Assembly: GCA_046563655.1 (NCBI GenBank) | Contig: CM102283.1 | Span: 5,146,001-5,210,000 of the forward strand | Source of the DNA: Yuukianura sp. NJ FZ-2021 | Taxonomy: Eukaryota | Direction: 5' to 3' | DNA: 64,000 nt | Shown: positions 1-64,000 of the stretch, one piece after another | Numbering within the stretch: position 1 is the stretch's first letter | Layout: every line of letters starts with the position of its first letter | Position numbers and translations under genes: made by a program | Notes under the pieces: model-generated | Databases searched by the model: none | What the model saw: the letters and a program-made list of their open reading frames with translations, nothing else | Told to the model about the DNA's origin: nothing

Positions 1-841
1 ATTGAGCTTGGTTCACTTCAGATGGGCTTTCAGAAGCAAAATATCGGAGTGCAATTTTCAGTTCTCAGATAGCTCAGAATGACTTTTTGGGGAGTTTTGA
101 ATGAAAAAAATGAATTTTTTGACAAAAATTGAGCTTGGTTCACTTCAGATGGGCTTTCCGAGGCAAAATATCGGAGTGCAATTTTCAGTTCTCAGATAGC
201 TCAGAATGACATTTTGGGGAGTTTTGAATGAAAAAAAATTGAATTTTTTGACAAAAATTGAGCTTGGTTCACTTCAGATGGGCTTTCAGAAGCAAAATAT
301 CGGAGTGCAATTTTCAGTTCTCAGATAGCTCAGAATGACTTTTTGGGGAGTTTTGAATGAAAAAAATGAATTTTTTGACAAAAATTGAGATAGGTTCACT
401 TCAGATGGGCATTCCGAGGCAAAATTACGGAGTGCAATTTTCAGTTCTCAGATAGCTCAGAATGACATTTTGGGGAGTTTTGAATGAAAAAAATGAATTT
501 TTTGACAAAAAGTGAGATAGGTTCACTTCAGATGGGCATTCCGAGGCAAAATATCGGAGTGCAATTTTCAGTTCTCAGATAGCTCAGAATGACTTTTTGG
601 GGTCAATAAAAAAATGAATTTTTTGACAAAATTGAGCTTGGTTCACTTCAGATGGGCTTTCAGAAGCAAAATATCGGAGTGCAATTTTCAGTTCTCAGAT
701 AGCTCAGAATGACTTTTTGGGGAGTTTTGAATGAAAAAAATGAATTTTTTGACAAAATTGAGCTTGGTTTACTTCAGATGGGCTTTCCGAGGCAAAATAT
801 CGGAGTGCAATTTTCAGTTCTCAGATAGCTCAGAATGACTT
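1..841. repeat. Satellite array 1, ~127-129 bp monomer, ~6.5 copies, cut by window start and assembly gap
   Basis: ATTGAGCTTGGTTCACTTCAGATGGG recurs at 1, 128, 257 and onward with near-identical intervening sequence. Confidence 0.97.
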
Positions 842-941
842 NNNNNNNNNNNNNNNNNNNNNNNNNNNNNNNNNNNNNNNNNNNNNNNNNNNNNNNNNNN
901 NNNNNNNNNNNNNNNNNNNNNNNNNNNNNNNNNNNNNNNNN
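842..941. other. Assembly gap (100 N)
   Basis: Run of 100 N between two different satellites; true distance unknown. Confidence 0.99.
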
Positions 942-3900
942 TCAGCACACACTCTGGGTTCGGTGATAATTTCAGACGTCGAGGGTGCTGGTGTTTGGTA
1001 TTATATGCACTAAAACACTTTTCCATTTCACATCGTACAGTTTGCTGCTGAATACGTTGTATTTTGACTCAAGTTAAGACGTAGAAGATTCCTGCGTTAA
1101 CTCAAAAAAGGTCAGCTTGCTGGACTAAAAATAGTAACACGCAGAAGATGCTAAGAAATTGTTCTCAGCACACACTCTGGGAGTGGTGATAATTTCAGAC
1201 GTCGAGGGTGCTGGTATTTGGTATTTTATGCACTAAAACACTTTTCCATTTCACATCGTACAGTTTGCTGCTGAATACGTTGTATTTTGACTCAACATAA
1301 GACGTAGAAGATTCCTGCGTTAACTCAAAAAAGGTCAGTTTTCTGCACTAAAAATTGCAACACGCAGAAGATGCTAAGAAATTGTTCTCAGCACACACTC
1401 TGGGGGTGGTGATAATTTCAGACGTCGAGGGTGCTGGTATTTGGTATTATATGCACTAAAACACTTTTCCATTTCACATCGTACAGTTTGCTGCTGAATA
1501 CGTTGTATTTTGACTCAAGTTAAGACGTAGAAGATTCCTGCGTTAACTCGAAGGAGGTCAGTTTGCTGCACTAAAAATAGCAACACGCTGAAGATGCTAA
1601 GAAATTGTTCTCAGCACACACTCTGGGGGCAGTGATAATTTCAGACGTCGAGCGTGCTGGTGTTTGGTATTATATGCACTAAAACACTTTTCCATTTTAC
1701 ATCGTACAGTTTGCTGCTGAATACGTTGTATTTTGACTCAAGTTAAGACTTAGAAGATTCCTGCGTTAACTCAAAAAGGTCAGCTTGCTGCACTAAAAAT
1801 AGCAACACGCAGAAGATGCTAAGAAATTGTTCTCAGCACACACTCTGGGGGTAGTGATAATTTCAGACGTCGAGGGTGCTGGTGTTTGGTATTATATGCA
1901 CTAAAACACTTTTCCATTTTACATCGTACAGTTTGCTGCTGAATACGTTGTATTTTGACTCAAGTTAAGACTTAGAAGATTCCTGCGTTAACTCAAAAAA
2001 GGTCAGCTTGCTGCACTAAAAATAGCAACACGCAGAAGATGCTAAGAAATTGTTCTCAGCACACACTCTGGGAGTGGTGATAATTTCAGACGTCGAGGGT
2101 GCTGGTGTTTGGTATTATATGCACTAAAACACTTTTCCATTTCACATCGTACAGTTTGCTGCTGAATACGTTGTATTTTGACTCAAGTTAAGACGTAGAA
2201 GATTCCTGCGTTAACTCAAAAAAGGTCAGCTTGCTGGACTAAAAATAGCAACACGCAGAAGATGCTAAGAAATTGTTCTCAGCACACACTCTGGGAGTGG
2301 TGATAATTTCAGACGTCGAGGGTGCTGGTATTTGGTATTTTATGCACTAAAACACTTTTCCATTTCACATCGTACAGTTTGCTGCTGAATACGTTGTATT
2401 TTGACTCAACATAAGACGTAGAAGATTCCTGCGTTAACTCAAAAAGGTCAGCTTGCTGGACTAAAAATAGCAACACGCAGAAGATGCTAAGAAATTGTTC
2501 TCAGCACACACTCTGGGAGTGGTGATAATTTCAGACGTCGAGGGTGCTGGTATTTGGTATTTTATGCACTAAAACACTTTTCCATTTCACATCGTACAGT
2601 TTGCTGCTGAATACGTTGTATTTTGACTCAACATAAGACGTAGAAGATTCCTGCGTTAACTCAAAAAAGGTCAGTTTTCTGCACTAAAAATTGCAACACG
2701 CAGAAGATGCTAAGAAATTGTTCTCAGCACACACTCTGGGGGTGGTGATAATTTCAGACGTCGAGGGTGCTGGTATTTGGTATTATATGCACTAAAACAC
2801 TTTTCCATTTCACATCGTACAGTTTGCTGCTGAATACGTTGTATTTTGACTCAAGTTAAGACGTAGAAGATTCCTGCGTTAACTCGAAGGAGGTCAGTTT
2901 GCTGCACTAAAAATAGCAACACGCTGAAGATGCTAAGAAATTGTTCTCAGCACACACTCTGGGGGCAGTGATAATTTCAGACGTCGAGCGTGCTGGTGTT
3001 TGGTATTATATGCACTAAAACACTTTTCCATTTTACATCGTACAGTTTGCTGCTGAATACGTTGTATTTTGACTCAAGTTAAGACTTAGAAGATTCCTGC
3101 GTTAACTCAAAAAAGGTCAGCTTGCTGCACTAAAAATAGCAACACGCAGAAGATGCTAAGAAATTGTTCTCAGCACACACTCTGGGGGTAGTGATAATTT
3201 CAGACGTCGAGGGTGCTGGTGTTTGGTATTATATGCACTAAAACACTTTTCCATTTTACATCGTACAGTTTGCTGCTGAATACGTTGTATTTTGACTCAA
3301 GTTAAGACTTAGAAGATTCCTGCGTTAACTCAAAAAAGGTCAGCTTGCTGCACTAAAAATAGCAACACGCAGAAGATGCTAAGAAATTGTTCTCAGCACA
3401 CACTCTGGGAGTGGTGATAATTTCAGACGTCGAGGGTGCTGGTGTTTGGTATTATATGCACTAAAACACTTTTCCATTTCACATCGTACAGTTTGCTGCT
3501 GAATACGTTGTATTTTGACTCAAGTTAAGACATAGAAGATTCCTGCGTTAACTCAAAAAAGGTCAGCTTGCTGGACTAAAAATAGCAACACGCAGAAGAT
3601 GCTAAGAAATTGTTCTCAGCACACACTCTGGGAGTGGTGATAATTTCAGACGTCGAGGGTGCTGGTATTTGGTATTTTATGCACTAAAACACTTTTCCAT
3701 TTCACATCGTACAGTTTGCTGCTGAATACGTTGTATTTTGACTCAACATAAGACGTAGAAGATTCCTGCGTTAACTCAAAAAAGGTCAGTTTTCTGCACT
3801 AAAAATTGCAACACGCAGAAGATGCTAAGAAATTGTTCTCAGCACACACTCTGGGGGTGGTGATAATTTCAGACGTCGAGGGTGCTGGTATTTGGTATTA

Positions 3901-6900
3901 TATGCACTAAAACACTTTTCCATTTTACATCGTACAGTTTGCTGCTGAGTACGTTGTATTTTGACTCAAGTTAAGACTTAGAAGATTCCTGCGTTAACTC
4001 AAAGGAGGTCAGTTTGCTGCACTAAAAATAGCAACACGCTGAAGATGCTAAGAAATTGTTCTCAGCACACATTCTGGGTTCGGTGATAATTTCAGACGTC
4101 GAGGGTGGTGGTGTTTGGTATTATATGCACTAAAACACTTTTCCATTTCACATCGTACAGTTTGCTGCTGAATACGTTGTATTTTGACTCAACATAAGAC
4201 GTAGAAGATTCCTGCGTTAACTCAAAGGAGGTCAGTTTGCTGCACTAAAAATAGCAACACGCTGAAGATGCTAAGAAATTGTTCTCAGCACACACTCTGG
4301 GGGTAGTGATAATTTCAGACGTCGAGGGTGCTGGTATTTGGTATTTTATGCACTAAAACACTTTTCCATTTCACATCGTACAGTTTGCTGCTGAATACGT
4401 TGTATTTTGACTCAACATAAGACGTAGAAGATTCCTGCGTTAACTCAAAAAGGTCAGTTTTCTGCACTAAAAATTGCAACACGCAGAAGATGCTAAGAAA
4501 TTGTTCTCAGCACACACTCTGGGGGTGGTGATAATTTCAGACGTCGAGGGTGCTGGTATTTGGTATTATATGCACTAAAACACTTTTCCATTTCACATCG
4601 TACAGTTTGCTGCTGAATACGTTGTATTTTGACTCAAGTTAAGACGTAGAAGATTCCTGCGTTAACTCGAAGGAGGTCAGTTTGCTGCACTAAAAATAGC
4701 AACACGCTGAAGATGCTAAGAAATTGTTCTCAGCACACACTCTGGGGGCAGTGATAATTTCAGACGTCGAGCGTGCTGGTGTTTGGTATTATATGCACTA
4801 AAACACTTTTCCATTTTACATCGTACAGTTTGCTGCTGAATACGTTGTATTTTGACTCAAGTTAAGACTTAGAAGATTCCTGCGTTAACTCAAAAAAGGT
4901 CAGCTTGCTGCACTAAAAATAGCAACACGCAGAAGATGCTAAGAAATTGTTCTCAGCACACACTCTGGGGGTAGTGATAATTTCAGACGTCGAGGGTGCT
5001 GGTGTTTGGTATTATATGCACTAAAACACTTTTCCATTTTACATCGTACAGTTTGCTGCTGAATACGTTGTATTTTGACTCAAGTTAAGACTTAGAAGAT
5101 TCCTGCGTTAACTCAAAAAGGTCAGCTTGCTGCACTAAAAATAGCAACACGCAGAAGATGCTAAGAAATTGTTCTCAGCACACACTCTGGGAGTGGTGAT
5201 AATTTCAGACGTCGAGGGTGCTGGTGTTTGGTATTATATGCACTAAAACACTTTTCCATTTCACATCGTACAGTTTGCTGCTGAATACGTTGTATTTTGA
5301 CTCAAGTTAAGACGTAGAAGATTCCTGCGTTAACTCAAAAAAGGTCAGCTTGCTGGACTAAAAATAGCAACACGCAGAAGATGCTAAGAAATTGTTCTCA
5401 GCACACACTCTGGGAGTGGTGATAATTTCAGACGTCGAGGGTGCTGGTATTTGGTATTTTATGCACTAAAACACTTTTCCATTTCACATCGTACAGTTTG
5501 CTGCTGAATACGTTGTATTTTGACTCAACATAAGACGTAGAAGATTCCTGCGTTAACTCAAAAAAGGTCAGCTTGCTGGACTAAAAATAGCAACACGCAG
5601 AAGATGCTAAGAAATTGTTCTCAGCACACACTCTGGGAGTGGTGATAATTTCAGACGTCGAGGGTGCTGGTATTTGGTATTTTATGCACTAAAACACTTT
5701 TCCATTTCACATCGTACAGTTTGCTGCTGAATACGTTGTATTTTGACTCAACATAAGACGTAGAAGATTCCTGCGTTAACTCAAAAAAGGTCAGTTTTCT
5801 GCACTAAAAATTGCAACACGCAGAAGATGCTAAGAAATTGTTCTCAGCACACACTCTGGGGGTGGTGATAATTTCAGACGTCGAGGGTGCTGGTATTTGG
5901 TATTATATGCACTAAAACACTTTTCCATTTCACATCGTACAGTTTGCTGCTGAATACGTTGTATTTTGACTCAAGTTAAGACGTAGAAGATTCCTGCGTT
6001 AACTCGAAGGAGGTCAGTTTGCTGCACTAAAAATAGCAACACGCTGAAGATGCTAAGAAATTGTTCTCAGCACACACTCTGGGGGCAGTGATAATTTCAG
6101 ACGTCGAGCGTGCTGGTGTTTGGTATTATATGCACTAAAACACTTTTCCATTTTACATCGTACAGTTTGCTGCTGAATACGTTGTATTTTGACTCAAGTT
6201 AAGACTTAGAAGATTCCTGCGTTAACTCAAAAAAGGTCAGCTTGCTGCACTAAAAATAGCAACACGCAGAAGATGCTAAGAAATTGTTCTCAGCACACAC
6301 TCTGGGGGTAGTGATAATTTCAGACGTCGAGGGTGCTGGTGTTTGGTATTATATGCACTAAAACACTTTTCCATTTTACATCGTACAGTTTGCTGCTGAA
6401 TACGTTGTATTTTGACTCAAGTTAAGACTTAGAAGATTCCTGCGTTAACTCAAAAAAGGTCAGCTTGCTGGACTAAAAATAGCAACACGCAGAAGATGCT
6501 AAGAAATTGTTCTCAGCACACACTCTGGGAGTGGTGATAATTTCAGACGTCGAGGGTGCTGGTATTTGGTATTTTATGCACTAAAACACTTTTCCATTTC
6601 ACATCGTACAGTTTGCTGCTGAATACGTTGTATTTTGACTCAACATAAGACGTAGAAGATTCCTGCGTTAACTCAAAAAAGGTCAGTTTTCTGCACTAAA
6701 AATTGCAACACGCAGAAGATGCTAAGAAATTGTTCTCAGCACACACTCTGGGGTGGTGATAATTTCAGACGTCGAGGGTGCTGGTATTTGGTATTATATG
6801 CACTAAAACACTTTTCCATTTTACATCGTACAGTTTGCTGCTGAGTACGTTGTATTTTGACTCAAGTTAAGACTTAGAAGATTCCTGCGTTAACTCAAAG

Positions 6901-9900
6901 GAGGTCAGTTTGCTGCACTAAAAATAGCAACACGCTGAAGATGCTAAGAAATTGTTCTCAGCACACATTCTGGGTTCGGTGATAATTTCAGACGTCGAGG
7001 GTGCTGGTGTTTGGTATTATATGCACTAAAACACTTTTCCATTTCACATCGTACAGTTTGCTGCTGAATACGTTGTATTTTGACTCAACATAAGACGTAG
7101 AAGATTCCTGCGTTAACTCAAAGGAGGTCAGTTTGCTGCACTAAAAATAGCAACACGCTGAAGATGCTAAGAAATTGTTCTCAGCACACACTCTGGGTTC
7201 GGTGATAATTTCAGACGTCGAGGGTGCTGGTGTTTGGTGTTATATGCACTAAAACACTTTTCCATTTCACATCGTACAGTTTGCTGCTGAATACGTTGTA
7301 TTTTGACTCAAGTTAAGACGTAGAAGATTCCTGCGTTAACTCAAAGGAGGTCAGTTTGCTGCACTAAAAATAGCAACACGCTGAAGATGCTAAGAAATTG
7401 TTCTCAGCACACACTCTGGGGGCAGTGATAATTTCAGACGTCGAGCGTGCTGGTGTTTGGTATTATATGCACTAAAACACTTTTCCATTTTACATCGTAC
7501 AGTTTGCTGCTGAATACGTTGTATTTTGACTCAAGTTAAGACTTAGAAGATTCCTGCGTTAACTCAAAAAGGTCAGCTTGCTGCACTAAAAATAGCAACA
7601 CGCAGAAGATGCTAAGAAATTGTTCTCAGCACACACTCTGGGGGTAGTGATAATTTCAGACGTCGAGGGTGCTGGTGTTTGGTATTATATGCACTAAAAC
7701 ACTTTTCCATTTTACATCGTACAGTTTGCTGCTGAATACGTTGTATTTTGACTCAAGTTAAGACTTAGAAGATTCCTGCGTTAACTCAAAAAAGGTCAGC
7801 TTGCTGCACTAAAAATAGCAACACGCAGAAGATGCTAAGAAATTGTTCTCAGCACACACTCTGGGAGTGGTGATAATTTCAGAAGTCGAGGGTGCTGGTG
7901 TTTGGTATTATATGCACTAAAACACTTTTCCATTTCACATCGTACAGTTTGCTGCTGAATACGTTGTATTTTGACTCAAGTTAAGACTTAGAAGATTCCT
8001 GCGTTAACTCAAAGGAGGTCAGTTTGCTGCACCAAAAATAGCAACACGCTGAAGATGCTAAGAAATTGTTCTCAGCACACACTCTGGGGGTGGTGATAAT
8101 TTCAGACGTCGAGGGTGCTGGTATTTGGTATTATATGCACTAAAACACTTTTCCATTTCACATCGTACAGTTTGCTGCTGAATACGTTGTATTTTGACTC
8201 AAGTTAAGACGTAGAAGATTCCTGCGTTAACTCAAAGGAGGTCAGTTTGCTGCACTAAAAATAGCAACACGCTGAAGATGCTAAGAAATTGTTCTCAGCA
8301 CACACTCTGGGGGCAGTGATAATTTCAGACGTCGAGCGTGCTGGTGTTTGGTATTATATGCACTAAAACACTTTTCCATTTTACATCGTACAGTTTGCTG
8401 CTGAATACGTTGTATTTTGACTCAACATAAGACGTAGAAGATTCCTGCGTTAACTCAAAAAAGGTCAGTTTTCTGCACTAAAAATTGCAACACGCAGAAG
8501 ATGCTAAGAAATTGTTCTCAGCACACACTCTGGGGGTGGTGATAATTTCAGACGTCGAGGGTGCTGGTATTTGGTATTATATGCACTAAAACACTTTTCC
8601 ATTTCACATCGTACAGTTTGCTGCTGAATACGTTGTATTTTGACTCAACATAAGACGTAGAAGATTCCTGCGTTAACTCAAAGGAGGTCAGTTTGCTGCA
8701 CTAAAAATAGCAACACGCAGAAGATGCTAAGAAATTGTTCTCAGCACACACTCTGGGAGTGGTGATAATTTCAGACGTCGAGGGTGCTGGTATTTGGTAT
8801 TTTATGCACTAAAACACTTTTCCATTTCACATCGTACAGTTTGCTGCTGAATACGTTGTATTTTGACTCAAGTTAAGACGTAGAAGATTCCTGCGTTAAC
8901 TCAAAGGAGGTCAGTTTTCTGCACCAAAAATAGCAACACGCTGAAGATGCTAAGAAATTGTTCTCAGCACACACTCTGGGGGCAGTGATAATTTCAGACG
9001 TCGAGCGTGCTGGTGTTTGGTATTATATGCACTAAAACACTTTTCCATTTTACATCGTACAGTTTGCTGCTGAATACGTTGTATTTTGACTCAAGTTAAG
9101 ACTTAGAAGATTCCTGCGTTAACTCAAAAAGGTCAGCTTGCTGCACTAAAAATAGCAACACGCAGAAGATGCTAAGAAATTGTTCTCAGCACACACTCTG
9201 GGGGTAGTGATAATTTCAGACGTCGAGGGTGCTGGTGTTTGGTATTATATGCACTAAAACACTTTTCCATTTTACATCGTACAGTTTGCTGCTGAATACG
9301 TTGTATTTTGACTCAAGTTAAGACTTAGAAGATTCCTGCGTTAACTCAAAAAGGTCAGCTTGCTGCACTAAAAATAGCAACACGCAGAAGATGCTAAGAA
9401 ATTGTTCTCAGCACACACTCTGGGAGTGGTGATAATTTCAGACGTCGAGGGTGCTGGTGTTTGGTATTATATGCACTAAAACACTTTTCCATTTCACATC
9501 GTACAGTTTGCTGCTGAATACGTTGTATTTTGACTCAAGTTAAGACGTAGAAGATTCCTGCGTTAACTCAAAAAAGGTCAGCTTGCTGGACTAAAAATAG
9601 CAACACGCAGAAGATGCTAAGAAATTGTTCTCAGCACACACTCTGGGAGTGGTGATAATTTCAGACGTCGAGGGTGCTGGTATTTGGTATTTTATGCACT
9701 AAAACACTTTTCCATTTCACATCGTACAGTTTGCTGCTGAATACGTTGTATTTTGACTCAACATAAGACGTAGAAGATTCCTGCGTTAACTCAAAAAGGT
9801 CAGCTTGCTGGACTAAAAATAGCAACACGCAGAAGATGCTAAGAAATTGTTCTCAGCACACACTCTGGGAGTGGTGATAATTTCAGACGTCGAGGGTGCT

Positions 9901-12900
9901 GGTATTTGGTATTTTATGCACTAAAACACTTTTCCATTTCACATCGTACAGTTTGCTGCTGAATACGTTGTATTTTGACTCAACATAAGACGTAGAAGAT
10001 TCCTGCGTTAACTCAAAAAGGTCAGTTTTCTGCACTAAAAATTGCAACACGCAGAAGATGCTAAGAAATTGTTCTCAGCACACACTCTGGGGGTGGTGAT
10101 AATTTCAGACGTCGAGGGTGCTGGTATTTGGTATTATATGCACTAAAACACTTTTCCATTTTACATCGTACAGTTTGCTGCTGAATACGTTGTATTTTGA
10201 CTCAAGTTAAGACTTAGAAGATTCCTGCGTTAACTCAAAAAAGGTCAGCTTGCTGCACTAAAAATAGCAACACGCAGAAGATGCTAAGAAATTGTTCTCA
10301 GCACACACTCTGGGAGTGGTGATAATTTCAGACGTCGAGGGTGCTGGTGTTTGGTATTATATGCACTAAAACACTTTTCCATTTCACATCGTACAGTTTG
10401 CTGCTGAATACGTTGTATTTTGACTCAAGTTAAGACGTAGAAGATTCCTGCGTTAACTCAAAAAGGTCAGCTTGCTGGACTAAAAATAGCAACACGCAGA
10501 AGATGCTAAGAAATTGTTCTCAGCACACACTCTGGGAGTGGTGATAATTTCAGACGTCGAGGGTGCTGGTATTTGGTATTTTATGCACTAAAACACTTTT
10601 CCATTTCACATCGTACAGTTTGCTGCTGAATACGTTGTATTTTGACTCAACATAAGACGTAGAAGATTCCTGCGTTAACTCAAAAAAGGTCAGCTTGCTG
10701 GACTAAAAATAGCAACACGCAGAAGATGCTAAGAAATTGTTCTCAGCACACACTCTGGGAGTGGTGATAATTTCAGACGTCGAGGGTGCTGGTATTTGGT
10801 ATTTTATGCACTAAAACACTTTTCCATTTCACATCGTACAGTTTGCTGCTGAATACGTTGTATTTTGACTCAACATAAGACGTAGAAGATTCCTGCGTTA
10901 ACTCAAAAAAGGTCAGTTTTCTGCACTAAAAATTGCAACACGCAGAAGATGCTAAGAAATTGTTCTCAGCACACACTCTGGGGGTGGTGATAATTTCAGA
11001 CGTCGAGGGTGCTGGTATTTGGTATTATATGCACTAAAACACTTTTCCATTTCACATCGTACAGTTTGCTGCTGAATACGTTGTATTTTGACTCAAGTTA
11101 AGACGTAGAAGATTCCTGCGTTAACTCGAAGGAGGTCAGTTTGCTGCACTAAAAATAGCAACACGCTGAAGATGCTAAGAAATTGTTCTCAGCACACACT
11201 CTGGGGGCAGTGATAATTTCAGACGTCGAGCGTGCTGGTGTTTGGTATTATATGCACTAAAACACTTTTCCATTTTACATCGTACAGTTTGCTGCTGAAT
11301 ACGTTGTATTTTGACTCAAGTTAAGACTTAGAAGATTCCTGCGTTAACTCAAAAAAGGTCAGCTTGCTGCACTAAAAATAGCAACACGCAGAAGATGCTA
11401 AGAAATTGTTCTCAGCACACACTCTGGGGGTAGTGATAATTTCAGACGTCGAGGGTGCTGGTGTTTGGTATTATATGCACTAAAACACTTTTCAATTTTA
11501 CATCGTACAGTTTGCTGCTGAATACGTTGTATTTTGACTCAAGTTAAGACTTAGAAGATTCCTGCGTTAACTCAAAAAAGGTCAGCTTGCTGCACTAAAA
11601 ATAGCAACACGCAGAAGATGCTAAGAAATTGTTCTCAGCACACACTCTGGGAGTGGTGATAATTTCAGACGTCGAGGGTGCTGGTGTTTGGTATTATATG
11701 CACTAAAACACTTTTCCATTTCACATCGTACAGTTTGCTGCTGAATACGTTGTATTTTGACTCAAGTTAAGACGTAGAAGATTCCTGCGTTAACTCAAAA
11801 AAGGTCAGCTTGCTGGACTAAAAATAGCAACACGCAGAAGATGCTAAGAAATTGTTCTCAGCACACACTCTAGGAGTGGTGATAATTTCAGACGTCGAGG
11901 GTGCTGGTATTTGGTATTTTATGCACTAAAACACTTTTCCATTTCACATCGTACAGTTTGCTGCTGAATACGTTGTATTTTGACTCAACATAAGACGTAG
12001 AAGATTCCTGCGTTAACTCAAAAAAGGTCAGTTTTCTGCACTAAAAATTGCAACACGCAGAAGATGCTAAGAAATTGTTCTCAGCACACACTCTGGGGGT
12101 GGTGATAATTTCAGACGTCGAGGGTGCTGGTATTTGGTATTATATGCACTAAAACACTTTTCCATTTTACATCGTACAGTTTGCTGCTGAGTACGTTGTA
12201 TTTTGACTCAAGTTAAGACTTAGAAGATTCCTGCGTTAACTCAAAGGAGGTCAGTTTGCTGCACTAAAAATAGCAACACGCTGAAGATGCTAAGAAATTG
12301 TTCTCAGCACACATTCTGGGTTCGGTGATAATTTCAGACGTCGAGGGTGCTGGTGTTTGGTATTATATGCACTAAAACACTTTTCCATTTCACATCGTAC
12401 AGTTTGCTGCTGAATACGTTGTATTTTGACTCAACATAAGACGTAGAAGATTCCTGCGTTAACTCAAAGGAGGTCAGTTTGCTGCACTAAAAATAGCAAC
12501 ACGCTGAAGATGCTAAGAAATTGTTCTCAGCACACACTCTGGGTTCGGTGATAATTTCAGACGTCGAGGGTGCTGGTGTTTGGTGTTATATGCACTAAAA
12601 CACTTTTCCATTTCACATCGTACAGTTTGCTGCTGAATACGTTGTATTTTGACTCAAGTTAAGACGTAGAAGATTCCTGCGTTAACTCAAAGGAGGTCAG
12701 TTTGCTGCACTAAAAATAGCAACACGCTGAAGATGCTAAGAAATTGTTCTCAGCACACACTCTGGGGGCAGTGATAATTTCAGACGTCGAGCGTGCTGGT
12801 GTTTGGTATTATATGCACTAAAACACTTTTCCATTTTACATCGTACAGTTTGCTGCTGAATACGTTGTATTTTGACTCAAGTTAAGACTTAGAAGATTCC

Positions 12901-15900
12901 TGCGTTAACTCAAAAAAGGTCAGCTTGCTGCACTAAAAATAGCAACACGCAGAAGATGCTAAGAAATTGTTCTCAGCACACACTCTGGGGGTAGTGATAA
13001 TTTCAGACGTCGAGGGTGCTGGTGTTTGGTATTATATGCACTAAAACACTTTTCCATTTTACATCGTACAGTTTGCTGCTGAATACGTTGTATTTTGACT
13101 CAAGTTAAGACTTAGAAGATTCCTGCGTTAACTCAAAAAGGTCAGCTTGCTGCACTAAAAATAGCAACACGCAGAAGATGCTAAGAAATTGTTCTCAGCA
13201 CACACTCTGGGAGTGGTGATAATTTCAGAAGTCGAGGGTGCTGGTGTTTGGTATTATATGCACTAAAACACTTTTCCATTTCACATCGTACAGTTTGCTG
13301 CTGAATACGTTGTATTTTGACTCAAGTTAAGACTTAGAAGATTCCTGCGTTAACTCAAAGGAGGTCAGTTTGCTGCACCAAAAATAGCAACACGCTGAAG
13401 ATGCTAAGAAATTGTTCTCAGCACACACTCTGGGGGTGGTGATAATTTCAGACGTCGAGGGTGCTGGTATTTGGTATTATATGCACTAAAACACTTTTCC
13501 ATTTCACATCGTACAGTTTGCTGCTGAATACGTTGTATTTTGACTCAAGTTAAGACGTAGAAGATTCCTGCGTTAACTCAAAGGAGGTCAGTTTGCTGCA
13601 CTAAAAATAGCAACACGCTGAAGATGCTAAGAAATTGTTCTCAGCACACACTCTGGGGGCAGTGATAATTTCAGACGTCGAGCGTGCTGGTGTTTGGTAT
13701 TATATGCACTAAAACACTTTTCCATTTTACATCGTACAGTTTGCTGCTGAATACGTTGTATTTTGACTCAACATAAGACGTAGAAGATTCCTGCGTTAAC
13801 TCAAAAAAGGTCAGTTTTCTGCACTAAAAATTGCAACACGCAGAAGATGCTAAGAAATTGTTCTCAGCACACACTCTGGGGGTGGTGATAATTTCAGACG
13901 TCGAGGGTGCTGGTATTTGGTATTATATGCACTAAAACACTTTTCCATTTCACATCGTACAGTTTGCTGCTGAATACGTTGTATTTTGACTCAACATAAG
14001 ACGTAGAAGATTCCTGCGTTAACTCAAAGGAGGTCAGTTTGCTGCACTAAAAATAGCAACACGCAGAAGATGCTAAGAAATTGTTCTCAGCACACACTCT
14101 GGGAGTGGTGATAATTTCAGACGTCGAGGGTGCTGGTATTTGGTATTTTATGCACTAAAACACTTTTCCATTTCACATCGTACAGTTTGCTGCTGAATAC
14201 GTTGTATTTTGACTCAAGTTAAGACGTAGAAGATTCCTGCGTTAACTCAAAGGAGGTCAGTTTTCTGCACCAAAAATAGCAACACGCTGAAGATGCTAAG
14301 AAATTGTTCTCAGCACACACTCTGGGGGCAGTGATAATTTCAGACGTCGAGCGTGCTGGTGTTTGGTATTATATGCACTAAAACACTTTTCCATTTTACA
14401 TCGTACAGTTTGCTGCTGAATACGTTGTATTTTGACTCAAGTTAAGACTTAGAAGATTCCTGCGTTAACTCAAAAAGGTCAGCTTGCTGCACTAAAAATA
14501 GCAACACGCAGAAGATGCTAAGAAATTGTTCTCAGCACACACTCTGGGGGTAGTGATAATTTCAGACGTCGAGGGTGCTGGTGTTTGGTATTATATGCAC
14601 TAAAACACTTTTCCATTTTACATCGTACAGTTTGCTGCTGAATACGTTGTATTTTGACTCAAGTTAAGACTTAGAAGATTCCTGCGTTAACTCAAAAAAG
14701 GTCAGCTTGCTGCACTAAAAATAGCAACACGCAGAAGATGCTAAGAAATTGTTCTCAGCACACACTCTGGGAGTGGTGATAATTTCAGACGTCGAGGGTG
14801 CTGGTGTTTGGTATTATATGCACTAAAACACTTTTCCATTTCACATCGTACAGTTTGCTGCTGAATAGGTTGTATTTTGACTCAACATAAGACGTAGAAG
14901 ATTCCTGCGTTAACTCAAAAAAGGTCAGTTTTCTGCACTAAAAATTGCAACACGCAGAAGATGCTAAGAAATTGTTCTCAGCACACACTCTGGGGGCGGT
15001 GATAATTTCAGACGTCGAGGGTGCTGGTGTTTGGTATTATATGCACTAAAACACTTTTCCATTTTACATCGTACAGTTTGCTGCTGAATACGTTGTATTT
15101 TGACTCAAGTTAAGACGTAGAAGATTCCTGCGTTAACTCAAAAAGGTCGGCTTGCTGCACTAAAAATAGCAACACGCAGAAGATGCTAAGAAATTGTTCT
15201 CAGCACACACTCTGGGGGTGGTGATAATTTCAGACGTCGAGGGTGCTGGTGTTTGGTATTTTATGCACTAAAACACTTTTCCATTTCACATCGTACAGTT
15301 TGCTGCTGAATACGTTGTATTTTGACTCAAGTTAAGACTTAGAAGATTCCTGCGTTAACTCAAAAAAGGTCAGCTTGCTGGACTAAAAATAGCAACACGC
15401 AGAAGATGCTAAGAAATTGTTGTCAGCACACACTCTTGGAGTGGTGATAATTTCAGACGTCGAGGGTGCTGGTGTTTGGTATTATATGCACTAAAACACT
15501 TTTCCATTTTACATCGTACAGTTTGCTGCTGAATACGTTGTATTTTGACTCAAGTTAAGACGTAGAAGATTCCTGCGTTAACTCAAAAAAGGTCGGCTTG
15601 CTGCACTAAAAATAGCAACACGCAGAAGATGCTAAGAAATTGTTCTCAGCACACACTCTGGGGGTGGTGATAATTTCAGACGTCGAGGGTGCTGGTGTTT
15701 GGTATTTTATGCACTAAAACACTTTTCCATTTCACATCGTACAGTTTGCTGCTGAATACGTTGTATTTTGACTCAAGTTAAGACTTAGAAGATTCCTGCG
15801 TTAACTCAAAAAAGGTCAGCTTGCTGGACTAAAAATAGCAACACGCAGAAGATGCTAAGAAATTGTTGTCAGCACACACTCTGGGAGTGGTGATAATTTC

Positions 15901-18186
15901 AGACGTCGAGGGTGCTGGTGTTTGGTATTATATGCACTAAAACACTTTTCCATTTCACATCGTACAGTTTGCTGCTGAATACGTTGTATTTTGACTCAAG
16001 TTAAGACGTAGAAGATTCCTGCGTTAACTCAAAAAAGGTCAGCTTGCTGGACTAAAAATAGCAACACGCAGAAGATGCTAAGAAATTGTTCTCAGCACAC
16101 ACTCTGGGAGTGGTGATAATTTCCGACGTCGAGGGTGCTGGTATTTGGTATTTTATGCACTAAAACACTTTTCCATTTCACATCGTACAGTTTGCTGCTG
16201 AATACGTTGTATTTTGACTCAACATAAGACGTAGAAGATTCCTGCGTTAACTCAAAAAAGGTCAGTTTTCTGCACTAAAAATTGCAACACGCAGAAGATG
16301 CTAAGAAATTGTTCTCAGCACACACTCTGGGGGCGGTGATAATTTCAGACGTCGAGGGTGCTGGTGTTTGGTATTATATGCACTAAAACACTTTTCCATT
16401 TTACATCGTACAGTTTGCTGCTGAATACGTTGTATTTTGACTCAAGTTAAGACGTAGAAGATTCCTGCGTTAACTCAAAAAAGGTCGGCTTGCTGCACTA
16501 AAAATAGCAACACGCAGAAGATGCTAAGAAATTGTTCTCAGCACACACTCTGGGGGTGGTGATAATTTCAGACGTCGAGGGTGCTGGTGTTTGGTATTTT
16601 ATGCACTAAAACACTTTTCCATTTCACATCGTACAGTTTGCTGCTGAATACGTTGTATTTTGACTCAAGTTAAGACTTAGAAGATTCCTGCGTTAACTCA
16701 AAAAAGGTCAGCTTGCTGGACTAAAAATAGCAACACGCAGAAGATGCTAAGAAATTGTTGTCAGCACACACTCTGGGAGTGGTGATAATTTCAGACGTCG
16801 AGGGTGCTGGTGTTTGGTATTATATGCACTAAAACACTTTTCCATTTTACATCGTACAGTTTGCTGCTGAATACGTTGTATTTTGACTCAACATAAGACG
16901 TAGAAGATTCCTGCGTTAACTCATAAAAGGTCAGTTTGCTGCACTAGAAATTGCAACACGCAGCAGATGCTAAGAAATTGTTCTCAGCACACACTCTGGG
17001 GGTAGTGATAATTTCAGACGTCGAGGGTGCTGGTATTTGGTATTATATGCACTAAAACACTTTTCCATTTTACATTGTACAGTTTGCTGCTGAATACGTT
17101 GTATTTTGACTCAAGTTAAGACTTAGAAGATTCCTGCGTTAACTCAAAGGAGGTCGGCTTGCTGCACTAAAAATAGCAACACGCAGAAGATGCTAAGAAA
17201 TTGTTCTCAGCACACACTCTGGGGGTGGTGATAATTTCAGACGTCGAGGGTGCTGGTGTTTGGTATTATATGCACTAAAACACTTTTCCATTTTACATCG
17301 TACAGTTTGCTGCTGAATACGTTGTATTTTGACTCAAGTTAAGACGTAGAAGATTCCTGCGTTAACTCAAAAAAGGTCGGCTTGCTGCACTAAAAATAGC
17401 AACACGCAGAAGATGCTAAGAAATTGTTCTCAGCACACACTCTGGGGGTGGTGATAATTTCAGACGTCGAGGGTGCTGGTGTTTGGTATTTTATGCACTA
17501 AAACACTTTTCCATTTCACATCGTACAGTTTGCTGCTGAATACGTTGTATTTTGACTCAAGTTAAGACTTAGAAGATTCCTGCGTTAACTCAAAAAAGGT
17601 CAGCTTGCTGGACTAAAAATAGCAACACGCAGAAGATGCTAAGAAATTGTTGTCAGCACACACTCTGGGAGTGGTGATAATTTCAGACGTCGAGGGTGCT
17701 GGTGTTTGGTATTATATGCACTAAAACACTTTTCCATTTTACATCGTACAGTTTGCTGCTGAATACGTTGTATTTTGACTCAACATAAGACGTAGAAGAT
17801 TCCTGCGTTAACTCAAAAAAGGTCAGTTTGCTGCACTAGAAATTGCAACACGCAGCAGATGCTAAGAAATTGTTCTCAGCACACACTCTGGGGGTAGTGA
17901 TAATTTCAGACGTCGAGGGTGCTGGTATTTGGTATTATATGCACTAAAACACTTTTCCATTTTACATTGTACAGTTTGCTGCTGAATACGTTGTATTTTG
18001 ACTCAAGTTAAGACTTAGAAGATTCCTGCGTTAACTCAAAGGAGGTCGGCTTGCTGCACTAAAAATAGCAACACGCAGAAGATGCTAAGAAATTGTTCTC
18101 AGCACACACTCTGGGGGTGGTGATAATTTCAGACGTCGAGGGTGCTGGTGTTTGGTATTATATGCACTAAAACACTTTTCCATTTC
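942..18186. repeat. Satellite array 2, 223-bp monomer, ~77 copies
   Basis: TCAGCACACACTCTGGG at 942, 1165 and onward every 222-223 bp; monomers differ at a small set of recurrent variant sites. Confidence 0.98.
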
Positions 18187-18545
18187 AGTAGGTACAATGT
18201 CTGCACAATACGGAAAACTGTCAATCAAATCATCAACTAATATCGATTATCTGTCAGCCCCCCCTCTCATTAATAGTCCCCCTAGGAGTATATAGAGGGC
18301 CCCTTCTGGAGCCCCTCTTTCCCCTTAGTGTTTAGTATAGTGCACTACCCTTATCCCTACCGACGTCAGCCCCCTGAATAACAGAACACCCCTCCCATCA
18401 TCAATACAACGAATCAATTAATTAATCAATTAACAACCAATCATCAAATTATTTACTTGCCAATCAGATTTTTATTAGTCACAAATAATGGGGGGGGGGG
18501 GAGTGGGCGTGTGTAGGTTAATTAAACTTAATTAACATAATTAAC
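18187..18545 (+). repeat. Left TIR (~355 bp) of the Maverick-like element
   Basis: Reverse complement of ~20046-20397 with few differences; contains a G-run and repeated AATTAA palindromes at the inner end. Confidence 0.93.
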
Positions 18546-18607
18546 ACTTAGGTGCTTAATTAAGTTGGGGAGTTTACACCCACCCGGAATTAACTTCACT
18601 ACCCCCA

Positions 18608-19153
18608 ATGGACCCCCTCCCCCGACTAAAACGCTACCCATCACCTCATACCGCCAAGTTCGCTCAGTTACGTTCCAGATTCCAAACAAATCACACCGAA
18701 ATGGCCGGCATTAACCCGTTGTATCTCGACTATGTTATTACTACTTCTCCTCCCCCGGAAAAGTCAGAAGACAAGCCCAGTTATGTACGGGGTAAAAACG
18801 GGAAACTTTCTTGCCCGTACTGCCCAAAACAATTTGCTAGGAAGGACACTGTAAAACGGCATGTTACCAACTTGCATTCACTGCAAGTTGGAGGAAGAAA
18901 AACGGAAAATGCGTCCACCGAGGAAATGGAAGAAAGTTCGCCTCACGGCAGTCCAAGCGGCCCGACGTCTGAAGATGAAGAAACTTCAGTCGATGAAAGT
19001 GAAAGTGGGTCACGTTTTGAATTGGAGGACGACGCTGAGATTACAGTGGAGACAATTAAGCTCATTCTACACTTGCTTAGGAATGCTCAAGCTGGGACTC
19101 AAAGAGTATCAAAAAAACTTTTATATCAAATAATAATGGAGGCTGATCCTTAA
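18608..19153 (+). CDS. Small C2H2 zinc-finger protein with acidic Ser/Glu tract (likely start at ATG 18701, 150 aa)
   Basis: CPYCPKQFARKDTVKRHVTNLH matches C-x2-C-x3-F-x8-H-x4-H; uninterrupted ORF just inside the left TIR; Inr-like TCAGTT at 18664 upstream of the second ATG. Confidence 0.75.
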   Translation: MDPLPRLKRYPSPHTAKFAQLRSRFQTNHTEMAGINPLYLDYVITTSPPPEKSEDKPSYVRGKNGKLSCPYCPKQFARKDTVKRHVTNLHSLQVGGRKTENASTEEMEESSPHGSPSGPTSEDEETSVDESESGSRFELEDDAEITVETIKLILHLLRNAQAGTQRVSKKLLYQIIMEADP

Positions 19154-19667
19154 CTGTGTAAGCATTGGTACACTGTCCGGCAAAAAAAAATCATAACTCT
19201 ACTCCAGCGCAAAAGAACATCGGAAAGGTAATGAGAATGAAACAGAGTTTAGCGGTTAAGAAGTTTCCCCGAGTGCTGTTATACCCATTTTTTTAGTAAC
19301 AAGTTTCGCGGTTTTTTTTTTGTGATATAGTTGGGAGGCTACCTCTGCTGCTTTCGCCTATGCTACTTTTTAAGGCCTTAACGTGAAGGGGAGAAAATCC
19401 AAGGGCCCCCAGTTGATGGAACTGCAGTAAATGAGAAGGCCCTTGCACCATACTTTTCCACAATCGCATCTCCATTACGCTGCATAATCTACACAATGTC
19501 CTGATGTCAAGTCGAAACAACCCTCAACCACAATCGCGGGCAGTCAGTTTGCACACAACCTTTTGTCAAAGCAAACTTTAAGCCATAAACGTAAAAGGGA
19601 GAGAATCCAACACTTTCCCCGGTAAACGGAACCGCAAGGAAAACAAAGCCCACACTATCGTGCGGAC

Positions 19668-19740
19668 CACTCACCCCGCTCCACTGCACTGCACTCCGCT
19701 CCACCCCACCTCACCCCGCCTGACTCCACTCCACTCCGCC
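19668..19740. repeat. Degenerate 5-bp microsatellite (CTCCA/CTGCA/CTCCG)
   Basis: ccactcaccccgctccactgcactgcactccgctccaccccacctcaccccgcctgactccactccactccgcc. Confidence 0.6.
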
Positions 19741-20045
19741 GCAGCAGAAATTTGAAAAACAAAAAGAGTGAAAGAAAACGTTTATGCATCCAAGGGCTCC
19801 ATACTACATGGAATGCAGGGAAATACATCAACACCAATGTCCAATATCGATACAGCGTCAATCCTCAACACTCACCGGAAGTCGGTTTACACACAACCCT
19901 CCCACCGGCTAAAATTAACACGCTCGACTTAATTTCTACAACCTTCATAGTTAAATTCCCCGCCCCCTGCAAAATTGACGACTTTACACTGGCCAATAGG
20001 ACTTCATAAAAATTTGATTGACAAGTGAATAATTATGTTAATTAA

Positions 20046-20397
20046 GTTAATTAGGTTAATTAAGTTTAATTAACCTACACCCGCCCCCCCCCCCCATTAT
20101 TTGTGACTAATAAAAATCTGATTGGCAAGTAAATAATTTGATGGTTGGTTGTTAATTGATTAATTAATTGATTCGTTGTATTGATGATGGGAGGGGTGTT
20201 CTGTTATTCAGGGGGCTGACGTCGGTAGGGATAAGGGTAGGCACTATACTAAACACTAAGGGGAAAGAGGGGCTCCAGAAGGGGCCCTCTATATACTCCT
20301 AGGGGGACTATTAATGAGAGGGGGGGCTGACAGATAATCGATATTAGTTGATGATTTGATTGACAGTTTTCCGTATTGTGCAGACATTGTACCTACT
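20046..20397 (-). repeat. Right TIR of the Maverick-like element
   Basis: Reverse complement of 18187-18545. Confidence 0.93.
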
Positions 20398-21578
20398 CAT
20401 TTCACATCGTACAGTTTGCTGCTGAATACGTTGTATTTTGACTCAACATAAGACGTAGAAGATTCCTGCGTTAACTCAAAGGAGGTCAGTTTGCTGCACT
20501 AAAAATAGCAACACGCTGAAGATGCTAAGAAATTGTTCTCAGCACACACTCTGGGTTCGGTGATAATTTCAGACGTCGAGGGTGCTGGTGTTTGGTATTA
20601 TATGCACTAAAACACTTTTCCATGTCACATCGTACAGTTTGCTGCTGAATACGTTGTATTTTGACTCAAGTTAAGACGTAGAAGATTCCTGCGTTAACTT
20701 AAAGGAGGTCAGTTTGCTGCACTAAAAATAGCAACACGCTGAAGATGCTAAGAAATTGTTCTCAGCACGCACTCTGGGGGCAGTGATAATTTCAGACGTC
20801 GAGGGTGCTGGTGTTTGGTATTATATGCACTAAAACACTTTTCCATTTTACATCGTACAGTTTGCTGCTGAATACGTTGTATTTTGACTCAAGTTAAGAC
20901 TTAGAAGATTCCTGCGTTAACTCAAAAAAGGTCAGCTTGCTGCACTAAAAATAGCAACACGCAGAAGATGCTAAGAAATTGTTCTCAGCACACACTCTGG
21001 GGGTGGTGACAATTTCAGACGTCGAGGGTGCTGGTGTTTGGTATTATATGCACTAAAACACTTTTCCATTTTACATCGTACAGTTTTCTGCTGAATACGT
21101 TGTATTTTGACTCAAGTTAAGACGTAGAAGATTTCTGCGTTAAATCAAAGAAGGCAGTTTGCTGCACTAAAAACAGCAACACGCAGAAGATGCTAAGAAA
21201 TTGTTCTCAGCACACTGGGGGTGGTGATAATTTCAGACGTCGAGGGTGCTGGTGTTTGGTATTATATGCACTAACACACTTTTCCATTTCACATCGTACA
21301 GTTTGCTGCTGAATACGTTGTATTTTGACTCAAGTTAAGACGTAGAAGATTCCTGCGTTAACTCAAAGGAGGTCAGTTTGCTGCACTAAAAATAGCAACA
21401 CGCAGAAGATGCTAAGAAATTATTCTCAGCACACACTCTGGGGGCGGTGATAATTTCAGACGTCGAGGGTGCTGGTGTATTGTATTATATGCACTAAAAC
21501 ACTTTTCCATTTATATCGTACAGTTTGCTGCTGAATACGTTGTATTTTGACTCAAGTTAAGACGTAGAAGATTCCTGC
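20398..21578. repeat. Terminal ~5.3 monomers of satellite array 2, more diverged
   Basis: Same 223-bp unit with more private substitutions and small deletions; ends abruptly after AAGATTCCTGC. Confidence 0.95.
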
Positions 21579-21707
21579 CGAGCCGACAACCCAGAAATCC
21601 GTTCCAGCAAAAGTCGTCCCGCTTATGGATTTGAAGTTCCCCGATGTACCCCCAAAACCCCCTGTAGCTGGTACTTATGGATCTGGTTCCCTCTCCGTCA
21701 TGGTGAC

Positions 21708-22079
21708 ATGCCAAAAGTCACTCTGAACCCCCAAACCCCCCAAAATTCTGGATCCCGCAACTCTACCCCATCGGCTCAACCAATTCGGATCCTAACTCGG
21801 CCAATTCGTCCAGCTCCGTTTCCTACTCGTCCACCATTGGCTCAAAATTCGGCTCCATCATCATCAATTCGGCCACATTCTTCAAATTCCCGCCAAAATT
21901 CTGCCTCTGGGTCTTCTACTTCCTCCGCTCAATCAGTTTCCCAAACTCAAGCAGTTCCCCCAGCCTCATCATCAGTTCCAGCAGCCACTTCCGGTTCCAT
22001 CACTCTCCCAATCTCAGCAGCAGCTCTCAGCAACCAGTTCCAGTCGCCAGCGGTTCCCCAGGGACTCATTCCCATCTAA
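21708..22079 (+). other. Ser/Pro-rich low-complexity ORF, possibly a truncated gene or retroelement fragment
   Basis: 123-aa open frame in C-rich sequence that starts abruptly at the satellite edge; no recognisable domain. Confidence 0.3.
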
Positions 22080-22082
22080 TCT

Positions 22083-22365
22083 AATTGATACATTTAGACT
22101 GGCCTACCGCAAAACTGTGGACAAACTGAGAAACAGTTCATGGAATTGAAGCTCTGAAACGTCGCTGACAATTTTCAGTGGGAATATGAGTTCCTGTTTT
22201 GTGCATGAGTTGCATCAAAATTGTCTTGGCAATTTTACCGTTTAATTGAACCAAAATTATGTTAAAGTTTTGAGGCCCAAAATATCTGCATTGAATTGAT
22301 GTTGTTAATTTGGTGTGCACAAAATGCACAAAATTGAAAGTTAAGAAGAAGGTGGTCGAATATCG
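22083..22365 (-). mobile_element. Old degenerate HINE fragment (3' part)
   Basis: AATTGATAC...CCGCAAAAC...GAGAAAC...TTCATGGAATTGA is colinear with 23063-23300 and 34015-34250 but more diverged. Confidence 0.7.
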
Positions 22366-22368
22366 TTT

Positions 22369-22600
22369 TTAGTCTTCTGGAGACGCATGTCTACGACATG
22401 CTGAAGAACACTATTGATACGACTTTGTCTGGCTGTCTGTCTGTCTGTCCGTTCGCTTTTTTAGTATCTTTTGGGCTAAAACATAAGCTCCATTTTGTCC
22501 GGGGGGTTATGTATGCCTCAAGTGTTTTCATTAAGTCTACATTGCACTCAAAGTGTTATATTAACAACGTGGAAATGGGCGGCCACTTTATGCACCCTAA
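22369..22600 (+). mobile_element. HINE/DINE-1-like element, 5' part only, interrupted at a TAA
   Basis: TT-AGTCTTCTGGAG 5' end, hairpin, (CTGT)n microsatellite, then core matching the other copies up to TGCACCCTAA. Confidence 0.85.
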
Positions 22601-22908
22601 CGCTCGGTACGGACTTACCGTGCTGCTGCCTTGACGATGCTTTGCTGCGCTGTTTTTGTTAAAAAACACCGATCCTAACTTACTTCTGCCTTCCCCGTGA
22701 TGTGCTGCCTCATTTTGGCAAGGCAACGACAGAGCAAGGAAAAGCATCCTAACTTCCCGTTTTGCTTACCGTGCTCCTGCTCTTTCCGTGCTCTTTTGAA
22801 AGTAGGGACGGAAGCAACTTTTGAGGAAGCACGAGCAGAGCAAACTTGCTTTTTTGGAAACAATTGTTCGTTTTGTGATCAATGTTAGTTTTGCTAACAT
22901 CAAGTATC

Positions 22909-24055
22909 ATGGCTGATGGATTTAGCACAGTTTCGGTGGAGCTGGAACAGCAGCTCATTGACGGGGTCAGGGACAGGTTGTGTATCTGGGACAAATCAAG
23001 TGACACGTACAAACAAGGTAGCTCAAGACCGATGCTCAAGGGTTGAGCATAGGTCTTCTGGAGGGAGTTGACAATTGATACGACTTTTAGATCCGCCGGC
23101 CGCAAAACCGTGTAACAATAAGGTGAGAAACCGTTTTCATGGAATTGATGCTCTAAAAGGTCGTTAAAAATTTTCAGTGCGAATGTGAGATGTTATTTTG
23201 TGCATGAATTGCACTAAAATTGTCTTGGCAATTTTACAGTTTAATTGCACCAAAGTCATGATTTGGTTTTGAGGCTCACAATACCTCCACTGAATTGATG
23301 TTGTTAATTTCTTGAGCAAAATACACACTGTATTTTCGATTGTTGGCATGGCAATACTTTATACATAACAGCGTTAATTTAACTGCATCATAATGTTGTT
23401 CAAATTGGGCTCAGATTTCACTCTGCTCAAAATTATTTTGATGCACAATCGTTCTCAAGCATGCACAAACTTTCAGTTGTGTGCATGCATCACAATTCAA
23501 CGTTTATGTATCCCAGTTGGTCATAACTGTGCAAAATGCACAAAAATGAACGCTAGAGTGAGGGGTCGAATTTGGCTTGTAAAAATCCAAATTATAAAAA
23601 TTTCTAGTAACTGCAGATTTGACCCCTGTCATGCACTATTCACATATTAAACATTTAAGCCGGATTTTATACCCTCTGATCAGTCTTAATTTAACAACGC
23701 AAATAAACATACTATCAGAAAATGACAGAGTCAAAACTTCGTTGTTTAAATATATTTTGAGTGTAATCGAAACCAAAATGTTTCCGGGAAACGACTGCAC
23801 TTAGGGTGCATAAACTGGCCGCCCATTTCCAAGTTGTTAATATAACACTTTGAGTGCAATGTAGACTTAATGAAAACACTTTAAGCATACATAACCCCCC
23901 GGACAAAATGGAGCTTATGTTTTAGCGCAAAGTATCCTAAAAAATGTGACAGACAGACAGACAGACAAAGTCGTATCAATAGTCTCCAGAAGACTAAAAC
24001 AAGGTTCTCCGAGAAAATGCATGGAAGGAAGTCGGAGTGTCTCTTGGAATCACTG
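22909..24055 (+). pseudogene. MADF (Myb/SANT-like) domain exon split by a HINE insertion
   Basis: 22909-23013 reads MADGFSTVSVELEQQLIDGVRDRLCIWDKSSDTYK; 23998-24055 continues in frame NKVLRENAWKEVGVSLGIT, then a possible GTAAAG donor; matches the MADF pattern LI..VR..PCLWD.....YKN......AW.EV...LG. Confidence 0.82.
23014..23997 (-). mobile_element. Complete ~1-kb HINE/DINE-1-like non-autonomous Helentron
   Basis: 5' subTIR (CTCCAGAAGACT-AA on +), (GACA)n, 3' subTIR GTCTTCTGGAG and ATGCTCAA-GGG-TTGAGCAT stem-loop; inserted in an A/T run; removal restores the MADF frame. Confidence 0.88.
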
Positions 24056-25111
24056 GTAAAGTTTACGTTTTAGTCTTCTGGAGACGCACGTCTACGACGT
24101 GCTGAAGAAGACTATTGATACGACTTTGTCCGTCTGTCCGTCCGTCACACTTTTTAGGACCCTTTCCACTGAAACATAAGCCCCATCGCAGTCGGGGGGT
24201 TTTGTGTGGCTCAAGTGTTTTCATTAAGTCTACATTGCACTCAAAGTGTCATATTAACAACGTATAAATGGGCGGCCACTTTACGCACCCGCAGTAAATT
24301 CGTTTTCCGAAAACGTTTTGGTTTCGATTACACTCAAAATATATTCAAACAACGTAGTTTTGACCCTGTCATTTTCTGACAGTATGTTTACTTACATTGT
24401 TAATTTAAGTCTAGTTAGACGGTAAAAAATCCGGCTTAAATGTTTAATATGTGAATAGTGAATGAAAGGTGTCAAATTTGCATTTACCAGAATTTTTTTT
24501 ATAATTTTGAATTTAAATAAGCGATACTCGAGGCCTCACCCTTAGCACTTAATTTTGTGATAATGCACACTAATGACTGCCAAAAATACATAAACATCGA
24601 ATTGTGCATTTACTTCAACCGATTTTGATTCTTCAGAAACGATATTCGACCTCTTTTCCTATACGTTCAGTTTTGTGCATGTTGCGCATTTATTGCACAT
24701 GAATGTAAAATTGTGCAGTTATTTTGACGCTGGGTAATGGACGTTGTCATGACAACACTGGTAATGAATTATGTGCATGTTGTTTAGTAAGTTGTTTTAT
24801 AGCGACGTGTCTAAGAAATTTTAGTCTAAAAATTTTTTATGATTTTGAATTTAAACAAACGATATTCTACCCCTCACCTTCGATCTTCAATTTGGTTTCT
24901 TTTTTGTTTTTGACAATTCTTTGCCTGTATCATTCAAGTGTTTAACTTATAGTTTAATTTACAGTTCCCAGTTATATTTTAAGTAGTACATAATTTCAAT
25001 CTTTGGTACAAGTTTGTAAAGCTTCATCGGGTAAGAAAATGATTTCTAATCTTATTTGTTACTATCACGCTATACCAAATTAGGTGTTACTTCATTATTT
25101 CAGATATTATC

Positions 25112-28100
25112 ATGTCAACGCGACAACAACGAGCCAGAGCGAGGCATCGACGGCAGTTCCTACGAGCAATCGAATCTAGCAGAGAAGAAGAACAGGGTAG
25201 AAATAGCATTGCTCACTGTGTTGTCCGGCAGGATGAAGAGAACCGTCGTGCAGAACAAGAACGAAATACTGAGGATCATCGTCAACTCCGGGAGAATGAA
25301 GAGTATCGACAACTGGAACAACAACGGGATACTGCATCTCATCGTCAACTACGTGAAAATGATGACTACAGAGAAATGGAACAAAAACGGAATACTGCAG
25401 CTCATCGTCAACTACGTGTTCATATTCATGATGAGTCCTGGGAGTCGGTGGTTGAGGTCTTCGAAGAAAAATGCAGGGAAGGCCCGTCACATATCTGTAT
25501 CTCCTGTGGTGGACTTTGGTTCAAGAAATCTATCAAGCAGCTGCGGCGATCCGACTGTACTCGATTGGATGACAACTTTCTGAACGCTGTTTTCTCTACC
25601 CAACTGGAAGGAAACTTTTGCATTACTTGCCACGCTGCTGTGAAATCTGGTCGTAACTCTCGACTGGATTTAACCAATGGTCTCCAGTTTCCGGCAGTAC
25701 CACCTGAAGTAGCGTCTTTGACACGGCTGGAAGCCAGATTAGTGTCGCCGTACCATGTCTTTCAAGCGATTTGGGCTGTACAAGGACCACAAGGTACATT
25801 TTGATTGTTCAAAAATTAGCGCAGAATTTGATTCGTTTGGCTAATAACAATATTTGTAGGTCAATTGAAGACGAAGGGACGGATTGTGAATGTTCCAGTT
25901 TCCGTGACAAATATTGTTCAAAGTCTGCCTCGCCTCCCTTCAGACGATTCAGTCCTGCATCTTCGGCTGGCCCGTCAGATGCATGTTGAGAAGAATTATA
26001 CTTCCGGAAACATCCGTCCAGAAAAAGTTCTTCAAGCCGCTGAAGTTCTCTGCCAATCTCAGTTGTACACCCAACATGGTGTGAAAGTCTCCAATTCCTG
26101 GCTGGCGGATTCTCGTCGAGAATTGACTTCAGTGGACTCTAGCTTGGAGAGTCGGCTCGAAAACTCTCTTATTCTCTCGAGCGAAGTACATTCGGGAGGA
26201 GAATTTGAAGAATCCACCACAAATGAAACTCTGCTGACCGATAGCGCTGGGCTTCGGATGGCCCCTGCAGAGGGAAATCGCCCTGTTTCTGTTCTCCTGG
26301 ACGAAGACTCAGTATTTCTAGCTTTTCCTCAGTTGTTCGCCGGACACAAGATGAACCCCATTTTTGATGGGAAGAAAATCTCAAGAGCCGATATGTTTAA
26401 ATCGTTTGCTAGGAACAAAGACCGAAGAGCGGCAGAGTCAGTGGATTTTCTTTTGTATATGGCAAAGACTCTGGAAATTGCAAGAATTACTAGTAATCGT
26501 TCGATTCATTTGAGGAAAAGACGAGTCAATGGTGAGCTTATAATTCCAACCGCTGGACAAGTCTTGCACCAGACTTACGTCGATGGCCTCATCCGGGACG
26601 ATAACGCTTATAAAGTTCTGGCGGGAATTAGAAACGCAGGAACTCACTGGAAGAACGAGGGTAACAAAGTTCGGGCAATGATTCGTACCTTTGGCATCGC
26701 TACTTTGTTTGTAACAATCAGCGCGGCAGAGATGAAATGGAACGAGTTACTTGTTTTACTGAAGAAAATTCTGGATGGCGTTGAAATCTCTGAAGAGGAA
26801 GCCGAGCAGTTACCGCATTCTGAAAAGGCGCTTCTCATTCAACGCGACCCGATCACTTGCGCACGTTATTTTGACAACCGTTACTCCGCGCTGAAGGCAA
26901 CTTACCGCTCTCGAAATGGTCCTTTCGGTTGCCACGAAATTCGCCACTTCTACGAAAGGGTGTAGTTCCAGCATCGCGGAAGCCCGCATGTGCATGCGAT
27001 GTTTTGGCTGTCGGACGCTCCAATTTTCAATCCAGAGAATGAATCGCATGACGACGTTACTGCTTTTATTGACAGTATGATAACTTGCAGTACGAACTAC
27101 CCTTCGGAAGATCCAATCAATGGGCTACTATCGCTCCAGACTCATCGGCATACACATACTTGCTACAAAAGGACGCACAAGGGAGTGAAATGTCGCTTCG
27201 GTATTCCTTTTTTCCCAATGGACAAAACTCGTATTCTTTTGCCATTGGAAGATCCGTCAGACTTCAAAGACCTCAAGCTACAGCATAAAGCTATTCGAGA
27301 ATTCTTAGAAAATCGGATGCTTGACCGGGGAATGTCGTTTGAGGAGTTTCTGGAAGCAATTTCTTGCGACCTTCCTTTGTATCTACGAGTAATTCAATCG
27401 AAACTGAAGAAGCCCAACGTGTATCTGAAGAGAAGCCCTTGTGAAATTTATATCAACGCCTACAATGAGAAGATATTACGGCTTCAGAAATCTAATATGG
27501 ACATTCAATTTATCCTTGATCCCTACGCATGTTGTAGCTACATCGTGGACTATATCAATAAAACCAATCGAGGGCTTTCCGAACTGTTGCGGAACGTGGT
27601 GGAGGAAGTGAGGAAAGGTAATGCCCCCCTGAAAGACAGTCTACAAGCTATTGGAGCGGCTCATAACTTGAACAGCGAACTTTCGGCCCAGGAAGCAGCC
27701 TACAATGTTTTGCAAATGCCAATGAGCTATTCTTCGGAAAAATGTATCTTTGTTCAGACTGCTCCTGCCAGCCATCGTACAAGAATGTTGAAGTCTCAGG
27801 CGGATCTATCCCAGTTGGACCCCGATGACCAGAACATTTTCTTTACTAGTCCAACTGATCACTATGCTCAACGACCACTTGCATTGGAATCACTGAATCT
27901 TGCTCAATTCTCTGCATGGTATGAATATTCCAAAACTATGAGAAAACAGGTAGTCGAACCACACGAAGAAGACGACGCATCTCCGAAAGAAGAAACGGCA
28001 ACCGAAGTTTACAAGTTGAGAGACGGTTCTGGATACGTACGAAAGAGGAAATTTGCAAAAGTCATTCGCTTCGTGCGTTACAACAAAGAAAAAGATCCAG

Positions 28101-30738
28101 ACAACTTTTTCCGGGAACTCTTGATGTTGTATAAGCCATGGAGAAACGAAGAGCAAGAGTGTGGGGAAAATACGGACTATCGAAAAATTCTAGCTGAAAA
28201 TATTGACTTGATCACCAGAAGCAGAAAAGAATTTAATTTCTTTGAAGATTGTATTCTTGACATTGCGATGGAGGAAGTTCTCGCTAGGCCACCGGAGAAT
28301 GAAGATGACTTGGATGAAAATCAGCCTTCGGCCGAAGACCTGCGCGAGTATCGTCTGGAAGATTCTTCAGGCACTAACGCAGTTGACTTTGGAAGCTACG
28401 AAAGACGACCATTTGCTGAAACTTTCAAGAATCCACAGTTGACTTCCAATGATGAGTACTGGGCGCTACTCGCATCTTTGAACGACGAACAAAGGGATTT
28501 GGTGTATCATACTTTTGATCAAGTGAAGCGGCATGACAATATACAATTTCAGATCTACTTGAAAGGAGGAGCGGGTGTCGGAAAATCCCATGTTATAAAG
28601 ACATTGCATCAGGGGCTCGTCAGAATTTTCAACTCTGATGTCAATCGTAATCCGGACAGAATCTGTGTATTACTGGTGGCACCCACTGGAAAAGCGGCCT
28701 TCAACATTGGAGGCTCCACTCTTCACACTGCATTTCAGTTACCTGTTAACCAACGTGAAGCTGGAACCCTTTCGGCCGATGTTTCAAATACGATGGCTGC
28801 AACTTACTCGGAACTGAAGGTCTCACATTCTTTCACATATTTTATGTTCTTAGCTTAATCTAACTTAACATGCTGATTTTCAGATCGTTATATGCGACGA
28901 AATTAGCATGGTGGGCGAACATTTGTTGGAACAAGTGGACAAGCGCTTACGTGATCTATTTACTTCAAGCGCACCTTTTGGCGGAATCTCTTTCATTGCC
29001 GTTGGTGACTTCTACCAGCTACCACCAGTTCTGGCTGTCCCGTTGACGCATGGCACGATGAGCAACTCCATCTCATCTTTATTCCATCGGCCGCTCTGGC
29101 ATCACTTTCTTGTGCACGAGCTGACCACAATCATGCGCCAAAGCGAAGATATCGCCTTTGCTGTGGCCCTCAATAACATGGCCAGGGGAGTGATGACTGA
29201 TTCAGATAAGGAACTGATGCGAAGCCGGTGCTTCGACGCCCTGCCAACGGAAGTGGCGGAACTGAGACCTATCCACTTCTTCCAGACCAATGCTGCAGTG
29301 ACCGCGTTCAACGAAATGTTCCTTCAGCAGATGCCAGGAGAACTGATCCTCAGCAGAGCTACCGATACTGTTCGTGGTGATGTCCCTCAGACGTCAAAAG
29401 TCCGTCTTCTGCAAAGGTTTCAGACGAAACCGTTGAACGAAACAATGGGCCTTCCTCTGCAACTTCAATTGAAAATTAACGCCCGATACATGATGACAGC
29501 TAATGTGGATTGTTCGGATGGATTAGTGAATGGGGTGACAGGAATTCTACGACGAATTGACCTTGGTGTCGCGGTACAAGATCCAAATGACCGCATTCCA
29601 CTTCGACTATGGCTGGAGTTTGAAGATACTAGAAGTGGTCAACAATTGCGCCGCCGGTACGAGTCAATTGTAGAAAATTTGGGCGTTGAGTCAACTTGGA
29701 CGCCAGTGGAGCTACTCACACAAGAGATACATCAAAAGAATGCCAGCATAAAAATCACACGGAAGCAGTTTCCTCTTGTTCCTGCAGAAGCAATCACCAT
29801 TCATAAGAGCCAAGGAATCACGTGTCAAGCGTAAGTATATAATAAGTATTCCAATTTATTTTACAATTTAAGCATTCCAATTTATATTGTGCAGTGCTGT
29901 ACTCCATATTGATCGTACTCGCCACATTTCTCGAGCTTTGATCTACGTCGGCTGTTCTCGACCTACGAAAGCCAGTGGCCTTTACATTATGGGGGACTTC
30001 AGGCCTACTAAACCAATTTCACCGACAAGTCCTCTCGCCTTGGAAATGGCTCGTCACGAAACCATGAAGCTGGTCCCAGTCTTTCAATCGCTTCATAAAA
30101 GGGATGATGGTTTAATCCAGTTCCTTTACCACAACGTCCAGTCATTGCCAAAGCATTCCGCAATTTATTCTTCGGATGCAAGTTACAAAATGAGCGACAT
30201 TCTTCTCTTTGGTGAAACATGGACTCTGCCGGAAGACAATGTCACAATTGGAGATCATGTGAAAATCTGCAGTGTCGATTGTGTGACAGAAAGGCGACCA
30301 CTCGGAGCCAGAATTTATTTGCGGCAGCATTTGACAAATCGCATCCTGAGTACTACTACTAGATTTGTCGAAGATGAGCATGGAAGTTGCAGCTGTGTAG
30401 CCATGAATTTTGCTGGAACAAACGTAATTGGAATTTACATCAGCCCACGTTTTCGTTGGTGTCTCTTTACCTCCATAATTTCATCTCTAATCAACTCCCT
30501 TGGTGGCTCAAGGACGATCGTCGCCGGAGACTTCAACGTTCATTTCAATCTCATTGCTTCAGCTGAACGCAAGTCGATGTTGGATCTTGGACGACAACTT
30601 CGTTCTACTGACTTGCCTACGACAAAGTTCGGAACCCAAATCGACGCGGTCTTTGCTTCATTTGAATTAGATGCGATTGGATTGTACACGTCCGCGACAT
30701 CTATCCACGAGCCAATTTGGGGAAGGTTCTCTCAATAA
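25112..30738 (+). pseudogene. Helentron Rep/Pif1-helicase/APE-endonuclease transposase (~1810 codons, 4 exons) with one in-frame stop
   Basis: Exons 25112-25793, 25860-28819, 28884-29830, 29895-30738 joined by 64-66 bp GT-AG introns in consistent phase. Motifs: CISC/CITC Zn sites, GQLKTKGRIVNVP, LFVTISAAEMKW, *FQHRGSPHVH (TAG at 26963-26965), YIVDYINK, GGAGVGKS, APTGKAA, DEISM, GDFYQLPPV, TIHKSQG, then HNVQSL, ETW, GDFNV, IDAVF, SIHEPI. Confidence 0.93.
25252..25420 (+). repeat. 60-bp (20-aa) coding tandem repeat, ~3 copies, in the transposase N-terminus
   Basis: EQERNTEDHRQLRENEEYRQL / EQQRDTASHRQLRENDDYREM / EQKRNTAAHRQLR; CATCGTCAACT recurs about every 63 bp. Confidence 0.8.
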
Positions 30739-31184
30739 TTATTTCAATAATCATATATTAAACATTAATAACCTTCAAAATGTAAATAAATCGCACCATC
30801 TCAAGTGTAATACACTTAAATTTTACATTTAAAGAGTTTTACTACTTAAACGCTACGAAGAATTTTTAAGAAATAAACCTTTTTCTGTTCTATACAGTTG
30901 GTAGAATGCAGAAAAATTAAAGCTCAGCTCTAGCCTTCAACTAGAACTTCAACTAGAATAAAGTTCAACTTATTGTTACAAACTTCAGTAAGTTTTCCTA
31001 GTTTGTGTATAGTTTGTAAAAAAAAACTCAGGTTTAACTCTAGACTCGAACTTGAAACGATCTTAGCAAAGAACTTCAATTTCTAATAAATCAATACCAT
31101 AAACACTTTTGTTGTATTTATTAGTTTAATTAGTTTCGTTCTTGTAAATTGATCACTTTGTATGATAATTGATTCATATTTTCA

Positions 31185-32442
31185 CTATTGTAATAGTCGA
31201 TTCAGCGTATCTGCCTCCGCGGCTTCGAACCACTCTAACAAAAGCTTGGCCGTGCTATGATCTTTTCCCACTAAGATCAAATCGCCAGGATTGCAGTCAA
31301 TTGAGTTGACACCATTGTAACTAGAAATCTTCACGAGCTTGAACAAGATAATTTCAAAAGGAGCAACTTGCACGGTTTCGGTCATATTATTCCATAGCTT
31401 TGCAGTAAACTTTCCAGTCTTGTCCACAAGAGTAAGTTGACGAAGTCTGCATGTTGGGAACTCTTTGACATCTTCAATTTCAATTACCAGACCCGCCATG
31501 TCAACATATTGCCCGGCTGACATCAATTTGAGGTCTTCCGAATCAATCGGAGTGATCTTTACCACATGAGCAGCTCCTTTGGGTGCAGTGATGACGGTGG
31601 TTTCAGTGCTACTGGCATCAAAGGATGAGTTTGTCAATTTGTTTCTGTTGTCCTTTGGCCGAAGTAGAAAATTTTCGATGCGCACAAATGAGTTCACCTA
31701 AAACATTTTATGGATTTTATAGTTAATTATTAAAATATTGTTAAAACAGTTTTACAATGAAGAATGTACTCTTACCTGGAGCAGCGATTCCCATTCTGGT
31801 TTCATTCCAAACAATGTAAACTGGATCTCCCCGGACTCGTCACCAAAAACAAAATGCTGCAGTTGGCCTCCGTTCCCGTACGCCATTGGTCGTGCAACCT
31901 TCAACACGAGGACTTCGATTACACGAGATGTAACTGGGAGGTTAGGATGCAGCTGCTTCACAGCGATCACGGGAAGTTCAGCTGGGTCCTCGTTTGATTT
32001 CACTTGAGCTTTTTCAATCTGGCTTTTCCACTGCTGAAACGGCGACATGCAGCTTTGAGTACCGCTAGAACCAGGCATGGGTTCAATCAGAGCGGATCCA
32101 CTTTGATTGGCTTAATAAATAAAAATGATTAGTCATACTACTGTAAAAGCGACATTGGTTTTCAAAGTACATTTAACAATTACCTGAAGGTTGTACATTA
32201 TGTTCCGCACTTGAAGTATTGGATTCAAGGCTCTCACTCACATCACTGGCATTTTGCGCTTGATCAATAGCTGCATCACTCGTTTCGATTTCTATTTAAG
32301 AAAAATACGAGTTCCAAAAAATGTATACCAATGATACCAAATTTGTATTATTTTATGAATTACCTTCTGCATCGACCCATTTTGGAATCTTCTGAGAAGG
32401 CTCAGCTTTGGAATTAGAAGATCCCTTCTTCTTAGGCGGCAT
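31185..32442 (-). CDS. RPA70-like ssDNA-binding protein with two OB folds (DBD-A and DBD-B), ~344 aa, Helentron cargo
   Basis: Exons 32442-32364, 32291-32184, 32110-31776, 31697-31185 splice in frame with GT-AG introns; starts MPPKKKG (NLS-like); FVFGDESGEIQFTLF, VDMAGLV, LVDKTGKFTAKLW, KISSYNG and AKLLLEWF parallel RPA1 DBD-A/B motifs. Confidence 0.85.
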
Positions 32443-33052
32443 ACTAACGCCTTACGCAATAGATACTTGAAGAAAAAGTTGAAGAGTTACAAAACTTCAA
32501 TGTAGATCACGTTGGTCACGAGAATCTGAACGTACTTGAACGGATCACAACTTTTGAAAAATGATTTTCGTTAATAACTTCGAAACGCTGCTTAGTGCTA
32601 ATTCAGATAAACATTAAAAAATAAACATCAGTTTTGTTGTGATGAAGACTTATTTACTGTGTGGGCGGATACTCAATTTTAAGTAATTAGCCATGGTATT
32701 TTATTTAACTCCAATAGTTACAAATTTGAAGAATGTCGTCAGACAGTTTTCTAGATTGATTCGTGACATATTTTAAATTCTTTTTACATGAAAATTATGT
32801 TTTTCTCAAAAAAAGTTATCAATTTTTGAAGTGTTGGAAACTACATTTTTCACGTTTTTCAACTAGCCAAGGTTTCCCTGACAACATATATGACAGTGTT
32901 TCGTATTGTTTATTACTATTTAAAACTACTCTACTCGTGAAACAAATCTCTGCCATGATGTCATTCGAATTTCAAAAATTAGAGTTTTTCGAATTTCAAA
33001 AGTTGGTTTACGTTTTGACAGATTGTAGACGATTAAACACAATATTTTTACA

Positions 33053-33715
33053 ATGTCGCGTCTCATATATTTCGACGGCATACACAGCGACGAATTTCAG
33101 AAAATTGTCGCTGACTATAAGCATGAGAACAAGAAGAATTTTCATTTGGTACGGGAAGGTGACATCGCTGTGGAAGTCGAAGGGCAGAAAGTCGGAGTTT
33201 GCAAATCGTTGAAGCAACTCTACAGCATTAAGATCACAAGCTTTCCATCATTGACATTGACAGAGAAAAAAAAAATTCTACTTCCAATTGTGTTTTACAC
33301 ACACGGTGATGTTCCCATGCACTTGTTCGACCATGTCTCTCTGCTCTACCTGGATCTCGACAAAGGCTTGGCGACGTACTACTGTCAAAATCATAAGTCA
33401 ATTTTTGAAAGAGCGGCCAAGACAAATGTGATGATCAGAATTCGCGACTGCTTCCCAGGAATCAAGATACGCTTTCGCAAACACAAATTTGTGAATGTCA
33501 TGAAGCAATGTTATCCGGATTCTTGCTCGCTATTGGCTCTTTGGTTCCTGTTTAAGATTGTAGAAACTGATGGAGAGAAAATACAGGATATGAAACTGCC
33601 AACATTTATGCAACTACATTCTTTCCGAAAGAAGTTGAAGTTGAAACAGGATCAGCATCAGAAAATGCAACCGAAGAAAAAATTGAAGCGACTGACAACG
33701 ATCTCCGAAACTTGA
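33053..33715 (+). CDS. Divergent Ulp1/SENP-like (C48, clan CE) cysteine protease, 220 aa, Helentron cargo
   Basis: ILLPIV...HVSLLYLD....ATYYC...KQCYPDSCSLLALWF follows the order and spacing of Ulp1 iPi...HW.L..iD....i.yyDS...Q.N..DCG.F; the canonical Asp position reads Cys; basic C-terminal tail. Confidence 0.6.
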   Translation: MSRLIYFDGIHSDEFQKIVADYKHENKKNFHLVREGDIAVEVEGQKVGVCKSLKQLYSIKITSFPSLTLTEKKKILLPIVFYTHGDVPMHLFDHVSLLYLDLDKGLATYYCQNHKSIFERAAKTNVMIRIRDCFPGIKIRFRKHKFVNVMKQCYPDSCSLLALWFLFKIVETDGEKIQDMKLPTFMQLHSFRKKLKLKQDQHQKMQPKKKLKRLTTISET

Positions 33716-33961
33716 ATCAAATCGATATGCTGTAATTATGTTCATTTACAAATAACTCAGTCCTTCAATGTATTGTAACGTTTCTCTTGTATTGTATACT
33801 TTGTAGCGTTAGATTAGAAATAAAAGATTCAATTCGCTTTTCCAAGCTTTTTCGACAACGCCATTTTTTTGTAAGTCGTATTAATTGTCAACTACCTCCA
33901 GAAGACCAATGCTCAACCCTTGAGCATTGCCCTACCTTGTTTGAGAAAAGTACTTCTAAAA

Positions 33962-35128
33962 CAAGGTAGGGCAATGCTCAAGGGTTGAGCATAGGTCTTC
34001 TGGAGGGAGTTGACAATTTATACGACTTTTAGATCGGCCGGCCGCAAAACCGTGTAACAATAAGGTGAGAAACCGTTTTCATGGAATTGATGCACCGAAC
34101 CATCGCTCAAAATTTTCAGTGCGGAGGTGAGGTTCTATTTTGTGCATGATTTGCACCAGAATTGTGTTGGCAATTCTACCGTTCAATTGCACCAACATCA
34201 TGTTCCTGTTTTGAGGCTCACAATACCTGCACTGAATTGATGTTGTTAATTTCTTGAGCAAGATACACACTGTATTTTCGATTGTTGGCATGGCAATACA
34301 TCATACATAACAGCGTTAATTTAACTGCATCATAATGTTGTTCAAATTGGGCTCAGATTTCACTCTGCTCAAAATTATTTTGATGCACAATGGTTCTCAA
34401 GCATGCACAAAACTTTCAGTTGTGTGCATCATGCACAAAACTGACGTGGGGGAGGGGGGTCGAATGTCGATTCCTAAAAATCAAAATTGGTTCATGTAAA
34501 TGCACAATTCAACGTTTATGTATCCCTGTTGGTCATAAGTGTGCAACATGCACAAAAATGAACGCTAGAGTGAGGGGTCGAATATGGCTTGTAAAACTCG
34601 AAGTTATAAAAATTTCTAGTAACTGCAGCTTTGACCCCTGTCATGCACCATTCACATATTAAACATCTAAGCCAGATTTTCTACCCTCTAGTTAAGTCTT
34701 AATTTAACAACGTAATTAAACTAACTGTCAGAAAATGACAGGATCAAAACTTCGTTGTTTAAATATATTTTGAGTGTAATCGAAACCAAAATGTTTCCGG
34801 GAAACGACTGCACTTAGGGTGCATAAAGTGGTCGCCCATTTCCACGTTGTTAATATTACACTTTGAGTGCAATTTAGACTTAATGAAAACACTTGAGGCA
34901 TACATAACCCCCCGGACAAAATGGAGCTTATGTTTTAGCGCAAAAGATACTAAAAAAGCGAACGGACAGACAGACAGACAGACAAAGTCATATCAATAGT
35001 CTTCTTCAGCACGTCGTAGACGTGCGTCTCCAGAAGACTAAAAAGCGAACGGACAGACAGACAGACAGACAAAGTCGTATCAATAGTCTTCTTCAGCACG
35101 TCGTAGACGTGCGTCTCCAGAAGACTAA
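33962..35128 (-). mobile_element. Complete HINE/DINE-1-like element, tail-to-tail with the Helentron, with its 5' 87 bp duplicated in tandem
   Basis: 3' end CAAGGTAGGGCAATGCTCAAGGGTTGAGCAT at 33962; body colinear with 23014-23997; the 5' terminus appears twice, ending at 35039 and 35126. Confidence 0.88.
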
Positions 35129-35154
35129 AAGGAATGATGAAAAACTTTGAATAG

Positions 35155-36291
35155 GGTATAGTTTTAGTGATGAAGGAAAGTACGTGAAAACTGACGAAGA
35201 AGCAGCTCATGACCTCTACATCGCCCTGACCCAGTTCTTTACTCTCTTTGCCCAATATGCTCTAAGGGATTTTTATCTTACTGGGGAGTCATACGCAGGT
35301 CAAATACTTTTTAACTTTTTCAAGGTAGTTTTGTTTTTTATGCTGCCAATTGACAAAATTGTTCATTCCAATATTGTAATTTTTAGGAAAGTACATTCCA
35401 GCTTTGGCTGTTAAAATTCATAGAGAGAACAAACACTCGCCAAAAGTTAGGATGAACTTGAAAGGAATGGCGATTGGAAACCCATTAACAGACCCAGTGC
35501 ACAACACTGGTCAATACTCAACATTCTTGTATGACGTCGGACTTATTGATGAGCGGGAAAAAATGTACTTTGAACAGCGACAAAATGCTTCCAAAATCGC
35601 TGCACAACAGGGCCACTGGGCCATGTCGTTTGAGGTCAGGGCGTCCACAAATGAAAAAATTGAAAATACAAATGAAAATTATAGCTTGCCATGTTTTAAA
35701 AAAGTTTTAAACGGTTTTCTTGTTTGGACATAGATTTTCGGTAGTTTGATTCTAAGCAGCCGGAACAATTTTACATACTTTATAAATGTAACCGGATGCA
35801 CTTTTTCCTACAACATTGTGCAGTGTAATAAGCCACCTGACCAGAAATACTTTGGAGAATACCTTCAGCAGTCCAGCGTTCGACGCGCCATTCACGTTGG
35901 AAGTCAAGAATACTTTCCCAACATCAACAGGAAAGTTGTGGACGGTATTATTGGAGACATCATGAAGTCAGGACTTCATCGGGTGCGCGAAATACTTGAT
36001 GCTTCCGAAGGCTATAAAGTTCTATTTTATTCTGGCAATCTGGACGCTACTGTTCCAACCATCGTGACAGAGGAAATGCTGCTGCAACTGCGTTGGAGTG
36101 GGGCCAATGTGTTCGCAACAGCGCAGAAAAAACAGTGGCGAGCAGGAAAAAAAGTCGTCGGCTATGTTCGGAAGGGAAAGAATTTGACGTTGTTGATTGC
36201 ACGGAATGCTGGACACTTTGTTCCTTACGATCAACCTAAAGTCGCTCTGGACATGATCAACACCTTCACATCCGGAAGAGAGTTTGCCTAA
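35155..36291 (+). pseudogene. Serine carboxypeptidase S10 (CPVL/venom serine carboxypeptidase-like), 3' three exons only
   Basis: Exons 35155-35298, 35387-35634, 35734-36291 splice in frame: GYSF..., GESYAGKYIP (Ser), NLKGMAIGN, YSGNLD (Asp), AGHFVPYDQP (His); signal peptide and WLQGGPG exons not seen in the window. Confidence 0.85.
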
Positions 36292-37214
36292 GGAGCGTTT
36301 CTCCAGTTCATAGAGTTCGTTTCGTAGAATAAATATTCCAATCGCAATTTTACGATGAAATATTTTGTCAACGGGCAGAACATTTAGTGTCTTGAGAGAC
36401 TTTCTGTCATTGGCAGCTAGAAGAGCCCATGTCCAGTACACGCAAATCATCTAGTCGTGATATGCCTCATAAACTTTGTTTACAGATTTTCAATTTGTTC
36501 AATAAAGCAACAGACAATAATATTTAACACTCAGGATGATGACCTGTTTATTGTACAGCTGAAATTCACGGATTAAACAACGTTTAGGTTATGTTGTACA
36601 AGTCGTTGAAAATGGATTCTCTTTTGGACTATAAAGCTTCCGTATTTGAAAAGTATAAGTACTTTATGATCATTTAGCATAAAAATACCATTTAAAAATT
36701 CAACTACTGCTTTAAACTAATCTTGTCATAAACTGGGAGTGGTCGGAATAATAATACTTCGAAGGAGCTGGGATACTTGCTGCAAAAAAGAGTGGTGCCG
36801 CCTCATGTAAAAATTGCTTTAATATAATTAATAGATATTATTAAATTTTATTTATAGTTACAGTTGTGCGGTATGTGCGCGCCGGCTAAAGCAGTACGCC
36901 TCAAATTGTCTGATTTCGCAAATGTGGAGTGAAAACCATTGAAATTACACAATTTAAAAAAATCCATCATAAAGAGTAAACTAAAGTTTCACATTTTGAG
37001 TTACCTTTCCCGCCATGTTTACCTAAGTTTCAACTCGTTTTTAGGGAGACAAAATAGGGGCATACTGTTTTAGCTGGCGCGCACTGTAGTTTATGCATGC
37101 ATGTATATGTATTATTATGTGTTATACGTCGTGTATGATATTAAATTTCTACAAATTTCAAAATTCTAAATTTCTAAGTAATACAAATAGTAAGGCCAAG
37201 AACTTAATCTCGCC

Positions 37215-39674
37215 TCAACGAAACGTTAACAAAAGACTAACGGTAGTGTTCAGAACAACAGTTCCGTATGTGTGGAGACAGACATCTTTTTCTGAAAGTG
37301 TAAACAATCCTCCAACGCTTACTACAATTGGTCGGCACGATTTTCTGAAAGCGCTTTCATACTTTGTACGTGGCGCATTCCCACTGTTTTTTAAAGTGTA
37401 GAACTGCTCAGAAAATAGTCTAAGGTTAACACTATGTTTACAAAAAACAAATCCTGTGGCAAATAGTAAGATATCGATAAATGTGAATATGAGTGGTATG
37501 ACAGGGTTTGCTAGCCAATTGCATTTAAAAATTGTAAATGAAAACGAAATGATAACAAGTATGTTTCCGCAGTACGCAATTTGAATCCACCACTTGTGCT
37601 TTTCATTGTAGATGGCCATAAATGCTTGTATGGCTCTGTACAATTGACGAAATTTGTCCTTCTGTAGTTCACATGTACCGGATCCTTGAAGTGTTGTCAG
37701 TGTTTTCAACCATTGGAGAATGGAGGTAGTCATTACAAGACTAAAAAGAAAACTAACGAGGCATGCTTTTTCACGTGATCTCGAAATTTGGAATTTTAGA
37801 GTTATACTCGAGTTCCTGATGTAAGAACAAACATTGCGGTGGTAGTATTAGTTGCGAATGCAAAAAAAAAAAAAAAATTCTAACAATTCTACCCCAGTAT
37901 TTGAACCCGCGTCCCCCGCCTCAAAGGACAAAAAATGACCAGTCGCTTTCTCCCCCGCCACGCAGGGAATTTTACGGACACCTAGGTGAAGATTCTCCTC
38001 TTTGTCGTCGACACAAAAACGATTTTTTCACGGGAGAAAATTAATTTAAAAAACTTCGTTTTTTTTTCAAAAAATGGACGTAAATCCAATCGAAATTGCG
38101 AAAAAGTTCGTCAAAATTGTTGAGTATGAGTTCGGGGAGTATAATTAGAGCAAGTAGAAGTTGGGCTGACAATTTTAAATCAAAATCGAATGAAAAGCCG
38201 TCGAATCAACCTTCTCCTAAGCCGTCACGAAGTTGCAGGTCAACCGAACCTTGACCCGAATGACTGCAGGTCAAGGTCACATTAGGTGCTGGAAAAAGTA
38301 AATTCTCGACTATTGGTCCAATCCTTCCGCTGTTTTCTTGGAGACAAATGAACACATTCCCAACGATGTTTTCATAATGAAATGACATACTGAAATGACA
38401 TACCGAACAGTATATTTATGTGTCACTAGATTCTTTGGAGAAAGGACGCAGCCTCTCACGCTATTTTCTCCTATGGAGTTTAAGGTTCTTCATCCATGAG
38501 ATCCTCTGAATTTGCAACTTCGTGACGGCTTAGGAGAAGGTTGATTCGACGGATTTTCATTCGATTTTGATTTAAAATTGTCAGCCCAACTTCTACTTGC
38601 TCTAATTATACTCCCCGAACTCATACTCAACAATTTTGACGAACTTTTTCGCAATTTCGATTGGATTTACGTCCATTTTTTGAAAAAAAACGGAGTTTTT
38701 AAAATTAATTTTCACCCGTGGAGAAATCTTTTTGTGTCGACGACAAAAAGGGGAATTTTCGCCCCAGTTGTCCATAATTTCTCTTGCGTGGCGGGTGAGA
38801 AAGCGTCAGGGCGGATTTTGTCCCTTGAGGCGGGGGACGCGGGTTCAAATACTGGGGTAGAATTTTTTTTTTTTTGGCGTTCGCAAGTCGAACTACCACC
38901 AAAATGTTTGTGCTTACATCAGGAACTCGACTATAACTCTAAAATTCCAAATTTCGAGATCACGTGGAAAAGCATCCCTCGTAAGTATACCCCAAAATAC
39001 AACAAAATTCCCTGCAACAGTTCCCACAACGGTGGTCAAAATTACCGCCCCAATATTGCTTCCAATGAGAATTGAAATTACAGCTAACCCTATGAAGAAC
39101 AGATTAGTTATGGCGGCCAAAACAACGAACATTGGGTAACAGAGAAAGACTGGGAAAAACGAAAGCTTGAAAATGTGGACGTAAATGTACACTACCTTCT
39201 CAATTTGTTCACAACAAATATCACCGAATGCTTCACCTGTTAAATGATGAAATTATTATTGAAATTATTATTTTCAAATGTTACTTTAAAAATTTAAGAG
39301 TTCTTTATGTATATACTAACGTGTGACATGCTCCAGTCTTAGGAATCGGTTGAAAAAGTAATTGTGCCCATGTAGTCCGTATTCCAAAGAAATTCTGCAT
39401 AGATTGCAAAACCCGCGATGATACCCAGTGCAACTTCTCCAGCGAAGTATAAAGGTTGACTAAGTTCTGACATGGCTTGTAGCGGTATTGATTGAACCCC
39501 GATGTACAGAATTAGTCGAAGTAATTTTGATGTTACCGTTACTTTTTTTAGTATCTTGTATGGAATAATTTCCATTTTCCAATGTCTCGATTTCATCTGG
39601 ATCAAGTTGTAGGGGCAGATTTTAAAATATTGTCCAAGTTCCAAATACTGGCTCAATTCAGTGTAAGCAGACAT
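37215..39674 (-). pseudogene. Seven-transmembrane chemoreceptor-like (GR/OR superfamily) gene, ~380 codons, disrupted
   Basis: Exon 39674-39321, intron, exon 39236-37215 split by the insertion at 37757-38981; several hydrophobic segments; C-terminus KSCRPIVVSVGGLFTL...TTVSLLLTFR resembles the TM7 region of arthropod chemoreceptors; apparent 1-nt deletion near 39355. Confidence 0.65.
37757..38981. mobile_element. Foldback/MITE-like element, 1.2 kb, ~475-bp TIRs, TAA target duplication
   Basis: 37757-38237 is the imperfect reverse complement of 38513-38981 (CGAGG...CCTCG); TAA at 37754-37756 and 38982-38984; no transposase. Confidence 0.9.
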
Positions 39675-40978
39675 CGTCTAGATTACAGTTGCGATAAGCT
39701 AGAATCGGAGTGTATATTATCTGTTTTAGTATATACCAAGTTATATATGTAAAAAGAGATTTTTTTAACCTATTTACCTTGATTTTAATTGTGGAATTGA
39801 AAAGAAAATCGGGTAAGGTTAGTAATGGGTTGGCGATTATTGTAGTCTGCTTTGAAGATTTCCGATGCTTGGAAGTATTTTCTTTATGGAATTACCTTTC
39901 TAAACTTTTGCACATACAAAAATATGAATCCCTCAAATAACTAACTTTGTTTAATTTTGGGTAAAACTTGTCTGCCATTGTCCCGTACTTCGAAATGTAT
40001 TCCTTTAGTTTCTATGTCGAAGAGCCTAATTATTTTGTGGCTTCTAACTTGAAACAACTACATATCGTACTAAACTAAAATTTGGTACAAGTAGCTGTAA
40101 AGTGCGTTATACAAAAAAAAATAAAAACTGAAAGTTAATTTCGTGATTAGCATTATTGCCACAATTAAAGGCGGGTTGATCGAGGAAGTTGATTTTAAGA
40201 AATTTATGCTGCTGCTGGACAAAGCTTCAAATTGGCATTTAAGTTTTCCTAACGAAGGCTCAATCGTTTATTTACCTCTACGAAGCGAATTTCACTACAA
40301 GCATATTTGTCGCAAAGTTATATGTCGAATTATTTATTACGCTTTTTGTTCATAAAAGTATAGGTAATTATTAGCTTTCGGCTTTAGCGAATTGGGCGTT
40401 GTCAACTTGATAGTTACAAAAAACAGAGTCTATAAATAAAAAATATGTATTTAATAAGTTCGTAGGTGATACGGAGGAAAAGCGAAAAGATCGGAAATGA
40501 AAATGTTGTCGCATCGTAAAAAAACCCAAAAATTGAGACGGTCGGAAATAAAATGACCACAACATAAGAAGGGCAAGGTGGATAAACAAGCAGGTTGTTG
40601 ATTTCTACAATAGAATTGTTGTAGAAAATTTAATTAGTTTTTATAGCAATCTTGTAAGAATGGCACACCCTAAAATTTCAAGTACCAAATTGGTCGACCT
40701 CACATTCATATAAGTTCAAACGTGAATTTAAGGAAGCCCTGGTTATGTATCGCGATGATATTCATCATCCCTGTCACTGAAACTTTGTTTTTGAACGCAG
40801 AAGAGACTGAAGTAGAAGAAGTAGCTTACTTACATTTCGTCAAAACTGCCGATGGTACACAGCTTACGGAATGCCATTAAAACTTAACCAAATTAATTAG
40901 TTCTACCATGAGCTAACAGCTGAGCAGAAAATCACAACGCTTGTGAAGATTTCTTGGTATTTTAATTTGAGTTTAAAT

Positions 40979-43900
40979 TAGTTGTCTCTAAAGGCAAAGA
41001 ATCTAGAATTAAACCTTAAAATTTGCCAAAAAAAGCCAGTCTTCTGTTTTTGCACAGCCCAGTGTTGAAATCCCCTTACTGCGCGTCAAAATAAAAGCTA
41101 ACCTTTGACACAACAAATGTGACGAAAAATTCTGCTGTAACACGCAAGCAGTGGAGTCAATAGTTGTCTGTAAAGGCTCAGAATCTAGAATTAAACCTTA
41201 AAATTTGCCAAAAAAAGCCAGTCTTCTGTTTTTGCACAGCCCAGTGTTGAAATCACCTCGCTGTGCGTCAAAATAAAAGCGAACCTTTGACACAACAAAT
41301 GTGACGAAAAATTCTGCTGTAACACGCAAGCAGTGGAGTCAATAGTTGTCTGTAAAGGCTCAGAATCTAGAATTAAACCTTAAAATTTGCCAAAAAAAGC
41401 CAGTCTTCTGTTTTTGCACAGCCCAGTGTTGAAATCACCTCGCTGTGCGTCAAAATAAAAGCGAACCTTTGACACAACAAATGTGACGAAAAATTCTGCT
41501 GTAACACGCAATCAGTGGAGTCAATAGTTGTCTGTAAAGGCTCAGAATCTAGAATTAAACCTTAAAATTTGCCAAAAAAAGCCAGTCTTTTGTTTTTGCA
41601 CAGCCCAGTGTTGAAATCACCTCGCTGTGCGTCAAAATAAAAGCGAACCTTTGACACAACAAATGTGACGAAAAATTCTGCTGTAACACGCAAGCAGTGG
41701 AGTCAATAGTTGTCTGTAAAGGCTCAGAATCTAGAATTAAACCTTATTTGCAAAAAAAGCCAGTCTTCTATTTTTGCACAGCCCAGTGTTGAAATCCCCT
41801 CACTGTGCGTCAAAATAAAAGTGAACCATTGACACAACAAATGTGACGAAAAATTCTGCTGTAACACGCAAGCAGTGGAGTCAATAGTTGTCTCTAAAGG
41901 CTCAGAATCTAGAATTAAAGCTTAAAATTTGCCAAAAAAAGCCAGTGTTCTATTTTTGCGCGTGTAAGTGGTTGTAACTGTACAGCCCAGTGTTGAAATC
42001 CCCTTACTGCGCGTCAAAATAAAAGCTAACCTTTGACACAACAAATGTGACGAAAAATTCTGCTGTAACACGCAAGCCGTGGAGTCAATAGTTGTCTGTA
42101 AAGGCTCAGAATCTAGAATTAAACCTTATTTGCAAAAAAAAATGCCAGTCTTCTATTTTTGCACAGCCCAGTGTTGAAATCCCCTCACTGTGCGTCAAAA
42201 TAAAAGCGAACCTTTGACACAACAAATGTGACGAAAAATTCTGCTGTAACACGCAAGCAGTGGAGTCAATAGTTGTCTGTAAAGGCTCAGAATCTAGAAT
42301 TAAACCTTAAAATTTGCCAAAAAAAGCCAGTCTTCTGTTTTTGCACAGCCCAGTGTTGAAATCACCTCGCTGTGCGTCAAAATAAAAGCGAACCTTTGAC
42401 ACAACAAATGTGACGAAAAATTCTGCTGTAACACGCAAGCAGTGGAGTCAATAGTTGTCTGTAAAGGCTCAGAATCTAGAATTAAACCTTAAAATTTGCC
42501 AAAAAAAGCCAGTCTTCTGTTTTTGCACAGCCCAGTGTTGAAATCACCTCGCTGTGCGTCAAAATAAAAGCGAACCTTTGACACAACAAATGTGACGAAA
42601 AATTCTGCTGTAACACGCAATCAGTGGAGTCAATAGTTGTCTGTAAAGGCTCAGAATCTAGAATTAAACCTTAAAATTTGCCAAAAAAAGCCAGTCTTTT
42701 GTTTTTGCACAGCCCAGTGTTGAAATCACCTCGCTGTGCGTCAAAATAAAAGCGAACCTTTGACACAACAAATGTGACGAAAAATTCTGCTGTAACACGC
42801 AAGCAGTGGAGTCAATAGTTGTCTGTAAAGGCTCAGAATCTAGAATTAAACCTTATTTGCAAAAAAAGCCAGTCTTCTATTTTTGCACAGCCCAGTGTTG
42901 AAATCCCCTCACTGTGCGTCAAAATAAAAGTGAACCATTGACACAACAAATGTGACGAAAAATTCTGCTGTAACACGCAAGCAGTGGAGTCAATAGTTGT
43001 CTCTAAAGGCTCAGAATCTAGAATTAAAGCTTAAAATTTGCCAAAAAAAGCCAGTGTTCTATTTTTGCGCGTGTAAGTGGTTGTAACTGTACAGCCCAGT
43101 GTTGAAATCCCCTTACTGCGCGTCAAAATAAAAGCTAACCTTTGACACAACAAATGTGACGAAAAATTCTGCTGTAACACGCAAGCCGTGGAGTCAATAG
43201 TTGTCTGTAAAGGCTCAGAATCTAGAATTAAACCTTATTTGCAAAAAAAAATGCCAGTCTTCTATTTTTGCACAGCCCAGTGTTGAAATCCCCTCACTGT
43301 GCGTCAAAATAAAAGCGAACCTTTGACACAACAAATGTGACGAAAAATTCTGCTGTAACACGCAAGCAGTGGAGTCAATAGTTGTCTGTAAAGGCTCAGA
43401 ATCTAGAATTAAACCTTAAAATTTGCCAAAAAAAGCCAGTCTTCTGTTTTTGCACAGCCCAGTGTTGAAATCACCTCGCTGTGCGTCAAAATAAAAGCGA
43501 ACCTTTGACACAACAAATGTGACGAAAAATTCTGCTGTAACACGCAAGCAGTGGAGTCAATAGTTGTCTGTAAAGGCTCAGAATCTAGAATTAAACCTTA
43601 TTTGCAAAAAAAAGCCAGTCTTCTATTTTTGCACAGCCCAGTGTTGAAATCCCCTCACTGTGCGTCAAAATAAAAGTGAACCATTGACACAACAAATGTG
43701 ACGAAAAATTCTGCTGTAACACGCAAGCAGTGGAGTCAATAGTTGTCTGTAAAGGCTCAGAATTTAGAATTAAACCTTAAAATTTGCCAAAAAAAGCCAG
43801 TCTTCTGTTTTTGCACAGCCCAGTGTGGAAATCACCTCGCTGTGCGTCAAAATAAAAGCGAACCTTTGACACAACAAATGTGACGAAAAATTCTGCTGTA

Positions 43901-46900
43901 ACACGCAAGCAGTGGAGTCAATAGTTGTCTGTAAAGGCTCAGAATCTAGAATTAAACCTTAAAATTTGCCAAAAAAAGCCAGTCTTCTGTTTTTGCACAT
44001 GTGGTTTTTAACTGTACAGCCCAGTGTTGAAATCCCCTCACTGTGCGTCAAAATAAAAGCTAACCTTTGACACAACAAATGTGACAAAAAATTCTGCTGT
44101 AACACGCAAGCAGTGGAGTCAATAGTTGTCTGTAAAGGCTCAGAATCTAGAATTAAACCTTAAAATTTGCCAAAAAAAAGCCAGTCTTCTGTTTTTGCAC
44201 AGCCCAGTGTTGAAATCACCTCGCTGTGCGTCAAAATAAAAGCGAACCTTTGACACAACAAATGTGACGAAACATTCTGCTGTAACACGCAAGCAGTGGA
44301 GTCAATAGTTGTCTGTAAAGGCTCAGAATCTAGAATTAAACCTTAAAATTTGCCAAAAAAAAGCCAGTCTTCTGTTTTTGCACAGCCCAATGTTGAAATC
44401 CCCTTACTGCGCGTCAAAATAAAAGCTAACCTTTGACACAACAAATGTGACGAAAAATTCTGCTGTAACACGCAAGCAGTGGAGTCAATAGCTGTCTCTA
44501 AAGGCTCAGAATCTAGAATTAAACCTTAAAATTTGCCAAAAAAAGCCAGTCTTCTGTTTTTGCACAGCCCAGTGTTGAAATCCCCTCACTGTGCGTCAAA
44601 ATAAAAGCAAACCTTTGACACAACAAATGTGACGAAAAATTCTGCTGTAACACGCAAGCAGTGGAGTCAATAGTTGTCTCTAAAGGCTCAGAATCTAGAA
44701 TTAAAGCTTAAAATTTGCCAAAAAAAGCCAGTGTTCTATTTTTGCGCGTGTAAGTGGTTGTAACTGTACAGCCCAGTGTTGAAATCCCCTCACTGTACGT
44801 CAAAATAAAAGCGAACCTTTGACACAACAAATGCGACGAAAAATTCTGCTGTAACACGCAAGCAGTGGAGTCAATAGTTGTCTGTAAAGGCTCAGAATCT
44901 AGAATTAAACCTTATTTGCAAAAAAGCCAGTCTTCTATTTTTGCACAGCCCAGTGTTGAAATCACCTCGCTGTGCGTCAAAATAAAAGCGAACCTTTGAC
45001 ACAACAAATGTGACGAAACATTCTGCTGTAACACGCAAGCAGTGGAGTCAATAGTTGTCTCTAAAGGCTCAGAATTTAGAATTAAACCTTAAAATTTGCC
45101 AAAAAAAGCCAGTCTTCTGTTTTTGCACAGCCCAGTGTTGAAATCACCTCGCTGTGCGTCAAAATAAAAGCGAACCTTTGACACAACAAATGTGACGAAA
45201 AATTCTGCTGTAACACGCAAGCAGTGGAGTCAATAGTTGTCTCTAAAGGCTCAGAATCTAGAATTAAACCTTATTTGCAAAAAAAAGCCAGTCTTCTATT
45301 TTTGCGCGTGTAAGTGGTTTGTAACTGTACAGCCCAGTGTTGAAATCCCCTCACTGTGCGTCAAAATAAAAGCAAACCTTTGACACAACAAATGTGACGA
45401 AAAATTCTGCTGTAACACGCAAGCAGTGGAGTCAATAGTTGTCTGTAAAGGCTCAGAATCTAGAATTAAACCTTAAAATTTGCCAAAAAAAGCCAGTCTT
45501 CTGTTTTTGCACAGCCCAGTGTTGAAATCACCTCGCTGTGCGTCAAAATAAAAGCGAACCTTTGACACAACAAATGTGACGAAAAATTCTGCTGTAACAC
45601 GCAATCAGTGGAGTCAATAGTTGTCTGTAAAGGCTCAGAATCTAGAATTAAACCTTAAAATTTGCCAAAAAAAGCCAGTCTTTTGTTTTTGCACAGCCCA
45701 GTGTTGAAATCACCTCGCTGTGCGTCAAAATAAAAGCGAACCTTTGACACAACAAATGTGACGAAAAATTCTGCTGTAACACGCAAGCAGTGGAGTCAAT
45801 AGTTGTCTGTAAAGGCTCAGAATCTAGAATTAAACCTTATTTGCAAAAAAAAAGCCAGTCTTCTATTTTTGCACAGCCCAGTGTTGAAATCCCCTCACTG
45901 TGCGTCAAAATAAAAGTGAACCATTGACACAACAAATGTGACGAAAAATTCTGCTGTAACACGCAAGCAGTGGAGTCAATAGTTGTCTCTAAAGGCTCAG
46001 AATCTAGAATTAAAGCTTAAAATTTGCCAAAAAAAGCCAGTGTTCTATTTTTGCGCGTGTAAGTGGTTGTAACTGTACAGCCCAGTGTTGAAATCCCCTT
46101 ACTGCGCGTCAAAATAAAAGCTAACCTTTGACACAACAAATGTGACGAAAAATTCTGCTGTAACACGCAAGCCGTGGAGTCAATAGTTGTCTGTAAAGGC
46201 TCAGAATCTAGAATTAAACCTTATTTGCAAAAAAAAGCCAGTCTTCTATTTTTGCACAGCCCAGTGTTGAAATCCCCTCACTGTGCGTCAAAATAAAAGT
46301 GAACCATTGACACAACAAATGTGACGAAAAATTCTGCTGTAACACGCAAGCAGTGGAGTCAATAGTTGTCTGTAAAGGCTCAGAATCTAGAATTAAACCT
46401 TATTTGCAAAAAAGGCCAGTCTTCTATTTTTGCACAGCCCAGTGTTGAAATCCCCTCACTGTGCGTCAAAATAAAAGTGAACCATTGACACAACAAATGT
46501 GACGAAAAATTCTGCTGTAACACGCAAGCAGTGGAGTCAATAGTTGTCTGTAAAGGCTCAGAATTTAGAATTAAACCTTAAAATTTGCCAAAAAAAGCCA
46601 GTCTTCTGTTTTTGCACAGCCCAGTGTTGAAATCACCTCGCTGTGCGTCAAAATAAAAGCGAACCTTTGACACAACAAATGTGACGAAAAATTCTGCTGT
46701 AACACGCAAGCAGTGGAGTCAATAGTTGTCTGTAAAGGCTCAGAATCTAGAATTAAACCTTAAAATTTGCCAAAAAAAGCCAGTCTTCTGTTTTTGCACA
46801 TGTGGTTTTTAACTGTACAGCCCAGTGTTGAAATCCCCTCACTGTGCGTCAAAATAAAAGCTAACCTTTGACACAACAAATGTGACGAAAAATTCTGCTG

Positions 46901-49900
46901 TAACACGCTAGCAGTGGAGTCAATAGTTGTCTGTAAAGGCTCAGAATCTCGAATTAAACCTTAAAATTTGCCAAAAAAAGCCAGTCTTCTGTTTTTGCAC
47001 AGCCCAGTGTTGAAATCACCTCGCTGTGCGTCAAAATAAAAGCGAACCTTTGACACAACAAATGTGACGAAAAATTCTGCTGTAACACGCAAGCAGTGGA
47101 GTCAATAGTTGTCTGTAAAGGCTCAGAATCTAGAATTAAACCTTATTTGCAAAAAAGGCCAGTCTTCTATTTTTGCACAGCCCAGTGTTGAAATCCCCTC
47201 ACTGTGCGTCAAAATAAAAGTGAACCATTGACACAACAAATGTGACGAAAAATTCTGCTGTAACACGCAAGCAGTGGAGTCAATAGTTGTCTGTAAAGGC
47301 TCAGAATCTAGAATTAAACCTTATTTGCAAAAAAAGCCAGTCTTCTATTTTTGCACAGCCCAGTGTTGAAATCCCCTCACTGTGCGTCAAAATAAAAGTG
47401 AACCATTGACACAACAAATGTGACGAAAAATTCTGCTGTAACACGCAAGCAGTGGAGTCAATAGTTGTCTGTAAAGGCTCAGAATTTAGAATTAAACCTT
47501 AAAATTTGCCAAAAAAAGCCAGTCTTCTGTTTTTGCACAGCCCAGTGTTGAAATCACCTCGCTGTGCGTCAAAATAAAAGCGAACCTTTGACACAACAAA
47601 TGTGACGAAAAATTCTGCTGTAACACGCAAGCAGTGGAGTCAATAGTTGTCTGTAAAGGCTCAGAATCTAGAATTAAACCTTAAAATTTGCCAAAAAAAG
47701 CCAGTCTTCTGTTTTTGCACATGTGGTTTTTAACTGTACAGCCCAGTGTTGAAATCCCCTCACTGTGCGTCAAAATAAAAGCTAACCTTTGACACAACAA
47801 ATGTGACGAAAAATTCTGCTGTAACACGCAAGCAGTGGAGTCAATAGTTGTCTGTAAAGGCTCAGAATCTAGAATTAAACCTTAAAATTTGCCAAAAAAG
47901 CCAGTCTTCTGTTTTTGCACAGCCCAGTGTTGAAATCACCTCGCTGTGCGTCAAAATAAAAGCGAACCTTTGACACAACAAATGTGACGAAACATTCTGC
48001 TGTAACACGCAAGCAGTGGAGTCAATAGTTGTCTCTAAAGGCTCAGAATCTAGAATTAAACCTTATTTGCAAAAAAAGCCAGTCTTCTATTTTTGCGCGT
48101 GTAAGTGGTTTGTAACTGTACAGCCCAGTGTTGAAATCCCCTCACTGTGCGTCAAAATAAAAGCAAACCTTTGACACAACAAATGTGACGAAAAATTCTG
48201 CTGTAACACGCAAGCAGTGGAGTCAATAGTTGTCTGTAAAGGCTCAGAATCTAGAATTAAACCTTAAAATTTGCCAAAAAAAGCCAGTCTTCTGTTTTTG
48301 CACAGCCCAATGTTGAAATCCCCTTACTGCGCGTCAAAATAAAAGCTAACCTTTGACACAACAAATGTGACGAAAAATTCTGCTGTAACACGCAAGCAGT
48401 GGAGTCAATAGCTGTCTCTAAAGGCTCAGAATCTAGAATTAAACCTTAAAATTTGCCAAAAAAAGCCAGTCTTCTGTTTTTGCACAGCCCAGTGTTGAAA
48501 TCCCCTCACTGTGCGTCAAAATAAAAGCAAACCTTTGACACAACAAATGTGACGAAAAATTCTGCTGTAACACGCAAGCAGTGGAGTCAATAGTTGTCTC
48601 TAAAGGCTCAGAATCTAGAATTAAAGCTTAAAATTTGCCAAAAAAAGCCAGTGTTCTATTTTTGCGCGTGTAAGTGGTTGTAACTGTACAGCCCAGTGTT
48701 GAAATCCCCTCACTGTACGTCAAAATAAAAGCGAACCTTTGACACAACAAATGTGACGAAAAATTCTGCTGTAACACGCAAGCAGTGGAGTCAATAGTTG
48801 TCTGTAAAGGCTCAGAATCTAGAATTAAACCTTATTTGCAAAAAAAAGCCAGTCTTCTATTTTTGCACAGCCCAGTGTTGAAATCACCTCGCTGTGCGTC
48901 AAAATAAAAGCGAACCTTTGACACAACAAATGTGACGAAACATTCTGCTGTAACACGCAAGCAGTGGAGTCAATAGTTGTCTCTAAAGGCTCAGAATTTA
49001 GAATTAAACCTTAAAATTTGCCAAAAAAGCCAGTCTTCTGTTTTTGCACAGCCCAGTGTTGAAATCACCTCGCTGTGCGTCAAAATAAAAGTGAACCATT
49101 GACACAACAAATGTGACGAAAAATTCTGCTGTAACACGCAAGCAGTGGAGTCAATAGTTGTCTCTAAAGGCTCAGAATCTAGAATTAAAGCTTAAAATTT
49201 GCCAAAAAAAGCCAGTGTTCTATTTTTGCGCGTGTAAGTGGTTGTAACTGTACAGCCCAGTGTTGAAATCCCCTTACTGCGCGTCAAAATAAAAGCTAAC
49301 CTTTGACACAACAAATGTGACGAAAAATTCTGCTGTAACACGCAAGCCGTGGAGTCAATAGTTGTCTGTAAAGGCTCAGAATCTAGAATTAAACCTTATT
49401 TGCAAAAAAAAAAGCCAGTCTTCTATTTTTGCACAGCCCAGTGTTGAAATCACCTCGCTGTGCGTCAAACTAAAAGCGAACCTTTGACACAACAAATGTG
49501 ACGAAACATTCTGCTGTAACACGCAAGCAGTGGAGTCAATAGTTGTCTCTAAAGGCTCAGAATTTAGAATTAAACCTTAAAATTTGCCAAAAAAAGCCAG
49601 TCTTCTGTTTTTGCACAGCCCAGTGTTGAAATCCCCTCACTGTGCGTCAAAATAAAAGTGAACCATTGACACAACAAATGTGACGAAAAATTCTGCTGTA
49701 ACACGCAAGCAGTGGAGTCAATAGTTGTCTCTAAAGGCTCAGAATCTAGAATTAAACCTTATTTGCAAAAAAAGCCAGTCTTCTATTTTTGCGCGTGTAA
49801 GTGGTTTTTAACTGTACAGCCCAGTGTTGAAATCCCTCACTGTTCGTCAAAATAAAAGCGAACCTTTGACACAACAAATGTGACGAAAAATTCTGCTGTA

Positions 49901-52900
49901 ACACGCAAGCAGTGGAGTCAATAGTTGTCTCTAAAGGCAAAGAATCTAGAATTAAACCTTAAAATTTGCCAAAAAAAGCCAGTCTTCTGTTTTTGCACAG
50001 CCCAGTGTTGAAATCACCTCGCTGTGCGACAAAATAAAAGCGAACCTTTGACACAACAAATGTGACGAAAAATTCTGCTGTAACACGCAAGCAGTGGAGT
50101 CAATAGTTGTCTGTAAAGGCTCAGAATCTAGAATTAAGCCTTATTTGCAAAAAAAAAAGCCAGTCTTCTATTTTTGCACAGCCCAGTGTTGAAATCCCCT
50201 CACTGTGCGTCAAAATAAAAGTGAACCATTGACACAACAAATGTGACGAAAAATTCTGCTGTAACACGCAAGCAGTGGAGTCAATAGTTGTCTCTAAAGG
50301 CTCAGAATCTAGAATTAAAGCTTAAAATTTGCCAAAAAAAGCCAGTGTTCTATTTTTGCGCGTGTAAGTGGTTGTAACTGTACAGCCCAGTGTTGAAATC
50401 CCCTTACTGCGCGTCAAAATAAAAGCTAACCTTTGACACAACAAATGTGACGAAAAATTCTGCTGTAACACGCAAGCCGTGGAGTCAATAGTTGTCTGTA
50501 AAGGCTCAGAATCTAGAATTAAACCTTATTTGCAAAAAAAGCCAGTCTTCTATTTTTGCACAGCCCAGTGTTGAAATCCCCTCACTGTGCGTCAAAATAA
50601 AAGCGAACCTTTGACACAACAAATGTGACGAAAAATTCTGCTGTAACACGCAAGCAGTGGAGTCAATAGTTGTCTGTAAAGGCTCAGAATCTAGAATTAA
50701 ACCTTAAAATTTGCCAAAAAAAGCCAGTCTTCTGTTTTTGCGCGTGTAAGTGGTTGTAACTGTACAGCCCAGTGTTGAAATCCCCTCACTGTGCGTCAAA
50801 ATAAAAGCAAACCTTTGACACAACAAATGTGACGAAAAATTCTGCTGTAACACGCAAGCAGTGGAGTCAATAGTTGTCTGTAAAGGCTCAGAATCTAGAA
50901 TTAAACCTTAAAATTTGCCAAAAAAAGCCAGTCTTCTGTTTTTGCACAGCCCAATGTTGAAATCCCCTTACTGCGCGTCAAAATAAAAGCTAACCTTTGA
51001 CACAACAAATGTGACGAAAAATTCTGCTGTAACACGCAAGCAGTGGAGTCAATAGCTGTCTCTAAAGGCTCAGAATCTAGAATTAAACCTTAAAATTTGC
51101 CAAAAAAAGCCAGTCTTCTGTTTTTGCACAGCCCAGTGTTGAAATCCCCTCACTGTGCGTCAAAATAAAAGCAAACCTTTGACACAACAAATGTGACGAA
51201 AAATTCTGCTGTAACACGCAAGCAGTGGAGTCAATAGTTGTCTCTAAAGGCTCAGAATCTAGAATTAAAGCTTAAAATTTGCCAAAAAAAGCCAGTGTTC
51301 TATTTTTGCGCGTGTAAGTGGTTGTAACTGTACAGCCCAGTGTTGAAATCCCCTCACTGTACGTCAAAATAAAAGCGAACCTTTGACACAACAAATGTGA
51401 CGAAAAATTCTGCTGTAACACGCAAGCAGTGGAGTCAATAGTTGTCTGTAAAGGCTCAGAATCTAGAATTAAACCTTATTTGCAAAAAGCCAGTCTTCTA
51501 TTTTTGCACAGCCCAGTGTTGAAATCACCTCGCTGTGCGTCAAAATAAAAGCGAACCTTTGACACAACAAATGTGACGAAACATTCTGCTGTAACACGCA
51601 AGCAGTGGAGTCAATAGTTGTCTCTAAAGGCTCAGAATTTAGAATTAAACCTTAAAATTTGCCAAAAAAAGCCAGTCTTCTGTTTTTGCGCAGCCCAGTG
51701 TTGAAATCACCTCGCTGTGCGTCAAAATAAAAGTGAACCATTGACACAACAAATGTGACGAAAAATTCTGCTGTAACACGCAAGCAGTGGAGTCAATAGT
51801 TGTCTCTAAAGGCTCAGAATCTAGAATTAAAGCTTAAAATTTGCCAAAAAAAGCCAGTGTTCTATTTTTGCGCGTGTAAGTGGTTGTAACTGTACAGCCC
51901 AGTGTTGAAATCCCCTTACTGCGCGTCAAAATAAAAGCTAACCTTTGACACAACAAATGTGACGAAAAATTCTGCTGTAACACGCAAGCCGTGGAGTCAA
52001 TAGTTGTCTGTAAAGGCTCAGAATCTAGAATTAAACCTTATTTGCAAAAAAAAAAGCCAGTCTTCTATTTTTGCACAGCCCAGTGTTGAAATCCCCTCAC
52101 TGTGCGTCAAAATAAAAGCGAACCTTTGACACAACAAATGCGACGAAAAATTCTGCTGTAACACGCAAGCAGTGGAGTCAATAGTTGTCTGTAAAGGCTC
52201 AGAATCTAGAATTAAACCTTATTTGCAAAAAAAAAGCCAGTCTTCTATTTTTGCACAGCCCAGTGTTGAAATCACCTCGCTGTGCGTCAAACTAAAAGCG
52301 AACCTTTGACACAACAAATGTGACGAAACATTCTGCTGTAACACGCAAGCAGTGGAGTCAATAGTTGTCTCTAAAGGCTCAGAATTTAGAATTAAACCTT
52401 AAAATTTGCCAAAAAAAAGCCAGTCTTCAGCTTTTGCACAGCCCAGTGTTGAAATCCCCTCACTGTGCGTCAAAATAAAAGTGAACCATTGACACAACAA
52501 ATGTGACGAAAAATTCTGCTGTAACACGCAAGCAGTGGAGTCAATAGTTGTCTGTAAAGGCTCAGAATCTAGAATTAAACCTTAAAATTTGCCAAAAAAA
52601 GCCAGTCTTCTGTTTTTGCACAGCCCAGTGTTGAAATCACCTCGCTGTGCGTCAAAATAAAAGCGAACCTTTGACACAACAAATGTGACGAAAAATTCTG
52701 CTGTAACACGCAAGCAGTGGAGTCAATAGTTGTCTGTAAAGGCTCAGAATCTAGAATTAAACCTTATTTGCAAAAAAAAAAGCCAGTCTTCTATTTTTGC
52801 ACAGCCCAGTGTTGAAATCCCCTCACTGTGCGTCAAAATAAAAGTGAACCATTGACACAACAAATGTGACGAAAAATTCTGCTGTAACACGCAAGCAGTG

Positions 52901-55900
52901 GAGTCAATAGTTGTCTGTAAAGGCTCAGAATTTAGAATTAAACCTTAAAATTTGCCAAAAAAAGCCAGTCTTCTGTTTTTGCACAGCCCAGTGTTGAAAT
53001 CACCTCGCTGTGCGTCAAAATAAAAGCGAACCTTTGACACAACAAATGTGACGAAACATTCTGCTGTAACACGCAAGCAGTGGAGTCAATAGTTGTCTCT
53101 AAAGGCTCAGAATCTAGAATTAAACCTTATTTGCAAAAAAAAGCCAGTCTTCTAATTTTGCGCGTGTAAGTGGTTTGTAACTGTACAGCCCAGTGTTGAA
53201 ATTCCCTCACTGTGCGTCAAAATAAAAGCAAACCTTTGACACAACAAATGTGACGAAAAATTCTGCTGTAACACGCAAGCAGTGGAGTCAATAGTTGTCT
53301 GTAAAGGCTCAGAATCTAGAATTAAACCTTATTTGCAAAAAAAAAGCCAGTCTTCTATTTTTGCACAGCCCAGTGTTGAAATCCCCTCACTGTGCGTCAA
53401 AATAAAAGTGAACCATTGACACAACAAATGTGACGAAAAATTCTGCTGTAACACGCAAGCAGTGGAGTCAATAGTTGTCTGTAAAGGCTCAGAATTTAGA
53501 ATTAAACCTTAAAATTTGCCAAAAAAAAGCCAGTCTTCTGTTTTTGCACAGCCCAGTGTTGAAATCACCTCGCTGTGCGTCAAAATAAAAGCGAACCTTT
53601 GACACAACAAATGTGACGAAACATTCTGCTGTAACACGCAAGCAGTGGAGTCAATAGTTGTCTCTAAAGGCTCAGAATCTAGAATTAAACCTTATTTGCA
53701 AAAAAAAAGCCAGTCTTCTATTTTTGCGCGTGTAAGTGGTTTGTAACTGTACAGCCCAGTGTTGAAATCCCCTCACTGTGCGTCAAAATAAAAGCAAACC
53801 TTTGACACAACAAATGTGACGAAAAATTCTGCTGTAACACGCAAGCAGTGGAGTCAATAGTTGTCTCTAAAGGCTCAGAATCTAGAATTAAACCTTAAAA
53901 TTTGCCAAAAAAAGCCAGTCTTCTGTTTTTGCACATGTGGTTTTTAACTGTACAGCCCAGTGTTGAAATCCCCTCACTGTGCGTCAAAATAAAAGCTAAC
54001 CTTTGACACAACAAATGTGACGAAAAATTGTGCTGTAACACGCAAGCAGTGGTGTCAATAGTTGTCTGTAAAGGCTCAGAATCCAGAATTAAACCTTAAA
54101 ATTTGCCAAAAAAAAGCCAGTCTTCTATTTTTGCGCGTGTAAGTGGTTTGTAACTGTACAACTAAGTGTTGAAATCACCTCGCTGCGCGTCAAAATAAAA
54201 GCGAACCTTTGACACAACAAATGTGACGAAAAATTCTGCTGTAACACGCAAGCAGTGGAGTCAATAGTTGTCTGTAAAGGCAAAGAATTTAGAATTAAAC
54301 CTTAAAATTTGCCAAAAAAAGCCAGTCTTCTGTTTTTGCACAGCCCAGTGTTGAAATCCCCTTACTGCGCGTCAAAATAAAAGCTAACCTTTGACACAAC
54401 AAATGTGACGAAAAATTCTGCTGTAACACGCAAGCAGTGGAGTCAATAGTTGTCTGTAAAGGCTCAGAATTTAGAATTAAACCTTAAAATTTGCCAAAAA
54501 AAGCCAGTCTTCTGTTTTTGCACAGCCCAGTGTTGAAATCACCTCGCTGTGCGTCAAAATAAAAGCGAACCTTTGACACAACAAATGTGACGAAAAATTC
54601 TGCTGTAACACGCAAGCAGTGGTGTCAATAGTTGTCTGTAAAGGCTCAGAATCCAGAATTAAACCTTAAAATTTGCCAAAAAAAAGCCAGTCTTCTATTT
54701 TTGCGCGTGTAAGTGGTTTGTAACTGTACAGCCCAGTGTTGAAATCCCCTCACTGTGCGTCAAAATAAAAGCTAACCTTTGACACAACAAATGTGACGAA
54801 AAATTCTGCTGTAACACGCAAGCAGTAGAGTCAATAGTTGTCTGTAAAGGCTCAGAATCTAGAATTAAACCTTAAAATTTGCCAAAAAAAATCCAGTCTT
54901 CTGTTTTTGCACAGCCCAGTGTTGAAATCACCTCGCTGTGCGTCAAAATAAAAGCGAACCTTTGACACAACAAATGTGACGAAAAATTCTGCTGTAACAC
55001 GCAAGCAGTGGTGTCAATAGTTGTCTGTAAAGGCTCAGAATCCAGAATTAAACCTTAAAATTTGCCAAAAAAAGCCAGTCTTCTATTTTTGCGCGTGTAA
55101 GTGGTTTGTAACTGTACAACAAAGTGTTGAAATCACCTCACTGTACGTCAAAATAAAAGCGAACCTTTGACACAACAAATGTGACGAAAAATTCTGCTGT
55201 AACACGCAAGCAGTGGAGTCAATAGTTGTCTGTAAAGGCAAAGAATTTAGAATTAAACCTTAAAATTTGCCAAAAAAGCCAGTCTTCTGTTTTTGCACAG
55301 CCCAGTGTTGAAATCCCCTTACTGCGCGTCAAAATAAAAGCTAACCTTTGACACAACAAATGTGACGAAAAATTCTGCTGTAACACGCAAGCAGTGGTGT
55401 CAATAGTTGTCTGTAAAGGCTCAGAATCCAGAATTAAACCTTAAAATTTGCCAAAAAAAAGCCAGTCTTCTATTTTTGCGCGTGTAAGTGGTTTGTAACT
55501 GTACAGCCCAGTGTTGAAATCCCCTCACTGTGCGTCAAAATAAAAGCTAACCTTTGACACAACAAATGTGACGAAAAATTCTGCTGTAACACGCAAGCAG
55601 TAGAGTCAATAGTTGTCTGTAAAGGCTCAGAATCTAGAATTAAACCTTAAAATTTGCCAAAAAAAATCCAGTCTTCTGTTTTTGCACAGCCCAGTGTTGA
55701 AATCACCTCGCTGTGCGTCAAAATAAAAGCGAACCTTTGACACAACAAATGTGACGAAAAATTCTGCTGTAACACGCAAGCAGTGGTGTCAATAGTTGTC
55801 TGTAAAGGCTCAGAATCCAGAATTAAACCTTAAAATTTGCCAAAAAAAAGCCAGTCTTCTATTTTTGCGCGTGTAAGTGGTTTGTAACTGTACAACAAAG

Positions 55901-58900
55901 TGTTGAAATCACCTCACTGTACGTCAAAATAAAAGCGAACCTTTGACACAACAAATGTGACGAAAAATTCTGCTGTAACACGCAAGCAGTGGAGTCAATA
56001 GTTGTCTGTAAAGGCAAAGAATTTAGAATTAAACCTTAAAATTTGCCAAAAAAAGCCAGTCTTCTGTTTTTGCACAGCCCAGTGTTGAAATCATCTTACT
56101 GCGCGTCAAAATAAAAGCTAACCTTTGACACAACAAATGTGACGAAAAATTCTGCTGTAACACGCAAGCAGTGGTGTCAATAGTTGTCTGTAAAGGCTCA
56201 GAATCCAGAATTAAACCTTAAAATTTGCCAAAAAAAAGCCAGTCTTCTATTTTTGCGCGTGTAAGTGGTTTGTAACTGTACAACAAAGTGTTGAAATCAC
56301 CTCACTGTACGTCAAAATAAAAGCGAACCTTTGACACAACAAATGTGACGAAAAATTCTGCTGTAACACGCAAGCAGTGGAGTCAATAGTTGTCTGTAAA
56401 GGCAAAGAATTTAGAATTAAACCTTAAAATTTGCCAAAAAAAAGCCAGTCTTCTGTTTTTGCACAGCCCAGTGTTGAAATCCCCTCACTGCGCGTCAAAA
56501 TAAAAGTGAACCATTGGCACAACAAATGTGACGAAAAATTCTGCTGTAACACGCAAGCAGTGGAGTCAATAGTTGTCTGTAAAGGCTCAGAATCTAGAAT
56601 TAAACCTTAAAATTTGCCAAAAAAAGCCAGTCTTCTGTTTTTGCACAGCCCAGTGTTGAAATCACCTCGCTGTGCGTCAAAATAAAAGCGAACCTTTGAC
56701 ACAACAAATGTGACGAAAAATTCTGCTGTAACACGCAAGCAGTGGAGTCAATAGTTGTCTGTAAAGGCTCAGAATCTAGAATTAAACCTTATTTGCAAAA
56801 AAAAAGGCCAGTCTTCTATTTTTGCACAGCCCAGTGTTGAAATCCCCTCACTGTGCGTCAAAATAAAAGTGAACCATTGACACAACAAATGTGACGAAAA
56901 ATTCTGCTGTAACACGCAAGCAGTGGAGTCAATAGTTGTCTGTAAAGGCTCAGAATTTAGAATTAAACCTTAAAATTTGCCAAAAAAGCCAGTCTTCTGT
57001 TTTTGCACAGCCCAGTGTTGAAATCACCTCGCTGTGCGTCAAAATAAAAGCGAACCTTTGACACAACAAATGTGACGAAAAATTCTGCTGTAACACGCAA
57101 GCAGTGGAGTCAATAGTTGTCTGTAAAGGCTCAGAATCTAGAATTAAACCTTAAAATTTGCCAAAAAAAGCCAGTCTTCTGTTTTTGCGCATGTGGTTTT
57201 TAACTGTACAGCCCAGTGTTGAAATCCCCTCACTGTGCGTCAAAATAAAAGCTAACCTTTGACACAACAAATGTGACGAAAAATTCTGCTGTAACACGCA
57301 AGCAGTGGTGTCAATAGTTGTCTGTAAAGGCTCAGAATCCAGAATTAAACCTTAAAATTTGCCAAAAAAAAAAGCCAGTCTTCTATTTTTGCGCGTGTAA
57401 GTGGTTTGTAACTGTACAACAAAGTGTTGAAATCACCTCGCTGCGCGTCAAAATAAAAGCGAACCTTTGACACAACAAATGTGACGAAAAATTCTGCTGT
57501 AACACGCAAGCAGTGGAGTCAATAGTTGTCTGTAAAGGCTCAGAATTTAGAATTAAACCTTAAAATTTGCCAAAAAAAGCCAGTCTTCTGTTTTTGCACA
57601 TGTGGTTTTTAACTGTACAGCCCAGTGTTGAAATCCCCTCACTGTGCGTCAAAATAAAAGTGAACCATTGACACAACAAATGTGACGAAAAATTCTGCTG
57701 TAACACGCAAGCATTGGAGTCAATAGTTGTCTGTAAAGGCTCAGAATCTAGAATTAAACCTTAAAATTTGCCAAAAAAAAGCCAGTCTTCTGTTTTTGCA
57801 CAGCCCAGTGTTGAAATCACCTCGCTGTGCGTCAAAATAAAAGCGAACCTTTGACACAACAAATGTGACGAAAAATTCTGCTGTAACACGCAAGCAGTGG
57901 AGTCTATAGTTGTCTGTAAAGGCTCAGAATTTAGAATTAAACCTTAAAATTTGCCAAAAAAAGCCAGTCTTCTGTTTTTGCACAGCCCAGTGTTGAAATC
58001 ACCTCGCTGTGCGTCAAAATAAAAGCGAACCTTTGACACAACAAATGTGACGAAAAATTCTGCTGTAACACGCAAGCAGTGGTGTCAATAGTTGTCTGTA
58101 AAGGCTCAGAATCCAGAATTAAACCTTAAAATTTGCCAAAAAAAGCCAGTCTTCTATTTTTGCGCGTGTAGGTGGTTTGTAACTGTACAACAAAGTGTTG
58201 AAATCACCTCACTGTACGTCAAAATAAAAGCGAACCTTTGACACAACAAATGTGACGAAAAATTCTGCTGTAACACGCAAGCAGTGGAGTCAATAGTTGT
58301 CTGTAAAGGCAAAGAATTTAGAATTAAACCTTAAAATTTGCCAAAAAAAGCCAGTCTTCTGTTTTTGCGCGTGTAAGTGGTTTGTAACTGTACAACAAAG
58401 TGTTGAAATCACCTCGCTGCGCGTCAAAATAAAAGCGAACCTTTGACACAACAAATGTGACGAAAAATTCTGCTGTAACACGCAAGCAGTGGAGTCAATA
58501 GTTGTCTGTAAAGGCTCAGAATTTAGAATTAAACCTTAAAATTTGCCAAAAAAGCCAGTCTTCTGTTTTTGCACAGCCCAGTGTTGAAATCACCTCGCTG
58601 TGCGTCAAAATAAAAGCGAACCTTTGACACAACAAATGTGACGAAAAATTCTGCTGTAACACGCAAGCAGTGGAGTCAATCGTTGTCTCTAAAGGCTCAG
58701 AATTTAGAATTAAACCTTAAAATTTGCCAAAAAAAGCCAGTCTTCTGTTTTTGCACATGTGGTTTTTAAATGTACAGCCCAGTGTTGAAATCCCCTCACT
58801 GCGCGTCAAAATAAAAGTGAACCATTGACACAACAAATGTGACGAAACATTCTGCTGTAACACGCAAGCAGTGGAGTCAATAGTTGTCTGTAAAGGCTCA

Positions 58901-61900
58901 GAATCCAGAATTAAACCTTAAAATTTGCCAAAAAAAGCCAGTCTTCTATTTTTGCGCGTGTAAGTGGTTTGTAACTGTACAGCCCAGTGTTGAAATCCCC
59001 TCACTGTGCGTCAAAATAAAAGCAAACCTTTGACACAACAAATGTGATGAAAAATTCTGCTGTAACACGCAAGCAGTGGAGTCAATAGTTGTCTGTAAAG
59101 GCTCAGAATCTAGAATTAAACCTTAAAATTTGCCAAAAAAAGCCAGTCTTCTGTTTTTGCACAGCCCAGTGTTGAAATCCCCTCACTGTGCGTCAAAATA
59201 AAAGCTAACCTTTGACACAACAAATGTGACGAAAAATTCTGCTGTAACACGCAAGCAGTGGAGTCAATAGTTGTCTGTAAAGGCTCAGAATCCAGAATTA
59301 AACCTTATTTGCAAAAAAAAGCCAGTCTTCTATTTTTGCGCGTGTAAGTGGTTTGTAACTGTACAGCCCAGTGTTGAAATCCCCTCACTGTGCGTCAAAA
59401 TAAAAGTGAACCATTGACACAACAAATGTGACGAAAAATTCTGCTGTAACACGCAAGCAGTGGAGTCAATAGTTGTCTGTAAAAGCTCAGAATCCAGAAT
59501 TAAACCTTAAAATTTGCCAAAAAAAAGCCAGTCTTCTATTTTTGCGCGTGTAAGTGGTTTGTAACTGTACAGCCCAGTGTTGAAATCCCCTCACTGTGCG
59601 TCAAAATAAAAGCAAACCTTTGACACAACAAATGTGACGAAAAATTCTGCTGTAACACGCAAGCAGTGGAGTCAATAGTTGTCTGTAAAGGCTCAGAATT
59701 TAGAATTAAACCTTAAAATTTGCCAAAAAAAGCCAGTCTTCTGTTTTTGCACAGCCCAGTGTTGAAATCACCTCGCTGTGCGTCAAAATAAAAGCGAACC
59801 TTTGACACAACAAATGTGACGAAAAATTCTGCTGTAACACGCAAGCAGTGGAGTCAATAGTTGTCTGTAAAGGCTCAGAATTTAGAATTAAACCTTAAAA
59901 TTTGCCAAAAAAAGCCAGTCTTCTGTTTTTGCACAGCCCAGTGTTGAAATCACCTCGCTGTGCGTCAAAATAAAAGCGAACCTTTGACACAACAAATGTG
60001 ACGAAAAATTCTGCTGTAACACGCAAGCAGTGGTGTCAATAGTTGTCTGTAAAGGCTCAGAATCCAGAATTAAACCTTAAAATTTGCCAAAAAAAGCCAG
60101 TCTTCTATTTTTGCGCGTGTAAGTGGTTTGTAACTGTACAACAAAGTGTTGAAATCACCTCGCTGCGCGTCAAAATAAAAGCGAACCTTTGACACAACAA
60201 ATGTGACGAAAAATTCTGCTGTAACACGCAAGCAGTGGAGTCAATAGTTGTCTGTAAAGGCTCAGAATTTAGAATTAAACCTTAAAATTTGCCAAAAAAG
60301 CCAGTCTTCTGTTTTTGCACAGCCCAGTGTTGAAATCACCTCGCTGTGCGTCAAAATAAAAGCGAACCTTTGACACAACAAATGTGACGAAAAATTCTGC
60401 TGTAACACGCAAGCAGTGGAGTCAATCGTTGTCTCTAAAGGCTCAGAATTTAGAATTAAACCTTAAAATTTGCCAAAAAAAGCCAGTCTTCTGTTTTTGC
60501 ACATGTGGTTTTTAAATGTACAGCCCAGTGTTGAAATCCCCTCACTGCGCGTCAAAATAAAAGTGAACCATTGACACAACAAATGTGACGAAACATTCTG
60601 CTGTAACACGCAAGCAGTGGAGTCAATAGTTGTCTGTAAAGGCTCAGAATCCAGAATTAAACCTTAAAATTTGCCAAAAAAAAAGCCAGTCTTCTATTTT
60701 TGCGCGTGTAAGTGGTTTGTAACTGTACAGCCCAGTGTTGAAATCCCCTCACTGTGCGTCAAAATAAAAGCAAACCTTTGACACAACAAATGTGATGAAA
60801 AATTCTGCTGTAACACGCAAGCAGTGGAGTCAATAGTTGTCTGTAAAGGCTCAGAATCTAGAATTAAACCTTAAAATTTGCCAAAAAAAGCCAGTCTTCT
60901 GTTTTTGCACAGCCCAGTGTTGAAATCCCCTCACTGTGCGTCAAAATAAAAGCTAACCTTTGACACAACAAATGTGACGAAAAATTCTGCTGTAACACGC
61001 AAGCAGTGGAGTCAATAGTTGTCTGTAAAGGCTCAGAATCCAGAATTAAACCTTATTTGCAAAAAAAAAGCCAGTCTTCTATTTTTGCGCGTGTAAGTGG
61101 TTTGTAACTGTACAGCCCAGTGTTGAAATCCCCTCACTGTGCGTCAAAATAAAAGTGAACCATTGACACAACAAATGTGACGAAAAATTCTGCTGTAACA
61201 CGCAAGCAGTGGAGTCAATAGTTGTCTGTAAAAGCTCAGAATCCAGAATTAAACCTTAAAATTTGCCAAAAAAAAGCCAGTCTTCTATTTTTGCGCGTGT
61301 AAGTGGTTTGTAACTGTACAGCCCAGTGTTGAAATCCCCTCACTGTGCGTCAAAATAAAAGCAAACCTTTGACACAACAAATGTGACGAAAAATTCTGCT
61401 GTAACACGCAAGCAGTGGAGTCAATAGTTGTCTGTAAAGGCTCAGAATTTAGAATTAAACCTTAAAATTTGCCAAAAAAGCCAGTCTTCTGTTTTTGCAC
61501 AGCCCAGTGTTGAAATCACCTCGCTGTGCGTCAAAATAAAAGCGAACCTTTGACACAACAAATGTGACGAAAAATTCTGCTGTAACACGCAAGCAGTGGA
61601 GTCAATAGTTGTCTGTAAAGGCTCAGAATTTAGAATTAAACCTTAAAATTTGCCAAAAAAAGCCAGTCTTCTGTTTTTGCACAGCCCAGTGTTGAAATCA
61701 CCTCGCTGTGCGTCAAAATAAAAGCGAACCTTTGACACAACAAATGTGACGAAAAATTCTGCTGTAACACGCAAGCAGTGGTGTCAATAGTTGTCTGTAA
61801 AGGCTCAGAATCCAGAATTAAACCTTAAAATTTGCCAAAAAAAAGCCAGTCTTCTATTTTTGCGCGTGTAAGTGGTTTGTAACTGTACAACAAAGTGTTG

Positions 61901-64000
61901 AAATCACCTCGCTGCGCGTCAAAATAAAAGCGAACCTTTGACACAACAAATGTGACGAAAAATTCTGCTGTAACACGCAAGCAGTGGAGTCAATAGTTGT
62001 CTGTAAAGGCTCAGAATTTAGAATTAAACCTTAAAATTTGCCAAAAAAAGCCAGTCTTCTGTTTTTGCACAGCCCAGTGTTGAAATCACCTCGCTGTGCG
62101 TCAAAATAAAAGCGAACCTTTGACACAACAAATGTGACGAAAAATTCTGCTGTAACACGCAAGCAGTGGAGTCAATCGTTGTCTCTAAAGGCTCAGAATT
62201 TAGAATTAAACCTTAAAATTTGCCAAAAAAAGCCAGTCTTCTGTTTTTGCACATGTGGTTTTTAACTGTACAGCCCAGTGTTGAAATCCCCTCACTGCGC
62301 GTCAAAATAAAAGTGAACCATTGACACAACAAATGTGACGAAACATTCTGCTGTAACACGCAAGCAGTGGAGTCAATAGTTGTCTGTAAAGGCTCAGAAT
62401 CCAGAATTAAACCTTAAAATTTGCCAAAAAAGCCAGTCTTCTATTTTTGCGCGTGTAAGTGGTTTGTAACTGTACAGCCCAGTGTTGAAATCCCCTCACT
62501 GTGCGTCAAAATAAAAGCAAACCTTTGACACAACAAATGTGATGAAAAATTCTGCTGTAACACGCAAGCAGTGGAGTCAATAGTTGTCTGTAAAGGCTCA
62601 GAATCTAGAATTAAACCTTAAAATTTGCCAAAAAAGCCAGTCTTCTGTTTTTGCACAGCCCAGTGTTGAAATCCCCTCACTGTGCGTCAAAATAAAAGCT
62701 AACCTTTGACACAACAAATGTGACGAAAAATTCTGCTGTAACACGCAAGCAGTGGAGTCAATAGTTGTCTGTAAAGGCTCAGAATCCAGAATTAAACCTT
62801 ATTTGCAAAAAAAAAGCCAGTCTTCTATTTTTGCGCGTGTAAGTGGTTTGTAACTGTACAGCCCAGTGTTGAAATCCCCTCACTGTGCGTCAAAATAAAA
62901 GTGAACCATTGACACAACAAATGTGACGAAAAATTCTGCTGTAACACGCAAGCAGTGGAGTCAATAGTTGTCTGTAAAAGCTCAGAATCCAGAATTAAAC
63001 CTTAAAATTTGCCAAAAAAAGCCAGTCTTCTATTTTTGCGCGTGTAAGTGGTTTGTAACTGTACAGCCCAGTGTTGAAATCCCCTCACTGTGCGTCAAAA
63101 TAAAAGCAAACCTTTGACACAACAAATGTGACGAAAAATTCTGCTGTAACACGCAAGCAGTGGAGTCAATAGTTGTCTGTAAAGGCTCAGAATTTAGAAT
63201 TAAACCTTAAAATTTGCCAAAAAAAGCCAGTCTTCTGTTTTTGCACAGCCCAGTGTTGAAATCACCTCGCTGTGCGTCAAAATAAAAGCGAACCTTTGAC
63301 ACAACAAATGTGACGAAAAATTCTGCTGTAACACGCAAGCAGTGGAGTCAATAGTTGTCTGTAAAGGCTCAGAATTTAGAATTAAACCTTAAAATTTGCC
63401 AAAAAAAGCCAGTCTTCTGTTTTTGCACAGCCCAGTGTTGAAATCACCTCGCTGTGCGTCAAAATAAAAGCGAACCTTTGACACAACAAATGTGACGAAA
63501 AATTCTGCTGTAACACGCAAGCAGTGGAGTCAATAGTTGTCTGTAAAGGCTCAGAATCCAGAATTAAACCTTAAAATTTGCCAAAAAAAGCCAGTCTTCT
63601 GTTTTTGCACAGCCCAGTGTTGAAATCCCCTCACTGTGCGTCAAAATAAAAGCTAACCTTTGACACAACAAATGTGACGAAACATTCTGCTGTAACACGC
63701 AAGCAGTGGAGTCAATAGTTGTCTGTAAAGGCTCAGAATCCAGAATTAAACCTTAAAATTTGCCAAAAAAAAGCCAGTCTTCTATTTTTGCGCGTGTAAG
63801 TGGTTTGTAACTGTACAGCCCAGTGTTGAAATCCCCTCACTGTGCGTCAAAATAAAAGCAAACCTTTGACACAACAAATGTGATGAAAAATTCTGCTGTA
63901 ACACGCAAGCAGTGGAGTCAATAGTTGTCTGTAAAGGCTCAGAATCTAGAATTAAACCTTAAAATTTGCCAAAAAAAGCCAGTCTTCTGTTTTTGCACAG
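40979..64000. repeat. Satellite array 3, 182-bp basic monomer with ~178, ~200 and ~204 bp length variants, roughly 120 copies, runs off window end
   Basis: GTTGTCT(G/C)TAAAGGC at 40981, 41163, 41345, 41527; optional inserts GCGTGTAAGTGGTT(T)GTAACTGT or TGTGGTTTTTAACTGTACA. Confidence 0.98.

Follow-up and report, generated by a model that had tools for sequence, protein, structure and literature searches.

A 2.2-kb insertion with Maverick/Polinton-like ends and a zinc-finger gene in a 223-bp satellite array

Background

Inside a long array of 223-bp satellite repeats, the window analysed here (the whole stretch of DNA under study, 64 kb in length) holds a segment of 2.2 kb that is bounded by inverted repeats and carries a gene for a zinc-finger protein. 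The locus raises the question of what kind of mobile element, if any, this segment represents, and whether it moved as the short unit now seen or is the stump of a much larger insertion. The original prediction, made from the sequence, was that of a miniature non-autonomous relative of Mavericks (Polintons). We examined the boundaries, ends, gene content and protein relatives of the segment, and compared it with published groups of elements sharing its target-site duplication (TSD) length.

Results

A 2,211-bp unit in a satellite monomer

The insertion measures 2,211 bp and lies at positions 18187–20397 of the 64-kb window, with exact boundaries. Its flanks are composed as follows:

942..18186, no strand: 223-bp satellite array of the left flank, the host target (TRF: period 223, 77.4 copies, 96% matches)
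18181..18186, no strand: left TSD copy, CATTTC (sequence, flanks, in-silico excision)
20398..20403, no strand: right TSD copy, CATTTC (sequence, flanks, in-silico excision)
20404..21578, no strand: 223-bp satellite array of the right flank, continuing in register (TRF, spacing, excision)

As delimited by TRF, the satellite tract ran from 942 to 18187 and from 20398 to 21578, with 5.3 copies in the latter part. The monomer spacing across the element was 2440 bp, equal to 223 + 2211 + 6, and in-silico removal of positions 18187–20403 (the element plus one CATTTC) brought the 223-bp satellite back into register. The monomer rebuilt in this way was identical to its neighbours at 210/223 and 212/223 positions, while the neighbours matched each other at 211/223. 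CATTTC was present at the insertion-site position in 47 of the 82 satellite monomers, and GC content was 0.44 in the insertion versus 0.40 in the array. Since excision restores the satellite and the spacing fits, the whole 2.2 kb arrived as a single piece with a 6-bp target duplication; the insertion is that of one unit into one 223-bp satellite monomer. The base 3' of the right TSD is A, as is the first base of the element, which formally allows a 7-bp TSD with the ends of the element shifted by one base, if less parsimoniously than one of 6 bp.

Long, nearly identical terminal inverted repeats

Both ends of the insertion are formed by long terminal inverted repeats (TIRs):

18187..18545, plus strand: left TIR, 359 bp, beginning AGTAGG (alignment, repeat search)
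20046..20397, minus strand: right TIR, 352 bp, ending CCTACT (alignment, repeat search)

The two arms were identical at 349 of 359 aligned positions (three mismatches and seven gap columns), and their outer 314 bp differed only twice, by one 1-bp indel and one substitution. In the repeat search they appeared as two 157-nt blocks with 100% and 99% complementarity. The element starts with AGTAGGTACAATG and ends with CATTGTACCTACT, the exact reverse complement of the start, giving termini of the form 5'-AGTAGG...CCTACT-3' in which AG is repeated at positions 1–2 and 4–5. In the window this 27-nt terminus was found exactly once on each strand, with zero occurrences expected (100 shuffles), and it had no match among prokaryotic genome contigs.

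The structure anticipated in the original prediction, namely near-identical TIRs of about 355 bp, AG...CT ends starting with AGTAG, an exact 6-bp TSD and a position within 223-bp satellite DNA, was borne out in every part: the arms measure 359 and 352 bp, the AGTAGG...CCTACT ends can be read at both termini, and CATTTC lies on both sides of a unit whose excision restores the array. With a perfect TSD and near-identical TIRs a recent insertion is plausible, although in a protein-primed replicon the likeness of the two TIRs is not necessarily a clock.

The left TIR contains TTAATTAA-rich tracts and a G12 run, together with two CCAAT motifs facing inward (18437 and 18460) and a TATATAG at 18289. 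These CCAAT motifs and AT-rich, TATA-like stretches of the inner TIR lie upstream of the zinc-finger open reading frame (ORF) and could serve as its promoter. An additional partial copy of the CCAAT-bearing motif was found just inside the right TIR, at 20006–20063.

An intact gene for a single-finger protein

Just inside the left TIR lies the longest of the seven ATG-initiated ORFs of at least 40 aa in the element, with the following features:

18608..19153, plus strand: intact intronless ORF, stop codon included (ORF list, alignment with relatives)
18809..18877, plus strand: single C2H2 zinc finger, C-X2-C-X12-H-X4-H (Pfam zf-C2H2, structural model, PDB profile matches)
19046..19141, plus strand: C-terminal two-helix motif, ETIKLILHLLRNA...KKLLYQII (alignment with relatives; model helices at residues 116–130 and 138–147)

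The ORF encodes 181 aa from 18608 or 150 aa from an ATG at 18701, and spans 197 aa from stop to stop; similarity to relatives starts at the second of these ATG codons. The expectation of one clear, intact ORF was upheld, and its C2H2 pattern scored below the Pfam threshold: the zf-C2H2 match covered residues 68–90 with E values of 3e-4 to 3.8e-4 and 21.2–21.4 bits, under the gathering cut-off of 25.2 bits. A profile of the family gave strong matches to canonical C2H2 fingers in the PDB, confined to the finger region. In the AlphaFold model the finger adopted a beta-beta-alpha fold (pLDDT 77–86), while the protein as a whole reached a mean pLDDT of 60.9 and a pTM of 0.26. The finger is followed by a long acidic linker, modelled as disordered, and then by two C-terminal helices; the two-helix motif is kept in relatives, again after an acidic disordered linker. 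Proteins seldom bind DNA sequence-specifically through one C2H2 finger alone, and a protein-binding or regulatory role might suit the acidic linker and the pair of helices just as well. That the finger acts on the TIRs, on a helper or on the satellite would be pure speculation.

Distant relatives of the zinc-finger protein

A word-indexed search with the single protein returned 47 candidates, none at E ≤ 0.01. An exhaustive search gave 362 matches at E ≤ 0.001, and nearly all of the 150 listed were multi-finger proteins aligned over the finger only. Among those listed, the matches along a single stretch (P0108, P0084 and P0101) led to the true family. The 239-aa protein P0108 was 30% identical over query residues 35–181 (pairwise E value of 7e-15), in an alignment that takes in two motifs, INP..Y on the N-terminal side and the helix motif 'KLILH.L.N...G.Q' on the C-terminal side, and relative to P0108 the window ORF is complete at both ends. 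A profile search retrieved nine proteins from 5,001 candidates, adding P0084, P0101, P0151–P0153 and P0154 as relatives. The last of these is a protein of the springtail Folsomia candida, annotated as 'Retrotransposon-like protein 1'; the unnamed relatives come from contigs of 0.7–1.3 kb.

All eight family members (8/8) matched Pfam zf-C2H2, with a best E value of 1.9e-6. The helical motif is present in two copies in most relatives and in one copy in the window protein, and tblastn of seven relatives against the element and the window revealed no second C-terminal motif and no extra exon. Taken on sequence comparison, the ORF and its protein family are real, and the relatives are distant, at about 30% identity. 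An ESM Atlas search returned generic small zinc-finger clusters only, with recognition below a useful level. Five bacterial loci (L001–L005) matched the window protein in a search of prokaryotic genome contigs; these matches covered the finger only and were set aside as irrelevant.

The remaining interior, further copies and helper genes

Between the gene and the right TIR there is a further segment:

19154..20045, no strand: 892-bp interior without a credible gene (ORF list, Pfam, repeat searches)

It contains a low-complexity CCACT tract (19667–19737) and two weak direct-repeat pairs; repeat analysis ruled out a clean tandem array. Interior ORFs gave no Pfam match (10 scanned of the 26 listed), and PHROGs returned zinc-finger matches only, besides two weak ones to families of unknown function from a minus-strand ORF of 67 aa. 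No Rfam family was found in 17900–20700 and no tRNA in a scan of the whole window. Across the ORFs, Pfam and PHROGs, the element yielded no polymerase, integrase, ATPase, protease or capsid gene and no trace of one. As the zinc-finger protein is the only credible ORF, the element can at most be a non-autonomous Maverick member, and as it holds no transposase, polymerase or capsid gene, its classification is drawn entirely from its ends.

A BLASTN comparison of the element with the remainder of the 64-kb window found no second copy and no TIR fragment, and the interior at 18546–20045 was unique. A scan of the region from 21.5 to 41 kb covered every ORF of 100 aa or more (29/29) and found no pPolB, integrase or capsid gene and no helper; the domains seen in these ORFs were Helitron, RPA-like and serine-carboxypeptidase only. 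The Peptidase_S10 exon of the window had a single match, 38% to a Papilio xuthus protein.

Comparison with Mavericks and other groups with 6-bp TSDs

In the published description of intact vertebrate Mavericks, TSDs are 6 bp, TIRs range from 46 to 1,447 bp (mean 402 bp) and end motifs take the form 5'-(AGT)2//(ACT)2-3' or (AG)3//(CT)3 (PMC8097293). AGTAG is the start of the commonest of these motifs, and the repeats at the ends have been proposed to permit jumping-back in protein-primed replication; the genes of Mavericks lack introns, and accessory genes adjoin the TIRs (PMC8097293). A 6-bp TSD is also given as characteristic of Polintons elsewhere (PMC10045372), and a Polinton of Anolis is reported with a 6-bp TSD and a TIR of 584 bp (PMC3014272).

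Set against this description of autonomous vertebrate Mavericks, the element shares a perfect 6-bp TSD, a TIR length within range and AGTAG...CTACT ends, as well as an intronless gene adjoining the TIR, at the accessory-gene location (PMC8097293). The proposal that the terminal signature is of Maverick/Polinton type accordingly fits the published TSD, TIR and end-motif values (PMC8097293, PMC10045372). At the level of single bases, AGTAGG/CCTACT matches (AGT)2 at five of six positions, the comparison set being vertebrate. The sixth base is T in the vertebrate motif versus G in the element, whose host is, as far as can be told, not a vertebrate.

Among the features by which Mavericks are recognised, the element thus shows TSD length, TIR length and reiterated AG...CT ends, and departs from them in size (2,211 bp versus about 12–25 kb) and in having no gene for a capsid, packaging ATPase or adenain-like protease. 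TSDs of the common cut-and-paste superfamilies measure 2, 3, 4, 5, 8 or 9 bp, and none of these superfamilies is known to begin with AG. Autonomous vertebrate Mavericks, as described, measure 12.7–24.6 kb, versus 2.2 kb here, and carry pPolB, integrase, ATPase, protease and capsid genes, none of which has left any trace in the element (PMC8097293).

In the literature located, two other groups come near the element in TSD length. IS3EU/GingerRoot elements, with an integrase-related transposase, share the 6-bp TSDs, and their reported termini are TA..TA or occasionally TG..CA; they were rejected on the AG..CT termini seen here (PMC10045372). Dada elements, as described, make TSDs of 6–7 bp, have no TIRs and insert at fixed sites in multicopy small-RNA (snRNA/tRNA) genes (PMC3706591). 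They share with the element a TSD in the 6-bp range and insertion into a multicopy repeated target, and were rejected on the TIRs of about 355 bp, the location in satellite DNA and the failure to find a tRNA or Rfam target (PMC3706591). On the evidence of its ends, the element is probably of Maverick-type origin.

Discussion

A short element that may have been mobilised in trans

We tentatively favour, with a confidence falling a little short of even, a very short non-autonomous transposon of Maverick/Polinton type that entered the satellite monomer as a 2.2-kb unit, using enzymes supplied in trans. In such an event a retroviral-like (rve) integrase, encoded by a full-length Maverick at another genomic site, would recognise the two identical AGTAG... 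termini and join them to target DNA cut with a 6-bp stagger, repair of which would leave the CATTTC duplication. The TIRs of 352–359 bp would be the sole cis-acting machinery still in place, for integrase recognition and probably also as an origin of protein-primed replication, whose 'jumping-back' start the reiterated AG-T-AG end would permit. The polymerase, integrase, ATPase, protease and capsid genes would have been lost, and one intronless gene of accessory type retained inside the left TIR, encoding one finger, an acidic linker and two helices. We infer the superfamily, the trans-acting source of the enzymes, the part that the ends would play in replication and the promoter activity of the inner TIR.

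Several observations weigh against a short element mobilised in trans. The assignment is taken from end structure, with an end motif matching at five of six positions and a vertebrate comparison set; the 64 kb hold a single copy, with no helper gene among the window ORFs scanned. The Anolis study, in its account of Polintons, found no non-autonomous ones (PMC3014272), and defective vertebrate copies are described as decayed full-length elements (PMC8097293). Going by these two accounts, short mobilised derivatives are not the common fate of such elements.

Alternative origins of the insertion

The 2.2 kb may instead be what remains of a full-length Maverick insertion at this site that later lost some 10–20 kb of its interior in place and never moved in the short form, the zinc-finger gene and the 892-bp spacer being the two subterminal 'accessory' regions of the parent. 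We regard this as somewhat unlikely, though it would leave the same end signature as a short element. Most intact vertebrate Mavericks are described with accessory regions of diverse ORFs between TIRs and core, which is where the ORF lies (PMC8097293), and the right TIR faces a gene-free interior, as if the neighbouring genes had been deleted. The presence of a single copy in the window, along with the published decay of most Maverick loci (96% of vertebrate loci are given as defective; PMC8097293), favours deletion in place. A random deletion in a gene-dense parent would, however, usually be expected to leave a truncated core or accessory gene, and none was detected in 19154–20045; the retained ORF, moreover, is complete at both ends relative to P0108. 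Neither point is strong. As no fragment of a known protein family was found in the 892-bp remainder (10 of the 26 listed interior ORFs scanned), a distinct non-autonomous element accounts for it better than random loss from the interior of a gene-dense parent, and the lack of a truncated gene together with the complete ORF mildly favours the short-element reading.

It is also conceivable, but unlikely, that the insertion is a non-autonomous element of some other, possibly undescribed, DDE superfamily and that its likeness to Mavericks is coincidental. Long-TIR non-autonomous elements occur in several superfamilies, no homology to Maverick proteins was found anywhere in the element, a TSD and two to five terminal bases are by themselves a weak basis for classification, and the 7-bp TSD reading would suit such an origin. 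Against this, IS3EU/GingerRoot and Dada, as described, fail on their defining features (PMC10045372, PMC3706591), and the five terminal bases AGTAG are the start of the commonest motif reported for vertebrate Mavericks (PMC8097293). Scarcely credible is an origin with no transposon involved, whether through misassembly or through an inverted duplication that arose locally in the satellite. Satellite arrays do assemble poorly, and there is no independent copy for comparison, but the insertion has exact boundaries, the 6 bp that are duplicated are native to the satellite, excision restores register at normal monomer identity, and the interior is unique, with a conserved protein-coding gene and a GC content of 0.44 versus 0.40 for the array.

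Related small elements

Non-autonomous Polintons are already catalogued in Repbase, among them Polinton-1N1_DR and Polinton-N1A_NV, named in PMC9341505 and PMC11296320. The element, compared with them by name and description only, shares the concept of superfamily members unable to move alone; Polinton-N1A_NV is described as encoding a major capsid protein, whereas the window element encodes no virus-like protein. On short, non-autonomous or internally deleted Polintons the literature located offered these catalogue names only, and no comparable mini-element was described in it (Repbase itself lay outside the search). Because non-autonomous Polintons are already catalogued, the element can add no more to them than a new member that is unusually small and carries a gene, and this is probably what it is.

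Small C2H2 finger or ribbon proteins are reported as recurrent accessory genes of virophages, transpovirons and some polintons (PMC3671162, PMC11788076), and for this reason a finger gene would not be out of place in a Maverick derivative. Transpovirons and virophages are, as portrayed there, likewise small TIR-bounded DNA elements, belonging to a polinton-related supergroup and reliant on a larger virus, and small proteins with a C2H2 zinc finger or a zinc ribbon are encoded by several of them (PMC3671162, PMC11788076), a likeness drawn from published description. They differ in being about 7 kb or larger, in having several genes including a helicase, and in their association with giant viruses of protists (PMC3671162, PMC11788076).

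By analogy with these systems, the element might be a minimal 'satellite' of a Maverick or polintovirus, although we consider this quite improbable. It would then be a 2.2-kb mini-replicon with helper-recognised ends and a gene of its own, whose zinc-finger/acidic protein might aid competition for the helper polymerase or integrase, or steer the element into the 223-bp satellite as a safe haven.

Significance

The movement of Mavericks is itself still inferred, and the literature words it as 'proposed' or 'expected'. Should the 2.2-kb form prove to be single-copy, it would be an ordinary decayed insertion, of use only in marking that Mavericks were recently active in the genome. If it is multi-copy, with each copy flanked by its own TSD, the minimal cis requirements for Maverick mobilisation would come to about 350 bp of TIR per side, and the element would provide a natural mini-substrate for testing trans-mobilisation by an integrase and a protein-primed polymerase. 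Multiple copies would also mean that a small regulatory gene of host-like character can travel and spread with a Maverick derivative. Were the 'satellite' reading true, the element and its helper would be to metazoans what transpovirons or virophages and the viruses that help them are to protists.

Sequence motifs in the TIRs

Over their outermost 314 bp, the TIRs of the 2,211-bp Maverick/Polinton-like insertion showed a single base substitution, CCAAT in the left copy (18437-18441) versus CCAAC in the right one (~20141-20145), and an extra partial copy of the CAATCA-containing motif neighbouring the CCAAT site was located just inside the right TIR (20006-20063). Both TIRs also carried the 11-mer CATCATCAATA (18396-18406, plus strand; 20179-20189, minus strand), identical to the sequence with which the inverted terminal repeats of human adenovirus open. 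The placement of the 11-mer ~210 nt inward from each end of the element argues against a terminal-origin role, and the adenovirus-like 11-mer may be a chance occurrence.

Minus-strand ORF in the non-coding interior

In the non-coding interior of the insertion, beyond its zinc-finger gene, one short reading frame gave protein-family matches:

19510-19710, minus strand: stop-to-stop ORF of 67 aa

This ORF matched two function-unassigned families of the PHROG protein collection (E = 2.1e-5 and 8.2e-5), while a Pfam scan of it returned no family. As the ORF overlaps a low-complexity CCACT tract, the PHROG matches are probably compositional.

Satellites and other coding sequences in the window

Three mutually unrelated satellite families were present in the 64-kb window, of which only ~19 kb was non-satellite:

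1-841: satellite of 127/256 bp
942-21578: satellite of 223 bp, the host array of the insertion
40979-64000: satellite with a 182-bp unit in higher-order repeats of 364-388 bp (~120 copies)

Two further coding loci were identified:

25043-30738 (plus strand) and 31188-32111 (minus strand): Helitron-type element
35380-36291, plus strand: serine carboxypeptidase, two exons (Peptidase_S10, E = 6e-16 and 7e-28)

The Helitron-type element was flanked by two different satellite arrays, and its coding region, split over several reading frames, comprised the Pfam domains DUF6570, Helitron_like_N and PIF1 helicase, followed by a 288-aa ORF with zero matches in the Pfam scan. Directly downstream of the coding region, on the opposite strand, lay an ORF with an RPA-like OB-fold (REPA_OB_2, E = 9.5e-9). 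A 63-bp tandem unit (2.6 copies, 25253-25418) within the N-terminal Helitron ORF codes for a reiterated 'RQLRENE.YR' peptide.

Immediately upstream of the carboxypeptidase exons, an 87-bp unit was tandemly repeated (2.0 copies, 98% matches, 34953-35130). The sole database relative found for the exons themselves was a 'venom serine carboxypeptidase' of Papilio xuthus, with 38% identity.

Follow-up and report, generated by a model that had tools for sequence, protein, structure and literature searches.

Does a short reading frame in a satellite-rich part of the Yuukianura sp. NJ FZ-2021 genome encode a protease, and what would such a protein do for the element that carries it? The window analyzed here, a stretch of 64,000 nucleotides read 5′ to 3′ on one strand, contains a frame that had been proposed, from its sequence alone, to encode a transposon-borne protease of clan CE with a non-canonical catalytic triad and a possible function against silencing. 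We examined the gene, the element around it, its relatives, its predicted fold and the conservation of its putative active site.

ORF3 and the Helentron that carries it

The frame in question, here called ORF3 (33053..33715, + strand), is a single-exon gene of 220 codons, and its uninterrupted translation contains all of the motifs quoted in the original prediction. The open frame spans 228 codons in DNA of 36% G+C, and by our own estimate about 0.01 such frames would be expected in the window by chance. Given this expectation and the homologues described below, ORF3 is a real gene. Its 220-residue product, P0001, for which structure searches suggest a clan-CE-like fold, ends in a Lys-rich C-terminal tail, RKKLKLKQDQHQKMQPKKKLKRL. 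This basic tail (33626..33694, + strand) is NLS-like by pattern only, and EKRRRK-type clusters end the homologues as well. A possible poly(A) signal, AATAAA, is read in the sequence about 105 nt past the ORF3 stop (33819..33824, + strand).

The claim that ORF3 is carried by a transposon was borne out by Pfam searches, repeat analysis and contig depth, which place it inside a Helentron as the last gene. The element consists of a Rep/PIF1-helicase/AP-endonuclease gene, an RPA-like gene and ORF3, beyond which lie a palindrome of 156 bp and subterminal inverted repeats. The Rep/helicase/endonuclease gene (25115..30738, + strand) has Pfam matches to DUF6570, Helitron_like_N (E = 1.5e-11), PIF1 (E = 5.8e-16) and Exo_endo_phos (a weak Exo_endo_phos_2 match, E = 1e-3), and its three frame changes coincide, according to the junction sequences, with short GT..AG introns of approximately 63-66 nt. 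The single true defect of this transposase gene is an in-frame TAG within the Rep domain (26963..26965, + strand; YERV*FQHRGSPHVH). This Helentron copy is thus nearly intact, but its transposase is broken by one Rep nonsense codon, and the intactness of ORF3 in this copy is consequently not evidence for current function. The RPA-like OB-fold gene is present as pieces in two ORFs (31185..32111, - strand; REPA_OB_2, E = 9.5e-9), transcribed divergently from ORF3.

Inverted-repeat analysis identified the palindrome (33873..34028), the 3′ stem-loop of the Helentron, as two 75-nt arms that are 95% complementary and lie 6 nt apart; it starts 158 bp downstream of ORF3, and one arm recurs at 23032-23086. 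A left subterminal repeat region (24061..24693) is inverted with respect to a right one (34423..35130), the latter including an 87-bp tandem of two units with a (GACA)n microsatellite, and both regions have high contig depth. In contigs of four DNA runs over 24000-35200, the Helentron ends, including the palindrome, had 10-100 times the depth of the coding interior, and some contigs ran straight from 24628 to 34415 across a deletion joint. In a run from another organism the bin 32976-33349 had no cover, which by the rule of the method carries no evidential weight. High-copy non-autonomous relatives therefore share their ends with this Helentron. [quoted passage not shown] The ORF3-bearing element matches this Helentron/HINE pattern: it has Rep, a PIF1-type helicase and a C-terminal AP endonuclease in a single gene, together with subterminal inverted repeats, a 3′ palindrome and high-copy non-autonomous partners with the same ends.

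No Pfam match to OTU, UCH, SET or C48 was obtained among 37 more ORFs, each 70 aa or longer, between 21561 and 35411, nor in the large ORFs of the element, which leaves ORF3 as its sole protease-like gene. The Pfam-scanned ORFs of the element also included no capsid or polyprotein genes. The original prediction had further placed the element between satellites. Arrays do lie on both sides, with a 223-bp unit on the left (942-18187 and 20398-21578) and a 182/364-bp unit on the right (40979-64000), but they do not directly adjoin the element: on the left the Helentron is separated from the array by a second HINE-like element, and on the right by fragments of a serine carboxypeptidase gene. Six further ORFs, in the satellite insert and to the right of the Helentron, had no Pfam match.

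Relatives and predicted fold of the ORF3 protein

A full phmmer search of 1.84 billion representative proteins returned only three relatives of P0001, P0002-P0004 (E = 4.6e-29 to 2e-11), all of them singleton clusters from metagenome data. A word-index protein search found no match when started from P0001 alone, and P0003 only when started from alignment A1. A pattern scan of metagenome contigs, based on alignment A2, added five homologous loci (L001-L005), all from one data set. These are repeated copies, 76-96% identical to one another: L001 is an intact, full-length homologue whose protein is 35% identical to P0001, L002 carries a frameshift, and both L004 and L005 lack their 5′ part. The contigs are short (1.0-2.5 kb), and no Rep or RPA match was found on them. 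In P0003, which lies on a 4.7-kb contig, the gene model joins the ORF3 domain to an N-terminal Cys-rich motif that we take to be post-SET-like; SET was not matched in Pfam.

The homologues of ORF3 are under purifying selection, with a dN/dS of about 0.22 (0.21-0.23 between the divergent metagenome copies L001, L002 and L003). These values indicate that the protein family has been kept by selection while carried on a repeated element. For the youngest pair, L004 and L005, which differ by ten changes, dN/dS is 2.6, as decay following insertion would lead one to expect. Purifying selection of this kind fits an enzyme and a catalytically inactive relative of an enzyme alike, and does not discriminate between them.

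What fold the family has was addressed by structure prediction. An AlphaFold2 model of P0001 built from the eight-row alignment A3 had a mean pLDDT of 48.5 and a pTM of 0.44, with residues 1-71 below 50; a single-sequence model (pLDDT 35) was useless. In the alignment-based model, a strand (74-80) is followed by His94, a strand (95-101), a strand ending at Cys111 (106-111), a helix (116-133), a strand (138-143) and a helix opened by Cys158 (157-171), and this predicted order of secondary structure is that of clan CE. According to model and homologues together, a His placed at a β-strand precedes a Cys placed at a helix N-terminus, as in clan CE, and both residues are conserved.

Low confidence notwithstanding, searches of three structure libraries with this model returned clan CE proteases almost without exception, in agreement with the proposed fold. 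All 41 matches listed by Foldseek against the PDB were CE-type proteases or RavZ (best E = 7.6e-4, probability 1.00, TM about 0.3-0.38), among them ChlaDUB/Cdu1, monkeypox I7L (ranks 2-4), SnCE1, SENP1/2/3/5, Ulp1, Den1/NEDP1 and NopD. With VIA-align, which is independent of Foldseek, the first 18 of 48,161 chains were all of CE type, at Z scores (5.3-7.6) that are not decisive, as best values of 7-8 are typical of models without a true match and this holds for any Z below 8. These included SseL (Z 7.6), NEDP1 (Z 7.4, 162 of 210 residues aligned), XopD (Z 7.4), African swine fever virus (ASFV) pS273R (Z 6.9), SENP5 (Z 6.1) and Ulp1 (Z 5.3); gelsolin-like and GNAT folds appeared from rank 19 on, and adenovirus protease (Z 5.1), AvrA (Z 5.0), HopZ1a (Z 4.5) and PopP2 (Z 4.3) had lower scores. 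In BFVD the top matches that carry a name were giant-virus proteases, either Ulp1 or SUMO-specific (best E = 1.8e-5). The structures matched also included SENP1 with bound cobalt and Ulp1 with an oxidized Cys.

Sequence-based searches gave a different picture. The profile check against Peptidase_C48 that accompanied the original prediction failed, with none of eight sequences matching PF02902 at E ≤ 10. More generally, neither P0001 nor the eight homologue pieces matched any Pfam family at that threshold, searches of the PDB by sequence and by profile gave chance matches only (E about 1), and P0001 had no match in PHROGs. An hhalign comparison with E. coli K-12 ElaD gave a probability of 0.07, the ElaD profile being effectively a single sequence: the search that built it returned at least 120 matches, and those listed were all ElaD at 99-100% identity. 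OTU was not matched by Pfam in P0001, the homologue pieces or the element ORFs, and the residue order in P0001 is His then Cys. The language-model (Atlas) neighbors of P0001 and of the L001 protein fell in clusters labeled Peptidase_C48, C5, C57 or YopJ-type (Acetyltransf_14); the recognition values of the two queries, 2290 and 2081, were under the threshold of 2300, which by the tool's own note makes these neighbors weak evidence.

On two readings of these data, ORF3 is not a protease. ORF3 could lie outside clan CE altogether, as an unrelated Helentron accessory protein whose weak model happens to resemble a common α/β sandwich. The uniformly negative sequence and profile searches (Pfam, PDB, PHROGs, hhalign) favor this, as do the pLDDT of 48.5, the Z scores of at most 7.6 in the range typical of unmatched models, the appearance of gelsolin-like and GNAT folds directly after the CE-type chains, and the sub-threshold Atlas values. 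A generic sandwich would, on the other hand, hardly be expected to draw a single clan into the first 18 of 48,161 chains, with Foldseek against the PDB and BFVD in agreement; two conserved polar residues sit on the catalytic positions of the clan with Ulp1-like spacing, and two homologues with 35% identity are assigned to the same clan by language-model features. We regard an unrelated fold as unlikely, and the ORF3 protein probably has a clan CE fold. Within that clan, a YopJ-type acetyltransferase is suggested by the AvrA, HopZ1a and PopP2 scores and by the clusters labeled Acetyltransf_14. The YopJ-family structures nevertheless rank under at least 20 protease matches, and Pfam Acetyltransf_14 found no match in P0001 or the homologue pieces, so that this assignment appears extremely improbable.

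The putative active site

If the fold is that of clan CE, the putative catalytic residues can be placed by comparison with yeast Ulp1. The Ulp1-like spacing noted in the original prediction is present: His94, Cys111, Gln152 and Cys158 of P0001 are separated by 17, 41 and 6 residues, as compared with 17, 43 and 6 for His514, Asp531, Gln574 and Cys580 of Ulp1 (numbering as given in a portion of bioRxiv 10.1101/2025.11.21.689808). His94 (codon 33332..33334, + strand; motif FDHVSLLY), the putative general base, lies just before the model strand 95-101. Cys111 (33383..33385, + strand; motif ATYYCQNH) follows 17 residues later at the end of strand 106-111, in the place of Ulp1 Asp531. Gln152 (33506..33508, + strand), at the oxyanion-hole position of Ulp1 Gln574, is 6 residues ahead of Cys158 (33524..33526, + strand), the putative nucleophile, with which the N-terminus of helix 157-171 begins. 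Both of these residues lie in the stretch MKQCYPDSCSLL and in the motif MKQCYPDSC.

Conservation was counted over informative homologues only, so that P0003 enters without its diverged tail, and L004 and L005 without the parts that are read-through. On this basis His94 is kept in five of five and Cys158 in six of six, as the prediction of a conserved His and Cys requires. Around Cys158 lies YPDxCxLLALW, the longest invariant block of the family. Only three independent lineages are represented, and among the four core sequences 42 of the 137 core columns do not vary; the chance that two or three key residues would be conserved is roughly 0.03-0.09, and the conservation of His and Cys is for that reason only mildly significant. 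The position in which a third triad residue (Asp, Glu or Asn) is found in the clan, at the end of the strand after the His, is a Cys in all four informative homologues; acidic residues occur at +21 in the metagenome copies, where the window's protein has a Lys. The non-canonical residue at the Asp place is hence a property of the family and not an accident of this copy, as its invariance across homologues indicates. The equivalence of Cys111 to Ulp1 Asp531 is putative, and is proposed from spacing and secondary structure. The Gln occurs in one of six sequences, namely the window's own copy, with T or A in the other five and a one-residue gap in the alignment at this position. The HW motif has no counterpart in the family, the residue after His94 being V, L, M, L or I, and never Trp, in the five informative sequences. 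In SENPs this Trp forms a clamp over the Gly-Gly tail of the modifier.

These substitutions raise the question of whether the protein is an enzyme at all. A pseudo-enzyme would keep the CE fold without catalysis and act by binding, either to a host factor or to a ubiquitin-like modifier; alternatively, His94, Cys111 and Cys158 would form a metal or redox site. The Cys at +17 in place of Asp, Glu or Asn, the near-absence of the Gln and the missing Trp are what such a protein might show. A His with two Cys is a common metal-binding set, and the cobalt-bound SENP1 and oxidized Ulp1 structures demonstrate that an active site of this kind can bind metal or be oxidized. Against this, no informative homologue has lost the His or the Cys that thiol-protease chemistry needs, and the nucleophile helix is the most conserved block of the family; pseudo-enzymes usually lose exactly the catalytic His or Cys. 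We consider a pseudo-enzyme or metal/redox site a possibility of some weight, but not a likely one. Mutation of Cys111, His94 and Cys158 offers a simple handle on the question of enzyme versus binder.

Possible roles among the proteases of selfish elements

The reading that we favor, tentatively and at somewhat short of even confidence, is that ORF3 encodes a divergent Helentron accessory protein of clan CE fold that works in the nucleus on a ubiquitin-like modifier, as a thiol protease or isopeptidase. Helentrons are rolling-circle transposons; ORF3 would be the third gene of one of the autonomous type, and its product would comprise a minimal CE domain of approximately 200 residues, similar to those of Ulp1, SENP, NEDP1 and adenain, followed by the basic NLS-like tail. 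Cys158 at the helix N-terminus would serve as the nucleophile and His94 at the strand start as the base. In the nucleus, the protein may cleave SUMO, NEDD8 or ubiquitin off proteins of the host or of the element, and it may thereby fill the accessory niche that OTU proteases occupy in other Helentrons and Ulp1 domains in MULE and Ginger1 elements. In this reading we infer the catalytic activity, the substrate, the nuclear location and any benefit to transposition.

ORF3 resembles the Ulp1/SENP/NEDP1 group (Peptidase_C48) in its fold matches (NEDP1, SENP5 and Ulp1), in having the His before the Cys and in its minimal domain of about 200 residues, as in NEDP1; members of that group differ from it in matching PF02902 and in having the triad Asp, the conserved Gln and the Trp after the His. 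The OTU proteases of other Helentrons are, like ORF3, encoded by a small accessory gene separate from Rep/Hel/EN and have a presumed role in the ubiquitin pathway (Poulter, 2003; PMC4067079, in the sections available to us). Unlike ORF3, they belong to another fold and clan, have the Cys before the His and form their own Pfam family. Helentrons are reported in the same sections to carry OTU, RPA, SET and other genes (PMC4067079), and Table S3 of that work has no CE-type gene among the Helentron genes.

Elsewhere among DNA transposons, clan CE domains are stably carried by MULEs (KI-MULE/VANDAL), Ginger1 and Helitron-like elements, to judge from the excerpts considered here. Peptidase_C48 is one of 20 domains found by HELIANO to be stably included in Helitron-like elements (PMC11417382, in part), and Ginger1 transposases have been described with OTU or Ulp1, never both (PMC2836005, in part). 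A CE protease borne by a transposon is in view of these cases an already known kind. The C48 domains of MULE, Ginger1 and the HELIANO set are recognizable by Pfam and often fused to the transposase, whereas ORF3 is free-standing, invisible to Pfam and non-canonical at its putative active site. No free-standing Helentron CE protease undetectable by Pfam appears in the portions of PMC4067079 (with its Table S3), PMC11417382 and PMC2836005 considered here. New in this case are the free-standing position of the gene in a Helentron, its invisibility to profile libraries and the invariant Cys that its family has where the triad Asp would be.

CE proteases of viruses (adenain, C5; poxvirus I7L, C57; ASFV pS273R, C63) and of Polinton/Maverick elements share with ORF3 the predicted fold and their carriage by selfish elements, and they suggest another role. 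ORF3 might process the element's own proteins, for example by splitting Rep/helicase from endonuclease. Viral CE processing enzymes are among the best fold matches (I7L at ranks 2-4, pS273R with a Z of 6.9, adenovirus protease with a Z of 5.1), and cleavage of Rep, helicase and endonuclease subunits was raised as a possible role for the Helentron OTU proteases in the part of Thomas et al. that discusses them (PMC4067079). However, proteases of ubiquitin-like modifiers (NEDP1, XopD, SENPs) match the model as well or better, and ORF3 is encoded apart from the supposed polyprotein and not within it. The viral processing enzymes cleave virion polyproteins; this element has no capsid or polyprotein genes among its Pfam-scanned ORFs. 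A role in processing seems quite improbable.

The original prediction had gone further, and proposed that ORF3, as a deSUMOylase or as a protein that binds SUMO, could work against the silencing of the element by piRNA-guided heterochromatin. The CE fold, if correct, the NLS-like tail and the satellite-rich location are compatible with such a role, as is P0003, in which the ORF3 domain is joined to the presumably post-SET-like motif. SET-domain genes are reported from some Helentrons, those of Phytophthora, in the available text of PMC4067079. The Trp that recognizes the Gly-Gly tail in SENPs is, however, absent from ORF3 and its homologues. In VANDAL21, the plant transposon in which anti-silencing has been dissected, silencing is still relieved by a transgene without VANA and VANB, meaning that VANC alone suffices (PMC5735166, in part). 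We judge the anti-silencing proposal to be very improbable.

The protease or isopeptidase reading can also be extended, in a form that we think unlikely as a whole. ORF3 may found an undescribed, Helentron-specific family of clan CE in which an invariant Cys replaces the Asp and both the Gln and the Trp are dispensable. Its His/Cys/Cys site would then make it a redox- or metal-gated deconjugase, or a modifier-binding pseudo-protease, that stands in for the OTU gene of other Helentrons and whose nuclear targets are modified host factors of replication, repair or chromatin silencing.

Transposons from several superfamilies have repeatedly gained proteases of the ubiquitin and SUMO pathways: Helentrons and Ginger1 carry OTU, MULEs and again Ginger1 carry Ulp1, and Helitron-like elements carry UCH and herpes-tegument-type deubiquitinases. 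Since a seemingly protease-less Helentron holds a gene that is invisible to Pfam and probably of CE fold, surveys based on domain recognition would miss some transposon proteases. Should ORF3 turn out to act on SUMO in the germline, this would bear on transposon counter-defence.

Satellite arrays of the window

A 127/256-bp tandem repeat with 93-94% matches lies at 1-841, separate from and ahead of a 223-bp satellite that spans 942-18187 and 20398-21578 (77 copies, 96% matches). The latter is split by an insert of higher G+C (18188-20397) containing a 197-codon ORF, in which a single C2H2 zinc finger was matched weakly. At 40979-64000, a 182-bp satellite is arranged in higher-order units of 364/388 bp, together with embedded variants of approximately 205 bp.

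Sequences flanking the Helentron

Immediately left of the Helentron, a rolling-circle transposon, is a second, non-coding element resembling HINEs, its non-autonomous relatives (22300-24000). This element forms a 393-nt inverted repeat with 24109-24501, carries a duplicate of one arm of the Helentron's 156-bp palindrome (23032-23086), and also holds the (GACA)n-containing repeat (22366-22600). To the right, exons of a serine carboxypeptidase (Peptidase_S10) were identified at 35151-36291 (+), covering profile positions 98-420, the first of them about 20 bp past the Helentron's right repeat. No sequence for the N-terminal portion of this gene was found. The exons represent either a gene cut short by the insertion or a carried fragment.

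A metagenome homologue of the ORF3 product

P0003 is a metagenome protein homologous to the product of ORF3 (the candidate protease gene at 33053..33715, +). In its gene model, a Cys-rich motif (CxCxxxxC) on the N-terminal side is fused with the first half of an ORF3-type domain; the regions concerned are residues 60-80 and 205-306. We take the motif to be post-SET-like; a Pfam search of P0003 gave no SET match.

State of the Rep/Hel/EN gene

The N-terminal coding part of the Helentron's Rep/helicase/endonuclease gene (25115..30738, +) contains a 63-bp tandem repeat (25253-25418, 2.6 copies) encoding the repeated peptide EQ.RNTA.HRQLREN. The gene is spliceable, with three short introns, apart from an in-frame TAG at 26963-26965, within the Rep domain (YERV*FQHRGSPHVH). 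This Helentron copy is young, yet transposase-dead.
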